Shown in pieces: positions 1 through 64,000 of a stretch of 64,000 nt of DNA. The stretch covers positions 4,608,001 through 4,672,000 of the forward strand of contig OZ245817.1 in the NCBI GenBank assembly GCA_965228475.1. The letters are read 5' to 3'. The translations under genes and the position numbers were made by a program. This stretch comes from Myxococcota bacterium (GTDB lineage: Bacteria > Myxococcota_A > UBA9160 > JAFDDA01). Position 1 is the first letter of the stretch. Every line of letters starts with the position of its first letter. The notes beneath the pieces were generated by a model. The model was not told the DNA's origin and did no database searches. It was given only the letters and a program-made list of their open reading frames with translations.

Positions 1-213
1 ACGCAGGGCGATCATGATCCCGTTGCCCACGGTTTGAGGGTTCCCATCGTGGGGCCGGACGACGGCGATGCACGGCTCGTCGAGGGATTTTCCGAAGAGA
101 ATGAACCCGTCGATCTCCATCAAGCGCTTGGCGCCGAGCGAGCCGAGCAGGGAGTCATAGAAGGCGACGCTCTTCTCGAGATCCTTCGCGCCCACGGTCA
201 CATATCCGATCAC
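1..213 (-). CDS. VOC/glyoxalase family protein (N-terminal part; runs off window start)
   Basis: Not in ORF track. Manual translation from GTG at 213 gives MIGYVTVGAKDLEKSVAFYDSLLGSLGAKRLM...PHDGNPQTVGNGIMIALR, a typical VOC N-terminus; GGGAGG SD upstream. Confidence 0.85.
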   Translation of the reverse strand, partial: MIGYVTVGAKDLEKSVAFYDSLLGSLGAKRLMEIDGFILFGKSLDEPCIAVVRPHDGNPQTVGNGIMIALR

Positions 214-263
214 TTCGATCCCTCCCGGGCCGCCTGGCCCAAGAACGAAGTCTATCAGGCTCT

Positions 264-719
264 CTAGCGTGGGGGCGGTACGAGGACGAGGGGCACGACG
301 GCGCGGCCTCCCGGAAAGCCTTCACCGTCGGAGACGTCGGGCTCGAAAACGATCAGGTGGCCGAGCTGCGGCTCGTCGACGGAAAAGACGGCTTCGAAGG
401 AGAACGGGCCCGCGCCATCGACGCCACCGCCCGAGGTGTGGCCCGAGGCGACGGTCCGACCTCTTCTGTCCTGAAGCTCCCAGACCACGTTCGACTCGAA
501 GGTCCGGGAGCAGCCGGCCACGCGAAGCGGGCTCGTGGCTCGCACGCCGGGAGTCGGCTCGGCGACGAGAACGAAGGCAGACTCGGCCAGGACGGGGTCG
601 AGCGGATCGCATGGGGCCTGCGGTTCAGAGCAGGCCACCAGTACGACGCAGAGAGTCGCAGCGGCTCGACACGATCGGCCGGATCTGCACGACGAAGCTG
701 ATCGATTGGGCGCTGACAC
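264..719 (-). CDS. Gmad2-type Ig-like domain lipoprotein
   Basis: Lipobox-like VLVAC, then PLRVAGCSRTFESNVVWEL...G typical of Gmad2 domains. Start uncertain; GTG overlapping the upstream stop was chosen. Confidence 0.6.
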   Translation of the reverse strand: MSAPNRSASSCRSGRSCRAAATLCVVLVACSEPQAPCDPLDPVLAESAFVLVAEPTPGVRATSPLRVAGCSRTFESNVVWELQDRRGRTVASGHTSGGGVDGAGPFSFEAVFSVDEPQLGHLIVFEPDVSDGEGFPGGRAVVPLVLVPPPR

Positions 720-1045
720 TACCACCGACGATGCGACCGGATCCGCCTGGAGTCTGCCTCCGGACCGGAGAGAGACTCCTCCCATCGCATGAGCAGACAA
801 CCGGCCAACCAGAAAGCGGAAAGGAGAACCAAGGGCCAATCGAGAGGCTTGGCGGACTGGAACGGCGAGGCAAGCGCGAGCATCAGGCAAGCCAGGGCCG
901 TCGCCGGATGCCAGGTGACGCGCCCATAGCGGTCAGAGACCCGCTTGAACCTCGGGAACCGTTCGAACAGCTGGGGTGAAACGAGCATGAACAGGGTCAT
1001 GCCGATCAGGACCAGGAAGATGAGGATGGCATCCGTTCCACTCAA
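719..1045 (-). CDS. hypothetical membrane protein (about 3 TM)
   Basis: 108-aa ORF with three hydrophobic segments, co-oriented with neighbours. Confidence 0.55.
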   Translation of the reverse strand: MSGTDAILIFLVLIGMTLFMLVSPQLFERFPRFKRVSDRYGRVTWHPATALACLMLALASPFQSAKPLDWPLVLLSAFWLAGCLLMRWEESLSGPEADSRRIRSHRRW

Positions 1046-1065
1046 CCGGATCCCTTCTGCGCGGC

Positions 1066-2008
1066 TCAGCCTCCAAGCTCTTCGCCACCGCTCGACATCG
1101 GGCGTCGCTCGATTCTACCACGCAGCGTCCCGCGGACGTCTCGCGCTGGCGCTTGGTCCAAGGACTCGGCCTGGCTTCTCCAGATCTCGCGTGCCAGGCG
1201 AATGTCGCGAAGGCACGACTCATCGAAACGCGTCGGCAGCTCGGCGGTGAACGCCCCGCGAAGGAGGTTGCGAAGGACGCTTCGCCAGTCGGGCTGGACC
1301 ATGACACACGTCGGGTTCGTGCAATGGGGAGACTCGGGTTGCTTGTGCGCGGGGTTCCAGACGAGCCCGGGGAAGTGCCCCGCTTCGTGGACGAGGGTAG
1401 ACGTCTCGATCTGCTCTTCGCCGATCCAGAGCACCTCACTCTGGCGAACGTTTTCCTTGAAGACGAAGATCGTCGACAGGTGATCCTTGCGGACCTGACC
1501 ATCGGTAGCGCTCAGCAGAAAAGGAAGGTTTGCGAAGAGCCCGAAGAGATCCGGGTGATCCTTCGGCGCATCCGGCAGATAGATCAAATAGAGTCGCATC
1601 TCCCGGGATCGACGATTCGAAAGAGCGTCCACACGGTCTTGCAGCAACTCCTGCGTGGACAATGCGAACTCCAGCCCGCTCAACGTTTCCCACTCGCTCG
1701 CGGGAATCTCGTCGTCGAGCCGGATGGAGACACCGAACCCTTTGGGCGCCACCTCAGCGAGGCGACGCTCGAGCGTGCGAAGCGCCGCCGCATTCGGTCC
1801 ATGCCCCCTCGACCCAATCAATCTCGATGACCAACTCGTCGAACGCATCGCGGGTCAGGAAATCTCGGTTCATGCCCGTAGCGAGGACGAGCGACTCGTC
1901 GAAGTCCGACGGGAGCGGACCGCGTGGGTACCGCAAGATCGCGGTACAGCCGATCAGGAAGACCGCCAAGAAAGCCCCGAAGGCCCGGAGGCGAGACGCT
2001 GCCATCAT
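1066..2008 (-). pseudogene. zinc metalloprotease lipoprotein, split by +1 frameshift in a G5 run (1804-1808)
   Basis: ORF 1754..2008 has a lipoprotein signal (FLIGC) and reads ...LVIEIDWVEG. Removing one G joins it to HGPNAAALRTLERRL... of ORF 1066..1848, which carries HEAGHxxGLV and HCxNxxCVM. Confidence 0.7.
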
Positions 2009-2143
2009 TGTGAAGGGCGAAGTTCGGACATCGGCCCCGGAACCCTATCACGACACCGATCAAGAAATCGCTCCGCACCCGCGATTGCCCTCGTCGAATC
2101 GACGCATGCGATACGCTGCCAGCCCACTCGAGAGGAGCCTGAC

Positions 2144-2545
2144 GTGGCTGAAACAATCTTTGCGATCTCGGACTTTGCGGAGCTGTACGCGCTCCACAAG
2201 ACGATCCTCGAGGCCAAGTTCAGCGAGGCGCCGCTCGAAGAGGAGATCGCTGGCAGCCCCCACGTCGCCGCGGTGGCGAACCGGGTCTTCGACACGCTGA
2301 TCGAACTCGAGCGGGAGGCGCACGGCGAGGAGCGGGCGCAGGCCTGGGAGGACTGGCGGCTCGCGGCACCGAACCGGCGGGAGTGGGTAATCGCCGCGCA
2401 GCGCGTCGACCGGGAGGGCCTGTGGTCAGGATGGAGCGCGGAAGAGAAGCGTGACTTCGCGAAGCGGCTGTTGAGCCCGTTCGTCGTGACCGATGCGCTG
2501 CTCGAGGACTTCATCGCCGAGGTGGACTCGAGCCAGGAGGTCTAG
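2144..2545 (+). CDS. hypothetical protein
   Basis: GTG start with GAGGAG SD; 133-aa protein-like sequence (MAETIFAISDFAELYALHKTILEAKF...). Confidence 0.7.
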   Translation: MAETIFAISDFAELYALHKTILEAKFSEAPLEEEIAGSPHVAAVANRVFDTLIELEREAHGEERAQAWEDWRLAAPNRREWVIAAQRVDREGLWSGWSAEEKRDFAKRLLSPFVVTDALLEDFIAEVDSSQEV

Positions 2546-2874
2546 GGCTCGGTCGCGACGCGGCGCCAGCCGGTCTTCGGATGCCGGACGTAGTGCCAGA
2601 CTTCTGAGACATCGGCCCCACCCGGCGCCGAGTAGTCGATACGTAGGGCGACCGCATCGACCTCGCCCCAGACGGCTTCTGTCGAGAGGAGACGGGCTCC
2701 GGTGATCGCTTCGACGAGGTCGGTTTCGACCTGCGAACGCGGCGGTTCGAGTTCCGCCCCGAAGTGGACCGCGACCAGGAGACCGATTCCGAACAGGCCG
2801 AGGGTGACCAGGACGATCGCGAGAGTTCCACGGCCCGCCGTGCGTTTGCCTGTCGCCTGAATCGGAAGACCCAC
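2542..2874 (-). CDS. hypothetical protein with N-terminal TM anchor
   Basis: C-terminal part of ORF 2542..3162 (LAIVLVTLGLFGIGLLVAVHF...EVWHYVRHPKTGW); start uncertain. Confidence 0.5.
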   Translation of the reverse strand: MGLPIQATGKRTAGRGTLAIVLVTLGLFGIGLLVAVHFGAELEPPRSQVETDLVEAITGARLLSTEAVWGEVDAVALRIDYSAPGGADVSEVWHYVRHPKTGWRRVATEP

Positions 2875-2906
2875 TGCCTGTCTCCGACGATCGACGCCTA
2901 CCGAAG

Positions 2907-3377
2907 CTAGGCCGCGACCGACTTCCAGTACACGATCTTGTCGTCGCCCGGCGCGTAGTAGTCTCGCACGCGCGCCTCCAGCTCGTAGCCGCACGAACCG
3001 TAGAACGAGCGGGTGCGCTCGTAGCGCGGCAGGCTCGACGTCTCGATGAGCAGGATCCGCGCGCCCTCGGCAGCCGCCGCGGCTTCGAAGTGCCGCACGA
3101 GCGCCGCGCCGTGACCCGATCCCTGGTGCTCGGGGTCGATGGCCAGCATGTACAGGTTCCACACGCCGTCGCTGAAGGGCTCCGGCGCGAAGTAGGCAAC
3201 CCCGGTCAGTCCGCCGTCGAAGTAGCCGAGCCAGTGGTGGTCGCTTCCGAGCTCACCGGACAGGTGGGCTTCGAGCATGCCGCGGACTTCGCCGAGCTCG
3301 TCCGGCGCGAACAGGCCACTCGACTCGGCGACGGCCAACACGGCCGGCGCGTCTTTCTCGATGATGGGCTGGATCAT
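2907..3377 (-). CDS. GNAT family N-acetyltransferase
   Basis: Acetyl-CoA motif HQGSGHG, ETSS...RTRSFYGSCGY; ATG overlaps upstream stop. Confidence 0.9.
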   Translation of the reverse strand: MIQPIIEKDAPAVLAVAESSGLFAPDELGEVRGMLEAHLSGELGSDHHWLGYFDGGLTGVAYFAPEPFSDGVWNLYMLAIDPEHQGSGHGAALVRHFEAAAAAEGARILLIETSSLPRYERTRSFYGSCGYELEARVRDYYAPGDDKIVYWKSVAA

Positions 3378-4129
3378 GAGGCCGCGACCCTCTCCGGAGA
3401 CCACACCACGACGTCGATCCGCCGACTGAAGTGCAGAAGCTCCGGCGAGCCGGAGACTTCGATCCCGTACGGCACGAGCATCTCGTTGCGTTCGATCGTC
3501 GCCTCTGCCCTCTGAAGCGGCCACGGCTCGTGGTGAACCTCTGCACGGAACAACCGCCCCTGCGGCGACTGCGCGTAGAGGCAGTACCGCTCCGTGAGCC
3601 AATGCTCGAGCGAGCCGGGAGTACTGAGATAGGGATCGCCACCAGGCGCGTACGAACCCTCGAACGACAGGCCACGCGGGTCCGATCGACGGGTGGAGCG
3701 GTAGCGGACCTGATCCGGGAGGCCTTCGAGCGACATCCGCGCATGGAAGTACGGCAGGTGGAAGAAGCAACGAGCAGCCCATACGGCCACGACGTTCGCG
3801 GCATCGAGGCTCAGGAACCAGACGCCCGGACGTCCCTCGTGCTCGACGTAGAGGCGGACGTTCAACTCCGAGAATGCCGAGAAGTACGGCAGGTCGGGAA
3901 AGGGTCGTCGCATCACGCCCGCCATTCGGAAGGGCACGATGCCGACCCAGGAGGTGCCTTCGAACTCCTGGACCTCGAGCGGTGCGGGAACCAGGTGCTG
4001 AAGCGCCGAAGCCGGCACGGGCCAGTGCGCAAAGAGCAGGTCCCGCCACGACTGGCGCCACGACCAACGGGAAGACGGAACCGGCCAGGGCCGGTGATCG
4101 AGGTGCTCGAGCGAGGGATGCTGCGGCAC
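3374..4129 (-). CDS. DUF2071 (YqjF-like) protein
   Basis: WRQSWRDLLFAHWPV, ELNVRLYV, GVWFLSLDA, LTERYCLY, HHEPWPL motifs. Confidence 0.9.
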   Translation of the reverse strand: MPQHPSLEHLDHRPWPVPSSRWSWRQSWRDLLFAHWPVPASALQHLVPAPLEVQEFEGTSWVGIVPFRMAGVMRRPFPDLPYFSAFSELNVRLYVEHEGRPGVWFLSLDAANVVAVWAARCFFHLPYFHARMSLEGLPDQVRYRSTRRSDPRGLSFEGSYAPGGDPYLSTPGSLEHWLTERYCLYAQSPQGRLFRAEVHHEPWPLQRAEATIERNEMLVPYGIEVSGSPELLHFSRRIDVVVWSPERVAAS

Positions 4130-4262
4130 TAGGCGTTGGCTCCCGCCGGGTCAGGCGTCCGGTTCGTGCACATGGGCTGACCACGGAAGAAGGGTACCCG
4201 TGACCTTTCTCCCGTGTCGAAGGGTTCGTTCTTTCCAGCGGGCGAGGCCGTCACCGACGTCA

Positions 4263-5207
4263 TCAGGCCACCAGCAGCCGGGCGAAGTAGAGCGCGAAGG
4301 CCGCGAGCAGGACGCCGCCCTCGATCCTTCCGAGTCGGCGGCGGGCGACGATGAGCCCCATCACGACGCAGGCGAAGCCGATCATCGTTCCGAGGTCGAT
4401 CCACGTGATGTTGCCGATCGCCAGCGGGTCGACCAGCGCCGTGATCCCCAGGATGCCGAGGATGTTGAAGAGGTTGCTTCCCACGACGTTGCCGATCGCG
4501 ATGTCCCCCTGGCCGCGGACCGAAGCCACGACCGTGGTCGCGAGCTCGGGGACGCTGGTTCCGATCGCGACGACGGTGAGCCCGATCGCCGCCTGACCGA
4601 CTCCCAGCGAAGAGGCGAGGTCGACGGCGGCGCGAACCAGAACGTGTCCTCCGGCGACGAGCAGGGCGAAGCCCGCGAACGCAACGAGGCCGCCCCGCCA
4701 AGCGCCTTCCGCCGGCTCGGGCGCCGCGGAGGCGAGCTCTTCGCGAACCTCCGGGGCCTCCCGCCCTGCCTCCCAGAAGGTGAACACCACGTAGGCGGCC
4801 AACGCCGCTACCAGGAGCCCCCCTTCCGCGCGGGACGCCGTGCCATCCGCCAGGATGAGCAGGAGAGCGAACGACGCGGCGATCATGAGGGGCGCGTCGA
4901 AGCGGACGATCTTGGACTGGACCACCGCGGGGCACAGGAGCACGGCCAGGCCGAGGATCAACCCGAGGTTCGCGATGTTCGAGCCGACGACGTTTCCGAC
5001 GGCGATGTCGTTCGCTCCGGACAGCGCGGCGTCGAGCGAAACGACGAGCTCCGGCGCGCTGGTCCCGAAGGCGACCACGGTCAACCCGATGGCGAGCGGC
5101 GAGACGCCCCAGCGGGCCGCCAGCGCCGAAGCGCCTCGAACCAACCATTCACCGCCGAAGTAGAGCAGGGCCAGGGCCGCGATGACTTGAACGATCGATC
5201 CGACCAC
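4263..5207 (-). CDS. calcium/sodium antiporter (CaCA, YrbG-like)
   Basis: Duplicated alpha repeats GTSAPEL/GTSVPEL and GNVVGSN; about 10 TM. Confidence 0.95.
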   Translation of the reverse strand: MVGSIVQVIAALALLYFGGEWLVRGASALAARWGVSPLAIGLTVVAFGTSAPELVVSLDAALSGANDIAVGNVVGSNIANLGLILGLAVLLCPAVVQSKIVRFDAPLMIAASFALLLILADGTASRAEGGLLVAALAAYVVFTFWEAGREAPEVREELASAAPEPAEGAWRGGLVAFAGFALLVAGGHVLVRAAVDLASSLGVGQAAIGLTVVAIGTSVPELATTVVASVRGQGDIAIGNVVGSNLFNILGILGITALVDPLAIGNITWIDLGTMIGFACVVMGLIVARRRLGRIEGGVLLAAFALYFARLLVA

Positions 5208-5234
5208 GGAATCTCCCCCTGCCCGTTCGTCGAA

Positions 5235-5810
5235 CTAGAGCCTCGTATCGATCCGGATCGTCACGCCCGTCGCGCCTGCGTCGACGGGGTCCGGCGCGGC
5301 GCCCTGCAGGTCGCCGGGCTCGCGCGAGGTGGCGTTGCCGTCGCCGTCGACCCGTGCGGAGAGCAGCAGCGGGCCTTCGAACGGGATGGACTGGATCATT
5401 CGGTCGCCCGGGCCGATCTCGAAGGGGAGCGGGAACTTCGGGTTGGGGATGCGTTGGACGGCGATGGGCGGGCCGCCGCCGGGCTTGCGGGCGACGAGGA
5501 AGAGGATGGCGTCCGCGGGGACCTGGCCTTCGAGCTCGGGCGTGAGGACCATCGTGCCGGCGATCGGTTCGGCTTCGGCGGCGACGGGGGTCGCGCCGCG
5601 GCCGCCCATGGGCTGGGGCGGGGCGCCGGCCATGGGGCCGCCTTCCTGGGCGCGCTCGCGTTCGGCGACGCGGGCGGCGCCCTCGGGAAAGATCCGCTTC
5701 AAGTCCGGCTGTTCGACCTGTTCGTTCGGGTCGTAGGGCTCGATGGAGCGGTCGCAGCCGGCGAGGAGCAGAGCGCCCGCGGCGAGGAGCAGCACGAAGG
5801 GTTTGCGCAT
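5235..5810 (-). CDS. lipoprotein with CcmI/CcmH C-terminal Ig-like domain
   Basis: Lipobox LLAGC; LFLVARKPGGGPPIAVQR...FPLPFEIGPGDRM...LSARVDGDGNA...PGDLQG. Confidence 0.7.
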   Translation of the reverse strand: MRKPFVLLLAAGALLLAGCDRSIEPYDPNEQVEQPDLKRIFPEGAARVAERERAQEGGPMAGAPPQPMGGRGATPVAAEAEPIAGTMVLTPELEGQVPADAILFLVARKPGGGPPIAVQRIPNPKFPLPFEIGPGDRMIQSIPFEGPLLLSARVDGDGNATSREPGDLQGAAPDPVDAGATGVTIRIDTRL

Positions 5811-5856
5811 GGTCGGACGGTAGCAGCCCGGCACCCGGGCGACCGAACCTGGCCGG

Positions 5857-7032
5857 CTAGAGGCCGGTGCGGTCGATGCGGCGGGCGAGGTCTTCGAGGA
5901 GGTCGAGCTGGGTATCGAGGGCGGCGCGATCGATGCGCTCGATGCCATCGGCCGCGGAGTGGAGTCCGGAAGGGGTGCCCTGGCCGATGCGGTGACTCGC
6001 CAGGGTGACGGCGGGGATGCCGGCGGCGAGGAACTCGCGTGAATCGGTCACGGCGCCGCCGAAACGCTCGAGCGGGAAGCCGCGGCGCTCGCGCTGGGTC
6101 TCGTCGGCGAGGGCCACGAGCCGCGGGGAGGCGTCGTGGCTCCCGAACACGAAGTGCTCCTCGGCGACGTACCCGAGATCCGGCGCCGCGCCGATCAGCT
6201 CGAGATTCACCACGGCCGCCGGAACCTCCGCGGCCGCCACGCGCGGCGCGTACGCCCGCGCACCTTGGGTCGCGACCTCCTCTCCCGATAGGAACAGCAG
6301 CTCGACCTCCGTGCGCGCGAGCGGCGCCGCGGCCAGCCGCTCGCCGAGCTTCAAGATCAGGGCACACGCGGCGCCGTCGTCGAGCGCGCCCGGGCTCGGC
6401 CGCGGATGGAACGCACCCCCCGTGAGCGTCGCGAAGGTCAGCAGCCCGTACGCCCCCGCCGCGAAGGGCGCCGAGGCGACGACGAACCGCCGCACCCCCT
6501 CCCCTCGCCGCGGCCGCGCTGCCAACGCGCCGAGCCCCGCAGCCACGAGCATCCACACCACCATCGGCACCGAAGCGCCCTCGACCCAGCGCCGCTCGCG
6601 GTGATCGAAGAGATCCGTCTTGCTGTCGTAGTGCGCGGAGAGGATCAGGCGCTGCTCCACCGCCCCGGCCGGCGCCACGCGCGCCACGACGTTGACCTGC
6701 TCCTCGGACTCGATCACCGAGTAGAGGGGCCGGACCTCGGTATCCACCACGATCAGGAGCGGCGCGGCGAGCGCCACAAAGGCCGCCAGGCCGAAGCGAC
6801 GCTCGCGCATCGCGCGCGCATAGAAGAGGCAGCCGAGCAGGGCGACGATGCCCGCGAGCCGCAGCGCCTGGGGCCGCGCCAGGTACGCCACGGCCTCGGG
6901 CGCGAGACCCATGCCGGCGAGCGCGTCCATCAGGCGGTCGGCGGTCTCGGCGAGAGCATGGCTGCCGTTCTCGCGCGGTACCGTGAGCCACGGCAGCAGT
7001 TCGTCCCAACCGTTTTCCATGGGAGGCGGCAT
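5857..7032 (-). CDS. M28 family metallopeptidase with membrane segments
   Basis: LSAHYDSK, GALDDGAA, SGEE, TDS, LHSAADG zinc-ligand motifs plus TM hairpins. Confidence 0.85.
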   Translation of the reverse strand: MPPPMENGWDELLPWLTVPRENGSHALAETADRLMDALAGMGLAPEAVAYLARPQALRLAGIVALLGCLFYARAMRERRFGLAAFVALAAPLLIVVDTEVRPLYSVIESEEQVNVVARVAPAGAVEQRLILSAHYDSKTDLFDHRERRWVEGASVPMVVWMLVAAGLGALAARPRRGEGVRRFVVASAPFAAGAYGLLTFATLTGGAFHPRPSPGALDDGAACALILKLGERLAAAPLARTEVELLFLSGEEVATQGARAYAPRVAAAEVPAAVVNLELIGAAPDLGYVAEEHFVFGSHDASPRLVALADETQRERRGFPLERFGGAVTDSREFLAAGIPAVTLASHRIGQGTPSGLHSAADGIERIDRAALDTQLDLLEDLARRIDRTGL

Positions 7033-7046
7033 GGTAGCATCGCGCC

Positions 7047-7985
7047 ATGCGGCCCTTTCTCCTCGCGACGTGCCTGCTCTTCCTCGCTGCTCCCACCCAC
7101 GCGGACGCTCCGGCCGGCGACGGCTCCACGCCGCAGTCCGCGGTGCTCGCGGACCTCCCGTTCCTCGAAGACGCACCCCGCGGCCGGATCGCCGTCGACC
7201 TCGCCGCCGAAGGGAACCCGCCGCTCGCGCTCATCGTCGATACCGGCGCTTCGGTCTCGCGCGCGACGCCGCGCGCGGCCGTGAAGCTCGGCCTGCCTGG
7301 CGAACGCGGCCCGGCCGAGGCACCGACCCTTCTAGGCCGGCCCATCACGATCCACGTCGACGGGCCCGGACGCAACGCTTCCGCCGGCGCGGAGCCGACG
7401 GCGCTCGGCGGCGATTTCCTTTCGGCCTACGTCCTCGAGTTCGACTTCGCCGAGCGCCGGCTGCGCTTCCTCGACCCGGAGCGCTTCGAGGTCCCGGCCG
7501 CCGCGAAGAAGAAGGGCGAAGCCGTCCTACCCATAGGGCTCGAAGCGAACCGCCCGAGCCTCGGAGCCACGGTGCAGGGCAAGCCCACCCGCCTGTGGGT
7601 CGATACCGGCTCGCCGCTCCCGGTGATCCTCTCGCAGACCACCGCCGATGCCGTCGGCCCGCTCGATGCGCTGAGCGACCTCCGCGGCGCCGGCGTGCAC
7701 CAGCGCGTGAAGGTGCAACTCCGCTGGCTCGACTCCCTCGCCCTCGGCGGCTTCGCCTTCGACGGCCTCCCCGCGATGGTCCTCCACGACGGCTGGAACC
7801 GGGAGCCGGTGGGCGATTCCGTCGTCGGCGTCGAGCTGCTCTCGGAGTTCAAGGTCCGCATCGACTACCCACGCAAGCGGATCTGGCTCGCCCGGCGCCC
7901 GAGCCCGCCGCGGGCCTTCAACGGCGTTCCCTACGTGAACCGCGCCGACCTCATCGCGAAGATGTTCCGCGGCGCCAAACCCTGA
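7047..7985 (+). CDS. secreted aspartyl protease (two retropepsin-like domains)
   Basis: Signal peptide; two DTG motifs (IVDTGAS, WVDTGS), each followed later by a G-x-D/E-hydrophobic-L segment (LGGDFL, VGVELL). Confidence 0.85.
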   Translation: MRPFLLATCLLFLAAPTHADAPAGDGSTPQSAVLADLPFLEDAPRGRIAVDLAAEGNPPLALIVDTGASVSRATPRAAVKLGLPGERGPAEAPTLLGRPITIHVDGPGRNASAGAEPTALGGDFLSAYVLEFDFAERRLRFLDPERFEVPAAAKKKGEAVLPIGLEANRPSLGATVQGKPTRLWVDTGSPLPVILSQTTADAVGPLDALSDLRGAGVHQRVKVQLRWLDSLALGGFAFDGLPAMVLHDGWNREPVGDSVVGVELLSEFKVRIDYPRKRIWLARRPSPPRAFNGVPYVNRADLIAKMFRGAKP

Positions 7986-8082
7986 CCCGGGGGACGTTCC
8001 TTCCTGGCGCTCGGCGAGGCGCCCTGCCCCATCAGGTGTCGCCGACGGCGCGCGCGCCTGTTAGGCTCGAAGCGTTTGCGGT

Positions 8083-8187
8083 GCCTAGGGGTGGAGGTCG
8101 CACGGCGCGGTCCTCCTGAGATCAGACCCTTCGAACCTGAACTCGGCTCGGCAGCTCTCCGGAGCGCCGGGCGAGCGTAGGAAAGGC
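8083..8187 (+). promoter_or_regulatory. TPP (THI-box) riboswitch
   Basis: CTAGGGGTG...CTGAGATCAGACCCTTCGAACCTGA...AGCGTAGGAAAGG with P1 GCCT/AGGC, about 60 nt upstream of thiC. Confidence 0.9.
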
Positions 8188-8248
8188 CTGACCCGCTCGA
8201 AGCCAGCTGAACCTGGCCCCCCTCGGTGCTCCTCCAGAGGAGTCCGAC

Positions 8249-10018
8249 ATGACGACAGAGCGCGAGCTGAACCCCGACGAGCCGAACGGCCGCGGGCGAT
8301 TCCACCGGCCGACGGCCGGCCACAACCCTTCAAGCGTCGCCGCCGGCACGAACCCCGGAAGCTTCGCCAGTGCGCCCGGCGTGGGCACCCCCTGGGCCTT
8401 CGCCTCGCCGGACACGCCCGGCATGCCCGCCCCCTCGGACAAGACGGCCTGGGACTTCATGCCCGCCGACTGGACCCGGGAAGAGGACGGCACCTGGACC
8501 CCGCCCGAAGGCTTCACCCCCGTGACGCAGCTCGAGCACGCCCGCGTCGGCAGCGTGACGCCGGAGATGACGCGCGTCGCCGAGCGCGAAGGGCACCTGA
8601 CGCCCGAGCAGGTGCGCCGTGAAGTCGCCGCCGGCCGCATGGTCATCCCCGCGAACAAGGTCCACCTCGGCCACGCCCTCGACCCGATGGCCATCGGCCG
8701 CGCGAGCAAGACCAAGATCAACGCCAACATGGGCGCATCGCCCGTCTCGAGCTCGACGGACGAAGAGGTCGAGAAGCTCCACTGGGCCGAGCGCTGGGGC
8801 GCGGACACGGTCATGGACCTCTCGACCGGCGGCCCCATCGACGCGACGCGCGAGGCCATCGTCAAGAACGCGAGCGTCCCGATCGGCACGGTGCCGATCT
8901 ACTCGATGATCCTCGGCCGCAAGATCGAGGATTTGACGCGCGAGCACATCCTCGAAGGGATCGAGCACCAGGCGCGTCAAGGCGTCGACTACATGACGGT
9001 CCACGCAGGCGTGCTGCGCGAGCACCTGCCCCTGGTCCAGAAGCGGCTCATCGGCATCGTCTCCCGCGGCGGCTCGCTGCTCGCCAAGTGGATGATCCAC
9101 CACGGGAAACAGAACCCGATGTACGAGCACTGGGAGGACATCTGCGCCGTCCTCCGGCGCTACGACGTGACCTTCTCGATCGGCGACGGGCTCCGCCCGG
9201 GCGGCCTGGCCGACGCTACCGATGACGCACAGCTCGCGGAGCTCGCGACGCTCGGCGAACTGTGCGAGCGCGCCTGGCGCTGCGGCGTGCAGGTCATGAT
9301 CGAGGGCCCGGGCCACGTGCCCTTCGATCAGATCGAGTACAACATGAAGCTCCAGCGCACGCTGTGCCACGGCGCGCCCTTCTACGTGCTCGGCCCGCTC
9401 GTGACCGACATCTTCCCGGGCTACGACCACATCACGAGCGGCATCGGCGCCACCGCCGCCGCCTACCACGGCGCGAGCATGCTCTGCTACGTGACGCCGA
9501 AGGAGCACCTCGGGCTCCCGAAGCGCGAGGACGTGAAGCAGGGCTGCATCGCCTACAAGATCGCGGCCCACGCCGCGGACGTAGCGCTCGGCATCCCGGG
9601 CACCCGGGACCGGGACGACGAGCTCACGAAAGCCCGCGCGGCCCTCAACTGGGAGAAGCACTTCGAGCTCAGCTTCGACCCCGACACCGCCCGCGCCTTC
9701 CACGACGAGGATCTCGACGTCGACACGGATTTCTGCGCGATGTGCGGACACGATTGGTGCTCGGTGCGCATCAGTAAGGAGATCACCGAGTTCATGAGCG
9801 GGAAGGACGAGGCGTACACCTGGCAGAAGCCCCAGGTCTCGGCCGCGCTCAGCGAGGAGCAGCGTGAGATTCTCGAGAAGCGCGGCGTGCTCAGCCCCGA
9901 GGAGATCCACCGGCTCGCGAACAAGACGCGCGAGCAGGTCGGGGCGGACCGTGGCGAAAAGGCCGCATGCCACAGCGACGTGGCGGAGGCCGACGAGGCG
10001 CGCGAACTCCAGGCCTAG
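8249..10018 (+). CDS. thiC: phosphomethylpyrimidine synthase
   Basis: [39 protein letters not shown]-terminal [17 protein letters not shown]. Confidence 0.97.
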
Positions 10019-10200
10019 CGTGGGAGCCCCGGGCGAGCGGTTCTGGGCCGGCCCCCAGAACGAGAATCGCCCCGGGATCCGAAGATCCCGAGGCGTTCGT
10101 TCCGAGCTTTGCCCCCCCCTGGCTCGACCCGGACCGATGTTCATTGGTTCGGAATCCGGTGCGCGCGCTTGAGTCTTTTTTGCCTAGGGAGTGCTTTTCC

Positions 10201-11214
10201 GTGAGCGAGCAGCTTCTCCTCGCCGACGCGCAGCTGGGGGCCTACCTGGCGCGCCGGGGCCTCGTGCCCGAGGGCACCGAGACGGCCGTCGAGGCGGCCG
10301 GCGACGGCAACATCAACTGGGTCCGGCGGGCCCGGGCCGGGGGCCGCTCGTTCATCGTGAAGCAGGCCCGGCCGGCCCTCGAGCGCTTCCCCGAGTACCG
10401 GGTCTCGACGGAGCGGATCGTCTTCGAGCACCGCTACTTCGAGTGGGCCCGGCGCCTCCCAGAGGCGAAAATCTGCCCGGAAATCGTGGACTTCGATGAA
10501 CGCGAACGCGTTCTCATACTGGAGGACCTGGGCACCGCCGAGCGTCTCGACGCCGCCCTCGCCCGCGGCGCCGACGTCGGCGCGCCCGCCGTCGAGGTCG
10601 CCCGCTTCCTGGCCGCGGTGCACGCCTCGACCTCCCCGGGCCTGGCCGCGCGCTTCGCCAACGAGGACCTCCCGCAGCTCCACGGGGCGCACATCTTCGA
10701 GCTGCCCCTGCGCGAGAACGACTTCCCGCTCCCGCCCGAACTCGGCGAAGCGGCCGCCGAGCTCCGTGCCGATGCCGAGCTCGTCTCCATCGCCGACGGC
10801 CTCCACGCCCGCTACCTCGAGCCGCGCGGCGCCCTCGTCCACGGCGACGTCCAGGCCGGGAACATCCTTCTCACCCCCGACGGGCCGAAGCTCCTCGACG
10901 CGGAGATCGCCCACATCGGCGACCCGGCCTTCGACCTCGGCGTCTTCGTGGCGCACCTGCTGGTGGATGCCGTGGCGGGCCACCGGGCCGGGCATGCCCA
11001 GCAGACGGTCGAGGCCGTCTGGCAGGCCTACGGCGACCGCCTCGGCGGCGCCCTCGCCGTGCCCTTCCCCGAGGTCGCGCGCTACGCGGGCATCGAGCTC
11101 GTGCGGCGGACGATCGGCGCGGCGCGGGTGGATGCGGTGAAGGACGCGGAGCCGGCCCTGCGGGTGCTGCGCTTCGCCACCGCCTGGCTTCGGGATCCGC
11201 CCAAGCGGCCCTAG
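10201..11214 (+). CDS. phosphotransferase, 5-methylthioribose kinase-like (APH/ChoK fold)
   Basis: GDGNINWV, VKQA, LVHGDVQAGNI, DAE, GDPAFDLG. Confidence 0.8.
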   Translation: MSEQLLLADAQLGAYLARRGLVPEGTETAVEAAGDGNINWVRRARAGGRSFIVKQARPALERFPEYRVSTERIVFEHRYFEWARRLPEAKICPEIVDFDERERVLILEDLGTAERLDAALARGADVGAPAVEVARFLAAVHASTSPGLAARFANEDLPQLHGAHIFELPLRENDFPLPPELGEAAAELRADAELVSIADGLHARYLEPRGALVHGDVQAGNILLTPDGPKLLDAEIAHIGDPAFDLGVFVAHLLVDAVAGHRAGHAQQTVEAVWQAYGDRLGGALAVPFPEVARYAGIELVRRTIGAARVDAVKDAEPALRVLRFATAWLRDPPKRP

Positions 11215-12203
11215 CGGCCTTCGCGTTCCGGGCCCGGTCCCTGGACGCCCTCGAGCACCCGCTCGGCGATCCGGTCCGCGGCATCGCTCGGGCTTGGCGC
11301 GAGCGAACCGCTCGAGGCCGGCGCGATCGAGACCGTCGGCACGGGCGCACCGGGCGCCTCGTCCTCGGCCCACTGGATGCGCTCGTAGTCGAACTGCCCC
11401 GAGGCGATCGCGTTGAACTTCAGGTTCTCGAAGTAGGGCGAGATGTCGAAGTCGCGCGGCGTGAGCAGCGTCGGGTGACGGCGCCGGTAGATCCCCGGCG
11501 GGTCGAAGCCCTGGCGCTGGAAGAAGCGCCGCATGACGCCCGTCCGCGCCACCGGGTCGTGCGCGGGCGCGCGGTGCGGCGCGTGCTCGATGGTCGGCGC
11601 CACCGGGAAGCCCACGCGCTGGTAGAGCTGGCCGATCAGGCTCGAGCAGATCACCTCGGTCTGCACGTCGCTCCCCATGTGCTTCCACTCGGATTGGAGC
11701 CGCCGCGGCACGACCGCGATCGAAACGAAGTACTTCGCGAGGTCGACGACGTTGCGCAGGTCGTAGCGCCAGCCGATCGCGGCCACCGCGTCGTCGAGGA
11801 TCGTCTTCAGGTGCTCCGGACGCAGCCGGTGCGGCCGGCACACGCGAACGTTCAGGTGGACGTACTTGGTGAGCGGCTCCGCCACGACGCCGTCCATCAA
11901 CGCCTCGACGACGATGTGCTTCGCGTCCTCGCCCCAGGCCTCGAGCGCCCGCTCGCGCAGCTCGCCGCCGCGCTGGAGGAGCTCGTCGCCGATGTAGAGC
12001 GCCGAGTGCGACCACGTCGAGAGCGTGAGCAGCTTGATGACCTTCGAGATGCGCTGGCTGCCGTCGACCAGCACGACGTCGCCCGGGCGGATGTGGGCGA
12101 GCAGCGCTTCGACGTCGTTCTCGCCGCGGCGCTCGTAGTGCGCCACGGGCTGGTCGAGGTAGTCGACCAGGCGATCCTTCAGCCAGCGCCTCAGTCCGAA
12201 CAA
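11211..12203 (-). CDS. permuted papain-like NlpC/P60 (YiiX/YebB-like) hydrolase
   Basis: PGDVVLV, WSHSALY (His), YDL, ICSSL (Cys) in permuted order; TTG start approximate. Confidence 0.85.
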   Translation of the reverse strand: MFGLRRWLKDRLVDYLDQPVAHYERRGENDVEALLAHIRPGDVVLVDGSQRISKVIKLLTLSTWSHSALYIGDELLQRGGELRERALEAWGEDAKHIVVEALMDGVVAEPLTKYVHLNVRVCRPHRLRPEHLKTILDDAVAAIGWRYDLRNVVDLAKYFVSIAVVPRRLQSEWKHMGSDVQTEVICSSLIGQLYQRVGFPVAPTIEHAPHRAPAHDPVARTGVMRRFFQRQGFDPPGIYRRRHPTLLTPRDFDISPYFENLKFNAIASGQFDYERIQWAEDEAPGAPVPTVSIAPASSGSLAPSPSDAADRIAERVLEGVQGPGPEREGR

Positions 12204-12287
12204 GTCGGAAAGCCTCCGCCCGGCGAGCTGCCCGGCCGGCGCGCCGGGCCGGTTGTCGGCACCCGGGGCGTCGGGAACAATCCCGCC

Positions 12288-12770
12288 ATGTCGAACCGAG
12301 GGGACACAGCGCTGCGCAGCCTGCTCTGGCTCGTCCTGGGCAGCTGGATCGGCGCGACGCTCTACTTCGCGCTGGTCGTGGCCCTGGCCGCCTTCCGCGT
12401 CCTCCCCACCTCCGAGCTCGCCGGCCAGGTGGTGGACGCCGTCTACACACCGCTCCAACTCTACGGGGTGGGGGCGGGCCTCCTGCTCGCGGCGCTGGCC
12501 CGGGCCCTGCGCCGGAGCCGCTGGCTCCAGATCCACCCCATCATCCTCTCGGTTCTCTGCTTCACGTCCCATTTCGGCATCACTGCCCGCCTGGATGAGC
12601 TTCGAGACCGGGCTTTCGGCGCGGACGGGACGGTCCCCGAGGGGGCGGCCAGCGCCGAGTTCTGGCAGCTCCACGGGGCCTCGATGGGGATCCACAGCCT
12701 CGTGATCCTCGGGGCGATCGCGCTCCTTGTGCTCCACGTGAGGGCCGAGGGCCGGGCGCCCGCCCGCTGA
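12288..12770 (+). CDS. DUF4149 (TMEM205-like) membrane protein
   Basis: 4 TM; AFRVLP...AG, FWQLHGASM. Confidence 0.8.
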   Translation: MSNRGDTALRSLLWLVLGSWIGATLYFALVVALAAFRVLPTSELAGQVVDAVYTPLQLYGVGAGLLLAALARALRRSRWLQIHPIILSVLCFTSHFGITARLDELRDRAFGADGTVPEGAASAEFWQLHGASMGIHSLVILGAIALLVLHVRAEGRAPAR

Positions 12771-13032
12771 TCACCCGGGCCGGCGGCGAAACCCCGAGCG
12801 TGAACGGCGAGCCCCGGGGGCCGGAAATGCGCGAAATTCCATAGCTCTTACTGAGTGCGTGGTGTATCCTGTTTCCTCGGCTCGGAATCCGCTGCAATTC
12901 CGGCAGGTTACGAGGCGACATTCCGGGTGCGATCGATGCGGCTCGCGGGTCTTCCGTGGGCCGTGAGAACCCGGTCACGCCGGCCGGGCATCGAAGTGCC
13001 GAAACGGTCCAGGCGAGGGAACGCAGGAAGCG

Positions 13033-13236
13033 ATGGATATCCGGATCAAGGCCAACTTGGAGTTCGCGGTCACCGAGAGTGGCCTGGAAGACGCCTTGGC
13101 CGAGTACGACGAGATCACGGTCGAGGGCCTCCTGAAGGAGATCCTGGACAAGGCGATCGCCTGCGACGAGATCCAGGCCAAGGTCAGCGAGGGCCCGAAC
13201 ACCCTCGAAGAATACGACCAGCAGAAGAACGGCTGA
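13033..13236 (+). CDS. small acidic hypothetical protein (67 aa)
   Basis: AGGAAG SD, strong GC3 codon bias, clean ORF. Confidence 0.8.
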   Translation: MDIRIKANLEFAVTESGLEDALAEYDEITVEGLLKEILDKAIACDEIQAKVSEGPNTLEEYDQQKNG

Positions 13237-13282
13237 GCGGTCTCCCGAGTCCCTCCGGCGCCGAGCGCGCCATCCCCATACC

Positions 13283-13759
13283 TCAGCGGAACAAGGCGAG
13301 CTGCTCCGGCCCGGGCGGCGGCGTTTTCGTGCGCGACGCGGGCGGCGCTGCCTGGGCCGCGGGCGGGGGCTTCGCCTGCTTCCGCTTCCGGGGCGCAGGC
13401 CGCCCCGAGCGGCGCGCGGCCGCTTCGGGCCGTGCCGGCGCGTAGATCCCCTCCGAGCGCGCGAACTCGAGCAGGCGGGCGTTGTAGGCGCGGAAGGCGT
13501 CGCCGTGGTCGAAGTGTTTCAGATGCGCGAGTTCGTGGCACAAGGTGGCGACCAGGCTCGAATACTTGAGCGGCTCGCCCGTCCGCACGTCGGCCAGACG
13601 GATGCGGATCTCGCCGTCCGAAAAACACACGCCGTATCGGCGCTTCACGTTCGCCCGCTCGGCGTGGATGACGCGGTAGCGCAGGCCGAATCGCGTGGCG
13701 ATCCGGTAGGCGTCGTAGCGGAGCCGGGTGAGGAGTTCGCGTCGCGTCGTTCGGTCCAC
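13283..13759 (-). CDS. zinc metallopeptidase, WLM/YgjP(DUF45)-like
   Basis: RYGVC...IRIRL, LCHELAHLKHFDHGDAF (HExxHxxHxxH-type motif). Confidence 0.85.
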   Translation of the reverse strand: MDRTTRRELLTRLRYDAYRIATRFGLRYRVIHAERANVKRRYGVCFSDGEIRIRLADVRTGEPLKYSSLVATLCHELAHLKHFDHGDAFRAYNARLLEFARSEGIYAPARPEAAARRSGRPAPRKRKQAKPPPAAQAAPPASRTKTPPPGPEQLALFR

Positions 13760-13801
13760 GCGCCGGGGAATCTAGCCGGGGGGCCGAGACGGGCGCCACG
13801 A

Positions 13802-13860
13802 CGAAGTCGCCCTTCCCAGACCGAAGTCGCACTTCCCAGACCGAGTCGCACTTCCCAGAC
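13802..13860. repeat. 3 x ~20-bp tandem direct repeat CGAAGTCGC(C/A)CTTCCCAGAC
   Basis: Units 13802-13821, 13822-13841, 13842-13860 (last has a 1-nt deletion), in the gap between divergent genes. Confidence 0.95.
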
Positions 13861-13878
13861 GCCGGTTATCCTACGGGC

Positions 13879-14562
<684 letters not shown>

Positions 14563-15015
14563 ACCCACTCCGAACCACGCCAGGAATCGCGCGCTGAAAT
14601 TTCGCGATTCGCGGCGAAAATCGTTGAACGAACGCGAACGAAACGGATCGCGCTGCGGACTTCCGCAGCGGGCAGGGACGCGCGGTGCGCGCGCGAACTC
14701 GCTTCGACAACGCCGCCGAAACGTTTGGAAAGCAAAGACGATCTGACTTCGAAACGAGGGTTAGACTTCGCCTCGTCGGCGCGCATTGGTGCACGAATGC
14801 GTTGCATTGCTGTGTCACTCGCCCGTCGGTTTCAGGACGGATCGGCGTTGCCCGCTTTCGAGTGCTGTGGTTAATTGCGCATGTGTTCGACGGTTGACGC
14901 CGGAACGCTCCAAAGCCGACTGAAACCGCCGAAATTTCCCGACATACCGCCCCGTCGCTGGAAGCCCCCCAAGAGCGGAAGGTCCGACGGCAAAGCCTGG
15001 CAGGAACTTCGACCT

Positions 15016-16440
15016 TTGACTCGCCCCCCCGAGTTCTGGGACGCAATTCTTCGGCGCCTCACGCAAGACGTGCCGGCGCACGAAGTCGAGGCATGGATCC
15101 TTCCCCTCCACGCGGAAGCGGACGGGAAGACGCTGCGCCTCCTGTGTCCGAGTGCTCTCCACTGCAACCGCGTTCGCGACCGGTACCTCGAGCCGATCCG
15201 GCAGGCGGTGCGGCTCCACGCCGAAGAGGCGGGGGAGGACGCGCCCGTCGTGCGGCTGGCGCTCGCGGATTCGCCGCCGCCCGAGCGGCGGCTCGCGAAG
15301 GTCGAGCCGGACGAGGCGAACGTCCCGGAAGCCGGGGCCTCGGAGGCACCCGCGCGGGTCGCGGCGCGCGCGGGCCTGCGCGAGCCGGCGCCGCGCCGCA
15401 TGGCCCGCGCCGTCCAACAGAGTTTCGACAACTTCGTGGTCGGCCCGCCGAACGCGCTGGCGCGCGAAGCGGCCGTGGCGCTCGCGGCGGGCAGCCAGCG
15501 CGAGGTGAATCCCCTCTACCTGGCCGGCGATTCCGGCCTCGGGAAGACGCACCTGGCGCGCTCGGTCGCCGGTACCGTGCGCCGAACGGACGCGCGGGTC
15601 CTCTACACCTCGGCCGAGGGCTTCACCTCGGACTTCCTCGGCTCGCTGCGCAACCGCGAGGTTCCGCGCTTCAAACGCCGCTACCGCGAGGACTGCGACG
15701 TGCTGGTGCTCGAGGACGTCGACTTCCTCGGCGGGAAGGAATCCACCCAGCTCGAGCTGTTCCACACCGTGGCGCACCTGCTCGACACCGGTGCGCGCGT
15801 GGTCTTCACCGGCGCGCGGCTCCCGCGCGAGATCCCGGCGCTCGACCGCCGGCTCGGCGCCCAGATGGCGAGCGGCCTCGTCGCCGAGCTCGCGCCGCCG
15901 GACACGGAGCTCCGCCGCAGCATCCTGAAGAACCGCGCCGCCGCCGGCGGCATCCGCATCCCCGAAGACTGCGTCGAGCGCATCGTCGAAGCCGTCCGCG
16001 GCAGCGTGAGCGACCTCGAGAGCGTGCTCGGCCAGATCGTCGCCTCGGCCACGCTCCTGAAGCAGCCCGTCGATCTCGCGCTCACCGACGCGGCCCTGCG
16101 CAAGCTCGGCCCGGGCGAGAGCCGCACCCTCGGCAACCGGCGCGTGGCGCCGCGCGAGGTCATCGAGATGGTGGCCGCGTTCTTCGGCACGACGCCCGAG
16201 GCCCTCTGCTCCCGCTCACGCCGGCGCGACATCCTGCTCCCGCGCCAGCTCTCGATGTACCTGTGCCGCCGCTTCACGGACGCGAGCTTCTCGGAGATCG
16301 GCCGCGCCCTCGAGCGCGACCACCCCTCGGTACGGAACGCCGTCTCATCGGTCGAGCGCCAGATCCTCGAGCGCGCGCCGCTGCGCTACCAGGTCGAGGC
16401 CCTCTGCGACCGGCTCGAGCACCTGCGGGGCGAGCGCTAG
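15016..16440 (+). CDS. dnaA: DnaA-family protein (divergent paralogue of the replication initiator)
   Basis: Domain I (W...WILPL), SFDNFVVG..N, NPLYLAGDSGLGKTHL, domain IV PRQLSMYL...EIG...RDH. Several catalytic residues are substituted. TTG start approximate. Confidence 0.85.
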   Translation: MTRPPEFWDAILRRLTQDVPAHEVEAWILPLHAEADGKTLRLLCPSALHCNRVRDRYLEPIRQAVRLHAEEAGEDAPVVRLALADSPPPERRLAKVEPDEANVPEAGASEAPARVAARAGLREPAPRRMARAVQQSFDNFVVGPPNALAREAAVALAAGSQREVNPLYLAGDSGLGKTHLARSVAGTVRRTDARVLYTSAEGFTSDFLGSLRNREVPRFKRRYREDCDVLVLEDVDFLGGKESTQLELFHTVAHLLDTGARVVFTGARLPREIPALDRRLGAQMASGLVAELAPPDTELRRSILKNRAAAGGIRIPEDCVERIVEAVRGSVSDLESVLGQIVASATLLKQPVDLALTDAALRKLGPGESRTLGNRRVAPREVIEMVAAFFGTTPEALCSRSRRRDILLPRQLSMYLCRRFTDASFSEIGRALERDHPSVRNAVSSVERQILERAPLRYQVEALCDRLEHLRGER

Positions 16441-16476
16441 GACGGCAGCCGGAGTCCGCCTCGGAGCGGATGACTT

Positions 16477-19400
16477 TCAGCGAGTGACCCGCTGAAGCTC
16501 GCGCTGCGACATCAACGCCTCGGCCTTCTTCCGAGCATCGGCCGCCTCCGAGACCTCGCCCGCAGCCATCAAGGAGGCGGAGTAATAGAGCCAAGCCGTA
16601 CCGGAACGAGGGAACCTGCGCGTCGCGTCCCGGAGGACGGTTCGAGCCTCCTCGGGGTGCCCGGCACGGAGCAGGAACAAACCGTAGTTCGCCGCAGCAC
16701 GGTCGTTCCCCGGTTCCGCGTCGATCCATTTCCGAAAGGCCGGCTCGGCCACGCGGTTCTCACCGAGGTCGGTCGCCGCAAGCGCGACCGCCGAGAGCGC
16801 CAGTGGGTGGCCTGGGTGGCGCTCTTCGAACCGTTGAGCCTCTTCCAGAGCACCCCTGGAATCGCCCGCGGCGCTGAGTGCCATGGCGTACCGGTGTGCG
16901 AAGCGCGGATCGTCGGGCGCCAGCTCCGCGGCCCTCCTTGCAGGCTCTACGGCATCTTCCTTCCGGCCGACGGCATCGAGGAAGTTCGACAGTGCGAACT
17001 CGATCTGCGGGCTCGGGGTCGGCTGCGCCTCTCTCGCCGCAAAGAGGACCGACTCGGCCTTCTCCCTCTGGCCGTCATCCCAGAGCTGCAGCGCATATCG
17101 GAGCAACGCGTCGGGATGACTGGGGTGAGCGGCGAGCAGGCGCTGCCATGCCAGGAAGATGCCCGCCCGACTGCCATCCTGTTCGGCGATCCCGGCCAGC
17201 AGCCAGAGGACCGCGAAGTCGTTCGGGTCCTCCTCCAACAGCTTCTGGGCTTCCTCTCGAGCCTCCGCGAACTTTCCCTCTCGCGCGAGAATCTTCGCGT
17301 CGAGCAGGCGAGCGTACGGATCTTTCGGACGAATTCGCAATGCAGCCGCCGCCGAGTGCCGCGCTTTGACCAGCGCACCCGCCTGAAGCGCCGCCTCTCC
17401 TCGCAGCGTGTAGAAGTTCGGCGAGTTCCGATAGTACTGCTCGACCGAGTCGAGCAGTACGGCGGCTGCGCGGTGATCGCCTGCCTCGAGGGCGCGAGCT
17501 GCAGCCCGGCGGGTCTCCGCCGCATCTTGCAGCTCGACTTCGGTCGCCCGAGGCCCGGACTTCGAGACGTCGCCCGGCGGGTCCGTGAGAAGCCCGATTG
17601 CTCCGAGAGCGATCCCAGCTCCCACGCTCGCGCCGAACAAGCCGCGGCGGAAGGGGCCCCTGCGCGGCGTGGACACGGTTGCCCCGGCACGCTCGAAGGC
17701 ACGATCCCGCTCGGAACAGTAGGACGGCCATTCCTCCGGAGAGATCTGCGCCTGAGTCGTCCGCCAGCGGTAGTCGAAGGTTGCCTGCTTGCGTTCCCCC
17801 TCGACGACGCAGCTGTACTCGAAACCAGGACCCGAGAAACGGTGGTCCTCCCGGCCCGGGCGTTCCACGCTGTTTCCGCGCACCACCACCCGGTGGTGGG
17901 CGGTCATCGGATAGCGGAGCACCCATGGTTGCCGCCGCGTCTCGCTCCCGTCTATTTGATCGATAACGAAGAACAGGCCGTGGGCGCCGTAGCGAAACTC
18001 CGTAGGGGTCTTCGAACTCTCGGGGCCCCAGGAGGGCAGCCCGTGACGCGTGCGAACACGGATGACGTTCGCGATCGGGTCATCTTCGACATCCGCAGGA
18101 TCCTCACTGGCGACCAAGGCGGGGAAGTAGGACTGAAGCGCCTCGGCGCGGACCCGGGTGAATGCACTCTTTCCGTCTCTCACGATCGAAGCTCGGACGG
18201 CGTCCGCCAGCGACCCCGAGGCCACGATGAGCTGTTCGACGGACCCCTCTTTCTGCTTGTGGTCCAGAAGGAACGTCTCGATGACACTGAAGTCGGTGGC
18301 TGCCGGTTCGGGAAGCGGGGTCAGCGCGTCCGCCCCTTCTCGGATCTCCAGGCCGCAGCCATACGATGCCGGGGTCCGGTGTTCGAGGTCCCCTCGCTCA
18401 CCGATCAGTGTCGGGTCAACGTAGTGCTGCTTGCCCTCGAACTCGACACTTACGATCGCATGCGAGAACGCCGCATTGGAGGGTTGTAGACGCTGGACGC
18501 CCTCCATCCAGTTCGAAGCCACGAGCATCGGACAGGCATCGACACCCAGCTCTCGCAGCAACGCTGTCAGAAGAACCGACTTGTCCTTGCAATCGCCGAA
18601 ACGTCTGCGGACGACACTACCAGCCCCACCCGGGAGCATTCCGGCACCGGTGCCGAAGTCGACCACGAGGTAGCGGATGTCCTCCTGCACGAACCGAATG
18701 GCTTCGCGAACGAGTTCTTCGCCCGTATGCTCAGCCCGAAGTTGGGCTGCCTGGGCGGCAATCGACTCACCGCCCTCTGCCAGAGCGTCCGCCCAGAGCG
18801 AATCGAAGAACGACGAGACCTCTCCCCAGCTGCGCCAGCCGGACACCTCGACGAGTGGGAAAGGCCACTCCGTCGTAGGAGAGTTGTTCTCGATCTCGAC
18901 CCGAGGAGGGTCCTCCAGCGTCCAGGAGATCCGGTCACCGTATTCGGTCTCGCGCGGACTCGGCGAACCCGGGTGCTCATGGAGGTTCCACCGGACCGGC
19001 GACGCGGCACTACGTCGGACCGAGAACGAGACCCTGGCGACGGGGAAGTTCCACGCGAAAGGAAACAGCGCGGTGAACTGCTCCCCCGGGAGAACCTCGA
19101 TCGGTTCGAGCGACCAGGAGAGATCGATCGCATCCCCGACGCGAACGTCCTCGAGAAGGGCAACGAGGGAGAGCCGTCCCGTCAGGGTCTGTTGCTCGAG
19201 CTGCTGCTCCCTCTGACGGAGCAGGAAGTCGCCGCGCTCTGCCCTGCTGACCTCTCCCCAGACCTCTCCCTCACCCTTGCGCAGCAGTGCGAGCGAGTGA
19301 ATCGCAAGACGGTGGGCAGCTGGGTCGAAATCGACCTCGACCTGGCTCAAAGCCTGGACTGCGGAGTGGGTCTGGAGGCGGCGAACGTTCCGGCAGTAGA

Positions 19401-19566
19401 CCGACCGACTCGCCACATCGTTCTGCTCATCGAGCAGAAGACAGGATATTGCGTGATCCTCGGAAGCTGGAAAGTCCCACACCGGTTCTTGGATTGTCAC
19501 CCAGGCCGGAGTCGCGGCGAGTTGCCACTCGGCGTCCTGAGGTCCGACGATACGCCGAATCGACAT
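16477..19566 (-). CDS. DUF3857 + transglutaminase-like + TM + TPR-repeat protein
   Basis: LLDEQ, DVRVGD, FVQEDIRY, FGDCKDKS, FSHAI, YVDPT; single TM, then many TPR-like helical repeats. Confidence 0.85.
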   Translation of the reverse strand: MSIRRIVGPQDAEWQLAATPAWVTIQEPVWDFPASEDHAISCLLLDEQNDVASRSVYCRNVRRLQTHSAVQALSQVEVDFDPAAHRLAIHSLALLRKGEGEVWGEVSRAERGDFLLRQREQQLEQQTLTGRLSLVALLEDVRVGDAIDLSWSLEPIEVLPGEQFTALFPFAWNFPVARVSFSVRRSAASPVRWNLHEHPGSPSPRETEYGDRISWTLEDPPRVEIENNSPTTEWPFPLVEVSGWRSWGEVSSFFDSLWADALAEGGESIAAQAAQLRAEHTGEELVREAIRFVQEDIRYLVVDFGTGAGMLPGGAGSVVRRRFGDCKDKSVLLTALLRELGVDACPMLVASNWMEGVQRLQPSNAAFSHAIVSVEFEGKQHYVDPTLIGERGDLEHRTPASYGCGLEIREGADALTPLPEPAATDFSVIETFLLDHKQKEGSVEQLIVASGSLADAVRASIVRDGKSAFTRVRAEALQSYFPALVASEDPADVEDDPIANVIRVRTRHGLPSWGPESSKTPTEFRYGAHGLFFVIDQIDGSETRRQPWVLRYPMTAHHRVVVRGNSVERPGREDHRFSGPGFEYSCVVEGERKQATFDYRWRTTQAQISPEEWPSYCSERDRAFERAGATVSTPRRGPFRRGLFGASVGAGIALGAIGLLTDPPGDVSKSGPRATEVELQDAAETRRAAARALEAGDHRAAAVLLDSVEQYYRNSPNFYTLRGEAALQAGALVKARHSAAAALRIRPKDPYARLLDAKILAREGKFAEAREEAQKLLEEDPNDFAVLWLLAGIAEQDGSRAGIFLAWQRLLAAHPSHPDALLRYALQLWDDGQREKAESVLFAAREAQPTPSPQIEFALSNFLDAVGRKEDAVEPARRAAELAPDDPRFAHRYAMALSAAGDSRGALEEAQRFEERHPGHPLALSAVALAATDLGENRVAEPAFRKWIDAEPGNDRAAANYGLFLLRAGHPEEARTVLRDATRRFPRSGTAWLYYSASLMAAGEVSEAADARKKAEALMSQRELQRVTR

Positions 19567-19639
19567 CGCTCCATCATACGCGATTCCCAGCACGGCGTTC
19601 GCCCCAGACGGCCCGGCAGGCAACGGCTAGAGTCACCCG

Positions 19640-20413
19640 ATGCCCGAACGCATCGAGATCGCGCGCAACTGGCTGCCCCGCTACACGGGCATGGCCCTCG
19701 ACGAGATCGGCGATTGGGTCCTGCTCACGAACTTCGCGGGGTACCTGCACCACTTCGCCGAGAAGTTCGGCTGCGAGATCAGCGGCGAAGGGCGGCCGAT
19801 GCAGGCGGCGACCAACTCCGCCGGCCTGACCATGGTGAACTTCGGCATCGGCTCACCGAACGCGGCGCTCATCATGGACCTCCTGGTGGCGCGCAACCCG
19901 AAGGGCGTTCTCTTCCTCGGCAAGTGCGGCGGGCTGAAGCAGGCGACCGAGATCGGCCACTTCATCCTGCCCATCGCGGCCATCCGCGGCGAGGGGACGA
20001 GCGACGACTACTTCCCGCCCCAGGTGCCGGCGCTGCCCTCCTTCAAGCTGCACAAGTTCGTCTCGGAGAAGCTCGTCGAACACGGCTACGACTACCGGAC
20101 CGGCGTGATCTACACGACCAACCGTCGTCTCTGGGAGCACGACGACCGCTTCCTCGCGCGGCTCCACTCGATGACCTGCATCGGCATCGACATGGAGACG
20201 GCGACGCTCTTCATCGTCGGCCACCACAACCAGATCGCACGCGGCGCGCTGCTGCTCGTCTCGGACGTGCCGGCCACCCCCGAGGGCGTGAAGACCGAGG
20301 AGTCCGACCGCGCCGTCACCGAGGAGTGGGCGGCCGCGCACGTGGAGCTCGGCATCGAGGCGATGACGGACATCGGGCGCCGCGGCGAGACCATCAAGCA
20401 CTACCGGTACTGA
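19640..20413 (+). CDS. amn: AMP nucleosidase-like (PNP/UDP family)
   Basis: NWLPRYTG, LLTNF, NFGIGSPNAA, LFLGKCGGL, AIRGEGTS, IDMETAT. Confidence 0.9.
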   Translation: MPERIEIARNWLPRYTGMALDEIGDWVLLTNFAGYLHHFAEKFGCEISGEGRPMQAATNSAGLTMVNFGIGSPNAALIMDLLVARNPKGVLFLGKCGGLKQATEIGHFILPIAAIRGEGTSDDYFPPQVPALPSFKLHKFVSEKLVEHGYDYRTGVIYTTNRRLWEHDDRFLARLHSMTCIGIDMETATLFIVGHHNQIARGALLLVSDVPATPEGVKTEESDRAVTEEWAAAHVELGIEAMTDIGRRGETIKHYRY

Positions 20414-20994
20414 TGAGCGGCGAGGCGCGCGCCTGCGAGGAGTGCTCGCTCTGCTGCGTGGTCCTGCGCGTGGACGAGCTGGCGAAGCTCGGCGGAACAC
20501 CCTGCCCGGAGCTGCGCGCACCCGAAGCGGGCGGCGGGTGCGGCATCCACGCGCGGCGGCCGGGGATCTGCCGCGGCTACCGCTGCCTCTGGCTACAGGG
20601 CGGGCTCGAAGCGACGGACCGGCCGGACCGGCTCGGCGCGGTGCTCGATCTCCTCACGACGGGCGCCGAGACGCGGCTCGAGATCCGCGAAGCCGAGCCC
20701 GGCGCCTTCGAGTGCTCGCCCCGGCTTCAGGAAATCGCCGAGAAGTACCGCGCGGCCATGCCCGTTCGGATCCTCGACGTGGGCGACGTGCTCGACGCGA
20801 GCCGCCCCGAGCGCGTGCTCCTGCCGGGCGGGCGCGAGCGGCGCGTGGCGGGCGAGCGGGTGACGGAGCTCGAGGACGGGCGCGTCGTTGGCGAGCACCG
20901 CATCCCGTGGCTCGAGCGGACCCTCCGGCGGGTGCGCATCGCCTGGCAGCGACGGCGGTTCCGCGGCTACCGGGGCTCTCCCGAGGAGCGCTAG
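20413..20994 (+). CDS. CxxCxxCC (YkgJ-like) zinc/iron-chelating protein
   Basis: CEECSLCC...C...CGIHARRPGICRGYRCLW; TGATG coupling to amn. Confidence 0.8.
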   Translation: MSGEARACEECSLCCVVLRVDELAKLGGTPCPELRAPEAGGGCGIHARRPGICRGYRCLWLQGGLEATDRPDRLGAVLDLLTTGAETRLEIREAEPGAFECSPRLQEIAEKYRAAMPVRILDVGDVLDASRPERVLLPGGRERRVAGERVTELEDGRVVGEHRIPWLERTLRRVRIAWQRRRFRGYRGSPEER

Positions 20995-22724
20995 CGGGCT
21001 CGGTCGAGCACCCGGTAGCGCTCGCCGTCGATCAGGATGTCGCGGTGGGCCGGCTCGACCGCTTCGATGCGCCCTTCGCGCATGGCGTCGAAGAGTTCGA
21101 GGACACGCGGGGCGCGCGGTGCGTTCAGGCTTTCTCCGATGCGCTCGAAGCCTTCGTTCGTCTCCGCAAGCAGATGGAGCTGCGCCCAGTGCTCCGTGCC
21201 GATGGCGACGAGCCATTCGAGCGGGGGCTCGCCATCGTAGTCGAAGGGCGCCGCCTTGCAGAAGTTGTCGCCGCCACATCCGTGGCCGTGGCTCGCCTGG
21301 GCCATGTTGCGGATGGCAGCGTGGAGTCCTTCCGGCAAAGCCTTCTCCGTCAGGAACTCGAGCCCCTCGCTCCCGGGCCGCTCCTGGTTCCACTCCCAGT
21401 AGTTCGTGTGGAGCCGCGTGCGTTCCATCTGCGCGAGGATCTCGGCGTGCTCGGGGTGGCCGGTGAGACCGGCGAGCGCCTCGAAGCGCTCCGCACCCAC
21501 CTGGCCGAGCTGGAAGTAGAGCGTGCCGTAGTCGAACTCGGCGGCGCTGGCGCGGCCCTCGGCGAGGCGCGCGAACTGGCTGCGCGCGCTCAGCCCGAGC
21601 GGGTCGAGCCACGGCGTATGGGTCAGGAGGCCGAGCGCCACCGCGAGCAGCGCCACGAACAGGTTCACCGCACGGATCGCGCGCAGCCACGGCGTGCCGC
21701 GGCGGAGGACCGCCCCCGCGTAGCCGAAGGCGTAGGCCCCGAGCACGATCGTCGCGAGGGCCATCCACACCCGCTGGGGCGTGAGCCCGTATTGCCCGAT
21801 GCGCGCAGAGATGCCGTAGGCCGCGATCGCCGCGAAGACCGCCATGGCCAGGAGCGCCGCCTCGACGAGCCAGCGCATCGGCCCGGGCAGCCCGCCCTCG
21901 CGCTCGGAGCCGTCCTGATAGACCGCATTCAAGAAGAGCACCGTGAGCGCGACCCAGGTGAGCAGGAGCTGCGAGGCGTGGTTCGTATCCCAGAGCACGT
22001 CGAGCCCCGTGAAGGGGAGCACGGCCAGGAAGATCAGCGCGACGAAGGCCACGAGCGGCAGGAGCCCGCGGAAGACCGCGAGCGTGATGCCCCGCAGCGT
22101 CGAGACCACGCGCTCGCTCTCGCGCCCGAGCGCCACGCCGAAGCCGGCGGCCGCGCCCGTCACCACGGAGATGAAGCACGCCTTGCCGAACAGATCGCCG
22201 AAGAAATCGATGCCGACCAGCTCGAAGAGCGCGGCCCAGAGGAAGAGCACCGTCCAGAGCGCCGCGACGAACAGCGCGCCCACGAGGGCGACGAAGAAGT
22301 TGTTCCAGCCGTGGAGGAAGAGATCCTCGTAGGGGAAGTGCAGCCGCCCCGTGCGCTGGAAGATCTGGAGGAAGGGCCCGAGCACGTAGAGCGTCACGAG
22401 CGCTGCGATCACCCAGGTGGCGACGCGCTGCTGATCCTGCCGGTGGATCTCGAACTCGACGGGCACCACCCAGCCGACCCACCCGGCCGTCGCGGCGTAG
22501 ACGAGCCCCGTCCCGACCGCGAGCGCGACGAGCCGCCCGCGCGAAGCCCCGGACCAGACGAAGTGGAAGACCAGGCTCGAAACGGCAAGAAAGGAGAGAA
22601 GCGCGGCCGCGCCGGCGCGCGCCGCATGCTCGTCGGGCCAGGCCTCGGCCAGGACCCAGATGGCGAGGCCCTGCAGGCCGCCGGTGACGGCTAGCCACAG
22701 TCTGTCGCGCACGTCCTCGGGCAT
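20991..22724 (-). CDS. DUF4153 family membrane protein
   Basis: Multi-TM; YEDLFLHGW, RIGQYGLTPQR, LSARSQFARL, FDYGTL. Confidence 0.8.
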   Translation of the reverse strand: MPEDVRDRLWLAVTGGLQGLAIWVLAEAWPDEHAARAGAAALLSFLAVSSLVFHFVWSGASRGRLVALAVGTGLVYAATAGWVGWVVPVEFEIHRQDQQRVATWVIAALVTLYVLGPFLQIFQRTGRLHFPYEDLFLHGWNNFFVALVGALFVAALWTVLFLWAALFELVGIDFFGDLFGKACFISVVTGAAAGFGVALGRESERVVSTLRGITLAVFRGLLPLVAFVALIFLAVLPFTGLDVLWDTNHASQLLLTWVALTVLFLNAVYQDGSEREGGLPGPMRWLVEAALLAMAVFAAIAAYGISARIGQYGLTPQRVWMALATIVLGAYAFGYAGAVLRRGTPWLRAIRAVNLFVALLAVALGLLTHTPWLDPLGLSARSQFARLAEGRASAAEFDYGTLYFQLGQVGAERFEALAGLTGHPEHAEILAQMERTRLHTNYWEWNQERPGSEGLEFLTEKALPEGLHAAIRNMAQASHGHGCGGDNFCKAAPFDYDGEPPLEWLVAIGTEHWAQLHLLAETNEGFERIGESLNAPRAPRVLELFDAMREGRIEAVEPAHRDILIDGERYRVLDRAR

Positions 22725-22736
22725 CCGTCTTGGATG

Positions 22737-23927
22737 CTACGCAATTCGGGAGATCGCGACGATGACCCACGCGACTCCGACGAGATGGAGACCTCCGAGA
22801 AGGAAGGCACTCACACCCACCCACTTCGGAGTGACCGCCATCGCGAGCTGCCCCGGGCGGATCAACGGCAATGCGATCAGGGCTCCAGACAAGAATCCGG
22901 CCAGGTGACCTGCAGTAGCGGCGTTCTCGATCACCCAATCCGTCATGGCAGCAAAGACGAGCACGTAGGCAAACATCCGCCACGGCAATCGCAAGGTGGC
23001 CGGGAGCTCTCGCCGGCGGAACACGTTGATCGACAGGAACGAGCCCATTGCGCCGAACACCGCCGCCGAAGCGCCCACAGCCGGCTGATCGGGATGGAGG
23101 AACGCCCAGCAGGACGCACCGACCAGCGAAGAGAACCCGAGGACGACGAGAAATCGTCGACTTCCGACTGCGTTCTCCAGCAGCATGCCGAGGGAGACCA
23201 GGGCGAAGAGGTTCCCCGCCAGATGGAGCGTCCCGACATGCAAGAGAACTCCGCTGAACAGCCGGACCCACTGACCCGCGGCGACTTCGTTCCCGATCAC
23301 GGATCCGAGCGGATCGAGAGCCCCCGCGTCTTCGAACCCACCTGAAAACCACATGGCCAAACCGATTCCCAGCAGAACGGAGGCGAGACAGAGGGTCACC
23401 AGCGGCGGGCTCGCTAGAGATCGGTCTGCGATCGTCGCTCGGTCCTCGAGAGACTCGGTCCAGCCGCCGGGAAGCCGTCGACGCACTTCCCGGTAGAACT
23501 CGCCCGCCCGTTCGACGGACCCGAACTGTCTGAAAGCGACTGCGATCGGCGCTCTCCCCGCTACCCCGATGCGAACCACGCGAGGCAACCGGTCGTGCCA
23601 CTCCAGACTGAAGATCTCGCCGAAAGGAACGATTCCCGTAACCCTCGACGCCGGATCTCGGAAGACGATTCCATCGCCATCGACGGCTACGCTCGACCCG
23701 TCCTGAAGCAGCCGCCGGATCTGACGGAGGGAGGCCCATCCGTTGACGATCGCCGCGGCGAGGTGGAGTAGTGCCCACACGAGGACGCGATCGGGATCGG
23801 CGAAGACTCCGATCGCCGTGACCGCCTGCCCCCCCATGCCGGCCGTAGCCGCCTCGATCTCGTAGCCGACGATCGACCCGTGCTTGAGTCGCCAGATCCC
23901 CCCTCCACTTCCAGCCGGGTCACTCAC
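22737..23927 (-). CDS. rhomboid intramembrane serine protease with N-terminal TM + soluble extension
   Basis: WVRLFSGVLLHVGTLHLAGN, GASAA (catalytic Ser), GHLAG (catalytic His); GTG start overlaps the RHS stop (GTGA). Confidence 0.9.
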   Translation of the reverse strand: MSDPAGSGGGIWRLKHGSIVGYEIEAATAGMGGQAVTAIGVFADPDRVLVWALLHLAAAIVNGWASLRQIRRLLQDGSSVAVDGDGIVFRDPASRVTGIVPFGEIFSLEWHDRLPRVVRIGVAGRAPIAVAFRQFGSVERAGEFYREVRRRLPGGWTESLEDRATIADRSLASPPLVTLCLASVLLGIGLAMWFSGGFEDAGALDPLGSVIGNEVAAGQWVRLFSGVLLHVGTLHLAGNLFALVSLGMLLENAVGSRRFLVVLGFSSLVGASCWAFLHPDQPAVGASAAVFGAMGSFLSINVFRRRELPATLRLPWRMFAYVLVFAAMTDWVIENAATAGHLAGFLSGALIALPLIRPGQLAMAVTPKWVGVSAFLLGGLHLVGVAWVIVAISRIA

Positions 23928-26900
23928 TGGGACTCCGACCCCTTCGGACGTTGCCGCGACCTGCTCCGAGCAATCAGGATTGCAAGCAACAGCTGAAGCG
24001 GAAGCAACGTGGCAACGCTCTTCCATCCGGCCGGGACCCGGGTGATGGACTGAGGCGAACAGAACGCACCGGCCATGCCTGCGATCACCGCTGCGCTGAA
24101 GAAGGCGATGCTGACGCCGCTTAGCGTACTCGCCACGAGGAGAGCCCCGTACAAGCCGAGTCCCCAGCCCAACGCACCGAACCCGAAAGAGAAAGCAGTG
24201 AGAACTGCTGCGGCCCTCTCGGCGCTCCGGTCCGGATTCGTCCCCTCCGGATCCGAGAACCACACCGGGTTTCCCAGCGTGTAGGAGAACTGGTTCACGA
24301 GCTGGAAGATCGGGTCCGGGGAGAGGAAGCGGCCGGCGGCGGGGTCGTAGATGCGTTCGCCGAGGATCATGAGATCGCCGAACTCGGCGCGGCCGACGAA
24401 ACGGATCGGGTCGTCGCTGGCTCCGTGCACCGCGGCAACGCCGTAGCCGTCGTACTCGTAGTGGCTGCGGACCACTCCGGCGTGGTCCGTGGTGAACTTG
24501 ACGTTCCCCCGGAAGTCGAAGTGGCGGTACTGGTGCTGGCCGGTGATCAGGTCGATGCGAACGTCGCCGAGGTCCATGCTGACGGGAAGGCCGTAGGCGT
24601 CGGCCTGGACCGCTCCGCCGAAGCGGCGCTGCAGCGTGACGCCCGCCACGGTCGAGGAGACGAGCCGCCCGGTCATGTCCCAGGCGAGTTCGTCCAGACC
24701 GTGGGAAGCAAGGCGGCCGTGCGCCGTCCAGGTGATCGGGATGCCGCCGCGTTCGGTCACGAAGCCGGCTTCGTCGTACTGGTAGCTCCCGACACCTTCG
24801 GCATGGACCAGGCGGTTGCCTTCGGCGTTGTACGCCAGCGGGCCGCGCGGACTCTCGAGCAGGTTCGACTTGGCATCCAGGAAGTAGTTCCCGATGCTTC
24901 CGATCCCAGCGAGTTGGGGACCCGCCGCATTGGGACCTGGAGACGGTGCGAGGTAGTAGGCTTCCTCGGTCGCCACCTCGACGCCTCCGAAGGTCTGGGT
25001 CGTCGCCCCGACGAAGTCGAGCCCGAAGCCGATCCGGGTCAGGACCGTCGATTCGACGACGTCGCCGCCGGCATCGCGGGTCGAAGCCGAATCGAGGCCG
25101 CCGATGTCCGGCTGGTAGTCGAACTCGCGCGTGAGCCCGTTCCCGTAGCGGATCTCCGCGATTCGACCTTCCTCGTACCGACGCTCGACCAGCACCGAGC
25201 CTCCCTCGCGGATCTCGACCTCGCGGCCGGCGCCATCGTACGCACGGGTGACGTCCGCGACGACCTGGAAATCCGCCTCGACGTGGACTTCGCTCGTTCG
25301 GCGCGACCGCAGGTCGTGGCCGAAGACCGTGAAGGACCCGTCGCCGTGGGTGACGGCGCTCGTGCGCCCGGCGGCGTCGTAGGCGAACTGCTCCACCCTG
25401 CCTCCCATCGTGTCGTCGCTCGAGACGAGGAGACCGCCCTGCCAGGTCAGCGTCTGCGTTCCTTCGAGCGCACCGTCCCGCAGGGCTCTCACGAGGACCG
25501 GGCGTCCGTCGTCGTCGTAGACGGTCTCACGGCGCATCCCGTTCGGACGTTCCACGGCGGTCTCCCGCCCCATCGCGTCGTGGGTGAAGACGGTCGAGTG
25601 CCAGGAACCATCAGCGAACTCTCGGCGCTCGATCAGACGGCCGAAGGCGTCGTAGATCATCTCGTGATCGTCACCCGCATCGCGTGTGATGGCGGTCTGC
25701 TGACCGTCGGCCCGGACGTCGATCGCGATCACTCCGGTCTTCAGCTGCAGGGACCGGAGGTTGCGGTCGGCGTCGTAGCTACGAGTGACGACACCGCCCA
25801 CCTCCGGGCCACTCCCCCCGGTGCCACGGACGAGGTTCCCGACCTCGTCCCATTCGCTCTCGAGATCGAAGCCGTCGATCGTTACCACCGAGGCGTGGCC
25901 GTGCTCGCCGTAGTCCGAGTAGCTCGCCATGACACCGTCCGGGTCGGTCCGACTCGCGAGGTTCCCGTCGGCGTCGTAGGTGAAGGTCGTCGTCTCACCC
26001 GCTCCGTTCGCCCGGCTCGAGAGCCGCCCGGCTGCATCGTAGGTGCGGAGCTCCAAGAGACCCAACGCATCCAACGCCTGGAGCAACGGGCGGCGGTTCG
26101 GATCCTCGCGGTTCGCTGCGGTCGGTGCGTAGGTGTACTGGATCACGTTCCCCGAGGGCTCGGTCTCGGCTCGGACGTCGTCGTCGATCCACGTCCATGT
26201 GCGGACGGACCCATCGGGTTCGATACGCTGCACCGGCCGAACGCCGCTCCAGGCGATCTGCGTCCGGTCACCCGATCCGACGAGCAGGAGCTCCACCAAG
26301 CGCCGGCTCTCATCGAACGCGAAGCGCCGCTCCCCGCCGACGGCCGGGAAGTAGCGCGTGTGGTAGAGGCCGTCGCTCTTGCCCTGATACGAGAAGGTGT
26401 GGACGGCGTCGGGTGTCCCGACGAGCCGGACCTCGGTGACGCGGCCACCGGCCACGGCGATCTCCGTTCGCTCGCCGTCCGAGGTGGTCATGGCGGCGAG
26501 CTGGCCGCCCGCATATTCATAGGTGAAGCCGGGGCGCGACTCCGCGACATCGAGCCCATCGCGAGCGTTCACGAGTCGGTCTGCCGCGTTCCAGGCGAAT
26601 GCGGCCTGGCGCCCCGTCCGGTCGGTGACGGCGACCAGCCGTGCCGACGCGTCGTAGCCCAGATCGAAGAACGTCGAGCAGCTCGCGGGCGCCGAGCACT
26701 GATCGATGCGAAGGATGCGCGTCGTCCCGCCGACCCCGCCCGACACGTAGTGGAGTCGCGGATAGCTCGCGTCCGACCAATGCTCCGTTTCGAGCCGGCC
26801 GGCGGCATCGAACGTCCAGACGACTCCCCCCTTCGTTCGAATCCGGTTGGCGTCGAGCTTCACCCAATGCGTCCCCGGGATCGCGGCGCCGTCGGAGAGC

Positions 26901-27256
26901 GAGGAGACGTCGTGCGTGGCGCCCGAGGGGTCGAGAAAGCTCACGCCGTCGTAGCGAACGTCGAAGTTCCAGAGCCATGCCGCCGCGGCGGCGTCGTAGA
27001 CGGCGGCGATCTCCCGCGTTCCCAGGCGGGTGTCGATCGCCAGATCGACGCGGCGGATCGAGAGGTTCCCGCCGATCGTGTTCACCCGCATCAGCCCGAC
27101 TTCAACGATGGCGTCCTCCTGATATTCGTAGACACCGGCTCGCGGCGTCAGCGCGGGGTTGGGCGGCGGGCAACCGAGCATGGGAAGACAGAGAGCCTGA
27201 AGGATCGCCAGGGCCCGAACCTTCACCGAGTGGGTAGTCGTGCGCGTTCGATGCAT
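23924..27256 (-). CDS. RHS/YD-repeat protein with lipoprotein signal and hydrophobic C-terminal cargo
   Basis: Signal ending LPMLGC; many YDxxGRL repeats; RHS core RIYDPAAGRFLSPDP...YTLGNPVWFSDPEG; GGAG SD 8 nt before ATG. Confidence 0.92.
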   Translation of the reverse strand: MHRTRTTTHSVKVRALAILQALCLPMLGCPPPNPALTPRAGVYEYQEDAIVEVGLMRVNTIGGNLSIRRVDLAIDTRLGTREIAAVYDAAAAAWLWNFDVRYDGVSFLDPSGATHDVSSLSDGAAIPGTHWVKLDANRIRTKGGVVWTFDAAGRLETEHWSDASYPRLHYVSGGVGGTTRILRIDQCSAPASCSTFFDLGYDASARLVAVTDRTGRQAAFAWNAADRLVNARDGLDVAESRPGFTYEYAGGQLAAMTTSDGERTEIAVAGGRVTEVRLVGTPDAVHTFSYQGKSDGLYHTRYFPAVGGERRFAFDESRRLVELLLVGSGDRTQIAWSGVRPVQRIEPDGSVRTWTWIDDDVRAETEPSGNVIQYTYAPTAANREDPNRRPLLQALDALGLLELRTYDAAGRLSSRANGAGETTTFTYDADGNLASRTDPDGVMASYSDYGEHGHASVVTIDGFDLESEWDEVGNLVRGTGGSGPEVGGVVTRSYDADRNLRSLQLKTGVIAIDVRADGQQTAITRDAGDDHEMIYDAFGRLIERREFADGSWHSTVFTHDAMGRETAVERPNGMRRETVYDDDGRPVLVRALRDGALEGTQTLTWQGGLLVSSDDTMGGRVEQFAYDAAGRTSAVTHGDGSFTVFGHDLRSRRTSEVHVEADFQVVADVTRAYDGAGREVEIREGGSVLVERRYEEGRIAEIRYGNGLTREFDYQPDIGGLDSASTRDAGGDVVESTVLTRIGFGLDFVGATTQTFGGVEVATEEAYYLAPSPGPNAAGPQLAGIGSIGNYFLDAKSNLLESPRGPLAYNAEGNRLVHAEGVGSYQYDEAGFVTERGGIPITWTAHGRLASHGLDELAWDMTGRLVSSTVAGVTLQRRFGGAVQADAYGLPVSMDLGDVRIDLITGQHQYRHFDFRGNVKFTTDHAGVVRSHYEYDGYGVAAVHGASDDPIRFVGRAEFGDLMILGERIYDPAAGRFLSPDPIFQLVNQFSYTLGNPVWFSDPEGTNPDRSAERAAAVLTAFSFGFGALGWGLGLYGALLVASTLSGVSIAFFSAAVIAGMAGAFCSPQSITRVPAGWKSVATLLPLQLLLAILIARSRSRQRPKGSESQ

Positions 27257-28112
27257 GGAGGATGCTCCGAGGGGACCGCGCGGGGTGGGAAAGAAAGGGT
27301 TCTGGCGAAGCCTTGCGCCGGGACAGCGCCGTCTGCGCGACGTGCAGGACGGACCAGAAGAGGTAGACAGCGGGCCCGAACACGAGGATCCGGAGCTCCT
27401 CGACGCGCGGCCCGGCCGCGAGAAGAGCCAGACCGACGGCGACGGGAACGGCGTGGGCGATGAAGAGCCTGCGCGCCGCCGTGCGCCCTCCTGCGGCATC
27501 GCCGGATCGCATTCTTGCCGTGGCTCTGCGAACCGAGAAGACCAGCCAGACGGCGACGTGGTACCCGGTCAGGACGGCGAAGGTATCGACGAAGGAGGGG
27601 CCAACGAACGGCATCGCGAGATCCGGGTAGACCGCCCTCACCTCTGGAGAGGAAACGGCCAGGAACGTGATCCCCGACGCACCCACGACGGCGATGCGAT
27701 GGCCCCGACGGTTCGCGGCGATCGGGGGCAGGCCTCCGATGGCCCCGCTCGACCGCTGAGACAGCTCGTTCTCGAGCACGTGCCAGTTCGAAACGGTGAG
27801 CAGCCCGAGTACCGGAAGCGGCGAAGCCAGGGCCGCCTGCCCGAATGCCTCCACCCCGGCCCCGTAGAACCCGAACACCACGGCGATGGAGGTCCAGACG
27901 AATGCCGTCCACAGGGCCCGCGGCGCACCTCCCGGGCGGGGGAAGACGGGCGGGGCGAACCATGCGGCGCCAAGAAGATGGCCGTAGCCGACCAACGTGA
28001 TGCAGAAGTAGACGTTCTCGGCGCGGCGAGGTGCATCCGGCCACAGGACGTGGGAGGCGGCCACGAAGGCGACGGGAACCGCCAACGCCAGGGCGCGATC
28101 AAACGATGCCAT
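27102..28112 (-). CDS. multi-pass membrane protein with four intramembrane His (Brp/Blh-like pattern)
   Basis: About 7 TM with GYGH, SNWH, GYH, SVLH; 3' end overlaps the RHS start. Confidence 0.7.
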   Translation of the reverse strand: MASFDRALALAVPVAFVAASHVLWPDAPRRAENVYFCITLVGYGHLLGAAWFAPPVFPRPGGAPRALWTAFVWTSIAVVFGFYGAGVEAFGQAALASPLPVLGLLTVSNWHVLENELSQRSSGAIGGLPPIAANRRGHRIAVVGASGITFLAVSSPEVRAVYPDLAMPFVGPSFVDTFAVLTGYHVAVWLVFSVRRATARMRSGDAAGGRTAARRLFIAHAVPVAVGLALLAAGPRVEELRILVFGPAVYLFWSVLHVAQTALSRRKASPEPFLSHPARSPRSILHASNAHDYPLGEGSGPGDPSGSLSSHARLPAAQPRADAASRCLRISGGRHR

Positions 28113-28785
28113 GGAGGCGACCCTCCCCGCCGCGCTCCCATCGTGCGATCCGAGCGCCCTGCCATGCGAGCGACGCCGACCCGAGAACCAGGGATGGCGC
28201 GACCATGGCCTCGATCCCGACCAGAGCGGCCGCGTTGAGCCCCGCGTGGGCTGCCATGCAGAAGGCGACGCTCCGGGTGAACTCGTACGCGGCCGCGAGC
28301 CCGACGCCCACGAAGGCGGTGCCGAGCACGGGCCACGGCTCGCCGTGGGGAAGCGCGAAGAGGAGGGCGCTCGCGAGCAGGCGGAGAGGTAGCCCCCATC
28401 GCAACCCCCGCAGGGCTTCGAGGAGCCGTTCCCGGTAGAGGAGTTCTTCGAAGGCCGGCGCCAGGACGAGAACGGCGACGACCGTCGAAAAAGCAGGCGT
28501 CGCCGTCGGCGGCTCGAACGGCTCGAAGCCCATCGCTTCGCCAACCGCCGCGATCACGACCCCCCACCCGGCGTAGCCTGCTCCGCCGACGCAGAAGCCG
28601 GCCGCGACGGTCGACGGTCTCGGGAACATCATCGGTGCATCGCGTTCGAGCATCACGGCGCCGAGGATCAGCGCGAAGGCCGCCGCCGTCGCCGCGTCCC
28701 GGCCCTGCTCCGCGAGCATCGAGGTGACGGCCCACGGCACGGTCCACACGAGCAGGATCAGCGAGAGGAGACGGACCACGTCCAT
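28099..28785 (-). CDS. CPBP (Abi/CAAX type II) intramembrane glutamic endopeptidase
   Basis: EELLYR, FALPH, HAGLN motifs intact. Confidence 0.92.
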   Translation of the reverse strand: MDVVRLLSLILLVWTVPWAVTSMLAEQGRDAATAAAFALILGAVMLERDAPMMFPRPSTVAAGFCVGGAGYAGWGVVIAAVGEAMGFEPFEPPTATPAFSTVVAVLVLAPAFEELLYRERLLEALRGLRWGLPLRLLASALLFALPHGEPWPVLGTAFVGVGLAAAYEFTRSVAFCMAAHAGLNAAALVGIEAMVAPSLVLGSASLAWQGARIARWERGGEGRLHGIV

Positions 28786-29366
28786 CCCCCACTGTGCCGG
28801 CACGACAGAACGATCCCTGCGACGACCCAGCCCGCAGCGGGAATCGCGGCGGAGACGGCCGGCGCCCCGAACGGCGGAATCGGCCGAAGCGGCTCGCTCG
28901 CGAGGCGGATGGCGCCGAGCCCGAAGAGAACGAGAGGGAGAAGCAAAGACGGGGCGACGTGTCGAAGAAGCGCATCGAGGCCCGCCGCCCCGGCGATCTC
29001 GACCGCCGCGGCCGAGACAAGATCCCCGGGGCGATGGCAACATCCCGCCACGAGACATCCCAGACGAGCGGTGGCAAAGGCGAGCGGAAGCGCGCCGAGG
29101 GCCGCCGCCGCGTACCGGCCCTGGAGTCCTCCCGTCCCCGCGACGCTCACCAGTACGCCGAGAGGGAGGAACACGATGGAGAACCCGGCGAGCGCTTCGG
29201 ACTCGAAAGCCCCGAGGTGGAGCGCGCGCCATCCGAGGTGCGCCGCGCACACGCCGAGCGCGAGGCCGGCGAAGAAGCGAGGCCCCTCCCCCGCCTCGCC
29301 GCCGCGCTCGAAGAAGCGCACGACCGCGACGGCGGACGCGCCCTGCCACAGCAAGAGCTGCATCAT
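28758..29366 (-). CDS. prolipoprotein diacylglyceryl transferase (Lgt)-like protein
   Basis: ARLGCLVAGCC and IRLASEPLR match the Lgt R-x-G-C/N and RxxxExxR signatures; shorter than canonical Lgt; start could be 29462. Confidence 0.7.
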   Translation of the reverse strand: MMQLLLWQGASAVAVVRFFERGGEAGEGPRFFAGLALGVCAAHLGWRALHLGAFESEALAGFSIVFLPLGVLVSVAGTGGLQGRYAAAALGALPLAFATARLGCLVAGCCHRPGDLVSAAAVEIAGAAGLDALLRHVAPSLLLPLVLFGLGAIRLASEPLRPIPPFGAPAVSAAIPAAGWVVAGIVLSCRHSGGWTWSVSSR

Positions 29367-29611
29367 CCCGGCCTCGAAGAAGTCGAGCCGGGCGAAGACC
29401 CCGGCCAGAAGCACCAGGAGCCATGCCCGTGAGATTCGCAGCGAGGAAGTGCGTGCCCGCATCGTGAAGCGAGCCTATGGCGCCCGCTCCACGCGCGTCA
29501 GGTAGACGGGACGGACTTCTTCGCGCGCTTCGCTCTGCGATGGGCGCGCTCGAGCGGACTGTCACATGGCTTTCAGGGAAGGGTCACGAGCGTATCCGCG
29601 GGTTCACCGCG

Positions 29612-30877
29612 CTACTCGGTTCCCGCGATCGCCTCGTCGAGCGCCGCCGTGCGCGTGCGTGCGCCCTTGCCCTGTTTGCGCCAGCGCGCCGGGCCCGAGA
29701 GCTCGGGCTCGCGCACGGGCTCGAGGCTCGTCGGGTCCTTCTCCGGGTCGTCGAAGCGGGCGATCACGCCGTAGGTGGTGCTGCGCTCCACGGGCGTGCG
29801 GCCGACGGAGCGGATCAGCGCGCGCATCTCTTCCGCGGGGAAGTTCTCGCCGTGCTGGGAGCCGGATTCGCGGCTGATGGATTCTTCCATGAGCGTGCCG
29901 CCCATGTCGTTGGCGCCGGCGTCGAGGCACATGGCGCCGAGCTTCGGGCCCATCTTCACCCAGGAGACCTGGATGTTCGTGATCCACGGGCGCAGGAAGA
30001 GGCGGCCGACGGCGATCATGCGCAGGTCTTCCGCGGCCGTCGAGCCCGGGCGCGCGCCGAGGAAGTTGAAGAGCGTGTTCTTCTCGTGGATGAAGCCGAG
30101 GGGGACGAACTCGGTGAAGCCGCCCGTTTCTTTCTGGAGCTCGCGCAGGAGGCCCATGTGCTCGGCCACCTGGCGCGGGGTCTCGATGTGGCCGTACATG
30201 CAGGTGCTGCTCGAGCGCACGCCCGCGGCGTGGGCCGCGCGCACGATCTCGACCCAGCGCTCGCGCATGATCTTGTTCGGCGAGATCTGCTTGCGGACCG
30301 CGTCGTCGAGGATCTCGGCGGCGGTGCCGGGCATCGTGCCGAGGCCGGCCTCCTTCAGCCACGCGAAGACCTCGGCCAGCGGCATCCCGCTCTTGCGTTG
30401 GATGAAGTCGATCTCCTCGGGCGAGTAGGCGTGGATGTGGAGCTTCGGGAACTCGGCCTTGATGGCGCGCAGCACCTCCACGTAGTGCTCGGCGGTCTTG
30501 CGCGGGTCGATGCCGGCCTGGATGCAGACCTCGCTCGCGCCGCGGGCCACGGCATCCCGGCACTTCTCGAGGATCACCTCGTGCGGGTGATCGTAGGCGT
30601 CGGCCTCCTCGCGGTGGCGCGAGAAGCCGCAGAAGGAGCAGCCGACGTAGCAGACGTTGGTGAAGTTGATGTTGCGGCAGACGACGTAGGAGACGTCGTC
30701 GCCCGAGTCGTCCTGGCGGGCGAGATCCGCCGCGCGGGCGAGCCAGTGGAGGTCGGCGCCTTCGGCGCGCAGGAGGCGTTCGGCTTCGTCGGTCGAGAGC
30801 TCGCGGCCCTCGAGGGCGCGGTCGAGGATGGTGCGGACGTCCGGCGAGACGCCGCCGAGCAGGCGTTCGAGACTCAT
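29612..30877 (-). CDS. cofH: FO synthase subunit CofH (radical SAM)
   Basis: NINFTNVCYVGCSFC, MPGTAAEIL, MYGHIE, GFTEFVPL, QVSWVKMG, GANDMGGTLMEESI; adjacent to cofG. Confidence 0.9.
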   Translation of the reverse strand: MSLERLLGGVSPDVRTILDRALEGRELSTDEAERLLRAEGADLHWLARAADLARQDDSGDDVSYVVCRNINFTNVCYVGCSFCGFSRHREEADAYDHPHEVILEKCRDAVARGASEVCIQAGIDPRKTAEHYVEVLRAIKAEFPKLHIHAYSPEEIDFIQRKSGMPLAEVFAWLKEAGLGTMPGTAAEILDDAVRKQISPNKIMRERWVEIVRAAHAAGVRSSSTCMYGHIETPRQVAEHMGLLRELQKETGGFTEFVPLGFIHEKNTLFNFLGARPGSTAAEDLRMIAVGRLFLRPWITNIQVSWVKMGPKLGAMCLDAGANDMGGTLMEESISRESGSQHGENFPAEEMRALIRSVGRTPVERSTTYGVIARFDDPEKDPTSLEPVREPELSGPARWRKQGKGARTRTAALDEAIAGTE

Positions 30878-32076
30878 GCGGCCTCCCGTGCGGGCGCGGA
30901 CTTCGCGTAGCCGTCTTCGTCGGCGAACTTCTCGAGGGCGGCGAGGATCTGCGGGTCGAAGCGCTCCGGGCGGCCGAGCACGTCCTCCGGGTAGACGGGC
31001 AGCCGCTCGCGCAGCGTGTGGCCGGCGGCCTCGGTGCGCTCGCGCAGGGCACCGAGCGTCGGCCAGGGCGCTTCCGGGTTGATGAAGTCGACGGTCACGG
31101 GCGAGACGCCGCCCCAATCGTTCAGGCCCGAGCGCAGCAGGAGCTCGAGCACGTCGGGGGCGAGGTTCGGCGGCGCCTGCACGTTGGCCTCGGGGCCGAG
31201 CACGAGCCGCGCCATCGCCACCCAGGCGGCGACCTCTTCATCGGGCAGGGCATCGGCCGCGCGCATCTTGATGCTCGGCTTCGGGTGGAAGGGCTGGACG
31301 ATCGTCTCCTGGATGTTCCCGTGGCGATCCTGGAGGTCGCGGATCGCGAAGAGCGTCTCGAGCCGCTCCGCGGGCGTCTCACCGATGCCGAGCAGGAGCC
31401 CCGTCGTGAAGGGGATGCCGAGCTCGCCGGCCTCCTCGTGCATGCGGATGCGCAGGGCCGGGTCTTTGTCCGGCGCGTGGAAGTGCGGCATGCCGCGCTC
31501 GCGCAGGCGCGGGCTCACGTTCTCGAGCATCAGCCCGAGCGAAGCATTCCAGGGCCGGAGCGCCGCCATCTGCTCCTGGGAGAGGATGCCCGCGTTCGTG
31601 TGCGGCAGGAGCCCGCCCTCGAAGGAGACGCGGCACGCTTCCACGAGATAGCCGGGCGTCGAATCGAAGCCGCGCTCGGCGAGCCAATCGCGGTGCTCGC
31701 GGTAGGCGATCTCCGGCTTGTCGCCGAGGCAGAAGAGCGCCTCGATGCAGCCGGTGGCGACACCCCCGCGCGTCACCGCGGCAACCTCTTCGAGGTCATA
31801 GGTATGGGCTTCCGGGGAGTCCGGCAGCTTCGCGAAGGTGCAGTAGGCGCAGCGGTCCCGGCACAGGTTCGTGAGCGGGATGAAGATGTTGCGCGAGAAG
31901 CTCACCGTCTTGCCCTTGGCGGCGAGCTTGCTCTCGAGGGCCGCCTCGAGGAGCGGCTCGCGCACGGCGGCTTCGGTGAGGTGGCCGGCCAAGCGGCGGG
32001 CAGCAGCGTCGTCCAGGCGGCCCGTCTCGCGGGCGTCCTTCAGGAAGGCCTGGACTTCGGCAGCAGCTAGGCTCAC
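30874..32076 (-). CDS. cofG: FO synthase subunit CofG (radical SAM)
   Basis: FIPLTNLCRDRCAYCTF, LPHTNAG, PFTTGLLLGIGET, QAPPNL, DWGGVSPVTVDFINPEAPWP. Confidence 0.93.
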   Translation of the reverse strand: MSLAAAEVQAFLKDARETGRLDDAAARRLAGHLTEAAVREPLLEAALESKLAAKGKTVSFSRNIFIPLTNLCRDRCAYCTFAKLPDSPEAHTYDLEEVAAVTRGGVATGCIEALFCLGDKPEIAYREHRDWLAERGFDSTPGYLVEACRVSFEGGLLPHTNAGILSQEQMAALRPWNASLGLMLENVSPRLRERGMPHFHAPDKDPALRIRMHEEAGELGIPFTTGLLLGIGETPAERLETLFAIRDLQDRHGNIQETIVQPFHPKPSIKMRAADALPDEEVAAWVAMARLVLGPEANVQAPPNLAPDVLELLLRSGLNDWGGVSPVTVDFINPEAPWPTLGALRERTEAAGHTLRERLPVYPEDVLGRPERFDPQILAALEKFADEDGYAKSAPAREAA

Positions 32077-32120
32077 GGGCGGGTCCTACCGCCGCGGCGG
32101 GCGCAGCCGCAGCCGCGCCA

Positions 32121-33893
32121 TCATACCGCAGCCCCGGCCGGGCCCGGGGACCCCTCGCTTTTTGCCGCCGGGATGCCGATCCAGCTCCGGAGCTGCTCGG
32201 CATCGGTCTGGTCGAGGAAGTCGCCCACGGGCAGGCCCTCGGTGTTGTGCTCCTTGATCGCCCCGAAGAGCCCGACCAGCGCCGGCACCATCTCCTCGCC
32301 CGAGAGCCGGGGGTAGAGCGTCTTGCCGATGCGGGTGCCTTCGCGGGAGCCGCCCACCAGGATCACGTGGTCGTTCTTGCCGTAGCCGTAGATGCCGATC
32401 TCGGCCGTCGGCGGCCGGGCGCACATGTTCGGGCAGCCGGTCATGCGGATCACGACGTCGACGTCGCCGTGCCCCGCCGCTTCGATGGCGTCGAAGTAGT
32501 CGGGCAGGATGCCCTCGGCATCCGTCATGGCGAGGCCGCAGGTGGGCTTCGCCGGGCACGCCATGGCGTTCTTGCGCGCGATCGAGAGCTCTTCGGGAAG
32601 CGCCACGCCGTGCTTCTTCAGGATCGCCTCGACGGCTTCCGCGCTCTCGGCGCCCACGAGCAGGAGATCCTGCTGGGGCGTGAGCCGCACGCGCAGGCCG
32701 AGGGTCTCGACCGCTTCGCGCACGGCCTTGCGGAGGCTCCCCTTCACGCGCCCGTTCTCGACGGAGACACCGTACCAGCCGCCGCCCCCGCGCATCTCGT
32801 GCCAGCCGAGGTGGAGCTCCATCGGCGGGACCGGCGTGGCCGGCGTGTCCTCGAGCGCGATGCCATAGGTGTCGCGCAGTTCCTTCTTCACCGTCTCGAC
32901 GCCCAGGCGGCGCATCGTGTACTTCCAGCGCGCCTGGCGGCGATCCTTGCGTTCGCCGTTGTCGCGCTGGAGGATCGCGATGCTGCGGATCGCATCGACG
33001 ACCTGCCCGCGCTGCACGCGGCCGAGGTACTCCCCGAGCAGCGGCGCCGTTTCGGGCTTGTTGTGGGTCATGCCCATGCCGCCGCCCGTCCAGAGATCGA
33101 AGGCGGTGCCGTCGGCGTCCGCGGGGACGAGGCCGACGTCCTGGCTGCGGAGGTCGACGCTGTTGTCGCCCGGGTGGGCCACGCCGATCTTGAACTTGCG
33201 CGGCAGGTAGTGCTCGCCGTAGACCGGCTCTTCCGGGTTCACGACCTGGCCCTTGTGGCCCTCTTCGTCCGAGACGAAGACCTGGAAGTAGGAGCTCGTG
33301 CGCGGCGAGAGCTCCTCGGCGATGTCCTCGGCGAGGGCGTTGCCGCGCGGGTCACCCGCCGGGTCGAGGCCGTCGATCGGCGAGCACATCACGTTGCGGT
33401 TCACGTCGCCGCAGGCCGCGAGGGTGCCGCCGTCGCGGTACTCGCGGTTCAGGTGGCGGATCAGTGGCGCGAGCTTCGGCCCGTAGACGTGGTGGTACTG
33501 GACGGCCTGGCGCGAGGTGATGCGGATCGTGCCGTCGGCGAACCGATCGGCCGCGTCGTCGAGGGCCTGCCACTGCTTCGGCGTGAGCTCGCCGCCGCCC
33601 GGGCACTTGATGCGGATCATGAAGAAGTAGTCCTTCAGCTTCTTCCCGCGCTCGCCCCGGCCCTGCTGCTTGTAGATCCCGAAGAACTTCGAGAGCTCCT
33701 TGGCCGTGTTCGAGATCGTGTCGGCCTTGCCCTCGGAGAGGTCGTCGACCTCGTCCCGGAAGGTGACGCCGCCCTCCGGATCGACGAAGAACAGGCCTTG
33801 GCTCGCGACCTTGATGCGCTCGTTCTTCGACATCTGGGAGACGTCGGAATTCTTGAGTGTGACGGAGGGCTTTTCGGAAGGCTGCCAGGCCAT
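32121..33893 (-). CDS. cysI: assimilatory sulfite reductase hemoprotein (siroheme/4Fe-4S)
   Basis: GIYKQ, ACGDVNRNV, YLPRKFK, CPAKPTCGLA and TGCPNMC cluster ligands. Confidence 0.88.
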   Translation of the reverse strand: MAWQPSEKPSVTLKNSDVSQMSKNERIKVASQGLFFVDPEGGVTFRDEVDDLSEGKADTISNTAKELSKFFGIYKQQGRGERGKKLKDYFFMIRIKCPGGGELTPKQWQALDDAADRFADGTIRITSRQAVQYHHVYGPKLAPLIRHLNREYRDGGTLAACGDVNRNVMCSPIDGLDPAGDPRGNALAEDIAEELSPRTSSYFQVFVSDEEGHKGQVVNPEEPVYGEHYLPRKFKIGVAHPGDNSVDLRSQDVGLVPADADGTAFDLWTGGGMGMTHNKPETAPLLGEYLGRVQRGQVVDAIRSIAILQRDNGERKDRRQARWKYTMRRLGVETVKKELRDTYGIALEDTPATPVPPMELHLGWHEMRGGGGWYGVSVENGRVKGSLRKAVREAVETLGLRVRLTPQQDLLLVGAESAEAVEAILKKHGVALPEELSIARKNAMACPAKPTCGLAMTDAEGILPDYFDAIEAAGHGDVDVVIRMTGCPNMCARPPTAEIGIYGYGKNDHVILVGGSREGTRIGKTLYPRLSGEEMVPALVGLFGAIKEHNTEGLPVGDFLDQTDAEQLRSWIGIPAAKSEGSPGPAGAAV

Positions 33894-33994
33894 GCTTTCC
33901 TCTGGTTTTTCAGGGTTCTCTGTGGGATGCCGGCGCGGGCCGAAGGTAGCGGAGAGGGCATCATCGCCCCAATTACCGCACCAATGAGTAGGTT

Positions 33995-34375
33995 TTAGCC
34001 GAGATCGTCCCGGGTGCGGGTGATGCGGATGCCCGCGTACTCGAGCACGCCGGCGATGGGCTTCGGCTTGCGAACGGTGACGGTGATCGCCTCGACGTCG
34101 AACTTCTCGAGCACGGCGTGCGCGATGCGCTCCCCGAGCGCCTCGACGAGCTTGTGTTCCTGGTTGCCGGCGACGTCCTCGATCACCTCGAAGATCCGCT
34201 CGTAGTGGATGGTGTGGCGGATGTTGTCCGAGCGGCCGGCCGCTCGCAGGGGGCGGCGGGCCTCGAGGTCGAGGGTGACGGGCCGGCGCATGCGCCGCTC
34301 GGCGGCGGAGACGCCGAGGGCCGCGGGGATCTGGATCCCCTCGAGGAGGATCACGTCGGGGGGCGATTCGGGCAT
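33995..34375 (-). CDS. folB: dihydroneopterin aldolase
   Basis: LGVSAAER, SDNIRHTIHY, LVEAL, VRKPKP. Confidence 0.9.
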   Translation of the reverse strand: MPESPPDVILLEGIQIPAALGVSAAERRMRRPVTLDLEARRPLRAAGRSDNIRHTIHYERIFEVIEDVAGNQEHKLVEALGERIAHAVLEKFDVEAITVTVRKPKPIAGVLEYAGIRITRTRDDLG

Positions 34376-34458
34376 GGGGCCTCCGTGGGCCCGGGAGCCT
34401 AGCTCAGGGGGCCGGGCTACGTTGCTGGCCCGCCCGGCGGGAGCCAAGGAGGTAGGCG

Positions 34459-35646
34459 ATGCAGTTCGAGGACGTGAGAGCGCGAGAGGCCGAGGGTTTC
34501 CTGCCCGTGGCGCGCCGCCTGCCCGTCGCGCTCGTCTCCGGCCAGGGCTCGCGCGTGCGCGACGTCGAGGGGCGCGAGTACACGGACCTCACCGCCGGCT
34601 GGGGCGTGAACGCGATCGGCCACTGCCACCCGGAGCTCGTGCGCGCGATCTCCGAGCAGGCCGGAACGCTCCTCCAGACCACGAACTTCATGTACTCGCT
34701 CCCGCAGCTCGAGCTGGTGGATGCGCTGCGGCGCGTGGCGCCCTCGGCGCTCACGCGGAGCTTCTTCGTCTCGTCGGGGACCGAGGCCATGGACGGCGCC
34801 CTGAAGATCGCCCATCGGGCGACGGGCCGGACGAAGTACGTCTCGACCCAGGGCTCCTTCCACGGGCGGAGCCTCGGCGCGCTCTCGGTGATCGGCCAGG
34901 AACATCACCGCGCTCCGTACGAAGCGCTGCTGCGCCAGGAGAACGCCGCGGTCCCCTTCAACGACGTCGAAGCGGCCACCGCAGCGATCGACGGCGAGAC
35001 GGCGGCGTTCATCGTCGAGCCGGTGCAGGGGGAAGGCGGCGTGAACCCGGCAGCGGACGGCTACCTCGCCGCGGTGCGCGCGGCCTGCACCGAGCACGGC
35101 GCGCTGCTCATCCTCGACGAGATCCAGACCGGCATCGGGCGCACGGGCCGCTGGTTCGCCTGCGAGCACGACGGCGTCACGCCCGACGTGATGACCATCG
35201 GCAAGATGCTCGGCGGCGGCGTTCCGATCGCCGGCTTCCTGTGCACGGAAGACGTCTCGAAGACCGTGCAGTTCGGCGACCACGGCGGCACCTACGCCGG
35301 CAACCTGCTCATGTGCGCGGCGGCGAACACCGTGATCCGCGTCATCGAAGCGGAGGGCCTCGTCGAGCGCGCCGCGCGGCTCGGCGACGAACTCCTCGCG
35401 CGCCTCACCGCCTTCGCCGAGGCCCACCCGGACCGCTGCGAGGTGGCCCGCGGCCGCGGCCTGCTCTGCGGGCTCGTTCTGCGGGAGCCCGAGCTCGCGG
35501 CCCGGGTCCAGCAGCGCGGCATCGAGGAGGGCATCCTCCTGAACGTCGCCGGCGGCCGCGTCCTGCGCTTCTTCCCCGCGCTGAACATCCCCGAGGACGA
35601 GCTCTGGCCGGCGGTCGACCGCCTGCTCGCGCTCGCCGCCGAGTAG
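34459..35646 (+). CDS. argD: acetylornithine aminotransferase (class III PLP)
   Basis: SGTEA, SFHGRS, EPVQGEGGV, DEIQTGIGRTG, GKMLGGG, HGGTY. Confidence 0.85.
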   Translation: MQFEDVRAREAEGFLPVARRLPVALVSGQGSRVRDVEGREYTDLTAGWGVNAIGHCHPELVRAISEQAGTLLQTTNFMYSLPQLELVDALRRVAPSALTRSFFVSSGTEAMDGALKIAHRATGRTKYVSTQGSFHGRSLGALSVIGQEHHRAPYEALLRQENAAVPFNDVEAATAAIDGETAAFIVEPVQGEGGVNPAADGYLAAVRAACTEHGALLILDEIQTGIGRTGRWFACEHDGVTPDVMTIGKMLGGGVPIAGFLCTEDVSKTVQFGDHGGTYAGNLLMCAAANTVIRVIEAEGLVERAARLGDELLARLTAFAEAHPDRCEVARGRGLLCGLVLREPELAARVQQRGIEEGILLNVAGGRVLRFFPALNIPEDELWPAVDRLLALAAE

Positions 35647-35716
35647 CGCCTGGGGGCCCGAGTAGCGCCTGGGGGCCCGAGTAGCGCCCGGGGGCCCGAG
35701 TAGCGCCCGGGGGCCC
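35641..35716. repeat. 4 x 19-bp tandem repeat GAGTAGCGCC(T/C)GGGGGCCC
   Basis: Units start at 35641, 35660, 35679, 35698; the first unit contains the argD stop codon. Confidence 0.97.
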
Positions 35717-35725
35717 GACTCGCGC

Positions 35726-38700
35726 CTAGAGGCCCGAGGGCGTCGGCACCAACGAACCGAGGTTCGAGCCGTCGCCGAATGCGCCCGAGAAGTTGTGCCC
35801 CCAGACCTGCGGCGCTTCGCTGCCTTCGGGCAGCGCGAGCGTGTGCTTGTAGCCGGCGCTGATCTCCCGGATCCGAGGCAGGCCCGGGACAGCCGTCGGC
35901 GTCGGAACGTCGAGGGTCGTGTTGATGCCGAGCTGACCCGAATCGTTGAAGCCCCAGGTGTAGACCGTGCCGTCCGCCGCGAGGGCCACGGAATGGTGCT
36001 GGCCCGCGGCGATCGCGACGATGTCGGCGAGGCCGGGAACCTGGATCGGCACCGTGCTCCCCGGGTTGAACGGCCCGGGGGTGAAGGTCCCCTGGCCGAG
36101 CTGGCCGTGGTCGTTCGCGCCCCAGGCGTAGACGTCGCCTGCCTCGGTCAACGCCAGGGCATGGAGCCCGCCGCCCGCGATCGCGACGACGTTGCTGAGC
36201 CCGACGGCCTGCACCGGCGATGCAGAGTTCGTCGTCGTCCCGTCGCCGAGCTGTCCCTCGGCGTTCCGTCCGAAGGTCCAGACCGCTCCCTGGTGGAGCC
36301 CCATCGAGAAGGATTCACCCGCGGCGACCGCGCGGGTGCCCGAGTTCGCGGAGCCGGCCAGCAGGGTCGGCACGTGCGAGGTCGGCGTCGCGCCGAAGGT
36401 CCCCTGACCGAGCTGACCACCGCCGTTGTTGCCCCAGGTGTAGACGCTTCCGTCGTTGCCGAGGGCGATCGAGTGCTCGCCGCCGGCCGCGACCATCACG
36501 ATGTCCGCGAGGCCGAGAACGACGGCGGGCGTATCGTCGAAGCCTCCCGGCGAGAGGTCGCCCAGCTGACCATGGTTGTCGTTGCCGAAGGCGACCACCG
36601 TTCCGTCGTTCCGCAAGCCGAGCGCGTGATGCAGGTGGGAGGAGACCCGGTTCACGTTGCACGCCGCGGGGCCGAGATCGACCGGCACGAACGCGGAGTT
36701 CGGTGAGTTGCCGTCGCCGAGCTGGCCGAACTCGTTGCGGCCAGTCGCGCGCAGGCCATGGTCCCGCTTCACGGCGTAGCTCTGGAAGCCGCCGGCGGTG
36801 AGCCCGGCGGCATCGAGCGGGTCGAGGGTGCCCGTGTTGCGCAGGTCGGCCTGGAAGGTCGGCCACGGCGCCAGGTGCGGCGCCCACGGGATCCCGAGGT
36901 CCCAGACGTAGATCTTGCCTCCCGCTGCCATGGCGAGATCGGCGTCCCCGTCTCCGTCGACGTCGTCGATGGCCGGGGTCGAGCGCAGGTAGTCGGACTC
37001 GCCCCAGAGATACTTGGGGAAGCCCTGGGCGCCGTTCGATCCGATGGCGTAGAGCGCCGAACGGATCGCGCCGAGCTGCTCCCGCACCGCGCCGCGCACG
37101 ATGTCGGAGCGCCCGTCGCCGTCGATGTCCGCGACGATCGGGCTTCCGGGTACGGGATTCTCCCAAACGAGGTTCATCCCCGTTCCGCCCTCGCCGTTCG
37201 TCATCAGATGCGTGTAGACGTGGGCGCCCGTGTGCTCGTGGACGTGGAACGCGTGGTGCGGCGCCTGGTTGGTCTGCTGATCCTGGCTCCCGGGGGAGAC
37301 CACGATCTCGAGCTCACAGTCGCCGTCTTCGCCCGGCACCATCGCGCCTGTACCGCTCGCGATGTCGGGGAGAGGCCACCCCGAGACCGGCGTTCCGTCG
37401 TGATGCCACATGCGATGCCCGGCGAGGATCTCGAGGTCTCCGTCCCGATCGATGTCGCCCACGACCGCCTCGGGCATGCCGTTGGCGTGGTGCAGATCCT
37501 GGGCGGGCTGCGGCCAATTCAGATTCAGGGGAGACAGTGCGTTCAGCGTGACGACGTGGACCTCGCCGAGGCCGATGAGCCAGTTCCAGATGAGCGTGGT
37601 CGAGAGCGTCAGGACGATGTCGTCCATTCCGTCGCGGTCGAGGTCCGCCAAGGTGGGCGAGCCCATGCCGATGCCCGGCAGGGCCGTGCTCGTCTCGAGC
37701 AGACCCGTCGCCGCATCCAGGATGAACAGGATCGTCTCGAGGTTCGGGTTGTCGTGGAGGAAGAAGACGGTAAAGACGACCTCGTCGCGCCCGTCTCCGT
37801 CCACGTCGCCGATGGCCACCGAAGAAGGCGTTCCCTGCGAGAGCAGGCCGGTGGTGTTCGGGTTCTGCACCGCGTAGGTCCAGAGGGCGTTTCCGTTCGG
37901 CTCGAGAGCGCGGACCACCGGCGCGCCGGCGTTCGGACCGTTCGGGTCGTAGTCGTGCACGATCGCGACGACTTCGCGCCCGCCGAGCCCGTCGACGTCG
38001 GAGATGGCCGGGTTCGTCCGTCCGATGCCCGGATCGAGGGTGAAGCCGGACTTCAGCGTGCCGTCGGCCTCGAAGACCGAGGCGCCGTAGATGATCTCCT
38101 TCGAACCGTCGCCGTCGAGGTCCGCGATCTTGGGCGACTTCATGGTCGGGTCGTGGTTCACGTCGACCGGCCAGCCGGAGAGCAACCCGCTGTCGACGCA
38201 GACGACGACGTAGTCGTAGGACGGCCCCATGTTCCCGGTGTGGTGCACGGTCAGACGGAGCTCGTAGCAGCCGTCGGTGAAGCCGCTCCAGAGTCCGAGC
38301 TGGCCGACGTTGGCGAAGGGCCCGGCCGTCGTGCCGCCCACGGGCGTCCAGGTGTTGGTTCCGAGCGGACGCTCCTCGAGCTCGTAGTAGGAGTAGTTCG
38401 CCGTCCCGGTCTTCCCCATCACGGGGTAGGGCGCGAGGCTCGAGAGCGTCGAGTGATGCAGCGGGTCCGCGATGTAGGCGTTCTGGATTCGGATCTGGTT
38501 GCGATCCTCGCTCTCGGTCCCGTTCGTGGTGTCCTTCGTCACGACGCGCAGCACGTAGTCGCCATCCGCGAAGTTGTTCGTGTTCAGGGTGTGGAGGGTG
38601 CCGTTCACGTCGAGGGGAATCGGGCCGGCGATCTGATTGAACTGGCCGATGGTCGGGTTCGCGCCCGGAGCGATCCAGACCTCGTAGTGCCCGGTGCCGC

Positions 38701-40366
38701 TCGGGCGGAGGGTGTGGCCGACGAGGTCCACGCTGTCGCGCGTCCATTCGCAGTTCGCGGGCTCCATGAGCGCCGCGGTGGGAAGCGGGGTCGCGGGGAG
38801 CGACAGCGCCGCGAAGGCGTCGATGTGGCCGAAGCCCCGGGTCACGTCGAAGAAGGCGCCTCCGGGCTGCCAGGTCGTCGTGGTCTGGCGGATCGCCTGC
38901 CGGATCTCTTCGAGATTCCACGCCGGATACTTGGCGCGCAGCATCGCCGCGAGACCGGCGACGTGCGGCGCAGCGATCGACGTTCCGGAGAGCGGCGCAT
39001 AGGTGTCGTTCTGGATGCCCGTCTGGATCACCGCGGCGTTCCCGTTCTGGACGGCCTGTCCCGTGATGCTCGGTAGATCGAGCGTGGTGAGGACGTCCGC
39101 ACCCAGGGAGAGGTTGGCGACCTGCGTGTTGAAACCGCCCGGCGCCGCGACGTCGAGCTTCACCCCGAAGCTCGAGAAAGGCGATGCCGTGAGGTTCGCC
39201 TGGGCGGCGCCCACGGAGATGCCGGTCTCCACGCCGGTGGGATGGAACAGGCAGGTGTTGCTGTTCGGGGAGTTACCCGCGGCGTTCACCACCACGACGC
39301 CGTTCGCGTAGGCGTAGTCGACGAGCAGCTTGATCGTGCTCAGGTGGGAGAACTCGCGCAGGTTCGTGTTCGCTCCGGCCGGAAAGCCGTAGCTGTTGTT
39401 GATGACGTGGGCGCCGTTGTCGACGGCGTACTGGATGGCCTCGGCCGCCGTGGCCGCGAAGTTCAGCGTGGGCCAGGGAAAGTCCGAGAGGGCCTTGGGC
39501 ACCATGATCCGTGCGTCGTGGGCCATCCCGGCGATGCCCAGATTGTTGTTGGTCTTGGCCGCCGCGGGCCCCGCGACGGCGGTCCCGTGGCCGTAGACCT
39601 CGTCGGGGTCCGGGTCACCGTTCGCGAAGTCCCAGCCGTAGACGTCATCGACGTAGCCGTTGCCATCGTCGTCCTGGTTGTTGTTCGGCGTCTCTCCGGT
39701 GTTCACCCATCGGTTCGGGATCAGGTCCGGATGGGCGCTCAGCCCGGTGTCGATGATGGCGATCACCTGGCCGGCGCCGGTCGACTGCCCCCAGGCCAAG
39801 GTCGCGTTCACGTTGGTCATCGCCCACTGGAGGTTCCAGAACGTGTCGGCGCTGTAGAGCTCCAGGACGACGTCGGGTTCCGCGAAGGTGACCTCGTCGA
39901 GGGCCTGGTACGCGCGGGCGACCTTGGGGATCTCGAGCTGCCAGCCGACCTCGAGCTCGAACACGTGATGCAGGCGCGGGCCGAGGTCGCCTTCGGGCCG
40001 CGGCAGCGCCGCCGCCGCACGCTTCGGGAACTTCTTCTGCACGCGCGCGAAGTGCTCCTCGGAGGTCCGCTCCGGATCGAAGAGCGGCGCGATCCCCCGT
40101 GCGCCATAGCGCGCGTTGAGCGAGCGCATCCCGGGAGGCAGCGGCAGCTCCGCGAACTCGACCCCGGCGCCGAGCGCCTTCACGAGCGCGTCCCCCGCGT
40201 CCGGCTCGAGCTGGAGCAGGACGGCTCCGCGCCGGTAGCCCGGTGCGGCGACGTCGAACGCCTGGGGCGTCCAGGTATCGGCAGAAGGAATCTCGGTCTC
40301 TGCCCCGGCGGTCGCCGGTACGGCGAGGACGAGCGAAGTCAGGACGAGGGTGAGGATGCGAAGCAT
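35726..40366 (-). CDS. secreted S8 subtilase with FG-GAP/VCBS repeats and C-terminal RCC1 propeller
   Basis: Signal peptide; IIDTG, HGTAVAG, GTSIAAPHVAG triad; multiple DxDGDG repeats; WGxNxxGQLG RCC1 repeats. Confidence 0.93.
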   Translation of the reverse strand: MLRILTLVLTSLVLAVPATAGAETEIPSADTWTPQAFDVAAPGYRRGAVLLQLEPDAGDALVKALGAGVEFAELPLPPGMRSLNARYGARGIAPLFDPERTSEEHFARVQKKFPKRAAAALPRPEGDLGPRLHHVFELEVGWQLEIPKVARAYQALDEVTFAEPDVVLELYSADTFWNLQWAMTNVNATLAWGQSTGAGQVIAIIDTGLSAHPDLIPNRWVNTGETPNNNQDDDGNGYVDDVYGWDFANGDPDPDEVYGHGTAVAGPAAAKTNNNLGIAGMAHDARIMVPKALSDFPWPTLNFAATAAEAIQYAVDNGAHVINNSYGFPAGANTNLREFSHLSTIKLLVDYAYANGVVVVNAAGNSPNSNTCLFHPTGVETGISVGAAQANLTASPFSSFGVKLDVAAPGGFNTQVANLSLGADVLTTLDLPSITGQAVQNGNAAVIQTGIQNDTYAPLSGTSIAAPHVAGLAAMLRAKYPAWNLEEIRQAIRQTTTTWQPGGAFFDVTRGFGHIDAFAALSLPATPLPTAALMEPANCEWTRDSVDLVGHTLRPSGTGHYEVWIAPGANPTIGQFNQIAGPIPLDVNGTLHTLNTNNFADGDYVLRVVTKDTTNGTESEDRNQIRIQNAYIADPLHHSTLSSLAPYPVMGKTGTANYSYYELEERPLGTNTWTPVGGTTAGPFANVGQLGLWSGFTDGCYELRLTVHHTGNMGPSYDYVVVCVDSGLLSGWPVDVNHDPTMKSPKIADLDGDGSKEIIYGASVFEADGTLKSGFTLDPGIGRTNPAISDVDGLGGREVVAIVHDYDPNGPNAGAPVVRALEPNGNALWTYAVQNPNTTGLLSQGTPSSVAIGDVDGDGRDEVVFTVFFLHDNPNLETILFILDAATGLLETSTALPGIGMGSPTLADLDRDGMDDIVLTLSTTLIWNWLIGLGEVHVVTLNALSPLNLNWPQPAQDLHHANGMPEAVVGDIDRDGDLEILAGHRMWHHDGTPVSGWPLPDIASGTGAMVPGEDGDCELEIVVSPGSQDQQTNQAPHHAFHVHEHTGAHVYTHLMTNGEGGTGMNLVWENPVPGSPIVADIDGDGRSDIVRGAVREQLGAIRSALYAIGSNGAQGFPKYLWGESDYLRSTPAIDDVDGDGDADLAMAAGGKIYVWDLGIPWAPHLAPWPTFQADLRNTGTLDPLDAAGLTAGGFQSYAVKRDHGLRATGRNEFGQLGDGNSPNSAFVPVDLGPAACNVNRVSSHLHHALGLRNDGTVVAFGNDNHGQLGDLSPGGFDDTPAVVLGLADIVMVAAGGEHSIALGNDGSVYTWGNNGGGQLGQGTFGATPTSHVPTLLAGSANSGTRAVAAGESFSMGLHQGAVWTFGRNAEGQLGDGTTTNSASPVQAVGLSNVVAIAGGGLHALALTEAGDVYAWGANDHGQLGQGTFTPGPFNPGSTVPIQVPGLADIVAIAAGQHHSVALAADGTVYTWGFNDSGQLGINTTLDVPTPTAVPGLPRIREISAGYKHTLALPEGSEAPQVWGHNFSGAFGDGSNLGSLVPTPSGL

Positions 40367-40425
40367 GTGGGACTCCTGAGAAACGGACGAGGAGATGCGA
40401 TGGGAAAGCGGCGGCCGGCTGGGAA

Positions 40426-42657
40426 TCAGTCGTCGTTCACGATCGTCACCGTGGAGACCGGCTCCCAGAGGAAGCACTCCACCGGGTAGTTCCCGAACAG
40501 CGCGGTTCCGATGTACGTGCCCGAGAGACAGATCGGCCGACCGACGTGAACGATGGCCGTCTCGTTCGGCTCGGGGATCGGATCCCCGTTCAAGTAGAAG
40601 GTGAAGTTCTGGGTGACGTCGCCCGGGGCATAGGGAACGGCTCCGGAGCCTCCGGTGAAGTCGACCCCGGCGGTCGCCGAGCCCGAGCGGACCACGACGT
40701 CCCGGCTGGTCGCGGCGGGGGCGGCCCATGGCATCGTGAGCGGCACGTTCGCGACGGTCGAGACGAAGGTCCCCTCCCCGATCGAGAGGTTCGGTGCGCT
40801 CGGGTGCGCCCAGACGAACAGCGGCGTCGAGTAGGTCGGCTCACTCGCACCGACGAAGAGCCGGAGCGAGCGCAGCGAGACGGAGCTCAGGCCGTCGGGC
40901 AGGCCGCTGATCGAGGCGGACGTGCCGGCCGTCCAGATCGGCCCGGCGCCCGTGCTCGGGTTCACCTCGAGGACGTAGAAGAGCGGGCTTCCCCAGCCGG
41001 GCACGAGCGGCGGGTCCCAGCTCAGGTTCGCCGTGTTCGTCACCGGGTCGTAGTTGGTGACGATGTTCGTGGGCGCCGAGGGCGGGAAGGTCGGCGACGT
41101 CGGGAAGGAGACCTTGATCCGCGCGAGCACGCCGAAGAAGACCGGCTCGGCCTTGATCTTCACTCCTTCGGGCGTCACGTAGGTCGTGTTCCAGGGGAGC
41201 GCGGCGTCGCTCCAATCGCCGACGCTCGCGGGCTTGCCATCGAGCAGCTGCGGGTTCAGCTGGATCGACTCGGCGAAACCGCCGACGTCCACCTGGCCGC
41301 CCATCACCCGGATCTGGACGCCGTCGAGCAGGCCGTTCATGCCCGTGAGGTCCGCATCGGCCCCGAAGGCCACGCGGCGCTCGATGTAGTACGTGCCGGA
41401 GGCGAGCGGAATCTTGACGGCGCGCGGCCCGGCCCAGGGCCCCGAGTACGGGAGGATGACCGGCTGCTGGAACCCGCCCGTCGCCGTGACGAGGTCGCCG
41501 GGGAAGAACCAGTCCTTCCGGTCCCGCTGCGCCGGGCTGAAGAGCGTGAAGGTCTGGTTGCCCATCGTATCGGCCGGATCTTCGTACTCAGCGTTGGTGC
41601 AGGTTGCGGTGAGCGAGTAGGTGACGCCGCCACCCGCTTCGATGCACTCGAGCGCGTTCGCGTGAAAGAGCCCTTCGAGATGCCCGAGCTCGTGGGCCCA
41701 CACGGACGGTGCCATCAGGGGGGAGCCGATCAAGCTCGTGAGCAGGTTGATGTAGATGCGCCGTCCCGGAATGTCCTCGGCCAGGCCGAGGAACAGGCCG
41801 CCCCAGAAGCTCCCGAAGAGGTTCGGCTCGACGATCGCGATGCGGTCGTAGGAGGCGGGGTTGTAGCCGGCGAAGCTGGCGCGCTGCTCGGCGTTCATCT
41901 CGAAGCTGAACTCGCAGCGGTCGAGCCACGGGGTGGACACGGCGGTGAAGGTACGAACGCCCGCCGAAGCCTCGTCGAAGAAGGGCGTGACCTGGTTGTT
42001 CACGAGGGCTTCGAGGTCCGCCGGCGTGGGGGTCGCAGGAAGCGAGGCGGGGTCGGTGCTGCAGTAGCTCGGCAGGATCAACATCGAGAGCGGCGTGGTG
42101 GGCGGCGGCGGAGGCGGCCCGCCGAGCGCCGCAGCGATCGCCGCCTCGGCTTCCTCCGGCTCGATCGACTTTTCGGCAGCGGCGAGATCCTCGAGGATCG
42201 CGAGCTTCTCCTGGACCGCGGCTTCACGAGCCTTCGCGTCGCCGAGCCATTCCTGGACGCGCTGCGCTTCCGCGGCACGACGCGTGCGTTCGCGCTCGAG
42301 CTCTTCCTGGACCTCCTCGGAGACGGGCCCGACCGCGAGCACCTCGCGCAGGGTCAGGACGTTGGTGCGCTCGTCGAGGACACCGCGGAGGGCGACCGTC
42401 GCACCGTGCTCGACCGTCGCCAGCCCGCCGTCGAGATCGACCGCCACGTCGCCGTGCCGCTCGGTCCGGACCACGAGCAGGGTGTTCGGAAGCTCGGGCG
42501 CCTCGCCTCCCTTCGAGACGAGATGCATCAACCGGGCGGTGCCCTGGATCTCGGTCTCCACCCCCTCCGCTTCGCTCGCCGCGTGTTGCGACGGCACCGC
42601 CACACCGATCGACAGGGTGAACAGGACGAAGAGTCGGAATCCGAAGTGCGAGGTCAT
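40426..42657 (-). CDS. secreted M11 (gametolysin-like) metzincin with FN3 and Calx-beta domains
   Basis: Signal peptide; HELGHLEGLFHAN, EYEDPADTMG; PSAPTN...LSWDPP (FN3); GSATAGVDF...EPNET...TIVNDD (Calx-beta). Confidence 0.82.
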   Translation of the reverse strand: MTSHFGFRLFVLFTLSIGVAVPSQHAASEAEGVETEIQGTARLMHLVSKGGEAPELPNTLLVVRTERHGDVAVDLDGGLATVEHGATVALRGVLDERTNVLTLREVLAVGPVSEEVQEELERERTRRAAEAQRVQEWLGDAKAREAAVQEKLAILEDLAAAEKSIEPEEAEAAIAAALGGPPPPPPTTPLSMLILPSYCSTDPASLPATPTPADLEALVNNQVTPFFDEASAGVRTFTAVSTPWLDRCEFSFEMNAEQRASFAGYNPASYDRIAIVEPNLFGSFWGGLFLGLAEDIPGRRIYINLLTSLIGSPLMAPSVWAHELGHLEGLFHANALECIEAGGGVTYSLTATCTNAEYEDPADTMGNQTFTLFSPAQRDRKDWFFPGDLVTATGGFQQPVILPYSGPWAGPRAVKIPLASGTYYIERRVAFGADADLTGMNGLLDGVQIRVMGGQVDVGGFAESIQLNPQLLDGKPASVGDWSDAALPWNTTYVTPEGVKIKAEPVFFGVLARIKVSFPTSPTFPPSAPTNIVTNYDPVTNTANLSWDPPLVPGWGSPLFYVLEVNPSTGAGPIWTAGTSASISGLPDGLSSVSLRSLRLFVGASEPTYSTPLFVWAHPSAPNLSIGEGTFVSTVANVPLTMPWAAPAATSRDVVVRSGSATAGVDFTGGSGAVPYAPGDVTQNFTFYLNGDPIPEPNETAIVHVGRPICLSGTYIGTALFGNYPVECFLWEPVSTVTIVNDD

Positions 42658-42845
42658 GCGCGCTCCCATGCATCGAGTCGCGCCCAATCTGCGGATCCGA
42701 ACGGGAAGGGTCAAACCAGTCCGATCGACGCAACGGCCCGTCGTTGCGTGAAAAATCGGGACACGTGACTCCGTTCGGCCCAATGAACACCGGCGGCACC
42801 AACCTCGTCTAGAATGGGAGTTCCGAACCGTCGTGAGGAGGCCCC

Positions 42846-43640
42846 GTGGTCCGCAGAATCCTGACCGTTTCCGTCCTGTCGTCGCTCTTCCTTCTGGCGT
42901 GCAGCACGTCGCCGACGGGGCGCCAGCGCCTCGTGATCTTCTCCGACGCCCAGATGAACCAGCTCGGCGCGACCGCATTCACCGAGCTGAAGAAGGGGAC
43001 GCCGATCTCGCGCAACGGTCCGGTGCGCGGCTACATCCGCTGCGTCGCGAGCAAGGTCGTGGCCGAGGCGAACTACCCCGGCGCGCCCAAGAGCTGGGAG
43101 GTCGAGATCTTCGAGGACGCGAGCGCCAACGCCTTCGCCCTGCCGGGCGGCAAGATCGGCGTGCACACCGGCCTCTTGAAGGTGGCGGTGAACCAGGACC
43201 AGCTCGCCACGGTGATCGGGCACGAGGTGGCGCACGTCCTGGCCGGCCACTCGAACGAGCGCGCTTCGACCCAGCTCGCGACGCAGGGGGCTCTCGAGGT
43301 GCTCGGCGCACTCTCGGGCCCGGCGTCCCCGGCCAAGAGCCGCACCCTGGCCGTGCTCGGCGCGGGTGCCCAGGTCGGCGTGTTGCTGCCCTTCAGCCGC
43401 GCCCAGGAGAGCGAGTCCGACATCCTCGGTCTCGACATCATGGCGCGCGCCGGCTTCGACCCTCGCGAGGGCCCGAAGCTCTGGCAGAACATGGCGAAGC
43501 AGGGAGGACAGCCGCCGGAGATCCTCTCCACGCACCCGTCCAGCTCGACGCGCATCGCGAACCTGCGCGAACGCGTGAAGGTCGCTCTCCCTCTCTATGA
43601 AAAGGCGCGTGCCAGCGGGAAGCGGCCGATCTGCTCCTAG
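42846..43640 (+). CDS. M48 family metallopeptidase lipoprotein (LoiP/Oma1-like)
   Basis: LLAC lipobox; NAFALPGGKI, HEVAH, FSRAQESESD, LSTHP. Confidence 0.93.
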   Translation: MVRRILTVSVLSSLFLLACSTSPTGRQRLVIFSDAQMNQLGATAFTELKKGTPISRNGPVRGYIRCVASKVVAEANYPGAPKSWEVEIFEDASANAFALPGGKIGVHTGLLKVAVNQDQLATVIGHEVAHVLAGHSNERASTQLATQGALEVLGALSGPASPAKSRTLAVLGAGAQVGVLLPFSRAQESESDILGLDIMARAGFDPREGPKLWQNMAKQGGQPPEILSTHPSSSTRIANLRERVKVALPLYEKARASGKRPICS

Positions 43641-43657
43641 ACCCATCCAGACCCCCC

Positions 43658-46198
43658 ATGACCACACGCCACCGGAACATCGCCATCGGGGTGCTCGCGG
43701 CCCTGCTCCTCGCGCGCGTCGCGCTCCCGTACGCCCTCGAGTGGGCCATCGAATCCTTCGGGACGGACGCCGTCGGTGCGCCCGTCGCCGTCGAAGACGT
43801 CGACCTCTCGGTCCTGGCCGGAGGCGTCGCACTCGAGGGCCTCACCGTGGACGGCGTCGACGAGAGCCGCCTGCTCTCCCTCGACCGGCTCCACGCCAAC
43901 CTGCAGTGGACGTCGCTGTTCCGGGGCGAGGTCCACCTCGCGGAGCTCCGGCTCGACGCGCCGGCCATCGCCTTCGACGTCGACGAATACGGCGCTCCGC
44001 GCCTGCCAGAGCCCGTGACCGAGGAGGCGGGCGATCCGGTGGCCGAGCCCGTCGAGGCGCCGTCTGTGGAGAACGCATCCGAAGAACCGGCCCCCGGGGC
44101 CGGCGCGGAAGAGCCGGCCCCCGCCGAGGACGAAGGGGCGGAAGATCCGGGCTGGCCCGTGTTGATCGACCAGCTCGTCGTCACCGGAGCCGACCTGCGC
44201 GTGACGGACCCGTCCCTCGAAGGTACGGACCCGGCCGTCGACTTCGGATTCGGCGCCTTCGAGCTGGCCGCGATCCGCATGGAGGGCGGTCGATTCGGGC
44301 TCGGCGGCGTCGGCCTGAGCGAGCCGCGCCTCGAGATCCGCCGCGACTTCGTCACCGCCGAACGCCCCACGCCTCCGGCGGAAGAGGACGACGCGCCCGG
44401 CGAAGCCCAGGCGCACCGCGTCGAGCGCCTCGGCATCGATCGCGCCGAGTTCACGCTGCTGACCGACGGCGGGCCGCTCGAAGTGGCCCTCGCCTTCGAG
44501 GCCACGGAGCTCTCGACCGCCGCCGGCGCGACCTTCCCGCTGCGGATCGACCTCGAGATCGAAGGCGGAACCCTCGGCATCGAGGGCACCGTCGGCGTCG
44601 AGCCGCCCACCTTCGCCGGCGCCCTGCGCTGGGCCAGCCTGCCCGTCCCGAAGCTCGCACTCGCCGCGGACCCGAGGCTCTCGGGCTGGCTGCGCAGCGC
44701 GAGCGCGTCGGGGAACCTCGATCTCGAGTTCGGCCCGGCCACGAACGACGCGCTGATCGTCTCCGGGACGACCCAGCTCGACGGCTTCGACTTCGCCTCC
44801 CCCGACGGCGAGGAGGTCACCCTCACCTGGGAGTCGCTCGCCGTCGAGCTCGCCAGGAGCACACTCCCGACCGCGGGCGGCGCTCCCGAGATCGACGTCG
44901 CGTCCGTGACCTGGAAGGCCCCGAAGGGGCGCTACACGGTTCCCGCCCCGGCGCTCGAGGCGCTTCTCGCCGGGGAGGAATCGGCGGCCGAACCCAGCGA
45001 GGAGGCGGACGTCGCGAGCTCCCCTCCTTCCGACCCTGCGCGCGTGCGCATCCGCGACGTCTCGGTCACCGGCGGCAACGTGCGCTTCGTCGACCGGAGC
45101 GTCTCGCCTGCCTTCGACGGCCGCTTCACGCGGCTGGCGGTGTCGGCGCGCGACGTCCGCATCCCGGAGAACCGCTCGCAGAAGGTCCGTATCACCGGCC
45201 GCGGGCCGGGGGGCGCCGCCTTCTCCCTCGATGGCACCCCGGCGCCCGGCGGGCGCGTCCTGTTCGAGCTCGAACGGCTCGGGCTCGCCCAGTTCGATCC
45301 GTACGCGACGGGCGCGATCGGCTACCGCACGCAGGGGGAAGCGACGATCAAGACGGAGATCGAGCTCGGCAAGGAGCGCGTCGACGTCGGCAACAAGCTC
45401 GTCCTCCACGGCATCGGGCTCGACTCGACCGGCGAAGCGATCCTCGACGAGATCATCGGCATGCCCGTCGACCTCGCCCTTGCCCTGCTGCGCGATCTCC
45501 AGGGCGACATCAAGCTCGGCGTCCCGGTCGCCGTCGAACGCGGCAACGTCTCGGTCTCGGTCGGGACGATCGTCCGCGACGCCCTGCGCGCGGCGATCGC
45601 CGGCGCGGTGATGGCGCCGCTCAAGATCGCGAACACGGCGGCGTCGCCCTTGAAGGCGCTGGGCGGAATGCTCGCCAAGGGCAACTCGAACGGCCTCTCC
45701 ATCCCCGCACTCGAATCCGTCCCGGGCGGAACCGCCCTCCTCGATGGCCAGGAAGAACGCATCGATTCGATGGTCGGATTCCTGGAGATGCGCCCCCAGC
45801 TCGCGTTGGTGCTGCACGGACGCAGCGACGAGAGCGACCGCGACGGCCTCGCCCGCCGCATGCTGATCGAAGCCGTCGAGAAGGGCGACGACCTCCCCGA
45901 GATCGATGGCGCCGGGTTCTTCGAGCGCCGACGCGTGCGCGGCGCCCTCGCCAAGATGGGCAAGGGCGAGACGCCGGAACTCGGAGAAAAGGAAGCCGAA
46001 CTCCTCGCCGCCTACGAAGCCGCCACCTTCGTGACACCGGACCGCTACGACGCCCTGGCCCGCGAGCGCGCCGAGGCCCTGAAGCGCGAGCTCGTCGAAG
46101 CCCACCAGGTCGACGCGGCCCGCCTCACGGTGGCTGCGGAGCCGGAACGTGCAGAGCCGGGCGTAAGGGCCGCTCTCGGCGTTCTCTCCGGCGTCTGA
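43658..46198 (+). CDS. DUF748 (AsmA-like) domain protein
   Basis: N-terminal TM, beta-taco-type repeats, LALALLRDLQGDIKLGVPV, P.L.L.L.G...D C-terminus. Confidence 0.85.
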   Translation: MTTRHRNIAIGVLAALLLARVALPYALEWAIESFGTDAVGAPVAVEDVDLSVLAGGVALEGLTVDGVDESRLLSLDRLHANLQWTSLFRGEVHLAELRLDAPAIAFDVDEYGAPRLPEPVTEEAGDPVAEPVEAPSVENASEEPAPGAGAEEPAPAEDEGAEDPGWPVLIDQLVVTGADLRVTDPSLEGTDPAVDFGFGAFELAAIRMEGGRFGLGGVGLSEPRLEIRRDFVTAERPTPPAEEDDAPGEAQAHRVERLGIDRAEFTLLTDGGPLEVALAFEATELSTAAGATFPLRIDLEIEGGTLGIEGTVGVEPPTFAGALRWASLPVPKLALAADPRLSGWLRSASASGNLDLEFGPATNDALIVSGTTQLDGFDFASPDGEEVTLTWESLAVELARSTLPTAGGAPEIDVASVTWKAPKGRYTVPAPALEALLAGEESAAEPSEEADVASSPPSDPARVRIRDVSVTGGNVRFVDRSVSPAFDGRFTRLAVSARDVRIPENRSQKVRITGRGPGGAAFSLDGTPAPGGRVLFELERLGLAQFDPYATGAIGYRTQGEATIKTEIELGKERVDVGNKLVLHGIGLDSTGEAILDEIIGMPVDLALALLRDLQGDIKLGVPVAVERGNVSVSVGTIVRDALRAAIAGAVMAPLKIANTAASPLKALGGMLAKGNSNGLSIPALESVPGGTALLDGQEERIDSMVGFLEMRPQLALVLHGRSDESDRDGLARRMLIEAVEKGDDLPEIDGAGFFERRRVRGALAKMGKGETPELGEKEAELLAAYEAATFVTPDRYDALARERAEALKRELVEAHQVDAARLTVAAEPERAEPGVRAALGVLSGV

Positions 46199-46266
46199 GC
46201 CACTCGCCCATTTCGACCTGAACAAAGCGACCCCTCCTGGTGTCTGAGAGAACCGGGAGGCGCCAC

Positions 46267-47220
46267 ATGCCCTTGCGCCCGAAATCACCTCCGACGAGCG
46301 TGGAGCCTGGCTCGCTGCGGCCGGAACGCACGCCGCGCGACCCGCGGCTCTTCCAGATCGCCATGCTCGCGAGCCTGCTCGGCTACGGGATCGTCGCGCT
46401 CGGGTTCCCGGTCGACCTCCGAGAGATCGGCGTCCTGCTCTTCGCCGGCGTCGGCGCCCAGCTGCTTTGCACGACGCTCGAAGGCCGGACCCGCTTCGAT
46501 CCGCGCAGCGCGATCATCACCTCGCTCTCCCTCGCCCTGCTCCTGCGGGCGAGCGAACTCTGGATCCTCGCGGCGGCCGCGGCCTTCGCCATGGCGAGCA
46601 AGTTCGTGCTTCGTGCGCGCGGGAAGCACCTCTTCAACCCGTCCGCGCTCGCGCTGGCCGTCGCCATCGCGCTCACCGGCGAGGCCTGGCTCTCGCCGGG
46701 GCAATGGGGCAGCGCGGCCTGGTTCGCCTTCGCGATCGCCGGGCTCGGCGGTCTCGTGGTCTTCCGGGCGGAGCGCAGCGACGTCACCTGGGCCTTCGCC
46801 GCGTTCTGGTGCGCGCTCCTGTTCGGCCGCGCGCTCTACATCGGCGAGCCCGCCTCGCTTCCGCTGCACCGGCTCCAGGACGGGGCGCTGCTGCTCTTCA
46901 CCTTCTTCATGATCTCGGACCCGAAGACGACCCCCGACTCGCGCGCGGGGCGCATCGTCTTCGCGGGCTGCGTCGCCGCCCTCGCCTTCACCCTGAAGTT
47001 CGGCCTGCACGTGCATGCCGGCCTCGTCCATGCGCTCGTCGCGTGCGCACCGCTCGTCCCCTGGATCGACCGCTGGCTTCCGGGCCCGCGCTACGCCTGG
47101 CCGGGGCACCCGGCCGAGCCCACCCTGCAAGGAGTCTCCGATGAGAAAACATCCCCTTCGCCTGGTCCCGTCGCTGGCCAAGATGGCCCTGTGTCTCGCC
47201 CTGGTTGGGCTCGCATCTAG
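46267..47220 (+). CDS. stand-alone RnfD/NqrB-like membrane protein
   Basis: SKF...KHLFNPS, FFMISDPKTTP; GGGAGG SD. Confidence 0.85.
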   Translation: MPLRPKSPPTSVEPGSLRPERTPRDPRLFQIAMLASLLGYGIVALGFPVDLREIGVLLFAGVGAQLLCTTLEGRTRFDPRSAIITSLSLALLLRASELWILAAAAAFAMASKFVLRARGKHLFNPSALALAVAIALTGEAWLSPGQWGSAAWFAFAIAGLGGLVVFRAERSDVTWAFAAFWCALLFGRALYIGEPASLPLHRLQDGALLLFTFFMISDPKTTPDSRAGRIVFAGCVAALAFTLKFGLHVHAGLVHALVACAPLVPWIDRWLPGPRYAWPGHPAEPTLQGVSDEKTSPSPGPVAGQDGPVSRPGWARI

Positions 47221-48514
47221 CGCCAGCGCCTTCTGCGGCTTCTACGCGGCCCGCGCGGGCGCGGATCTGTTCAACGAGACGTCGAAGGTCGTGGTCGTCC
47301 GCGACGGCGACCGCACCGTCGTCACCATGGCGAGCGACTTCAAGGGCGAGGCCCGGGATTTTGCGCTCGTCATCCCGGTACCGAGCGTCCTCCAGGAAGG
47401 ACAGATCCACGTGGCCGATGCCAAGATCGTCGACCACCTCGATGCCTACACCTCGCCGCGGCTCGTCGAGTACTACGACGAAGACCCGTGCATGATGCAC
47501 CGCCGGTTCGACGCGCTCCAGAGCGCGCCGATGGCCGAATCAGCCGGCGAGGCCGACTTCCGCCGCCGCAAGAACAGCTTCGGCGTGACGGTGGAGGCCG
47601 AGTACACCGTCGGCGAGTACGACATCGTGATCCTCTCGGCGGAAGAGAGCCGCGGGCTCGAGCGCTGGCTCCACGCGAACGACTACCGCATCCCCGAAGG
47701 CGCCGCGCCCGTACTCGGCGAGTACCTGAAGCAGGACATGCGCTTCTTCGTGGCGCGCGTGAATCTCGAAGAGCAGGCCAAGCTCGGCTACCGAACCCTG
47801 CGCCCGATCCAGGTCGCCTACGAGACCCACAAGTTCATGCTCCCCATCCGGCTCGGGATGGTGAACGCGAAGGGCCCCCAGGACATGGTCGTGTGGTTCC
47901 TGACGCGCAAGGGCCGCGTCGAGACCGCGAACTACCGGACCGTGAAGCTTCCCACCGGCAGCGAGATCCCGACCTTCGTGAAGGGCGAGTTCGGCCGCTT
48001 CTACAAGGCGCTCTTCGAAACACAGGTGGCCCGCGAGAACGACCGCGCCGTCTTCCTCGAATACGCCTGGGACATGGGCTGGTGCGACCCGTGCGCCGCC
48101 GATCCGCTCTCCGCCGAAGAGCTGCGCGAGCTCGGCGTCTTCTGGCAGACGGTGAAGGGAGACTTCGCGCGGCGCGGCCCGAAGGCCCTGGCCCGGGACG
48201 TCTTCGTGACGCGCCTGCACGTCCGCTACGACGACGAGCACTTCCCGGACGACCTCCACTTCGTCCAGACGGCGAACCGTGAGAACTTCCAGGGCCGCTA
48301 CGTCCTGCGGCATGCGTGGAACGGGGAGTCGCGCTGCGAGGCCGCCGAGCGCTACCGCGCCGAGCTCCCGAAGCGCAAGGAGCGCGAAGCCCAGACCCTC
48401 GCCTCGCTCACCGGCTGGGGCATCGATTGGATTCGCGACCGGATGCAGATCGCCGCGGTCGGCACGCCGGACCTGCCCACGCCCGAGCCCTGGTGGAAGC
48501 GCATCTGGCCCTAG
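47141..48514 (+). CDS. DUF2330 secreted protein
   Basis: Signal ending ASA-FCGFY; SPRLVEYYDEDPC, VGEYDI, FMLPIRLG, WCDPC, VTRLH, NFQGRY. Confidence 0.88.
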   Translation: MRKHPLRLVPSLAKMALCLALVGLASSASAFCGFYAARAGADLFNETSKVVVVRDGDRTVVTMASDFKGEARDFALVIPVPSVLQEGQIHVADAKIVDHLDAYTSPRLVEYYDEDPCMMHRRFDALQSAPMAESAGEADFRRRKNSFGVTVEAEYTVGEYDIVILSAEESRGLERWLHANDYRIPEGAAPVLGEYLKQDMRFFVARVNLEEQAKLGYRTLRPIQVAYETHKFMLPIRLGMVNAKGPQDMVVWFLTRKGRVETANYRTVKLPTGSEIPTFVKGEFGRFYKALFETQVARENDRAVFLEYAWDMGWCDPCAADPLSAEELRELGVFWQTVKGDFARRGPKALARDVFVTRLHVRYDDEHFPDDLHFVQTANRENFQGRYVLRHAWNGESRCEAAERYRAELPKRKEREAQTLASLTGWGIDWIRDRMQIAAVGTPDLPTPEPWWKRIWP

Positions 48515-48577
48515 GCCAGAGCGCCCGGCCCGAGAAAAAGCCGGGGACGGTCCTGCGCTCGCAACGGTATGGGGGTG

Positions 48578-49798
48578 CTAGTGCGAGTGCGCGGGGCCGT
48601 CCCCCACGCCTCGGGCCGGCAGCCGCGAGGCGCCCACGACCAGGGGAGCGAGGAGCGCGGCCGCGAACCAGAACGGCGCGCCGGAGTTCATGTCGTAGAG
48701 AATCCCCGCCGCGACCGGTCCGAACACCCGGCCGAGCGACGCGAAGGACTGGAAGGTTCCGAGCACGGAGCCGCGATGTTCGGCCAGCGCCTCGATCGAG
48801 ACGAGGCTCATCAGGGAAGGCTGGATCACGGCGCGCCCCACGGCGGCGAAGGCGAGCGGGACCAGCAGGATCCCGACCGCCCCGGCGAAGGGCACGATCG
48901 CCATGGAAACCGCCAGGACCACGGCGCCCCAGCGGGCAAGGGCGCGCTCCTCGTAGCGGGCCGAGAGCGCCTTCATTCCGCCGCCCTGCACCCCGCCCAT
49001 CAAGACTGCCATCAGGAAGAGGATGCCAGCCACACCCAACAGGTCGTATCCGAAACGGTCGGCCATGAAGAACGCGAAGACGGTCTCGAGTTGAACGACG
49101 GCGAGGCTGAGCGCCAGATTCAGCAGACACAGGAAGCGCACGGAGGGCGTCTTCAGCGCCGCGAACCGGCCGACCCGTTCCGGCCTCGTCGACGCCCGCG
49201 GAGGCTCTTTCAGGGCGAACGCCGCATGGACGAAGTTCAAGGCCGCCAGCGCGCCGGCGGCCACCATCGGCGCGCCATAGCCCCAGTGCCCGAGTAGACC
49301 ACCGAGCACCGGGCCGAGCGTGAAGCCCACCGCAAAGCATGCGCCGAGCATCCCCATGTAGCGCGTTCGCTCGGACTCCTCGGTGACGTCGGTGATGTAG
49401 GCGGAGGCCACGCTGAAGTTCGCGGCGAAGACGCCGGCGAGCGTGCGCGAGAGGAACACAGCCGTGAGCGACCCCGCGAAGCCCAGCCAGAAGAGCGAAG
49501 CCGAGGTCCCCGCGATGGTCATGAGGAGTACGGGGCGGCGGCCGAAGCGATCCGAGAGGCGCCCCCAGATCGGAGCGAAGACGAACTGCGCCGCCGCGTA
49601 GGACGCGAGGATGGCGCCGAGCTCGAGGCCCTCGGCCCCGAACTCCCGCGCCAGGAACGGCAGCACGGGGATCGCGATCCCGAAGCCGATGAGGTCCAGG
49701 ATCACCACGCTGTAGAGGAGCGGAAGGGCGCGCCGCGCGGGATGCGGCTCGGGATTTTCGGGCGAAGGCTCGGGGCTTTCGGGCGGGTCCTGGGTCAC
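48578..49798 (-). CDS. MFS transporter (TetA/DHA1-like)
   Basis: DLIGFGIAIPVLP, GRLSDRFGRRP motif A, 12 TM. Confidence 0.93.
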   Translation of the reverse strand: MTQDPPESPEPSPENPEPHPARRALPLLYSVVILDLIGFGIAIPVLPFLAREFGAEGLELGAILASYAAAQFVFAPIWGRLSDRFGRRPVLLMTIAGTSASLFWLGFAGSLTAVFLSRTLAGVFAANFSVASAYITDVTEESERTRYMGMLGACFAVGFTLGPVLGGLLGHWGYGAPMVAAGALAALNFVHAAFALKEPPRASTRPERVGRFAALKTPSVRFLCLLNLALSLAVVQLETVFAFFMADRFGYDLLGVAGILFLMAVLMGGVQGGGMKALSARYEERALARWGAVVLAVSMAIVPFAGAVGILLVPLAFAAVGRAVIQPSLMSLVSIEALAEHRGSVLGTFQSFASLGRVFGPVAAGILYDMNSGAPFWFAAALLAPLVVGASRLPARGVGDGPAHSH

Positions 49799-49948
49799 GG
49801 CGGGCCTTGGCAGCGTGCGGGGTGCGGTTCGAGCCGCGGAGCATAACCCGCCCCATCCCCAAAACGAATCGGGGCGGCCCGAAGACCGCCCCGACCGTGG
49901 CAACGAGAGCTGCCGGGTGCCCGCGAGGGGAACCCTGGAATGCGCGAG

Positions 49949-50287
49949 CTAACGAATCGGCGACTCGATCTTCGGCATCGAGCCCGTGCGGTGCGACATG
50001 CGGTCCACCTGGGGCTGCGAGCCATCGAAGCTGCCCTTGGCCGGGGGCGCCGGCGGCTTCGCCATGCCCCAGGTCACGCCGTAGCCGATGTTCTTGCAGG
50101 TCGTGCCCGAGTGGAACTCGCCCGAGGGCGACTTCGCCGAGCACGAGCTCACGCTCGAAGCCTCGACGCACTGGAGCGCTTCCTGCTTCACGAACACACA
50201 GGCACCCTCGGCGGCGGCATCGCCGGCCATCGCCAGCGAGAAGGCCGCGGGGGCCAGAACCGTAAGAACGAAACGATGAATCTTCAT
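49949..50287 (-). CDS. small secreted 4-Cys hypothetical protein
   Basis: Signal peptide ending AAA-E; GACV...C...C...TC; GGAG SD. Confidence 0.7.
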   Translation of the reverse strand: MKIHRFVLTVLAPAAFSLAMAGDAAAEGACVFVKQEALQCVEASSVSSCSAKSPSGEFHSGTTCKNIGYGVTWGMAKPPAPPAKGSFDGSQPQVDRMSHRTGSMPKIESPIR

Positions 50288-50432
50288 GAGAGGTCTCCGC
50301 AGTGAAGTGGCCTCTCCTGAATCGGCGAACCGGTGATTTCGGGTGTGAAGCGGCGCACCCGGGGCCTGTGAGCGAGCGCACGGATCCCGCGGAAGTGTCC
50401 AGGGACCTCCACGAAGATGGGGCCGCGCGGCC

Positions 50433-51203
50433 CTAGCCCATCCAGGACCCGCAGTTCGGGTCGAGGGCCTGGCCCGTGAAGGCGATGCCGGCCGGGCCCA
50501 TCAGGAAGGCGACGGTCTCGGCGATCTCCGAGGGCTCGCTCATCCGCTTCAAGGGGACGAGGTCGATCGCGCCGGCGCGCGCCTCTTCGAAGCTCTCGCC
50601 CGTCGCGTCGGCGATGCCCTGCATGCCGGCCCGGGCCATCTCCGTATCGACCCAGCCCGGGCAGATGGCGTTCACGAGCACGCCGCGGTCGGCCCACTCG
50701 AGGGCGAGCGCGCGCGTCATGCCGAGCAGCCCCGCCTTGCTCGCGCAGTAGGCCGTGTAGCCGGGCACGCCGAAGCGGGCGAGGCACGAGGAGATGAGGA
50801 CCGCGTGGCGCGGCTCGGGGCCGGGCGCGAGCTGCTGCTCGAAGGCCCGGATGGAGTGGTAGGTGCCGTCGAGGTTCGTTCGCACGACCTCGTCCCAGCG
50901 GTCCTCGGGGCCGGGCTCGTTCGGGCCGCCGGCGCCGGCGTTCGCGACGAGCGCGTGCAACGGACCGAAGCTCGCGCTCACTTCCTCGAAGGCCGCTGCC
51001 TGCGCCTCGGCTTCCCGGACGTCGACCGAGACGACGTGCGTCTTGCCGGGCGCTTCGGCGGCGACCTCGTCGAGCAGCGCCTTGCGGCGACCGAGCAGCG
51101 CGACGTTCGCGCCCGCACCCGAGAGCCGAAGCGCGATCGCGCGCCCGATCCCCGTCCCTGCACCCGTCACGACGACGTTCCGTCCTTCGAAGCTCATCTT
51201 CAC
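50433..51203 (-). CDS. SDR family oxidoreductase
   Basis: TGAGTGIG, ANAG, YCASK, PGWVDT. Confidence 0.95.
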   Translation of the reverse strand: MKMSFEGRNVVVTGAGTGIGRAIALRLSGAGANVALLGRRKALLDEVAAEAPGKTHVVSVDVREAEAQAAAFEEVSASFGPLHALVANAGAGGPNEPGPEDRWDEVVRTNLDGTYHSIRAFEQQLAPGPEPRHAVLISSCLARFGVPGYTAYCASKAGLLGMTRALALEWADRGVLVNAICPGWVDTEMARAGMQGIADATGESFEEARAGAIDLVPLKRMSEPSEIAETVAFLMGPAGIAFTGQALDPNCGSWMG

Positions 51204-53980
51204 TCCTCTCCGATCCCGACGGCGGCTATCACCTGCGGGAGCTGCTCGGGCGCGATCGCCTCGACGCGGCAGTCCGGCGGCATCGCCTCCGACAGCCTCG
51301 CAAAGTATCGCTTGTCCGTTCGCCCCTCGACGATCACGACGACGCCGCGGTCCTCTTCACTGCGGATCAGACGGCCCACCATCTGCTTCAGGTTCAAGAG
51401 CATCTTCCCGAGCGTGTAGCGGTTGAAGACGTTCATGCCGGACTCTTCGAGCCGCGCCTGCCGCCGCTTGCGAAGCTCCGTCGGCACCTCGAAGGGGAGC
51501 TTCTCGATCACGACGGCCTGGAGATCGACGCCCGGGATGTCGAGCCCCTGCCAGAACTTCCGGGCACCGAGCAAGACCGCCGGGCCGCCGTTCTTGAATC
51601 GCTCGACGAGCGCGTGGGGATCGTCCGAGGCGCGGCGCGGCGAGAGCACCTCGATGCCTTCGTCGCGGAGCTCCTCCGAAAGACGCGCGGCGACCTGGTT
51701 CATGCGCGCGAGGCTCGTGAAGAGGCCGAGGGTGCGCCCGCGAAGCTGCCGGGCCAGCACGGCGAGCGCCGCGGCGGTGTCTTCGACCAGGTCCCCGCTG
51801 CGGTCGAAGGCGACGGCGCGCATGTGCTCCGCGTACGGGAACGGGCTCGGCACCGAGACGCGCGAGAGGCGATCGCCCGAACGCGACTCGACCCCGAGCT
51901 CTCCGAGCGAGGCAAAGGCGTTGCCTCCGATGAAGACCGAGGCGGAGACCCCCGCGAAGGACCGCAGCTTCTCGAGGAAGTTCTCCGCGAAGGGTTCTTC
52001 GAGCGAGACGGTGTGGATCGAGAGCCGCCAGCGGTCGAAGGGCCGCTCGAGGCGGCTGAAGGCCGCGACCGCATCGGCGGAGGGCTCGACCAGCGCACGG
52101 TGGAGGCCGTCGCAGGCCTGGCGGAGATCCGCCGCCGCCCGGGCGAGGGCCGCGGACTCCTCGCCGGGTGCGTCGTCCGCCAGCCGGCCGACCTCGTCGG
52201 CCACGCCCGCGAGCCGCTCCGAGGCAACGGCGGCGAGGCGCGCGGGCTCGTTCCAGCTGCCGTCGCGGTCGAGGGGCACGTCGACTTCGCCGAAGTGGTT
52301 GGCGACGGGCACCAGCGACTTCCCGAGCGCGACGAGATCCTGCTGCACGCCGCGGCGCCAGGCCACGGCATCCTTGGCGAGGGAGCGGCGCGCGCCCGCC
52401 GGCGCCAGGGCTCCCCGCCGCTTCTTCTCGCCGGGGCGGCCGAAGACCTCGTCGATGCGATCGAGCACCTCCTCGGGGCGGACCTCGAGAGCGTAGACGT
52501 CGTCGGCAACGTCGCCGAGCTCGTGGACCTCGTCGACGATGCAATGGTCGAAGGCCGGGTAGTCCGGCGGCCAGCGCAGGAGGAGGTCGTGATTCGCGAC
52601 GATGACCTGGGCCTTGGCGAGCGCCGCGCGCTTGGCCCCGAACGGGCACGATGCCTGGTGCGCGCACTGTTCGCGGCTGCACTGCTCGGCGCGCGGCGCG
52701 ACGGAGCGGCGCAGGAGATCCCGCAGCGGCGGATAGCGGCGCAGGAGCGCCGCCGGCACCGTCCCGACCTCGCCGAAGGGCCGCGTGCCCGCGCAGGCGG
52801 CGAGGGTCGCGTAGGCCAGCCGATCCTGGGGGAAGATGCTCGCCTCCGCCCCCTCCGCCAGAACGCCGACGAGCTTCCGCTCGCACACGTAGTTCGCGCG
52901 TCCCTTGATCGAGAGCGCGCGCAGCCCCGGATGGCCGAGGAAGCGGGCCGCCGCCGGGATGTCCTTCGCGAGGAGCTGATCCTGGAGCAGCTTGGTGCGC
53001 GTAGCGACGACGACCGGGACCTTCTCGCCCCGCGCCTCGGCCGCCATCACGAAGGGAATCGCCGCCGCGAGGTACGCCAGCGACTTCCCGACGCCCGTCC
53101 CGCCTTCGAGCAGCAGCACGCCATCGTCGGCCAGGTTGCGTGCGAACTCGCGGGCGAGACGGATCTGCGGCTCGCGCACGCGGTAGCCGCTGAAGTGGCG
53201 CTGGCCGCGCGCTTCGTCGGCGAGGGCGGCGGCGATCGCATCCTCCTCGAAGGGCACCGGCTCTTCGGCGGTCTCGCCGACGACGACGAAGCTCGGCTGC
53301 GGCGCCGGCTCCCCTTGCGCGGCCTCCTTCCCGAGAAGCGCGAGCCACTCGGAGTCCGGCGCGAAGCGCGCGAGCGCCGTCCGGGCCTCCGCGTAGCGCC
53401 GTTCACCCGTCCCGGCACCGACCCCGATGCGCGACATCACGCGGGCCGTATCGAGGGCGTCGTCGAGCGCGCGGTGGTTCTCCTCGGTACCGAGCAACGC
53501 GCGGGTGAAGGACTCGAGGCGGAGGTCCGGCGCATCGGGGTGGGTCGCGGCGAGCAGATCCTGGGTGTCGAGGTACTGCGCGCCGCCGAGCGACTCGTCC
53601 ACCTCGCGCGAGAGGAAATGCCGCTCGAACTCCGCGTTGTGCGCGATCAGGGTGCGCCCGGCCAACGCCTCGGCGAGGCCCTCCCGGAGCTCCGCCAGCG
53701 GCGGCGCATCCGCGACGTCCGCATCCGAGAGGCCCGTGATGTGCTGGATGAGCTGGGGGATCTCGCCCTTCGGGCGGACGAGACTCGCGAGCGTCCGGAC
53801 GTCGCGCCGGCCCGGGTCCACGAGCACCGCCCCGAACTCGAGGATCTCGCTTCCGGCCGCGTCCATCAGGCCGGTCGTCTCGAGGTCGACGATGGCGAGC
53901 GGCCCGGCGGCCTCGGCGAGGCGGCCGAGCGCATCGGCGTCGAGGCCCAGGCTCTCGGCCGCGTGCTCTTCGAGCTCCAT
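51200..53980 (-). CDS. dinG: DEDDh 3'-5' exonuclease - DinG family helicase fusion
   Basis: DLETTG/AHNAEFE/HRALDDA exonuclease; GGTGVGKS, KGRANYVC, DEVH, LFTS, FWQGLD, KQMVGRLIR helicase motifs. Confidence 0.9.
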   Translation of the reverse strand: MELEEHAAESLGLDADALGRLAEAAGPLAIVDLETTGLMDAAGSEILEFGAVLVDPGRRDVRTLASLVRPKGEIPQLIQHITGLSDADVADAPPLAELREGLAEALAGRTLIAHNAEFERHFLSREVDESLGGAQYLDTQDLLAATHPDAPDLRLESFTRALLGTEENHRALDDALDTARVMSRIGVGAGTGERRYAEARTALARFAPDSEWLALLGKEAAQGEPAPQPSFVVVGETAEEPVPFEEDAIAAALADEARGQRHFSGYRVREPQIRLAREFARNLADDGVLLLEGGTGVGKSLAYLAAAIPFVMAAEARGEKVPVVVATRTKLLQDQLLAKDIPAAARFLGHPGLRALSIKGRANYVCERKLVGVLAEGAEASIFPQDRLAYATLAACAGTRPFGEVGTVPAALLRRYPPLRDLLRRSVAPRAEQCSREQCAHQASCPFGAKRAALAKAQVIVANHDLLLRWPPDYPAFDHCIVDEVHELGDVADDVYALEVRPEEVLDRIDEVFGRPGEKKRRGALAPAGARRSLAKDAVAWRRGVQQDLVALGKSLVPVANHFGEVDVPLDRDGSWNEPARLAAVASERLAGVADEVGRLADDAPGEESAALARAAADLRQACDGLHRALVEPSADAVAAFSRLERPFDRWRLSIHTVSLEEPFAENFLEKLRSFAGVSASVFIGGNAFASLGELGVESRSGDRLSRVSVPSPFPYAEHMRAVAFDRSGDLVEDTAAALAVLARQLRGRTLGLFTSLARMNQVAARLSEELRDEGIEVLSPRRASDDPHALVERFKNGGPAVLLGARKFWQGLDIPGVDLQAVVIEKLPFEVPTELRKRRQARLEESGMNVFNRYTLGKMLLNLKQMVGRLIRSEEDRGVVVIVEGRTDKRYFARLSEAMPPDCRVEAIAPEQLPQVIAAVGIGEE

Positions 53981-53987
53981 GGGTGGC

Positions 53988-55640
53988 CTAGACGTAGATG
54001 CCGCCCTTGTACTCGCGGTCCTGGCGGATGACGACGTTGATCAGCGCCGGCTTGCCGGAGGCCGCGGCGCGATCGAGCGCCGGCCGGATCTCCTCCGGCC
54101 GCTCGACGAACTCGCCGTGCCCACCCAGCGCCTCGACCACCTTGTCGTAGCGGGTGAAGTTCAGGAGCGTGCCCTGGAGCCGGTCCCAGCCGTAGACCGC
54201 GCCCTGGGGCCGCATCATCTGCCCCCAGGCGCCATCGTTGCCGACGATGCCGAGGATCGGCAGGTCGTGACGCACGGCGGTGTCGTATTCGAAGCCGTTC
54301 AGCCCGAAGGAACCATCGCCGTAGACGATCATCACGCGCTTGTCCGGGTGCGAAGCCTGGGCCGCGAGGGCGAAGGGCATGCCCACGCCGAGCGTTCCGA
54401 GCGGGCCCGGATCCATCCACGCGCCCTCGCTCGGCACGGGCAGGATCTTCGCCGCGGTCGCGACGATGTCGCCGCCGTCACCGATGGTGATGAAGTCTTC
54501 ACTGCGCTCGGCCATCCAGTCGCGCAGCTCGCGGCACATGCGCTGGGGGTCGATCGGGACCTCGTCGCTGTTCAGGTTCTCCTCGACGGCCGCCGCAGCG
54601 GTGGCCTCGATCTCGCGAAGCTGATCGCGCCAGCCCGAGTAGTCGAGGTGCGTACCCGTGTTCTTGAGCTCCTCGAGCAGCAGATCGAACGAGCATGCGA
54701 GGTTGCCCACCAGTGCCACGTCCGAGGCGCGGTTCTGTCCGATCAGCGTGGCGTCCATGTCGAGCTGCACGATGTTCGCGTCTTCGGGAATCGACTGACC
54801 GAAGCGCATGCGGAAGTCGAGCAGCGTGCCCGCGAGGATCACGCAGTCGCTCTGCTTGAGCGCGTCGCGCCGCGAGCGGTTGCCGAACTCCGGCAGGTCC
54901 GGCGGAACCGTGCCGCGGCCCATGCCGTTCGTGAAGACCGGGATGTGGGTCTCGCGCACGAAGTTCACGAGCTGCTGGCTCGCGCGCGACCACTTCACGC
55001 TCGTCCCGGCCATCACCATCGGGCGCTCGGACTTCGCGATCAGCTCGAGCGCGCGGCGCACTTCGTCGCGGTCCGGCGAGAGGCGCGGCGGCTCGGTCCG
55101 GATGTACTTGGGGATCGGCGCCTGCTCCCACTCGGACTGGCCCATGAACACGTCCATGGGAATCTCGAGATAGGCGGGGCCGGGAACGCCCGAAACCGCG
55201 TGGCGGATCGCCAGCTCGATGTACTCGGGAATGCGGTGCGTCTGGTAGATGGCGTCGGCGTACTTCGTGATCGGCTTCACGACGCCGATGTGGTCCATTT
55301 CCTGGAGCGAACCGCGGCGGAGGTTCGCGAAGGGACCCTGGCCGCCGAAGACGAGGATCGGCGAGTTCGCCCGCCAGGCGTTGGCGATGCCGGTGACTCC
55401 GTCGGTGACGCCGGGGCCCGCGGTGATGGCGGCGACGCCGATCTTCCCCGGGTTGCAGCGCGCCCAGGCGTCCGCGGCGTGGACGGCGGCCTGCTCGTGC
55501 CGCACGTCGATGATGCGGATGCCTTCGTCGATGCAGCCGTCGTAGAGCGGCATGATGTGGCCGCCCGAGAGGGTGAACATGCATTCGACGCCGGCCTTCT
55601 TGAGGGCTTTGGCTGCGAGTTTTCCGCCGTGTACGGGCAT
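53988..55640 (-). CDS. TPP-dependent enzyme (acetolactate synthase / 2-hydroxyacyl-CoA lyase-like)
   Basis: VRHEQAA, TAGPG, GTLGVG, GDGSFG...GND TPP motif. Confidence 0.9.
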   Translation of the reverse strand: MPVHGGKLAAKALKKAGVECMFTLSGGHIMPLYDGCIDEGIRIIDVRHEQAAVHAADAWARCNPGKIGVAAITAGPGVTDGVTGIANAWRANSPILVFGGQGPFANLRRGSLQEMDHIGVVKPITKYADAIYQTHRIPEYIELAIRHAVSGVPGPAYLEIPMDVFMGQSEWEQAPIPKYIRTEPPRLSPDRDEVRRALELIAKSERPMVMAGTSVKWSRASQQLVNFVRETHIPVFTNGMGRGTVPPDLPEFGNRSRRDALKQSDCVILAGTLLDFRMRFGQSIPEDANIVQLDMDATLIGQNRASDVALVGNLACSFDLLLEELKNTGTHLDYSGWRDQLREIEATAAAAVEENLNSDEVPIDPQRMCRELRDWMAERSEDFITIGDGGDIVATAAKILPVPSEGAWMDPGPLGTLGVGMPFALAAQASHPDKRVMIVYGDGSFGLNGFEYDTAVRHDLPILGIVGNDGAWGQMMRPQGAVYGWDRLQGTLLNFTRYDKVVEALGGHGEFVERPEEIRPALDRAAASGKPALINVVIRQDREYKGGIYV

Positions 55641-55841
55641 GGGTGGGTCCTTTTTTCGTTGGGCGGGCAAAGTACCACAGCGGCCGCCAACGGCGGAATA
55701 GGGGATGGCCTGGCAATCCAAGAGTTCTGGATGGGCCGGCAAACCGTTTGGTTTCGCCTTCGGCGACCCCTGAGCCCCTGCCCTGAACCCGCCCGTCGGA
55801 CCTCGGAGTAGAGCGCCGACACCGACGCATATGGGGGAACG

Positions 55842-55880
55842 AAAAAACGGGGCCAGCCTTTGGCTGGCCCCGTTTTTTTT
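55842..55880. terminator. intrinsic terminator (bidirectional), serving pal on the minus strand
   Basis: AAAAAACGGGGCCAGCC-TTT-GGCTGGCCCCGTTTTTTTT, a perfect GC stem flanked by A and T runs. Confidence 0.92.
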
Positions 55881-55903
55881 GGGGTCTGCGCTGCCGTCGG
55901 TGG

Positions 55904-56491
55904 CTAGCGGCTGACTTGGAATTCGGCTCGGCGGTTGTGTTTCCAGGCGGTTTCGTCGTGGCCCTGGACCTGGGGTTTGAGTTCGCCGTAGCTGACGGTT
56001 CGGATGCGGTCGGCCGGGACGCCGAGCGTCACGAGGTAGCGCTTCACGGCGTCCGCGCGGCGGTCGCCGAGGGCGAGGTTGTACTCCTCGGTCCCGCGCT
56101 CGTCGCAGTGGCCTTCGATCGTGATGAGCGCCCAGGTCGGGAAGCTCCGGATCGTCTCGGCGTGGCTCTTGAGCTTGGCCGCGGCGTCCGGGCGCAGGGT
56201 CGAGCGGTCGTAGTCGAAGTAGATGGCGTCGAGCGTCTGCTGCATCTGCTCGGTCTGGGCGTCCTGGCTGCCCACGACGGCGCCCGCGGCGCTACCGCCC
56301 TGCATCGCTCCGCTGCCGCCCGTCGAATCGTCGACGGATTCACCGCGGACTCCGCCCGGATCGTCCCAGGAGCTCGAGCCCCCGATGTCCGTCTGGCCCT
56401 CGGTTTCCGGGTCCGGCGTGGAAGCACATGCGAGCACCAGGCTCGCGGCAGCGACCGCTGCGATCGACGTTCTGAAGATGGATCGTCGCAC
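55904..56491 (-). CDS. pal: peptidoglycan-associated lipoprotein
   Basis: VLAC lipobox; IYFDYD, IEGHCDERGTEEYNLALGDRRA, SYGE, NRR; CAGGAG SD. Confidence 0.9.
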   Translation of the reverse strand: MRRSIFRTSIAAVAAASLVLACASTPDPETEGQTDIGGSSSWDDPGGVRGESVDDSTGGSGAMQGGSAAGAVVGSQDAQTEQMQQTLDAIYFDYDRSTLRPDAAAKLKSHAETIRSFPTWALITIEGHCDERGTEEYNLALGDRRADAVKRYLVTLGVPADRIRTVSYGELKPQVQGHDETAWKHNRRAEFQVSR

Positions 56492-56748
56492 CAGAATCTC
56501 CTGTTGGGGGGAGACCTCGGAGTTGGGTCTCGCGTCGATGCCCCATCGGCACGACGCGCGTTCGCCCGTATGCTCCCAACCCCTCGTTTTATCGCGCTTA
56601 TGATGGAGTCTCGGCAACTCCGAAGCAAGTTGTCCCGAAAGCTTCCGATGCCGCACGGGCTCCCCGAGTTCGGCCTCCGGGCGAATTCCTGCTCCCCGGC
56701 GGGGGGAGAAACCCCTTCTCCGGGGCACCAGGCCGCAGCGGCTCCCGG

Positions 56749-57531
56749 CTACCGCCCCTCGAAGCGCGGCGGGCGCTTCTCGAGGAAAGCCCGGATGCCT
56801 TCCTGGTAGTCCTCGGACGCGAAGCAGGCGCGAATGGCGTCCCGGACGCTCGCGGGGTCGCGCTCGGCGGGCTCGCGGCCGTAGTCCTCGATCACCCGCT
56901 TGGCAGCGCGCAGGGTGAGCGGGGCGTTGCTCGCAATGGTCGCGGCGAGCTCGCGCACCCGGGCCTCGAGCCCCGCCGCCGGGTGGACCTCCGCCAGGAG
57001 GCCGAGGCGGTAGGCCTCCTCGGCGCCGAAGCGCCGGGCGGAGAAGAAGAGGTCCTTGGCCGTGGCCGGCCCGACCAGCCGAACCAGGGTCCGCAGGCTC
57101 TCGGCCGGGTAGCCGAGGCCGAGCCGCCCGGCCGGGACGCCGAACTTCGCGTCCTCCGAAGCGATCCGGAGGTCCGCGTGGATGGCGATGGCCATGCCGC
57201 CGCCGACGCAGAAGCCGTGGATCATGGCGATCAGCGGCTTCGAGAACGCGGCGAGGGCGCCGAAGGCGACGGCGTTGCGCTCCTCGTAGGCCATGGCGCC
57301 GTCACCCGAACGCTGCTCCTGGAACTCGGAGATGTCGGCGCCGGAGACGAAGGCCTGCTCGCCCGCACCGCGCAGAATGGCGACGCGGATCTCGGGGTCC
57401 GCATCGAGCTCCTGCGCAGCGCCGGGGATGGCGTCCCACATGGCGCGGTTGATGGCGTTGCGCCGCTCCGGGTGGTCGAAGACGATCCAACCGAGCGGCC
57501 CTTCCTTCTCGACGCGGACGCTTCCGGGCAT
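56749..57531 (-). CDS. enoyl-CoA hydratase/isomerase family protein
   Basis: RRNAI, FVSGADISE, GFCVGGG, DYQEGIRAFLEKRPPRF. Confidence 0.95.
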   Translation of the reverse strand: MPGSVRVEKEGPLGWIVFDHPERRNAINRAMWDAIPGAAQELDADPEIRVAILRGAGEQAFVSGADISEFQEQRSGDGAMAYEERNAVAFGALAAFSKPLIAMIHGFCVGGGMAIAIHADLRIASEDAKFGVPAGRLGLGYPAESLRTLVRLVGPATAKDLFFSARRFGAEEAYRLGLLAEVHPAAGLEARVRELAATIASNAPLTLRAAKRVIEDYGREPAERDPASVRDAIRACFASEDYQEGIRAFLEKRPPRFEGR

Positions 57532-57601
57532 GGCGGCGAGGCTAGCAGGGACGCCCACGCCTGGGCGCCGGGGCCGAGGGCGGTGCTGCTAGGATGCCCG
57601 C

Positions 57602-59239
57602 ATGCTCACCTCGCAGCGCACGCAGACCGGCTCGCCGTTGCGGAGCGAGCGTTCGTGCGTCGTGGCGCGGCGCGGGCTCGTCGCCTCGAGCGTCCCGATC
57701 GCGAGCGCCGCGGGCGTCGAGACGCTCGCACGCGGCGGCAACGCCATCGACGCCGCGATCGCGACCGCCGCCACGCTGTGCGTGGTCGAGCCGATGTCGA
57801 CGGGGCTCGGCGGCGACGCCTTCGCGCTGGTCGGCAGCGCTCGGGATGGGACGCTGCGCTCGCTGAACGGGAGCGGCCGCGCGCCCGCGGGTGCCACCGT
57901 CGAGGCCTACCGCCAGGCCGGGCACGAGCGCGTCCCGGAGCGCGGGATCCTCTCGGCGACGGTGCCCGGCGCCGTGCACGCCTGGGAGACGCTCGCGGCC
58001 GAGCTCGGTGCCCTGCCCCTCGCCGAGACCCTCGAGCCGGCGATCCGGGCCGCGGAAGAAGGCTTCGCTGTGAGCGAGCTCGTCGCCCACTACTGGTCAC
58101 TGCTCGAACGCACCAGCAACCTCCGGAACGACGCCGCGCGCAAGACCTGGGCACCGAACGGCGCGGCCCCGAGCGCCGGCGAGTGGTTCCGCGCTCCCGG
58201 CCAGGCGCGCACCCTGCGCGCCATCGCCGAGGGCGGCGCCGAGGCCTTCTACCGCGGCGAGGCGGCCGAGGCGATCGTCGCGACGTCGCGCGAGGAAGGC
58301 GGGTTCTTCGAACTCGACGACCTCGCCCAACACAGCTCGACCTGGACCGAGCCGATCACGACGCAGTACCGCGGCGTGACCGTCGCCGAGCATCCGCCGA
58401 ACGGACAGGGCATCGCGGCGCTCATCGCCTTGAACACGCTCGAGCAGCTCGGGCCGGCCGCCGGTGCCACGAGCGCCCTCGACTGGCACCGCCGCATCGA
58501 GGCCGTGAAGCTCGCCTACGCCGACCGCGACGCCTTCGTCGCGGACCCGGAACACGCAGAGGTCCCGACGGAAGCGCTGCTCTCGGAACGCTACGCCGCG
58601 GAGCGGGCCGCCCTCGTCGGCGACCGCGCCCTCGAGCTGGCGCGCGCGGGCTCTCCCCACGGCGACACCGTCTACTGCTGCGCCGCCGACGAGCACGGCA
58701 ACCTGGTCTCCTTCATCCAGAGCCTCTTCATGGGGTTCGGTTCGGGCATCGCGTGCGGGGATACCGGGGTGATGCTCCAGAATCGCGGCGCCGGCTTCCG
58801 GCTCGACCCGGACCACCCGAACGCCCTCGCGCCGGGCAAGCGCCCCTTCCACACGATCATCCCGGGCATGCTCCTGCGCGACGGAACGCCGTGGATGGCC
58901 TTCGGCATCATGGGCGGCGACATCCAGGCCCAGGCCCACGTGGGCTTCGTCTCGGGCGTGGTCGACCACGGGCTGAACCCGCAGGAGGCGCTCGACCGGG
59001 CGCGCTTCCGCTTCCTCGACGGGAGGCGGGTCGTGGTGGAAGCGCCGGGTGCCGAGATCGACGAAGGCGGAACGCTCGGCGCCGCGCTCGAAGCGCGCGG
59101 TCACGACGTCGTCGCGCCGGCGGCGGTGATGGTGGATCAGTTCGGCGGCGGACAGGCGATCGCGCGCGAGGAGGACGGCACCCTCGTCGGCGGGAGCGAC
59201 CGGCGCAAGGACGGCTGCGCCCAGGGGTGGTTCGCGTGA
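57602..59239 (+). CDS. ggt: gamma-glutamyltransferase
   Basis: GGNAIDAA, GLGGD, TVPG, PPNGQG, GDT nucleophile, LQNRG, PFHTIIP, MGG. Confidence 0.95.
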   Translation: MLTSQRTQTGSPLRSERSCVVARRGLVASSVPIASAAGVETLARGGNAIDAAIATAATLCVVEPMSTGLGGDAFALVGSARDGTLRSLNGSGRAPAGATVEAYRQAGHERVPERGILSATVPGAVHAWETLAAELGALPLAETLEPAIRAAEEGFAVSELVAHYWSLLERTSNLRNDAARKTWAPNGAAPSAGEWFRAPGQARTLRAIAEGGAEAFYRGEAAEAIVATSREEGGFFELDDLAQHSSTWTEPITTQYRGVTVAEHPPNGQGIAALIALNTLEQLGPAAGATSALDWHRRIEAVKLAYADRDAFVADPEHAEVPTEALLSERYAAERAALVGDRALELARAGSPHGDTVYCCAADEHGNLVSFIQSLFMGFGSGIACGDTGVMLQNRGAGFRLDPDHPNALAPGKRPFHTIIPGMLLRDGTPWMAFGIMGGDIQAQAHVGFVSGVVDHGLNPQEALDRARFRFLDGRRVVVEAPGAEIDEGGTLGAALEARGHDVVAPAAVMVDQFGGGQAIAREEDGTLVGGSDRRKDGCAQGWFA

Positions 59240-59991
59240 GCGGCGGCGGGAAGAGCGAGAACACGGAGCCCGGGAGCACCTACCGCACCGAGGTGCAGCG
59301 CCGCGCCAGCTCGGCGGCGCAGATCACCCTGCTCCGGCACGGCGAGCCGGATTGGAACCCGCGCGGCGGTGAATCGGTCGGGGACCCGGGCCTCACGCCC
59401 TACGGCCACGAACAGGCCCGCCTCGCCGCGGAGGCCCTCCGCCGGGATCCCATCGACGCGATCTTCGTGAGCCCCTATCGCCGCAGCCAGGAGACGGCCG
59501 CGCCGCTCGTCGAGGCGACGGGCCTTGCGCCGGTGACCGTGCCGGACCTGCGCGAGATCGGCGTGAACGTGGTCGGGCTCTCCCAGGAGGACGTCGACCA
59601 GTACTTCGTCGAGGCGGCGCGGCGGCCGCTCGAAGAGCACTGGGACGGCTGGCCGGACTCCGAGCGCTTCACCGACTTTCACGCGCGCGTCACCGGCGCG
59701 CTCGCCGACCTCGCGAGCGGGCTCGGCTTCCGCTCCGAGAAGGAAGAGGACTTCACGGTCTGGCACACGCCGGACCCGGCGCCGCACATCGTGATCGTGG
59801 CCCATGGCGGCACGAACGCCGTGCTCGCGACCCACCTGCTCGACATCCGCCCGGTCCCCTGGGAGTGGCTCCGCTTCGAGAGTCAGCTCGCCGCCTACTC
59901 GGTGCTGCAGGCGCGCCAGCTCGGGAGCCGCGGGCACGTCTGGTCGCTCGTCAACTTCAACGAGCTCGACCACCTCCGCCCGCTCCCCTAG
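59236..59991 (+). CDS. histidine phosphatase (phosphoglycerate mutase) family protein
   Basis: LLRHGE, SPYRRSQET, LRE, VAHGG; GTGA overlap with ggt. Confidence 0.9.
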   Translation: MSGGGKSENTEPGSTYRTEVQRRASSAAQITLLRHGEPDWNPRGGESVGDPGLTPYGHEQARLAAEALRRDPIDAIFVSPYRRSQETAAPLVEATGLAPVTVPDLREIGVNVVGLSQEDVDQYFVEAARRPLEEHWDGWPDSERFTDFHARVTGALADLASGLGFRSEKEEDFTVWHTPDPAPHIVIVAHGGTNAVLATHLLDIRPVPWEWLRFESQLAAYSVLQARQLGSRGHVWSLVNFNELDHLRPLP

Positions 59992-60698
59992 AGCAGCTCG
60001 CGGATGTGGTGGATCGTGGCGTGCGGCTGCTCGGGCGGCTTCGGCGGACGGCCCGCGCGCTTCTTGTCGATCCAGACGGCGCGGATGCCGAGGCGCTGCG
60101 GGCCGACGACGTCGGCCTCGTAGTTGTCGCCGACCATCAGGCAGCGGCCCGGCTCCACCCCGAGTGCAGAGAGGACGTTCCGGTACGCGGCGGGCTCGGG
60201 CTTGCCGAGACCGAACTCGCCCTCGACCTGGATGTGATCGAAGAGATGCCCGAGCTCGAAACGCTCGATCTTGGCGCGCTGGGGCGCCCGGCCTCCGTTG
60301 GTGACGAGGGCGAGGCGCGGAACGCGCTCCCGAAGTTCGAGCAGCACCTCCCGCGCGCCCGGCAGGAAGCGCTGACGGCGCTCCCGAAGCGCGGTGTGGG
60401 TCTCGGCGGCCGCCCGGGCGAGGGCCTCGTCGTGCACGCCGAAGGCCGCGAGCGCGCGCGTGAGGAACTCGCCGCGGGCACGGGCGAGGTCCTGGCGGCC
60501 CCAGCGGTGGCGCTCGTCGTCGGCCCAGAACCAATCCGCCTGGCGCCCGACCTCCTGGGCGAGTGCCTCCCGGTCGAGCGCGGGGTGTGCTGCGAGCATC
60601 TGGGCGATCGCGGCGTCCCACGCCTCCTGGTAGCCGGCCGCGTCGTCGAGGATCGTGTCGTCGAGGTCGAGCAGGAGTGCGTCGAGTGATCCCAGCAC
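59988..60698 (-). CDS. HAD family hydrolase
   Basis: DLDDTI, VTNG, KPEP, MVGDNYEAD. Confidence 0.92.
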   Translation of the reverse strand: MLGSLDALLLDLDDTILDDAAGYQEAWDAAIAQMLAAHPALDREALAQEVGRQADWFWADDERHRWGRQDLARARGEFLTRALAAFGVHDEALARAAAETHTALRERRQRFLPGAREVLLELRERVPRLALVTNGGRAPQRAKIERFELGHLFDHIQVEGEFGLGKPEPAAYRNVLSALGVEPGRCLMVGDNYEADVVGPQRLGIRAVWIDKKRAGRPPKPPEQPHATIHHIRELL

Positions 60699-60720
60699 GG
60701 CGGCAGTGTACCTTCCCGCC

Positions 60721-62166
60721 ATGATCCTGCTGCGCTTCTCCGGCGACATCAGCACCAAGTCGCGCGTCACGTGGTCCCGCATGGTCGACCGCATGCTCGG
60801 CAACGTGCGCGACGCGCTCGCCGCCGAGGGCGTCCGCGGGAAGGTCCACCGCACGCGCAACCGGATCTACGTCGACGCCGACGGGCCCGAGGCTACGGCG
60901 GTGCTCACCCGCGTATTCGGCATCCAATCCGTCTCCCCCGTCGAGGCGCGTTTCCCGGAGGATCTCGACCGGATCCTCGCCGAGGGGGCGGCGCTCTTCC
61001 GCGAACGCGTCGCCGGCCGCCGCTTCGCCGTGCGCTCGCGCCGCGTGGGCGCCAAGCAGGAGGGCGCGCTTCGCTCGAGCGTCGTCGAGCGGGAGCTCGG
61101 CACCGCCCTGCTCCCGGGCGCCGCCGGGGTCGACCTCGGAAACCCCGAGGTCACGGTTCACGTCGAGCTCTGCGAGGGCGAGGCGTATCTCTTCGCCGAG
61201 CGGATCCCCGGGCCCGGCGGGCTGCCGCTCGGCGTCGAAGGACGCGCGGTAGCCCTGGTCTCGGGCGGCTTCGACTCCGCCGTCGCCGCCTGGCACGTGA
61301 TGAAGCGCGGCGTCCACCTCGACCACGTCTTCTGCAACCTCGGCGGCGTGACCCACGAGCTCGGCACCCTGCGCGTGATGAAGGTCGTGGCGGACCGCTG
61401 GAGCTACGGCGACCAGCCGCTCTTCCACGCGATCGATTTCGCGCCGCTGCTCGACGAGATCCGGGCGCGCTGCGAACAGAGGTATTGGCAGGTGCTGCTG
61501 AAGCGCCTGATGTTGCGGGCGGCCGATCGCGTGGCCGCCGAACGCCGCTGCTCGGCCATCATCACCGGCGAAGCGATCGGCCAGGTCTCCTCGCAGACGC
61601 TGAGCAACCTGAACGTGATCAGCCAGGCCGCGCGGAACACGGTGCTCCGGCCGCTCGCGACCTACAACAAGGAAGACATCATCGCCGAGTCGAAGCTCAT
61701 CGGGACCCACGACCTCTCGAAGGTCGTCGGTGAGTACTGCGCGATCGTGCCGCGCAAGCCGGCGACGCACTCCTCGCTCACGGTCATCCAGCGGGAAGAG
61801 GAGAAGATGGACCTCGGCCTGCTCGACACGGCCCTGGCCGGGCGCCGCGTGATCGACCTGCGCGACCTCTCGCTCGACGCCATGAGCGCCCCCGAGCTCG
61901 ACACCACCGAGATCCCGCCGGACGCCCACGTCATCGACCTGCGCGCGAAGCCCGCCTACGCCGAGTGGCACTGGCCCGAGGCGGTGCGGCTCGACTTCGC
62001 CGAGGCGCTGCGCGTGGTGCCCTCGCTCGACCGCAGCCGCGCCTACGTCCTCTACTGCGAGTTCGGGTTGATGAGCGCCCACCTGGCCGAGCTCATGCAA
62101 CGGGAGGGCCTGCGCGCCCACCACGTCCGCGGCGGCATTCGCGCCGTGCGGGCCCTCGCCGAATAG
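60721..62166 (+). CDS. thiI: tRNA 4-thiouridine synthase (THUMP + PP-loop + rhodanese)
   Basis: SGGFDS, TGEAIGQVSSQT, RPL, EYC, C-terminal rhodanese LYCEFG. Confidence 0.93.
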   Translation: MILLRFSGDISTKSRVTWSRMVDRMLGNVRDALAAEGVRGKVHRTRNRIYVDADGPEATAVLTRVFGIQSVSPVEARFPEDLDRILAEGAALFRERVAGRRFAVRSRRVGAKQEGALRSSVVERELGTALLPGAAGVDLGNPEVTVHVELCEGEAYLFAERIPGPGGLPLGVEGRAVALVSGGFDSAVAAWHVMKRGVHLDHVFCNLGGVTHELGTLRVMKVVADRWSYGDQPLFHAIDFAPLLDEIRARCEQRYWQVLLKRLMLRAADRVAAERRCSAIITGEAIGQVSSQTLSNLNVISQAARNTVLRPLATYNKEDIIAESKLIGTHDLSKVVGEYCAIVPRKPATHSSLTVIQREEEKMDLGLLDTALAGRRVIDLRDLSLDAMSAPELDTTEIPPDAHVIDLRAKPAYAEWHWPEAVRLDFAEALRVVPSLDRSRAYVLYCEFGLMSAHLAELMQREGLRAHHVRGGIRAVRALAE

Positions 62167-62178
62167 AACCCGCCGCTC

Positions 62179-63201
62179 TCAGTGCGGCGACCCGGTGCCC
62201 TCGGTCCGCTCGAGCATCTCGACGCGGCGAACCTCCTCCGCCTCGAAGTGCGCCGCGCGCAGCTCGGCGTGGACGCGGGCACGCTCGGCGGGGTCGTCGA
62301 TCTCCGCGAGGGTGGCGTCGCGCTCGGCGCGGTAGGCCGCGACCCGCTCGGCGAAACGCGCGCGCGAGGCATCGAGCTCCCGCAGCCGCGCCGCCGCCTC
62401 GGGGCCGAGCTGCTCCTCGCGCAGGGCGTCGATCTCGGACTCGGAGGCGCCGGCCTCGCGCAGGGCCTCGACCTCGGCGCTGTGACGCAGCACCGAGGAC
62501 GCCCGCGCGCGCACGTCCCGGACGCGCTCGGGGAAGGACGCCTCGAGGGCCTCGAGCTGCGCGCGGCGGGTTTCCTCGTCGAGAGCCGGGTCCTCGATGA
62601 CGCGCTTGCGCTCGAGATAGACGCGCAGGGCATCTTCGTCCTCTCCGAAGAGCCGTTCCGCGACTTCGGCGCCGAAGTGCTCCCGCCGCAGCTCCCGGAC
62701 CCACTGCAGGCGCCGCTCCATCGCCGCGGAGCCGGCCAGGCCCGGCGCGGTGAACTCCTCCTGGGCCGCTTCCCGGAACGCCTGGAAGCGGTGCAGGAAG
62801 GCGTGCGCCTCCCCCTCGGCCGGCGGGGAGAGCCGCTCGGAGATGGCCGCCTCGATTCGCGCCAGAATCTCCTCCTGGCTCTCCTCGTTCGACGCCGAGA
62901 AGAAGTACTCGAAGAAGATCAGCGCGTCGCGATCGGGAACGAAGTGCCCGGAGGCGTCCACCGTGAGCCCGCCGGAGGGCGTCGTCCCCCGGAGCCCGCG
63001 CGGGAGCGGCTTCGGCCCCTTGGCGAGCACCTTGCCGGCCTCGATGGCCTCGACCGGCATCTCGGGCTCGGTGAGCGCGGCGGAGGGTGCCGAGGCCGGC
63101 GCTTCCGGCGAGCCCGGTTCCGGCGAGCCCGGGTCACGGAGAAGGCTCCAGGCAGCGACGGCCGCCAGGGCGAGAACGACGATCACGGCCGCGGGTTTCA
63201 T
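62179..63201 (-). CDS. lipase-specific foldase (Lif/LipH chaperone)
   Basis: N-terminal TM, LRGTTPSG, FFEYFFS (RxxFDYFL-like), LFG, AAARLRELD; directly downstream of the lipase. Confidence 0.88.
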   Translation of the reverse strand: MKPAAVIVVLALAAVAAWSLLRDPGSPEPGSPEAPASAPSAALTEPEMPVEAIEAGKVLAKGPKPLPRGLRGTTPSGGLTVDASGHFVPDRDALIFFEYFFSASNEESQEEILARIEAAISERLSPPAEGEAHAFLHRFQAFREAAQEEFTAPGLAGSAAMERRLQWVRELRREHFGAEVAERLFGEDEDALRVYLERKRVIEDPALDEETRRAQLEALEASFPERVRDVRARASSVLRHSAEVEALREAGASESEIDALREEQLGPEAAARLRELDASRARFAERVAAYRAERDATLAEIDDPAERARVHAELRAAHFEAEEVRRVEMLERTEGTGSPH

Positions 63202-63271
63202 GCCGCAACGATCCCTCGCCGGGGCGGGCCTGTCGACCCTCCGCCGGGATCTTTCCGCCTGCCGTCGGAAC

Positions 63272-64000
63272 TCAGGGCTCGATGTTCACCAGGCGCTCGG
63301 CATGGTTGCGGAAGAGCGTCTTCGGGTTCGTCTCGAGGATCGAAACCAGGCCGACCATCTGGTTCACCTCGTCGAGGTGGTTCATCCGGTAGTCGTCGCC
63401 GATCACCTCGCCGAACTGCGAGCTGCACACCGTCACGAGCCCGTCGTTGTCTTCGAACAGGCCGTAGAAGAGGCTCGCGGTGTTCAGCAGGAGGTCGCTC
63501 GGGTCGAGGGCGTTCGTGCTGATCCGCGCGCCGAGCAGCCCGACGATGTCGCCCGTCCAGGAGTAGAAGCGCACGCCGTTCACTTCGTGGGCGCCGTCGT
63601 GGCAGCCCGCGGGCAGACCCGCCGGGAAGTCCGTGTTGAACTGGGCGACGTCGTTCAGGAACTCGAAGCCGGCCTTCCAATCGAGGGGGTCCGTGCTCCC
63701 GGTGATGAGCCGCGCGAAGTCCTCGAGGAGCGGGCCGAAGAAGTTCAGCAGCGCGCCGAGGATGTTGCCCTGCTCGTCGATGTTCCCGCTGATGAAACCC
63801 GCGAGGTCCGCGCCCTTGTGCGGCGAGGCCACGGTGGTGACCGAGCGCACGAGGTCCGGCCGCACGCCCGCGACGTAGCGCGCATCGAGCCCGCCCTGGC
63901 TGTGGCCGATCAGGTGGACCTTGGCGTGGCCGGTGGTCGCGAGGATGTCCTCGATCTGGGTGAGCAGGGATGCGCCGCGCGCGTAGCTCGAGTTGACCGG
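63272..64000 (-). CDS. triacylglycerol lipase, Pseudomonas/Burkholderia family I type (C-terminal part; runs off window end)
   Basis: Manual translation: KVHLIGHSQGGLDARYVA...SPHKG...NDGLV..CSS.FG...MNHLDEVNQ. Confidence 0.93.
   Translation of the reverse strand, partial: PVNSSYARGASLLTQIEDILATTGHAKVHLIGHSQGGLDARYVAGVRPDLVRSVTTVASPHKGADLAGFISGNIDEQGNILGALLNFFGPLLEDFARLITGSTDPLDWKAGFEFLNDVAQFNTDFPAGLPAGCHDGAHEVNGVRFYSWTGDIVGLLGARISTNALDPSDLLLNTASLFYGLFEDNDGLVTVCSSQFGEVIGDDYRMNHLDEVNQMVGLVSILETNPKTLFRNHAERLVNIEP

Follow-up and report, generated by a model that had tools for sequence, protein, structure and literature searches.

A gene cassette in the 64,000-nucleotide window analysed here, from the genome of a Myxococcota bacterium (OZ245817.1, positions 4,608,001 to 4,672,000), probably encodes a dedicated system that sorts and lipidates a single target at a C-terminal cysteine, a reading to which we assign a probability of roughly 0.6. 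The system would be related to myxosortase/MYXO-CTERM and would have its own paralogue of prolipoprotein diacylglyceryl transferase (Lgt) and a new enzyme; mechanistically, the cassette is best read as lipidating the cysteine and cleaving within the membrane. The evidence base is in silico throughout and consists mostly of MAGs. As reported in the initial annotation, five ORFs lie on the minus strand with four overlapping junctions, of 28 nt (Lgt-like/CPBP), 14 nt (CPBP/five-His), 155 nt (five-His/RHS) and 4 nt (RHS/rhomboid), and a gap of 12 nt separates the cassette from a DUF4153 gene. The weaker GC3 bias previously noticed by eye was borne out, with values of 0.75-0.86 in the cassette genes versus 0.89-0.96 in the flanking metabolic genes checked, DUF4153 and cofH among them. 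GC3 is also low (0.76) in a flanking DUF3857/TPR gene (16477-19623). When the cassette genes and a further 40 GC3-supported ORFs in the window were scanned with Pfam, no T6SS, PAAR or VgrG families were found, in line with the earlier statement that T6SS genes are absent nearby.

The single predicted substrate is an RHS/YD-repeat shell lipoprotein of 1110 residues (23924..27256, minus strand, as are all features below), recognised by Pfam RHS_repeat (3.1e-33) and, over residues 935-1005, by NCBIfam Rhs_assc_core (TIGR03696; 49.9 bits, cut-off 32.5). A signal peptide and lipobox (LPMLGC, Cys29) can be read from the translation at 27170..27256. The repeat-associated core (24242..24454), ending in GNPVWFSDPEG, is followed by a hydrophobic, Ala/Gly-rich segment that runs to the tail cysteine (residues 1006-1065; 24062..24241) and is 60 residues long in the window copy and 60-147 in orthologues. 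A check for variation of this segment had been proposed, and it is the most variable part of the protein: over 60 sampled pairs, its mean pairwise identity is 0.20, whereas the shell reaches 0.39 and the tail 0.32. No toxin domain was recognised in it by Pfam and NCBIfam scans. It might, as first suggested, be a hydrophobic peptide exported inside the RHS cage, and the protein might have a toxin role. The decisive feature, overlooked in the initial annotation, is the C-terminal tail (residues 1066-1110; 23927..24061), in which Cys-Ser-Pro is followed by a spacer of ~12 residues, a TM helix and an Arg-rich end; it is likely to be the substrate site. This arrangement, C-[SAT]-P, spacer, TM helix and Arg, was found in 20/20 cassette-linked RHS orthologues, and G021 has this tail encoded in a shifted frame. 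The tails measure 35-52 residues, with a near-constant distance of 13-19 residues (mode 15) from the cysteine to the TM window. Neither the window tail nor the orthologue tails matched any NCBIfam CTERM model, and a search of the whole 5.0-Mb genome found this tail type in one ORF only, the RHS gene.

Homologues of the RHS, CPBP and Lgt-like genes co-occur with the five-His gene across 24 distinct loci found through the latter, which answers the gene-neighbourhood check that had been proposed. RHS and CPBP genes were each adjacent in 19 of the 24 and Lgt-like genes in 16, most of the missing neighbours being at loci that lie at contig ends. Gene order and strand vary between loci, and CPBP–five-His fusions were found in 4 of 7 long proteins scanned. 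CPBP and Lgt-like domains are fused in both orders (P0162, CPBP first; P0157, Lgt-like first), as confirmed with cassette-specific HMMs. The claim of a five-gene conserved module that is not due to chance thus stands in so far as the cassette recurs rearranged and as fusions, but the rhomboid falls outside the core. An Lgt-like gene is absent from the surroundings of four loci whose flanks are adequate (L018, L020, L021 and L028), and two spacer-tail loci (L045 and L047) have no five-His gene; therefore, neither enzyme is obligatory. A further locus (L034) contains CPBP, five-His and a weak Lgt-like match with no RHS gene within 6-10 kb.

The type of RHS tail tracks the cassette across 41 genomes, which are related and hence not independent samples; 13 contain the five-His gene and 25 an RHS orthologue. 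Every one of the 11 tails examined from five-His-positive genomes is of the C-[SA]-P plus spacer type, whereas in 7 of the 12 RHS-positive genomes without five-His a Cys motif abuts the helix (CGLG/GCxG type), and the flanks of these seven RHS genes gave no CPBP or Lgt-like match. Three of the remaining genomes have no tail, and two have spacer-type tails (CAP, YCHG) with an adjacent CPBP gene, accompanied in one by an Lgt-like gene. Among RHS orthologues, lipobox-like N termini are found alike whether or not the cassette accompanies them, so the N terminus does not explain it. This contrast with the C-terminal tail speaks against the very improbable alternative that the Lgt paralogue and CPBP remodel the RHS lipobox, for example by a special acylation in the manner of LnsB. 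Such a role would suit a lipoprotein, and in S. aureus the CPBP-domain protein LnsB is reported to contribute to the N-acylation of lipoproteins (PMC7387801). However, the genome already carries three canonical PF01790 genes elsewhere, which makes the cassette copy an extra paralogue.

The predicted tail cutter is a CPBP, or Rce1-like, glutamic intramembrane protease (28099..28785; Pfam Rce1-like, 1.1e-15). Its EExxxR (E113, E114, R118), FxxxH (F143, H147) and HxxxN (H180, N184) motifs are invariant among 15 cassette CPBPs, and, judged by these residues, the window copy is catalytically intact. The neighbouring polytopic membrane protein (27102..28112), a member of an uncharacterised family, had been described as a 4-His protein; the family is real, but the conserved histidines number five, four of them invariant. 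Among 1.84 billion, 241 representatives were found at E<=1e-3 and 160 at <=1e-30, and 101 sequences show no variation at H45, H111, E114, N115, H220, H257 and R265 and almost none at H185. Conservation is confined to a core of residues 1-267 (27312-28112), beyond which the final ~70 codons form an unconserved extension that overlaps the RHS start. The AF2 model (pLDDT 84.8) has ~8 long helices. No Pfam, NCBIfam or PDB relative was found, and ICMT/PEMT models were unmatched in Pfam scans.

Invariance of the CPBP motifs and five-His residues, as enzymes should show, weighs against an unlikely alternative in which the RHS protein is a polymorphic membrane toxin carrying the variable hydrophobic segment, and the CPBP (Abi-type), five-His and small membrane proteins provide immunity and not sorting. 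CPBP/Abi proteins are bacteriocin immunity factors. The low identity of the post-core segment would fit this alternative, as would the small, mostly unrelated proteins of 2-4 TM helices directly downstream of RHS at L013, L019, L029, L030 and L036, the usual position of Rhs immunity genes. Against it, the RHS protein has no recognised toxin domain, the tail beyond the variable part is conserved with the architecture of a sorting signal, and the seven orthologues from cassette-less genomes have another Cys-containing sorting-type tail. Moreover, the RHS gene is single-copy without orphan toxin tips nearby, and the window yielded none of the T6SS, PAAR and VgrG genes sought.

The last gene encodes a rhomboid protease (22737..23927; Pfam Rhomboid, 7e-24, residues 218-357, 22857-23276) with an N-terminal extension of ~200 residues, and a Pfam scan gave no match in the N-terminal half. 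Only 4 of the 24 loci (the window, L024, L025 and L057) have it as a neighbour, and it scores 40.4 bits with the rhombosortase model, under the cut-off of 84. The proposal of a core member acting as rhombosortase was therefore abandoned in favour of a lineage-specific accessory.

Orthologues, profile and fold identify the first gene (28758..29366) as a divergent Lgt paralogue. Its ORF can be extended to an ATG at 29462, but the start at 29366 is favoured because orthologues begin near window residue 33 and residues 1-27 of the AF2 model have pLDDT below 50 (82.5 overall). The window copy matched no Pfam model, and in NCBIfam its match, over 20 residues, was no better than E=0.17. Its designation as Lgt-like was nevertheless upheld, with PF01790 matched by 5/6 aligned family members (best 3.1e-11), a family profile match to E. 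coli Lgt (5azb, 1.4e-4) and 5azb as the top Foldseek hit of the AF2 model (E 7.8e-3, prob 1.00, TMq 0.53; runner-up E 0.76). The family has an (A)RLGC..GCC motif, with R186, P191 and R193 unchanged across 15 sequences, and the Arg and Glu/Asp residues aligned with the R…/RxxxE…R motifs of E. coli Lgt are retained. With the invariant CPBP motifs and the Lgt homology, this makes the cassette enzymes look active. The window copy lacks an HPT..YE segment kept in most orthologues and fails the Pfam LGT model, and may therefore be weakened. In the subfamily, the His-Gly-Gly and N/E positions of Lgt are unconserved, which counts against lipidation.

A quite unlikely alternative is regulated shedding without lipidation, in which CPBP, with or without the rhomboid, cuts the tail to free the RHS shell and the Lgt-like protein is a non-catalytic binding or scaffold subunit. 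The divergence of the window copy and its missing segment, the loci that lack the gene altogether and the two intramembrane proteases of the window operon are in keeping with shedding. It would leave no role for the cysteine invariant in all 20 tails, and the Lgt-like/CPBP fusions in both orders and the conserved Arg and Glu positions aligned to the Lgt active site argue against it. So does the order of events in CPBP relatives such as Rce1, which act after cysteine lipidation according to the accessible text of 10.1101/2023.06.07.544157.

For the preferred reading, cysteine lipidation followed by cleavage, we infer a route in which the RHS protein would be exported via Sec and its N-terminal lipobox lipidated by the housekeeping pathway. 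The tail would be anchored in the inner membrane by its TM helix and Arg cluster, leaving Cys-(Ser/Ala)-Pro in the periplasm, where the Lgt paralogue would add a lipid to the cysteine. CPBP would then cut away the helix together with the Arg anchor, just as myxosortase is proposed to do with MYXO-CTERM. The five-His enzyme, fused to CPBP in some organisms, may perform a coupled further step, either capping the new C terminus or remodelling the lipid, and in a few lineages the rhomboid may make an additional cut. In the available portions of PMC11980579 and 10.1101/2023.06.07.544157, the MYXO-CTERM cysteine is thought to be lipidated, before CPBP cleavage, by an unknown 'predicted Lgt-like' enzyme; the cassette paralogue is a candidate for the enzyme thought to lipidate such Cys-bearing membrane tails. 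Two features of the tail count against this reading: its cysteine lies ahead of the TM helix, whereas Lgt normally acts on the inverse arrangement, and the ~12-residue spacer differs from known CPBP-processed signals, which have none as presented in the accessible text (10.1101/2023.06.07.544157). Should the RHS core cut itself at D-x-x-G, the C-terminal lipid would anchor only a small fragment and not the shell.

Compared with known systems, the RHS protein shares YD repeats, an Rhs-associated core ending in D-x-x-G and a variable C-terminal segment with Rhs/Tc-type YD-shell toxins, but would be exported by the Sec/lipoprotein route instead of T6SS/PAAR/VgrG and ends in a conserved sorting-type tail without a recognisable toxin domain. 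In rhombosortase/GlyGly-CTERM systems, a rhomboid-family protease is likewise encoded with a protein ending in a TM helix and basic tail, whereas the RHS tail has no GlyGly motif and the cassette rhomboid is a sub-threshold match present at few loci. Eukaryotic and archaeal CAAX processing proceeds from a prenyltransferase through Rce1 to ICMT. There too a separate enzyme lipidates a C-terminal cysteine, an Rce1-family protease cuts and a third membrane enzyme comes next, for which the five-His protein would be a speculative counterpart of ICMT; the cassette differs in its TM anchor, in place of a 3-residue AAX, and in a lipid donor that is probably a phospholipid (Lgt-type) and not a prenyl diphosphate. 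Lgt–LspA(–Lnt) provides the homologue of the cassette transferase and the same logic, lipidation of a cysteine and removal of the adjacent membrane helix. In the cassette, however, the topology is inverted, with the cysteine upstream of a C-terminal helix and no lipobox, the protease is CPBP and not LspA, and RLGC..GCC replaces the R-x-G-N-F-x-N-x-E region of E. coli Lgt.

The closest parallels are with CPBP-based sorting, as described in the available parts of the sources. MrtJ/JDVT-CTERM also pairs a CPBP-family protease with a single target encoded beside it, whose C terminus consists of a Cys-containing signature, a TM helix and an Arg cluster, and the pair is sporadically distributed (10.1101/2023.06.07.544157; PMC11980579). 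The window CPBP scores 28.5 bits with the NCBIfam MrtJ model, under its cut-off of 75. The cassette differs further in its C-[SAT]-P motif, set off from the helix by a spacer, in having an RHS lipoprotein as target and in the addition of the Lgt paralogue and five-His enzyme. The cassette is also found in Myxococcota, where, in the text available, MrtJ is said never to occur (PMC11980579). MrtX/MYXO-CTERM shares the phylum, the protease superfamily, an invariant cysteine before the TM helix and Arg cluster, and a proposed order of Lgt-like lipidation followed by CPBP cleavage (PMC11980579). As portrayed there, MYXO-CTERM serves dozens of proteins as a housekeeping signal; its GC-type motif lies directly against the helix, and it is not known to have a dedicated transferase (PMC11980579). 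By contrast, the cassette has one target, tails outside the NCBIfam CTERM models and a spacer, and its transferase homologue is encoded within the operon or as a fusion with the protease.

The five minus-strand open reading frames proposed in the initial annotation were all recovered and encode an Lgt-like protein (28758–29366), a CPBP-family protein (28099–28785), a membrane protein with conserved histidines (27102–28112), an RHS protein (23924–27256), and a rhomboid (22737–23927). The overlap of successive gene ends was confirmed (28, 14, 155, and 4 nt), as was the weaker GC3 bias of the cassette, with values of 0.75–0.86 versus 0.89–0.96 for DUF4153, cofH, and the other metabolic flanking genes checked; the exception among the flanking genes was a DUF3857/TPR gene, which is also low (0.76). 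The genome consists of one contig of 5.0 Mb with ~70% GC, in which the window corresponds to G000:C1:4608001–4672000. One flank carries cofH/radical-SAM genes, a sulfite/nitrite reductase, folB, and an aminotransferase, and the opposite flank carries DUF4153, a phosphorylase, the DUF3857/TPR protein, and dnaA. The reported lack of a nearby T6SS was borne out: scanning the cassette genes and 40 further ORFs of the window against Pfam revealed no T6SS, PAAR, or VgrG family. The DUF4153 gene follows the rhomboid gene after 12 nt and was considered as a further member; used as a tblastn query, it was found in no related locus and was therefore not counted in the system. A promoter/terminator scan returned no promoter-like sites and seven weak terminator-like sites (3.5 expected), all inside genes. 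A full dnaA-type gene with Bac_DnaA, DnaA_N, and DnaA_C domains (14875–16440, plus strand) lies at ~4.62 Mb of the 5.0-Mb contig, the start of which has therefore not been rotated to dnaA. The window also encodes a 1667-aa protein with a subtilase (S8) domain and FG-GAP and RCC1 repeats (35726–40729, minus strand), whose C-terminus lacks a Cys sorting-type tail.

The RHS protein is an RHS/YD-repeat shell (PF05593, RHS_repeat, 3.1e-33; TIGR01643, 4.7e-27) with an RHS-associated core at residues 935–1005 (TIGR03696 of NCBIfam, 49.9 bits against a cut-off of 32.5). Its N-terminus carries a signal peptide plus a lipobox with Cys29. Lipoboxes are found in RHS orthologues both with and without the cassette, which contradicts the idea that the cassette remodels the N-terminal lipoprotein moiety and makes this highly improbable. 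The core ends at …GNPVWFSDPEG and is followed by 60 hydrophobic, Ala/Gly-rich residues. The tail beyond these (23927–24061) reads Cys-Ser-Pro, a spacer of ~12 residues, a hydrophobic helix, and an Arg-rich end, and so has the general tripartite architecture of sorting signals, namely a short conserved signature, a hydrophobic helix, and clustered basic residues at the very C-terminus. The signature C-[SAT]-P was present in 20 of 20 cassette-linked RHS tails (Ala in 10, Ser in 9, and Thr in 1, with Pro in all 20), and the Cys precedes the most hydrophobic 15-residue window by 13–19 residues (mode 15). No NCBIfam CTERM model matched any of 15 tails at E ≤ 10, a search in which short models may be filtered out, and the last 125 aa of the RHS protein matched nothing in Pfam or NCBIfam, toxin domains included. 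In a crude scan of the window's own genome, 230 GC3-supported ORFs were found to end in a helix and basic cluster, and in only one of these, the cassette RHS, is the helix preceded by C-[SAT]-P. The cassette is best read as a dedicated, single-target system for C-terminal Cys sorting and lipidation, to which we assign a probability of roughly 0.6.

Neighbours of the five-His gene were counted across 24 distinct loci, after removal of duplicates. The GC3-based gene caller was a crude one, and the gene starts given for related loci are approximate. The proposed association was upheld for RHS (19 of 24), CPBP (19 of 24), and Lgt-like genes (16 of 24) and failed for the rhomboid, which is found in only four loci (the window, L024, L025, and L057). 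Most missing neighbours are accounted for by contig ends; four loci with adequate flanks nevertheless lack an Lgt-like gene (L018, L020, L021, and L028) and one lacks RHS (L034). Gene order and strand vary between cassette lineages. The five-His gene occurs in 13 of 41 related genomes, with single-protein and HMM searches in agreement, and in at least 16 of 401 genomes of an even sample of the phylum, all within the window's order; the latter count is a floor because the phylum search used a stricter first look. Public collections were searched with a 12-row five-His alignment, and the contigs of the resulting loci are titled as Myxococcota or "Deltaproteobacteria" MAGs, with two exceptions. 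These two (L029 and L038) are titled "uncultured Spirochaetales bacterium", reflecting either mistaken binning or labelling or a transfer beyond the phylum.

Tail type was found to follow the presence of the cassette. RHS orthologues were identified in 25 of the 41 related genomes. Among the 13 genomes with a five-His gene, all 11 tails examined were of the C-[SA]-P plus spacer type, a count that leaves out G004 and G015 and in which the tail of G021 lies in a shifted frame. In this last genome (L057, G021:C97, ~4600–4900), the C-[S]-P, helix, and Arg tail is out of frame with the remainder of the RHS gene. The frame changes within a Gly-rich stretch, and either the assembly is wrong at this point or the frameshift is genuine. 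Of 12 genomes with RHS and no five-His gene, seven have a Cys motif that abuts the helix (CGLG…E or GCxG type), and the flanks fetched for these seven genes contained no CPBP, Lgt-like, or five-His match. Three others have RHS without such a tail; G027 has a CAP plus spacer tail with a CPBP gene adjoining, and G012 has a YCHG plus spacer tail with Lgt-like and CPBP genes adjoining. No statistic is attached to this association, since kin genomes are non-independent.

At least 13 other large ORFs of the window's own genome end in a CGLG-type tail, with D-P-x-C ~15 residues upstream, then (A)CGLGxE abutting the helix, and an Arg cluster (for example, G000:C1 79438–82542, 88005–91340, 719765–722935, 961084–963915, and 2241788–2245258). 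The same type of tail ends RHS orthologues of some cassette-less genomes (L048, L051, L053, and L054) and is presumably the general Cys sorting signal of the organism; it matched none of the curated NCBIfam CTERM models.

The segment between the RHS core and the tail Cys ranges from 60 to 147 residues across cassette-linked orthologues and is the least conserved part of the protein, with a mean pairwise identity of 0.20, as opposed to 0.39 for the shell and 0.32 for the tail (60 sampled pairs). Its variability and hydrophobicity would suit a membrane toxin of an unrecognised kind, held in check by an immunity protein. Small membrane proteins that vary between loci are encoded downstream of RHS in five other loci, between RHS and the five-His gene (L013:8401–8691, L019:8858–9229, L029:9557–9940, L030:7966–8364, and L036:8498–8890; 96–132 aa, 2–4 TM helices), and would also suit such a pair. 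A toxin–immunity function nonetheless appears unlikely: the sorting tail is conserved, the catalytic residues of the cassette enzymes do not vary, and the tail is swapped in cassette-less RHS orthologues, none of which fits such a function well. The small proteins occupy the place typical of Rhs immunity genes; for the most part they show no relationship among themselves, the sole similar pair being those of L019 and L029 (50% identity), and they have no counterpart in the window.

The window copy of the Lgt-like protein had no Pfam match. It is 35–39% identical to same-cassette neighbours in other genomes, and PF01790 was matched by five of six aligned family members (best 3.1e-11) and is a precomputed assignment for the database proteins P0154–P0156 and P0162. 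A profile of the family matched E. coli Lgt (PDB 5azb) at 1.4e-4. A Foldseek search with the window copy's AF2 model (pLDDT 82.5) again placed 5azb first (probability 1.00, E = 7.8e-3, TMq 0.53, 264 columns), with the next match at E = 0.76. Orthologue, profile, and predicted-fold matches therefore support its assignment as a probable Lgt homologue. The E. coli enzyme is reported to have an essential Arg pair and Glu, together with His-Gly-Gly and N/E motifs. In the Lgt-like subfamily, (A)RLGC..GCC stands in place of the E. coli Arg/Asn/Glu motif, with its Arg largely kept, and the R…E/D…R of G.LRL..EP.R aligns to E. coli Lgt motifs, and its R186 and R193 do not vary; other residues stand at the H-G-G and N/E positions. 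An HPT..YE segment kept in most orthologues is missing from the window copy. Three canonical PF01790 genes are present elsewhere in the genome (163, 118, and 97 bits; G000:C1:656005–656709, 2275101–2275799, and 4441390–4442091).

The CPBP protein matched PF02517 at 58.1 bits (cut-off 22.4; Rce1-like, 1.1e-15 in Pfam), and its EExxxR, FxxxH, and HxxxN/D motifs are invariant in 15 cassette CPBPs. CPBP "myxosortases" cut Cys-containing C-terminal sorting signals. The window protein does not qualify as a named myxosortase, scoring 28.5 bits against the MrtJ cut-off of 75 (NF033192), and no other NCBIfam Mrt model matched it at E ≤ 1. Six PF02517 CPBP genes in all are encoded in the genome. The rhomboid matched PF01694 (85.1 bits, cut-off 22.6; 7e-24), and its Ser and His motif positions were read by eye. 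The suggested role as a rhombosortase was not supported, as TIGR03902 scored 40.4 bits against a cut-off of 84 and the RHS tail contains no GlyGly motif. The N-terminal half of the rhomboid (23337–23927) is an extension of ~200 aa, comprising one TM helix and a small soluble domain with no Pfam match. By eye, a separate ORF downstream of RHS in another locus (L030:8371–8931) resembles this extension.

The remaining membrane protein had been described as a four-His enzyme. Across 101 sequences, H45, H111, H220, and H257 are indeed invariant, but a fifth, H185, is nearly so, and the protein is here termed five-His; E114, N115, and R265 are the invariant residues other than His. The family has 241 representatives at E ≤ 1e-3 among 1.84 billion. 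No Pfam family was matched by more than two of the 101 members, the best NCBIfam match to the window protein had E = 0.036, and a sequence search of the PDB gave no match. Its model (pLDDT 84.8) contains ~8 long helices. Foldseek returned nothing at E ≤ 1e-3, and a wide structural search against representatives gave generic 7-TM bundles (best Z 6.3); generic helical-bundle or GPCR matches of this kind do not prove the fold to be new. A protein-atlas search yielded no named relative; its highest scores, 0.86 and 0.75, fell short of the lead threshold. The possibility of a diverged copy of CPBP or Lgt-like was rejected because hhalign showed no relation to either (profile probabilities of 0.2 and 0.04, respectively). 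The ~70 codons past the conserved core (27102–27311, minus strand), which overlap the RHS start by 155 nt, are not conserved in homologues and were modelled at pLDDT <50.

Several cassette families also occur as fusions, the architectures of which were confirmed with HMMs built from the cassette families. Of seven long five-His family members scanned, four are CPBP–five-His fusions and one more joins five-His to an α/β-hydrolase; in locus L022, CPBP and five-His parts lie within a single open frame. Two database proteins combine the other pair, P0157 as Lgt-like–CPBP and P0162 as CPBP–Lgt-like with an unassigned C-terminal part. The hydrolase fusion, metagenome protein P0130 (646 aa), carries a five-His domain at residues 22–308 and a C-terminal α/β-hydrolase (Hydrolase_4/Abhydrolase_1), a hint that the five-His family may have a function connected with lipids or esters. 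The predicted complex of CPBP with residues 1–270 of five-His scored 0.02 against a mark of 0.32, a result that counts neither way. If CPBP simply shed the RHS protein, with no lipidation involved, the Lgt-like/CPBP fusions and the invariant tail Cys would be left unexplained, and such pure shedding is judged improbable.

In the MYXO-CTERM system, Cys lipidation by an Lgt-like enzyme is thought to precede CPBP cleavage, according to published work (PMC11980579; 10.1101/2023.06.07.544157). Because the cassette likewise places an Lgt-like and CPBP pair beside a single Cys-tailed target, a stepwise mechanism is proposed. The RHS protein would be exported by Sec and lipidated at its N-terminus, the Lgt paralogue would lipidate the tail Cys, and CPBP would then cut off the helix and Arg anchor, with the five-His enzyme performing a coupled step. 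In a few lineages the rhomboid may make a cut of its own, perhaps within the Gly/Ala-rich hydrophobic segment. We infer all of these chemical steps from gene content, conservation, fusions, and the tail correlation. The main points against them are that the window Lgt-like protein is divergent, some loci have no Lgt-like or five-His gene, the tail contains a spacer, the topology is inverted, and the RHS core may cleave itself.

The cassette might, more tentatively, represent a bacterial three-enzyme counterpart of CAAX processing, composed of the Lgt paralogue, CPBP, and five-His. The specialised Lgt paralogue would then be the long-sought kind of enzyme that attaches a lipid to the Cys in C-terminal sorting signals of inverted topology, after which CPBP would remove the anchor, and five-His would be a new metal-dependent membrane enzyme that caps the new C-terminus or remodels the lipid. 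Were this true, the RHS shell would be lipid-held at both ends, to the membrane or cell surface, and, extending the idea, MYXO-CTERM proteins would be lipidated likewise by housekeeping Lgt or its paralogues. With an Lgt paralogue beside CPBP and a single Cys-tailed substrate, and fused to such a protease elsewhere, the lipidation hypothesis becomes testable in a compact three- or four-gene system suited to heterologous expression. The analysis further yields a new motif of the sorting type (C-[SAT]-P, spacer, TM helix, and Arg), a new family of predicted five-His membrane enzymes tied to CPBP by fusion, and an unusual RHS shell predicted to be a Sec-exported lipoprotein and not fired by a T6SS.

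A CPBP-processed, Cys-containing C-terminal signal is an already known kind of system. The literature searched, which did not extend to subscription journals or bioRxiv supplements, contained no RHS protein with a CTERM-type tail and no dedicated Lgt paralogue paired with CPBP. Relative to this literature and NCBIfam release 20, the spacer motif, the RHS lipoprotein target, the dedicated Lgt paralogue, and the five-His family with its CPBP fusion are new. Classical Rhs polymorphic toxins associate with T6SS, PAAR, and VgrG or with some other dedicated secretion system, whereas the window RHS instead has a Sec/lipoprotein signal. As described in the Haft preprint (10.1101/2023.06.07.544157), the MYXO-, JDVT-, Synerg-, and CGP-CTERM signals have no spacer; known Cys-containing CTERM signals abut the TM helix, whereas all 20 cassette RHS tails place ~12 residues between the two.

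Follow-up and report, generated by a model that had tools for sequence, protein, structure and literature searches.

The Rhs/YD-repeat protein encoded in the window analysed here, a 64,000-nucleotide stretch of a Myxococcota bacterium genome, ends in a hydrophobic tail that raises the question of whether this segment is a toxin or a sorting signal. The initial annotation had proposed either a pore-forming peptide or a CTERM-type tail, cleaved by a CPBP or rhomboid protease and lipidated at its Cys by an Lgt-like enzyme. The genes lie in the order Lgt paralogue, CPBP, protein X, Rhs and rhomboid, X sitting between CPBP and Rhs (Table 1). Single-piece contigs from two runs showed zero differences over positions 20500-30500 and pieces from a third run agreed, the source sample possibly being included in this comparison. 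A promoter-like site was searched for and none was found.

Table 1. Features of the Rhs locus (positions in the window).
Feature	Positions	Strand	Basis or remark
Lgt paralogue (divergent; about 202 aa), candidate diacylglyceryl transferase for Cys	28758..29366	-	Family profile
CPBP, Rce1-like glutamic protease of the intramembrane type (228 aa), sortase candidate	28099..28785	-	PF02517
Protein X, membrane protein of several helices with five invariant His and Glu-Asn	27102..28112	-	Alignment
Rhs/YD-repeat lipoprotein, 1110 aa	23924..27256	-	Start ATG 27256 (alternative GTG 27226)
Putative lipoprotein signal peptide ending in Cys29	27170..27256	-	Hydrophobic stretch and aligned Cys
Rhs core containing Arg968, Asp981 and Asp1002 of the aspartyl autoprotease	24242..24541	-	Invariance
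Polymorphic hydrophobic hairpin rich in Gly and Ala (putative membrane toxin)	24062..24241	-	Variability, TM-like segments
Unnamed sorting signal (type A): Cys-[Ser/Ala]-Pro, TM helix with Gln or Asn at its centre, Arg cluster	23924..24061	-	
Rhomboid protease with N-terminal extra domain, in immunity slot	22737..23927	-	PF01694, E 7e-24

The Rhs protein has the repeats and core of Rhs polymorphic toxins

Scans with Pfam and NCBIfam profiles detected RHS_repeat and TIGR03696 in the Rhs protein, in addition to a weak match to TEN_YD-shell (17 bits for a cut-off of 50). The AlphaFold model (pLDDT 88) retrieved Rhs effectors, Tse5 and a teneurin-like protein (TLP) in a fold search, with TM-scores of 0.52 for the cage against Tse5 and 0.58 against the teneurin-like protein 9IFO. 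Arg968, Asp981 and Asp1002 are each invariant in 93/93 homologues, the two Asp being 21 residues apart here versus 23 in Tse5. Thus, the hallmark of Rhs polymorphic toxins, YD repeats and a core carrying two catalytic Asp, is present. The Cys29 column contains Cys in 88 of the 93 homologues; a strict lipobox pattern was matched within the first 50 residues by only 52/91 of them, start calls being variable. The genome contains a single orthologue of this Rhs gene and encodes GspD; VgrG was looked for in the same genome and none was found.

The tail comprises a polymorphic hairpin and a conserved C-terminal signal

Translation of positions 24241-23927 of the reverse strand gave exactly the 105 residues quoted in the initial annotation, the Rhs core ending at 24242. 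Applying the register of Tse5, which cleaves itself four residues past the second Asp according to the available text of PMC10684867, places the start of the cargo at residue 1007 and reduces its length to 104 aa. Kyte-Doolittle analysis with 19-residue windows confirmed three hydrophobic segments, which begin at tail residues 19 (1.56), 43 (2.03) and 73 (1.78). The tail contains an Arg cluster and a single Cys, residue 1066 of 1110 (codon 24061-24059). No known toxin domain was detected in it (0 matches in Pfam and none meaningful in NCBIfam).

The combination of Cys, TM helix and basic cluster is not rare, since 21 ORFs of this genome passed a filter for this layout and roughly half encode ordinary membrane proteins. 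Conservation, rather than layout, is what goes beyond chance. The aligned orthologue tails retain all three elements, with Cys1066 in 87 and Pro1068 in 84 of 93 homologues, a set biased towards this tail type because the search query included the tail; C[SA]P was found near the end of 1/64 unrelated Rhs C-termini. Gln or Asn is present in the middle of the helix in 89/92 homologues, and the helix of this tail additionally contains a Pro. Identity over all pairs of homologues is 66% for the core, 47% for the cage and about 22% for the hairpin, the latter figure being approximate due to low complexity. The tail therefore has two parts, a polymorphic hairpin (residues 1007-1065) and a conserved sorting signal (residues 1066-1110). 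The two readings initially offered as alternatives both hold, each for a different half: the CTERM reading is strongly supported for the C-terminal half, and a pore-forming toxin would fit the upstream hairpin only.

Of the tails of homologues, 96/118 had two predicted TM-like segments; among unrelated Rhs tails, 7/64 had at least two. The distance from the core to the Cys is 60 aa in this protein, the shortest of 92 (median 93.5), and the Gly/Ser linker of the homologues is missing. AlphaFold did not place the hairpin confidently (pLDDT below 50). The glycine zipper invoked for this protein was not borne out, as it contains 0 GxxxGxxxG motifs, yet the motif is enriched family-wide (31 versus 11 +/- 3.6 in 59 cargoes); the Pfam Gly-zipper model gave a sub-threshold match in 1/26 tails. 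Some cargoes resemble beta-hairpins (genomes G044, G088, G089, G096 and G011). Polymorphism and an immunity-like gene slot indicate that the hairpin is probably a membrane toxin.

The C-terminal part is probably an exchangeable sorting signal

Searching 10593 ORF ends of this genome with a profile of the signal, designated type A, gave one strong match, corresponding to one client. Among 146 genomes of the order, all matches at E<1e-4 were at Rhs ends, the exceptions being two orphans close to the ends of contigs in a single genome (G008). The data did not support membership of MYXO-, JDVT- or GlyGly-CTERM. None of the NCBIfam CTERM models matched the type-A tail. TIGR03901 (MYXO-CTERM) matched neither this tail nor 25 orthologue tails at E<=1, and the Rhs locus is not among the 24 places that this model matches in the genome. 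The Asp-Pro located nine residues past the Cys in JDVT-CTERM is absent from type-A tails, as is the Gly-Gly ahead of the helix, typical of GlyGly-CTERM, from this tail.

The locus displays the features used by Haft to recognize such signals. The tail is tripartite (motif, TM helix and basic cluster), only Cys and Pro being near-invariant, with Ser or Ala between them, for a motif expected to have three such residues. The client carries a predicted N-terminal signal peptide (hydrophobic stretch and Cys29), homologues lacking the signal or bearing a different one exist, and the enzymes and client co-occur and lie close to each other.

The Rhs lipoprotein was detected in 81/146 genomes, which is a floor because the search began with a stricter first look: 43 with type A, 14 with type B, 20 with no tail signal, some of which stop right behind the hairpin, and 4 unassigned. 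Type B is the housekeeping Cys-Gly-x-Gly tail of the lineage, which some 22 further proteins encoded in this genome also bear. Its presence on some orthologues indicates that the sorting signal at this position can be exchanged. The automatic tail classifier was too strict, as 11 of the 19 tails classified as 'other' were type A by eye and one more was a frameshifted type A; tail type in 12 genomes was taken from the profile match at the Rhs end. Four genomes with truncated tails are excluded from the counts given below. Conservation of the three elements and the co-occurrence of the CPBP and Lgt-like genes described below strongly support the CTERM reading of residues 1066-1110.

Three upstream genes track the type-A tail

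The Lgt paralogue was detected in 38/43 type-A genomes versus 0/34 Rhs carriers whose tail is of another kind or missing. The corresponding counts were 40/43 versus 1/34 for an intact CPBP, the latter case being doubtful and partial, and 32/43 versus 1/34 for protein X. All 43 type-A genomes contained at least one gene of the trio and 39 contained two or more, versus one (G144) of the 65 genomes without a detected Rhs. Among the 26 type-A genomes outside the Lgt and X profile seeds, 23 had the Lgt paralogue and 18 had X. Very divergent orthologues elsewhere could be missed because the profiles were seeded from type-A genomes. Among the 43 type-A genomes, the Lgt paralogue escaped detection in 5, CPBP in 3 and X in 11, some being more than 90% complete. 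The cage tree implies 8-9 changes of tail state, and independent pair contrasts between tail and enzymes, computed without the second Rhs copy of G026, agreed in 6/6 cases with FastTree (p 0.03) and 5/5 with IQ-TREE in quick mode (p 0.06, short of the 0.05 level). Thus, the three upstream genes track the type-A tail, and the proposed tie between the tail and the CPBP and Lgt-like genes is upheld. The trio genes often adjoin Rhs across genomes in shuffled order, and X is fused to CPBP in 4 of the 150 listed representatives. An apparent Lgt-CPBP fusion at locus L155 was not counted; it coincides with single-base indels relative to L156.

The profile of the Lgt-paralogue family matched E. coli Lgt (5AZB) over most of its length (E 4.9e-6). 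Ten of 14 family members matched Pfam LGT (PF01790) at E<=0.1, the protein of this locus not being among them; the genome has three further LGT genes. The catalytic residues of E. coli Lgt, in numbering and roles, are presumably Arg143, Arg239, Glu243 and His103. At the first three columns, the paralogues have Arg in 12/14 (Lys in 2), Arg in 13/14 and Glu or Asp in 12/14. His is found in 0/14 at the column of His103, and the paralogue may therefore act differently or not at all.

The CPBP motifs EExxxR, FxxxH and HxxxN are invariant in 21/21 sequences. The operon CPBP scored 28.5 bits with the MrtJ model, far under the cut-off of 75. The myxosortase core model NF040914 did not match it, and the best of four other CPBPs scanned in this genome reached 31 bits for a cut-off of 100. 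Protein X had no Pfam match, only a weak NCBIfam match and no sequence match in the PDB. Its best fold matches were generic helical bundles (Foldseek E 0.066; VIA-align Z 6.3), which is not proof of a new fold, and its leads in the Atlas were all under 0.9 and unnamed. Sequence and fold searches revealed no match of X to the third-step enzymes Lnt and Icmt.

A variable membrane gene usually follows Rhs

Among 59 downstream genes compared, 43 encode small TM proteins and 13 encode rhomboids. For these comparisons, 14/77 picks (trio genes or shadow ORFs) had been removed before the Pfam scan and 4 more before the covariation test. The downstream gene overlaps the Rhs stop codon by 1 or 4 nucleotides at 21/63 loci. 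At the locus studied here, a possible GTG start of the rhomboid overlaps it by 4 nucleotides (alternative ATG 23837), and the GC3 of the rhomboid (0.75) is close to that of the cargo (0.74), unlike that of the cage (0.86). Related cargoes were followed by related downstream genes in 30/59 pairs versus 38/1652, a covariation confounded by kinship; among less related pairs, the counts were 7/32 versus 24/1507. At 16/79 loci, including most of one subclade, the filter saw no immunity-like gene or a trio gene came first; one of these (G033) turned out to have a small gene. As would be expected for an immunity function, a variable small membrane gene usually follows Rhs.

A rhomboid follows Rhs at this locus and 12 others of the 63 scanned, and both the catalytic Ser and His are present in 12/13 aligned sequences. 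The initial annotation had considered the rhomboid as a possible protease for the tail, in the manner of rhombosortase acting on GlyGly-CTERM. Adjacency, apparently intact catalytic residues and the presence of type-A tails at 11 of the 13 rhomboid loci would fit such a sortase. However, rhomboids are absent from most type-A loci and also occur behind type-B tails (G044 and G088), this protein scored 40.8 bits for a cut-off of 84 with the rhombosortase model TIGR03902, and the tail has no Gly-Gly ahead of the helix. This role is highly improbable and was rejected.

Proposed mechanism and alternatives

We consider it somewhat better than an even bet that the operon specifies a Rhs toxin exported by Sec together with a dedicated pathway for its C-terminal lipidation, the cargo being lipidated on Cys and clipped. 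Taken separately, the sorting part of this explanation is very likely and the toxin part is reasonably likely. The Rhs protein would be exported as a lipoprotein and stopped in the inner membrane by its terminal helix and Arg cluster. The Lgt paralogue would then add diacylglyceryl to Cys1066 and the CPBP would remove the 44 residues behind it; the families of these enzymes are established, their link to the tail comes from co-occurrence and the chemistry from analogy with MYXO-CTERM/MrtX. Protein X, similarly linked by co-occurrence, may by analogy act next, modifying either the new end or the lipid. Given its catalytic residues, the core would cut itself after residue 1006, generating a 60-residue, 5.9 kDa hydrophobic hairpin with a C-terminal lipid, held in the cage. 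The cage would be anchored by its N-terminal lipid, and its display would probably depend on the type II secretion system, of which GspD is present. Finally, the hairpin would permeabilize the membranes of neighbouring cells, the producer being protected by the gene behind Rhs; here, the rhomboid could destroy hairpins inserted in the producer's own membrane. The full scheme, in which the paralogue lipidates, CPBP cleaves and X caps or remodels to yield a Rhs-caged polymorphic lipopeptide toxin, with rhomboids as sequence-tolerant immunity that destroys the toxin inside the membrane, is offered tentatively, as less likely than not. If anchored by a lipid, the cargo could be harder to release.

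The same sorting might instead produce a surface-tethered membrane harpoon or recognition peptide bridging cells, for adhesion, membrane exchange or kin recognition, with the downstream gene encoding its cognate partner. A C-terminal lipid and the long flexible linker of the homologues would tie such a peptide to the producer. Carriers mostly have one copy of the gene, which is common throughout the order, TraA, which functions in outer-membrane exchange, is a Cys-CTERM protein in the literature available to us, and an evident immunity gene is missing from one subclade. We regard this function as unlikely, since 20 orthologues have no anchor, some ending just after the hairpin, the linker is absent from this very protein, and toxin-immunity pairs are usually arranged in this way, as for teneurin-like proteins, with a small, variable TM gene coupled to the stop codon. 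Alternatively, the whole tail could be a three-helix inner-membrane anchor in the producer, autoproteolysis shedding an empty cage and the neighbouring proteases clearing the stub. The out-in-out-in topology, which places the Cys on the outer side and the Arg cluster on the inner side, is self-consistent, three helices fit a 3-TM anchor, the second helix is very hydrophobic in some homologues, and both the rhomboid and the CPBP are intramembrane proteases. Such an anchor is improbable, as it leaves unexplained a hairpin with twice the variation of the cage or the CTERM, the variable small downstream genes and the beta-hairpin-like cargoes. The bacteriocin self-immunity role suggested for CPBP genes in the literature would be compatible with a pore-forming peptide spanning the entire 104-residue tail, the CPBP conferring immunity and not acting as a sortase. 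This assignment is very unlikely: the CPBP tracks tail type rather than hairpin presence, being missing from the 34 Rhs carriers with other tails (one doubtful), it travels with the Lgt paralogue, and this reading gives no reason for the conserved Cys. CPBP immunity was rejected on this evidence, as was a glycine zipper in this protein.

Comparison with known systems

The type-A system resembles JDVT-CTERM/MrtJ, as presented in the available text of Haft (bioRxiv 10.1101/2023.06.07.544157), in having one client per genome, a tail with a single Cys, a TM helix and Arg residues, and a dedicated CPBP nearby. It differs by Cys-[Ser/Ala]-Pro and a mid-helix Gln or Asn in place of the DP motif, by the additional Lgt paralogue and X, and by its client, a Rhs protein of which the tagged piece is a predicted autocleaved peptide. 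MYXO-CTERM/MrtX (Guo et al., PMC11980579) shares the phylum, a tripartite Cys tail, cleavage by a CPBP (demonstrated for MYXO-CTERM, predicted here), proposed Lgt-like lipidation and type II secretion. MYXO-CTERM, in contrast, serves dozens of proteins as a housekeeping signal, and its helix is devoid of Pro or charge. In the sections available, the Lgt-like transferase is predicted, not identified, and MrtX processes the MYXO-CTERM tag in E. coli without a dedicated transferase; the Lgt paralogue is therefore not required in general.

Tse5 of Pseudomonas aeruginosa, as described in the accessible part of PMC10684867, similarly combines a Rhs cage, aspartyl autoproteolysis, a hydrophobic C-terminal cargo and a cognate immunity gene, the autoproteolysis and the immunity gene being putative at the locus studied here, but relies on type VI secretion and has a 16 kDa cargo and no sorting signal. 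The protein studied here has instead a putative lipoprotein signal, no VgrG found in the genome, a predicted 6 kDa hairpin and a candidate Cys anchor. Bacterial teneurin-like proteins (bioRxiv 10.1101/2025.11.11.687626) have in common with it Sec/SPII export in Myxococcota (predicted here), a YD shell, a downstream gene for immunity (putative here) and variable cargoes, one of which is membrane-permeabilizing in the teneurin-like proteins. Unlike these proteins, the 1110-residue protein has no annotated FN-plug or NHL, only RHS_repeat and the weak TEN_YD-shell match, and the accessible text on teneurin-like proteins does not mention a C-terminal lipid-sorting signal. Tse5 and BiTLP are, from the same partial sources, precedents for caged membrane toxins.

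The operon offers a gene candidate for the Lgt-like enzyme lipidating Cys-type C-terminal signals that was predicted in the text available of PMC11980579. This candidate lipid-attaching enzyme, bound to the tail by co-occurrence, points to the missing lipidating enzyme for such tags. It comes with its protease and a single client, a set small enough to be rebuilt in E. coli. In the open-access literature, as far as available to us, we found no published account of the candidate transferase operon, X, an anchored Rhs cargo or rhomboid immunity. The locus adds a third, unclassified membrane protein (X) to the pathway, suggests that a Rhs cargo can bear a membrane anchor of its own and brings in rhomboid proteases as possible toxin immunity proteins.

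Lgt-LspA-Lnt, acting on lipoproteins, and prenyltransferase-Rce1-Icmt, acting on eukaryotic CAAX proteins, lipidate a Cys, cleave beside it and modify the new end. The proposed pathway would share this three-step logic and differ in acting at the C-terminus of an exported protein.

The tail of the Rhs protein

The Rhs/YD-repeat lipoprotein of the window ends in a tail whose sequence, three hydrophobic segments, single Cys, and Arg cluster, as described in the initial annotation, were borne out by hydrophobicity and alignment analysis. Contigs from public runs, which may include the source sample, were identical to the window over the tail region. The protein opens with a hydrophobic stretch plus Cys29, a residue shared by 88 of 93 homologues; all 93 have the autoprotease residues Arg968, Asp981, and Asp1002. 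In the predicted model, the shell was confident and the terminal helix clear, with the hairpin (the pair of hydrophobic segments) left without a resolved structure; a fold search retrieved Rhs effectors, Tse5, and a teneurin-like protein as nearest structures. Relatives came mostly from MAGs labelled Myxococcota or Deltaproteobacteria, and a few from others.

Homologue tails run from a hydrophobic hairpin through a Gly/Ser-rich linker to an optional signal. All-pairs identity was 47% for the cage, 66% for the core, 22% for the hairpin, and 47% for the last 35 residues. Two TM-like segments preceded the linker in 96 of 118 homologue tails, against 7 of 64 tails of unrelated Rhs proteins with two or more. 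The tail of the window's Rhs is made of two parts and has lost the linker, its core-to-Cys spacing of 60 residues being the shortest among 92. Two further large Rhs/YD proteins of the same genome have other C-termini, devoid of a Cys tail, and the larger also has a lipoprotein-like start. In five loci (L064, L252, L253, L268, and L061, from genomes G044, G088, G089, G096, and G011), an alternating, beta-hairpin-like sequence replaces the helical hairpin; this second cargo class occurs with either tail type, and a rhomboid gene is next in two of the five loci.

Coordinates of the features discussed (G000:C1, contig of the window's genome; L, loci or contigs examined)
Feature	Location	Strand	Remark
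Rhs protein	window 27256-23924	minus	1110 aa; last 105 codons, tail
Protein X	window 27102-28112	minus	
CPBP protease	window 28099-28785	minus	
Lgt paralogue	window 28758-29366	minus	
Overlap of X and Rhs signal peptide	window 27102-27256		155 nt
dnaA	window 14875-16440		
DUF3857 and TPR membrane protein	window 16477-19623	minus	lower GC
Subtilase protein	window 35726-40729	minus	1667 aa
Housekeeping-tail ORFs (examples)	G000:C1 79438-82542, 459801-463304, 4099493-4105357		
Rhs/YD protein	G000:C1 389496-398945		~3150 aa
Rhs/YD protein	G000:C1 1021069-1027932		~2280 aa
Trio, no Rhs found	L236:2151-4235		genome G144
Out-of-frame type A tail	L037:4600-4760		genome G021
Extra type A tails	L238:100-456, L136:12039-12320		genome G008
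Gene after Rhs	L157:13390-14187		

Two tail types

The commonest ending, type A, starts from Cys-[Ser/Ala]-Pro (Cys and Pro being invariant by selection of the motif set); some 12 residues further on comes a helix that has Gln or Asn at its middle, and then Arg residues. It occurs once in the window's genome. Type B contains Cys-Gly-x-Gly, and about 22 more proteins of that genome, large for the most part, close with the same tail, a number reached by visual inspection of 33 pattern matches. This housekeeping signal continues, often with Glu, into a short hydrophobic stretch and an Arg cluster. The initial annotation had likened the tail to CTERM signals. NCBIfam CTERM models matched neither type, and TIGR03901 did not recognise the housekeeping tail in this genome; the named CTERM families were rejected as a home for type A because membership tests failed. 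Of the possible proteases for the housekeeping tail, L034 had the highest myxosortase core score (31 bits; cut-off 100). Ordinary LGT-family genes number three in this genome.

Co-occurrence of the type A tail with three genes

Three genes with overlapping frames lie upstream of the Rhs gene. They encode an Lgt paralogue of divergent sequence, a CPBP protease, and X, a membrane protein without a known family. Each part was sought by profile searches, with tails read or profiled, in 146 genomes of the order, each at least 85% complete. Among 81 Rhs carriers, 43 had type A tails, a figure that takes in one frameshifted copy and four genomes with three motif variants between them. Type B was found in 14 and no tail signal in 20; 4 were truncated. 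The Lgt paralogue was present in 38 of the 43 type A genomes versus 0 of 34 other carriers, CPBP in 40 versus 1 (a partial match of another subfamily), and X in 32 versus 1. Profile scores were bimodal (110-276 bits for the Lgt paralogue, 37-44 for ordinary Lgt genes, 70 in one genome). The trio occurred in 1 of 65 genomes without detected Rhs.

Because kin are not independent, contrasts were counted on the cage tree, on which the type A state changed 8-9 times. Independent pairs all agreed on the tail-enzyme link, with 6 such pairs on the first tree (p 0.03) and 5 on the second (p 0.06). The nearest relative searched, of the same genus, had a type B tail and lacked the whole trio. Across loci, the three genes lie beside Rhs in variable order. 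Together, the trio travels with the type A tail, which we take to be a real variant within Cys-CTERM sorting. The pattern is that of the dedicated systems described by Haft (bioRxiv 10.1101/2023.06.07.544157), such as JDVT-CTERM/MrtJ, with two extra genes here. The open-access literature searched contained no description of the system.

The exception without Rhs, G144 (88% complete), has CPBP, X, and a weaker Lgt paralogue together, with no Rhs or type A tail found. In G021, the frame of the type A tail is lost at a G run in the linker, reflecting either an assembly error or phase variation; it is in frame in a close relative, P0004. G008 has two extra type A tails close to contig ends, neither attached to an Rhs core; X-Lgt-CPBP lies directly downstream of one of them. 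These tails are either orphan cassettes or unassembled Rhs copies.

Proposed processing

The catalytic motifs of the CPBP protease are intact in sequence alignment. CPBP cleavage of MYXO-CTERM has been shown by Guo et al. (PMC11980579), who suggested that an Lgt-like enzyme, not identified by them, lipidates the substrate beforehand. The Lgt paralogue retains Arg and acidic residues aligned with the Lgt active site; since the active-site His is not kept, its activity as a lipid transferase is put forward only as a hypothesis. It offers a candidate, open to direct test, for the lipid transferase still missing from Cys-CTERM sorting. The X family is compact (240 representatives), with five invariant His and a Glu-Asn; structure searches of its predicted model recognised no fold. 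X may perform a metal-dependent step after cleavage. CPBP-X fusions were found in 4 of the 150 X representatives listed. P0255, a 646-aa X homologue, has a C-terminal extension resembling, by eye, an alpha/beta hydrolase, possibly a hint at X's pathway. In the window, the X frame outruns its homologues by about 50 codons and reaches into the Rhs signal peptide.

The window's genome encodes GspD, and VgrG was not detected there, consistent with Sec plus type II export. Beyond the observed anatomy, conservation, homologies, and co-occurrence, we propose that the Rhs protein would be exported, lipidated at Cys1066, and relieved of its last 44 residues. Core autocleavage after residue 1006 would then leave a 60-residue lipopeptide (computed mass 5.9 kDa before lipid) that may damage membranes, with the downstream gene as putative source of immunity. 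Such a system would resemble in its working JDVT/MYXO-CTERM sorting combined with a Tse5-type Rhs toxin.

Is the hairpin a toxin?

The hairpin looks like a toxin, and caged hydrophobic cargoes can permeabilise membranes, as reported for Tse5 (PMC10684867) and BiTLP (bioRxiv 10.1101/2025.11.11.687626). Downstream genes were examined at 79 loci (63 picks scanned, 59 compared). The gene 3' of Rhs usually encodes a membrane protein that is small and variable (43 of the 59 are TM proteins no longer than 200 aa); in 21 of 63 it overlaps the stop codon of Rhs, by 1 or 4 nt. Related cargoes tend to go with related partners, a trend for which kinship accounts in large part. The window has a rhomboid in this position, and both its catalytic residues, Ser and His, are present. 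GC3 was 0.74 for the cargo, 0.75 for the rhomboid, and 0.86 for the cage, the shared lower value being as expected for an exchanged cassette. However, one subclade shows no immunity-like gene after Rhs, and the glycine zipper suggested by the initial annotation was absent from the window's cargo; both count against a toxin, as does the possibility that the three tail helices are seated in the producer's own membrane.

Rhomboids, found in 13 of 63 picks, had also been considered as sortases. This role was ruled out because they follow both tail types and are missing from most type A loci; the simplest role for them is immunity through proteolysis within the membrane. At L157, the gene after Rhs aligns with rhomboid fusions and has neither the Ser nor the His needed for catalysis, which suggests that a version without protease activity fills the slot there.

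Elsewhere in the window, the DUF3857 and TPR membrane protein is encoded near dnaA, and the subtilase protein also carries FG-GAP and RCC1 repeats.
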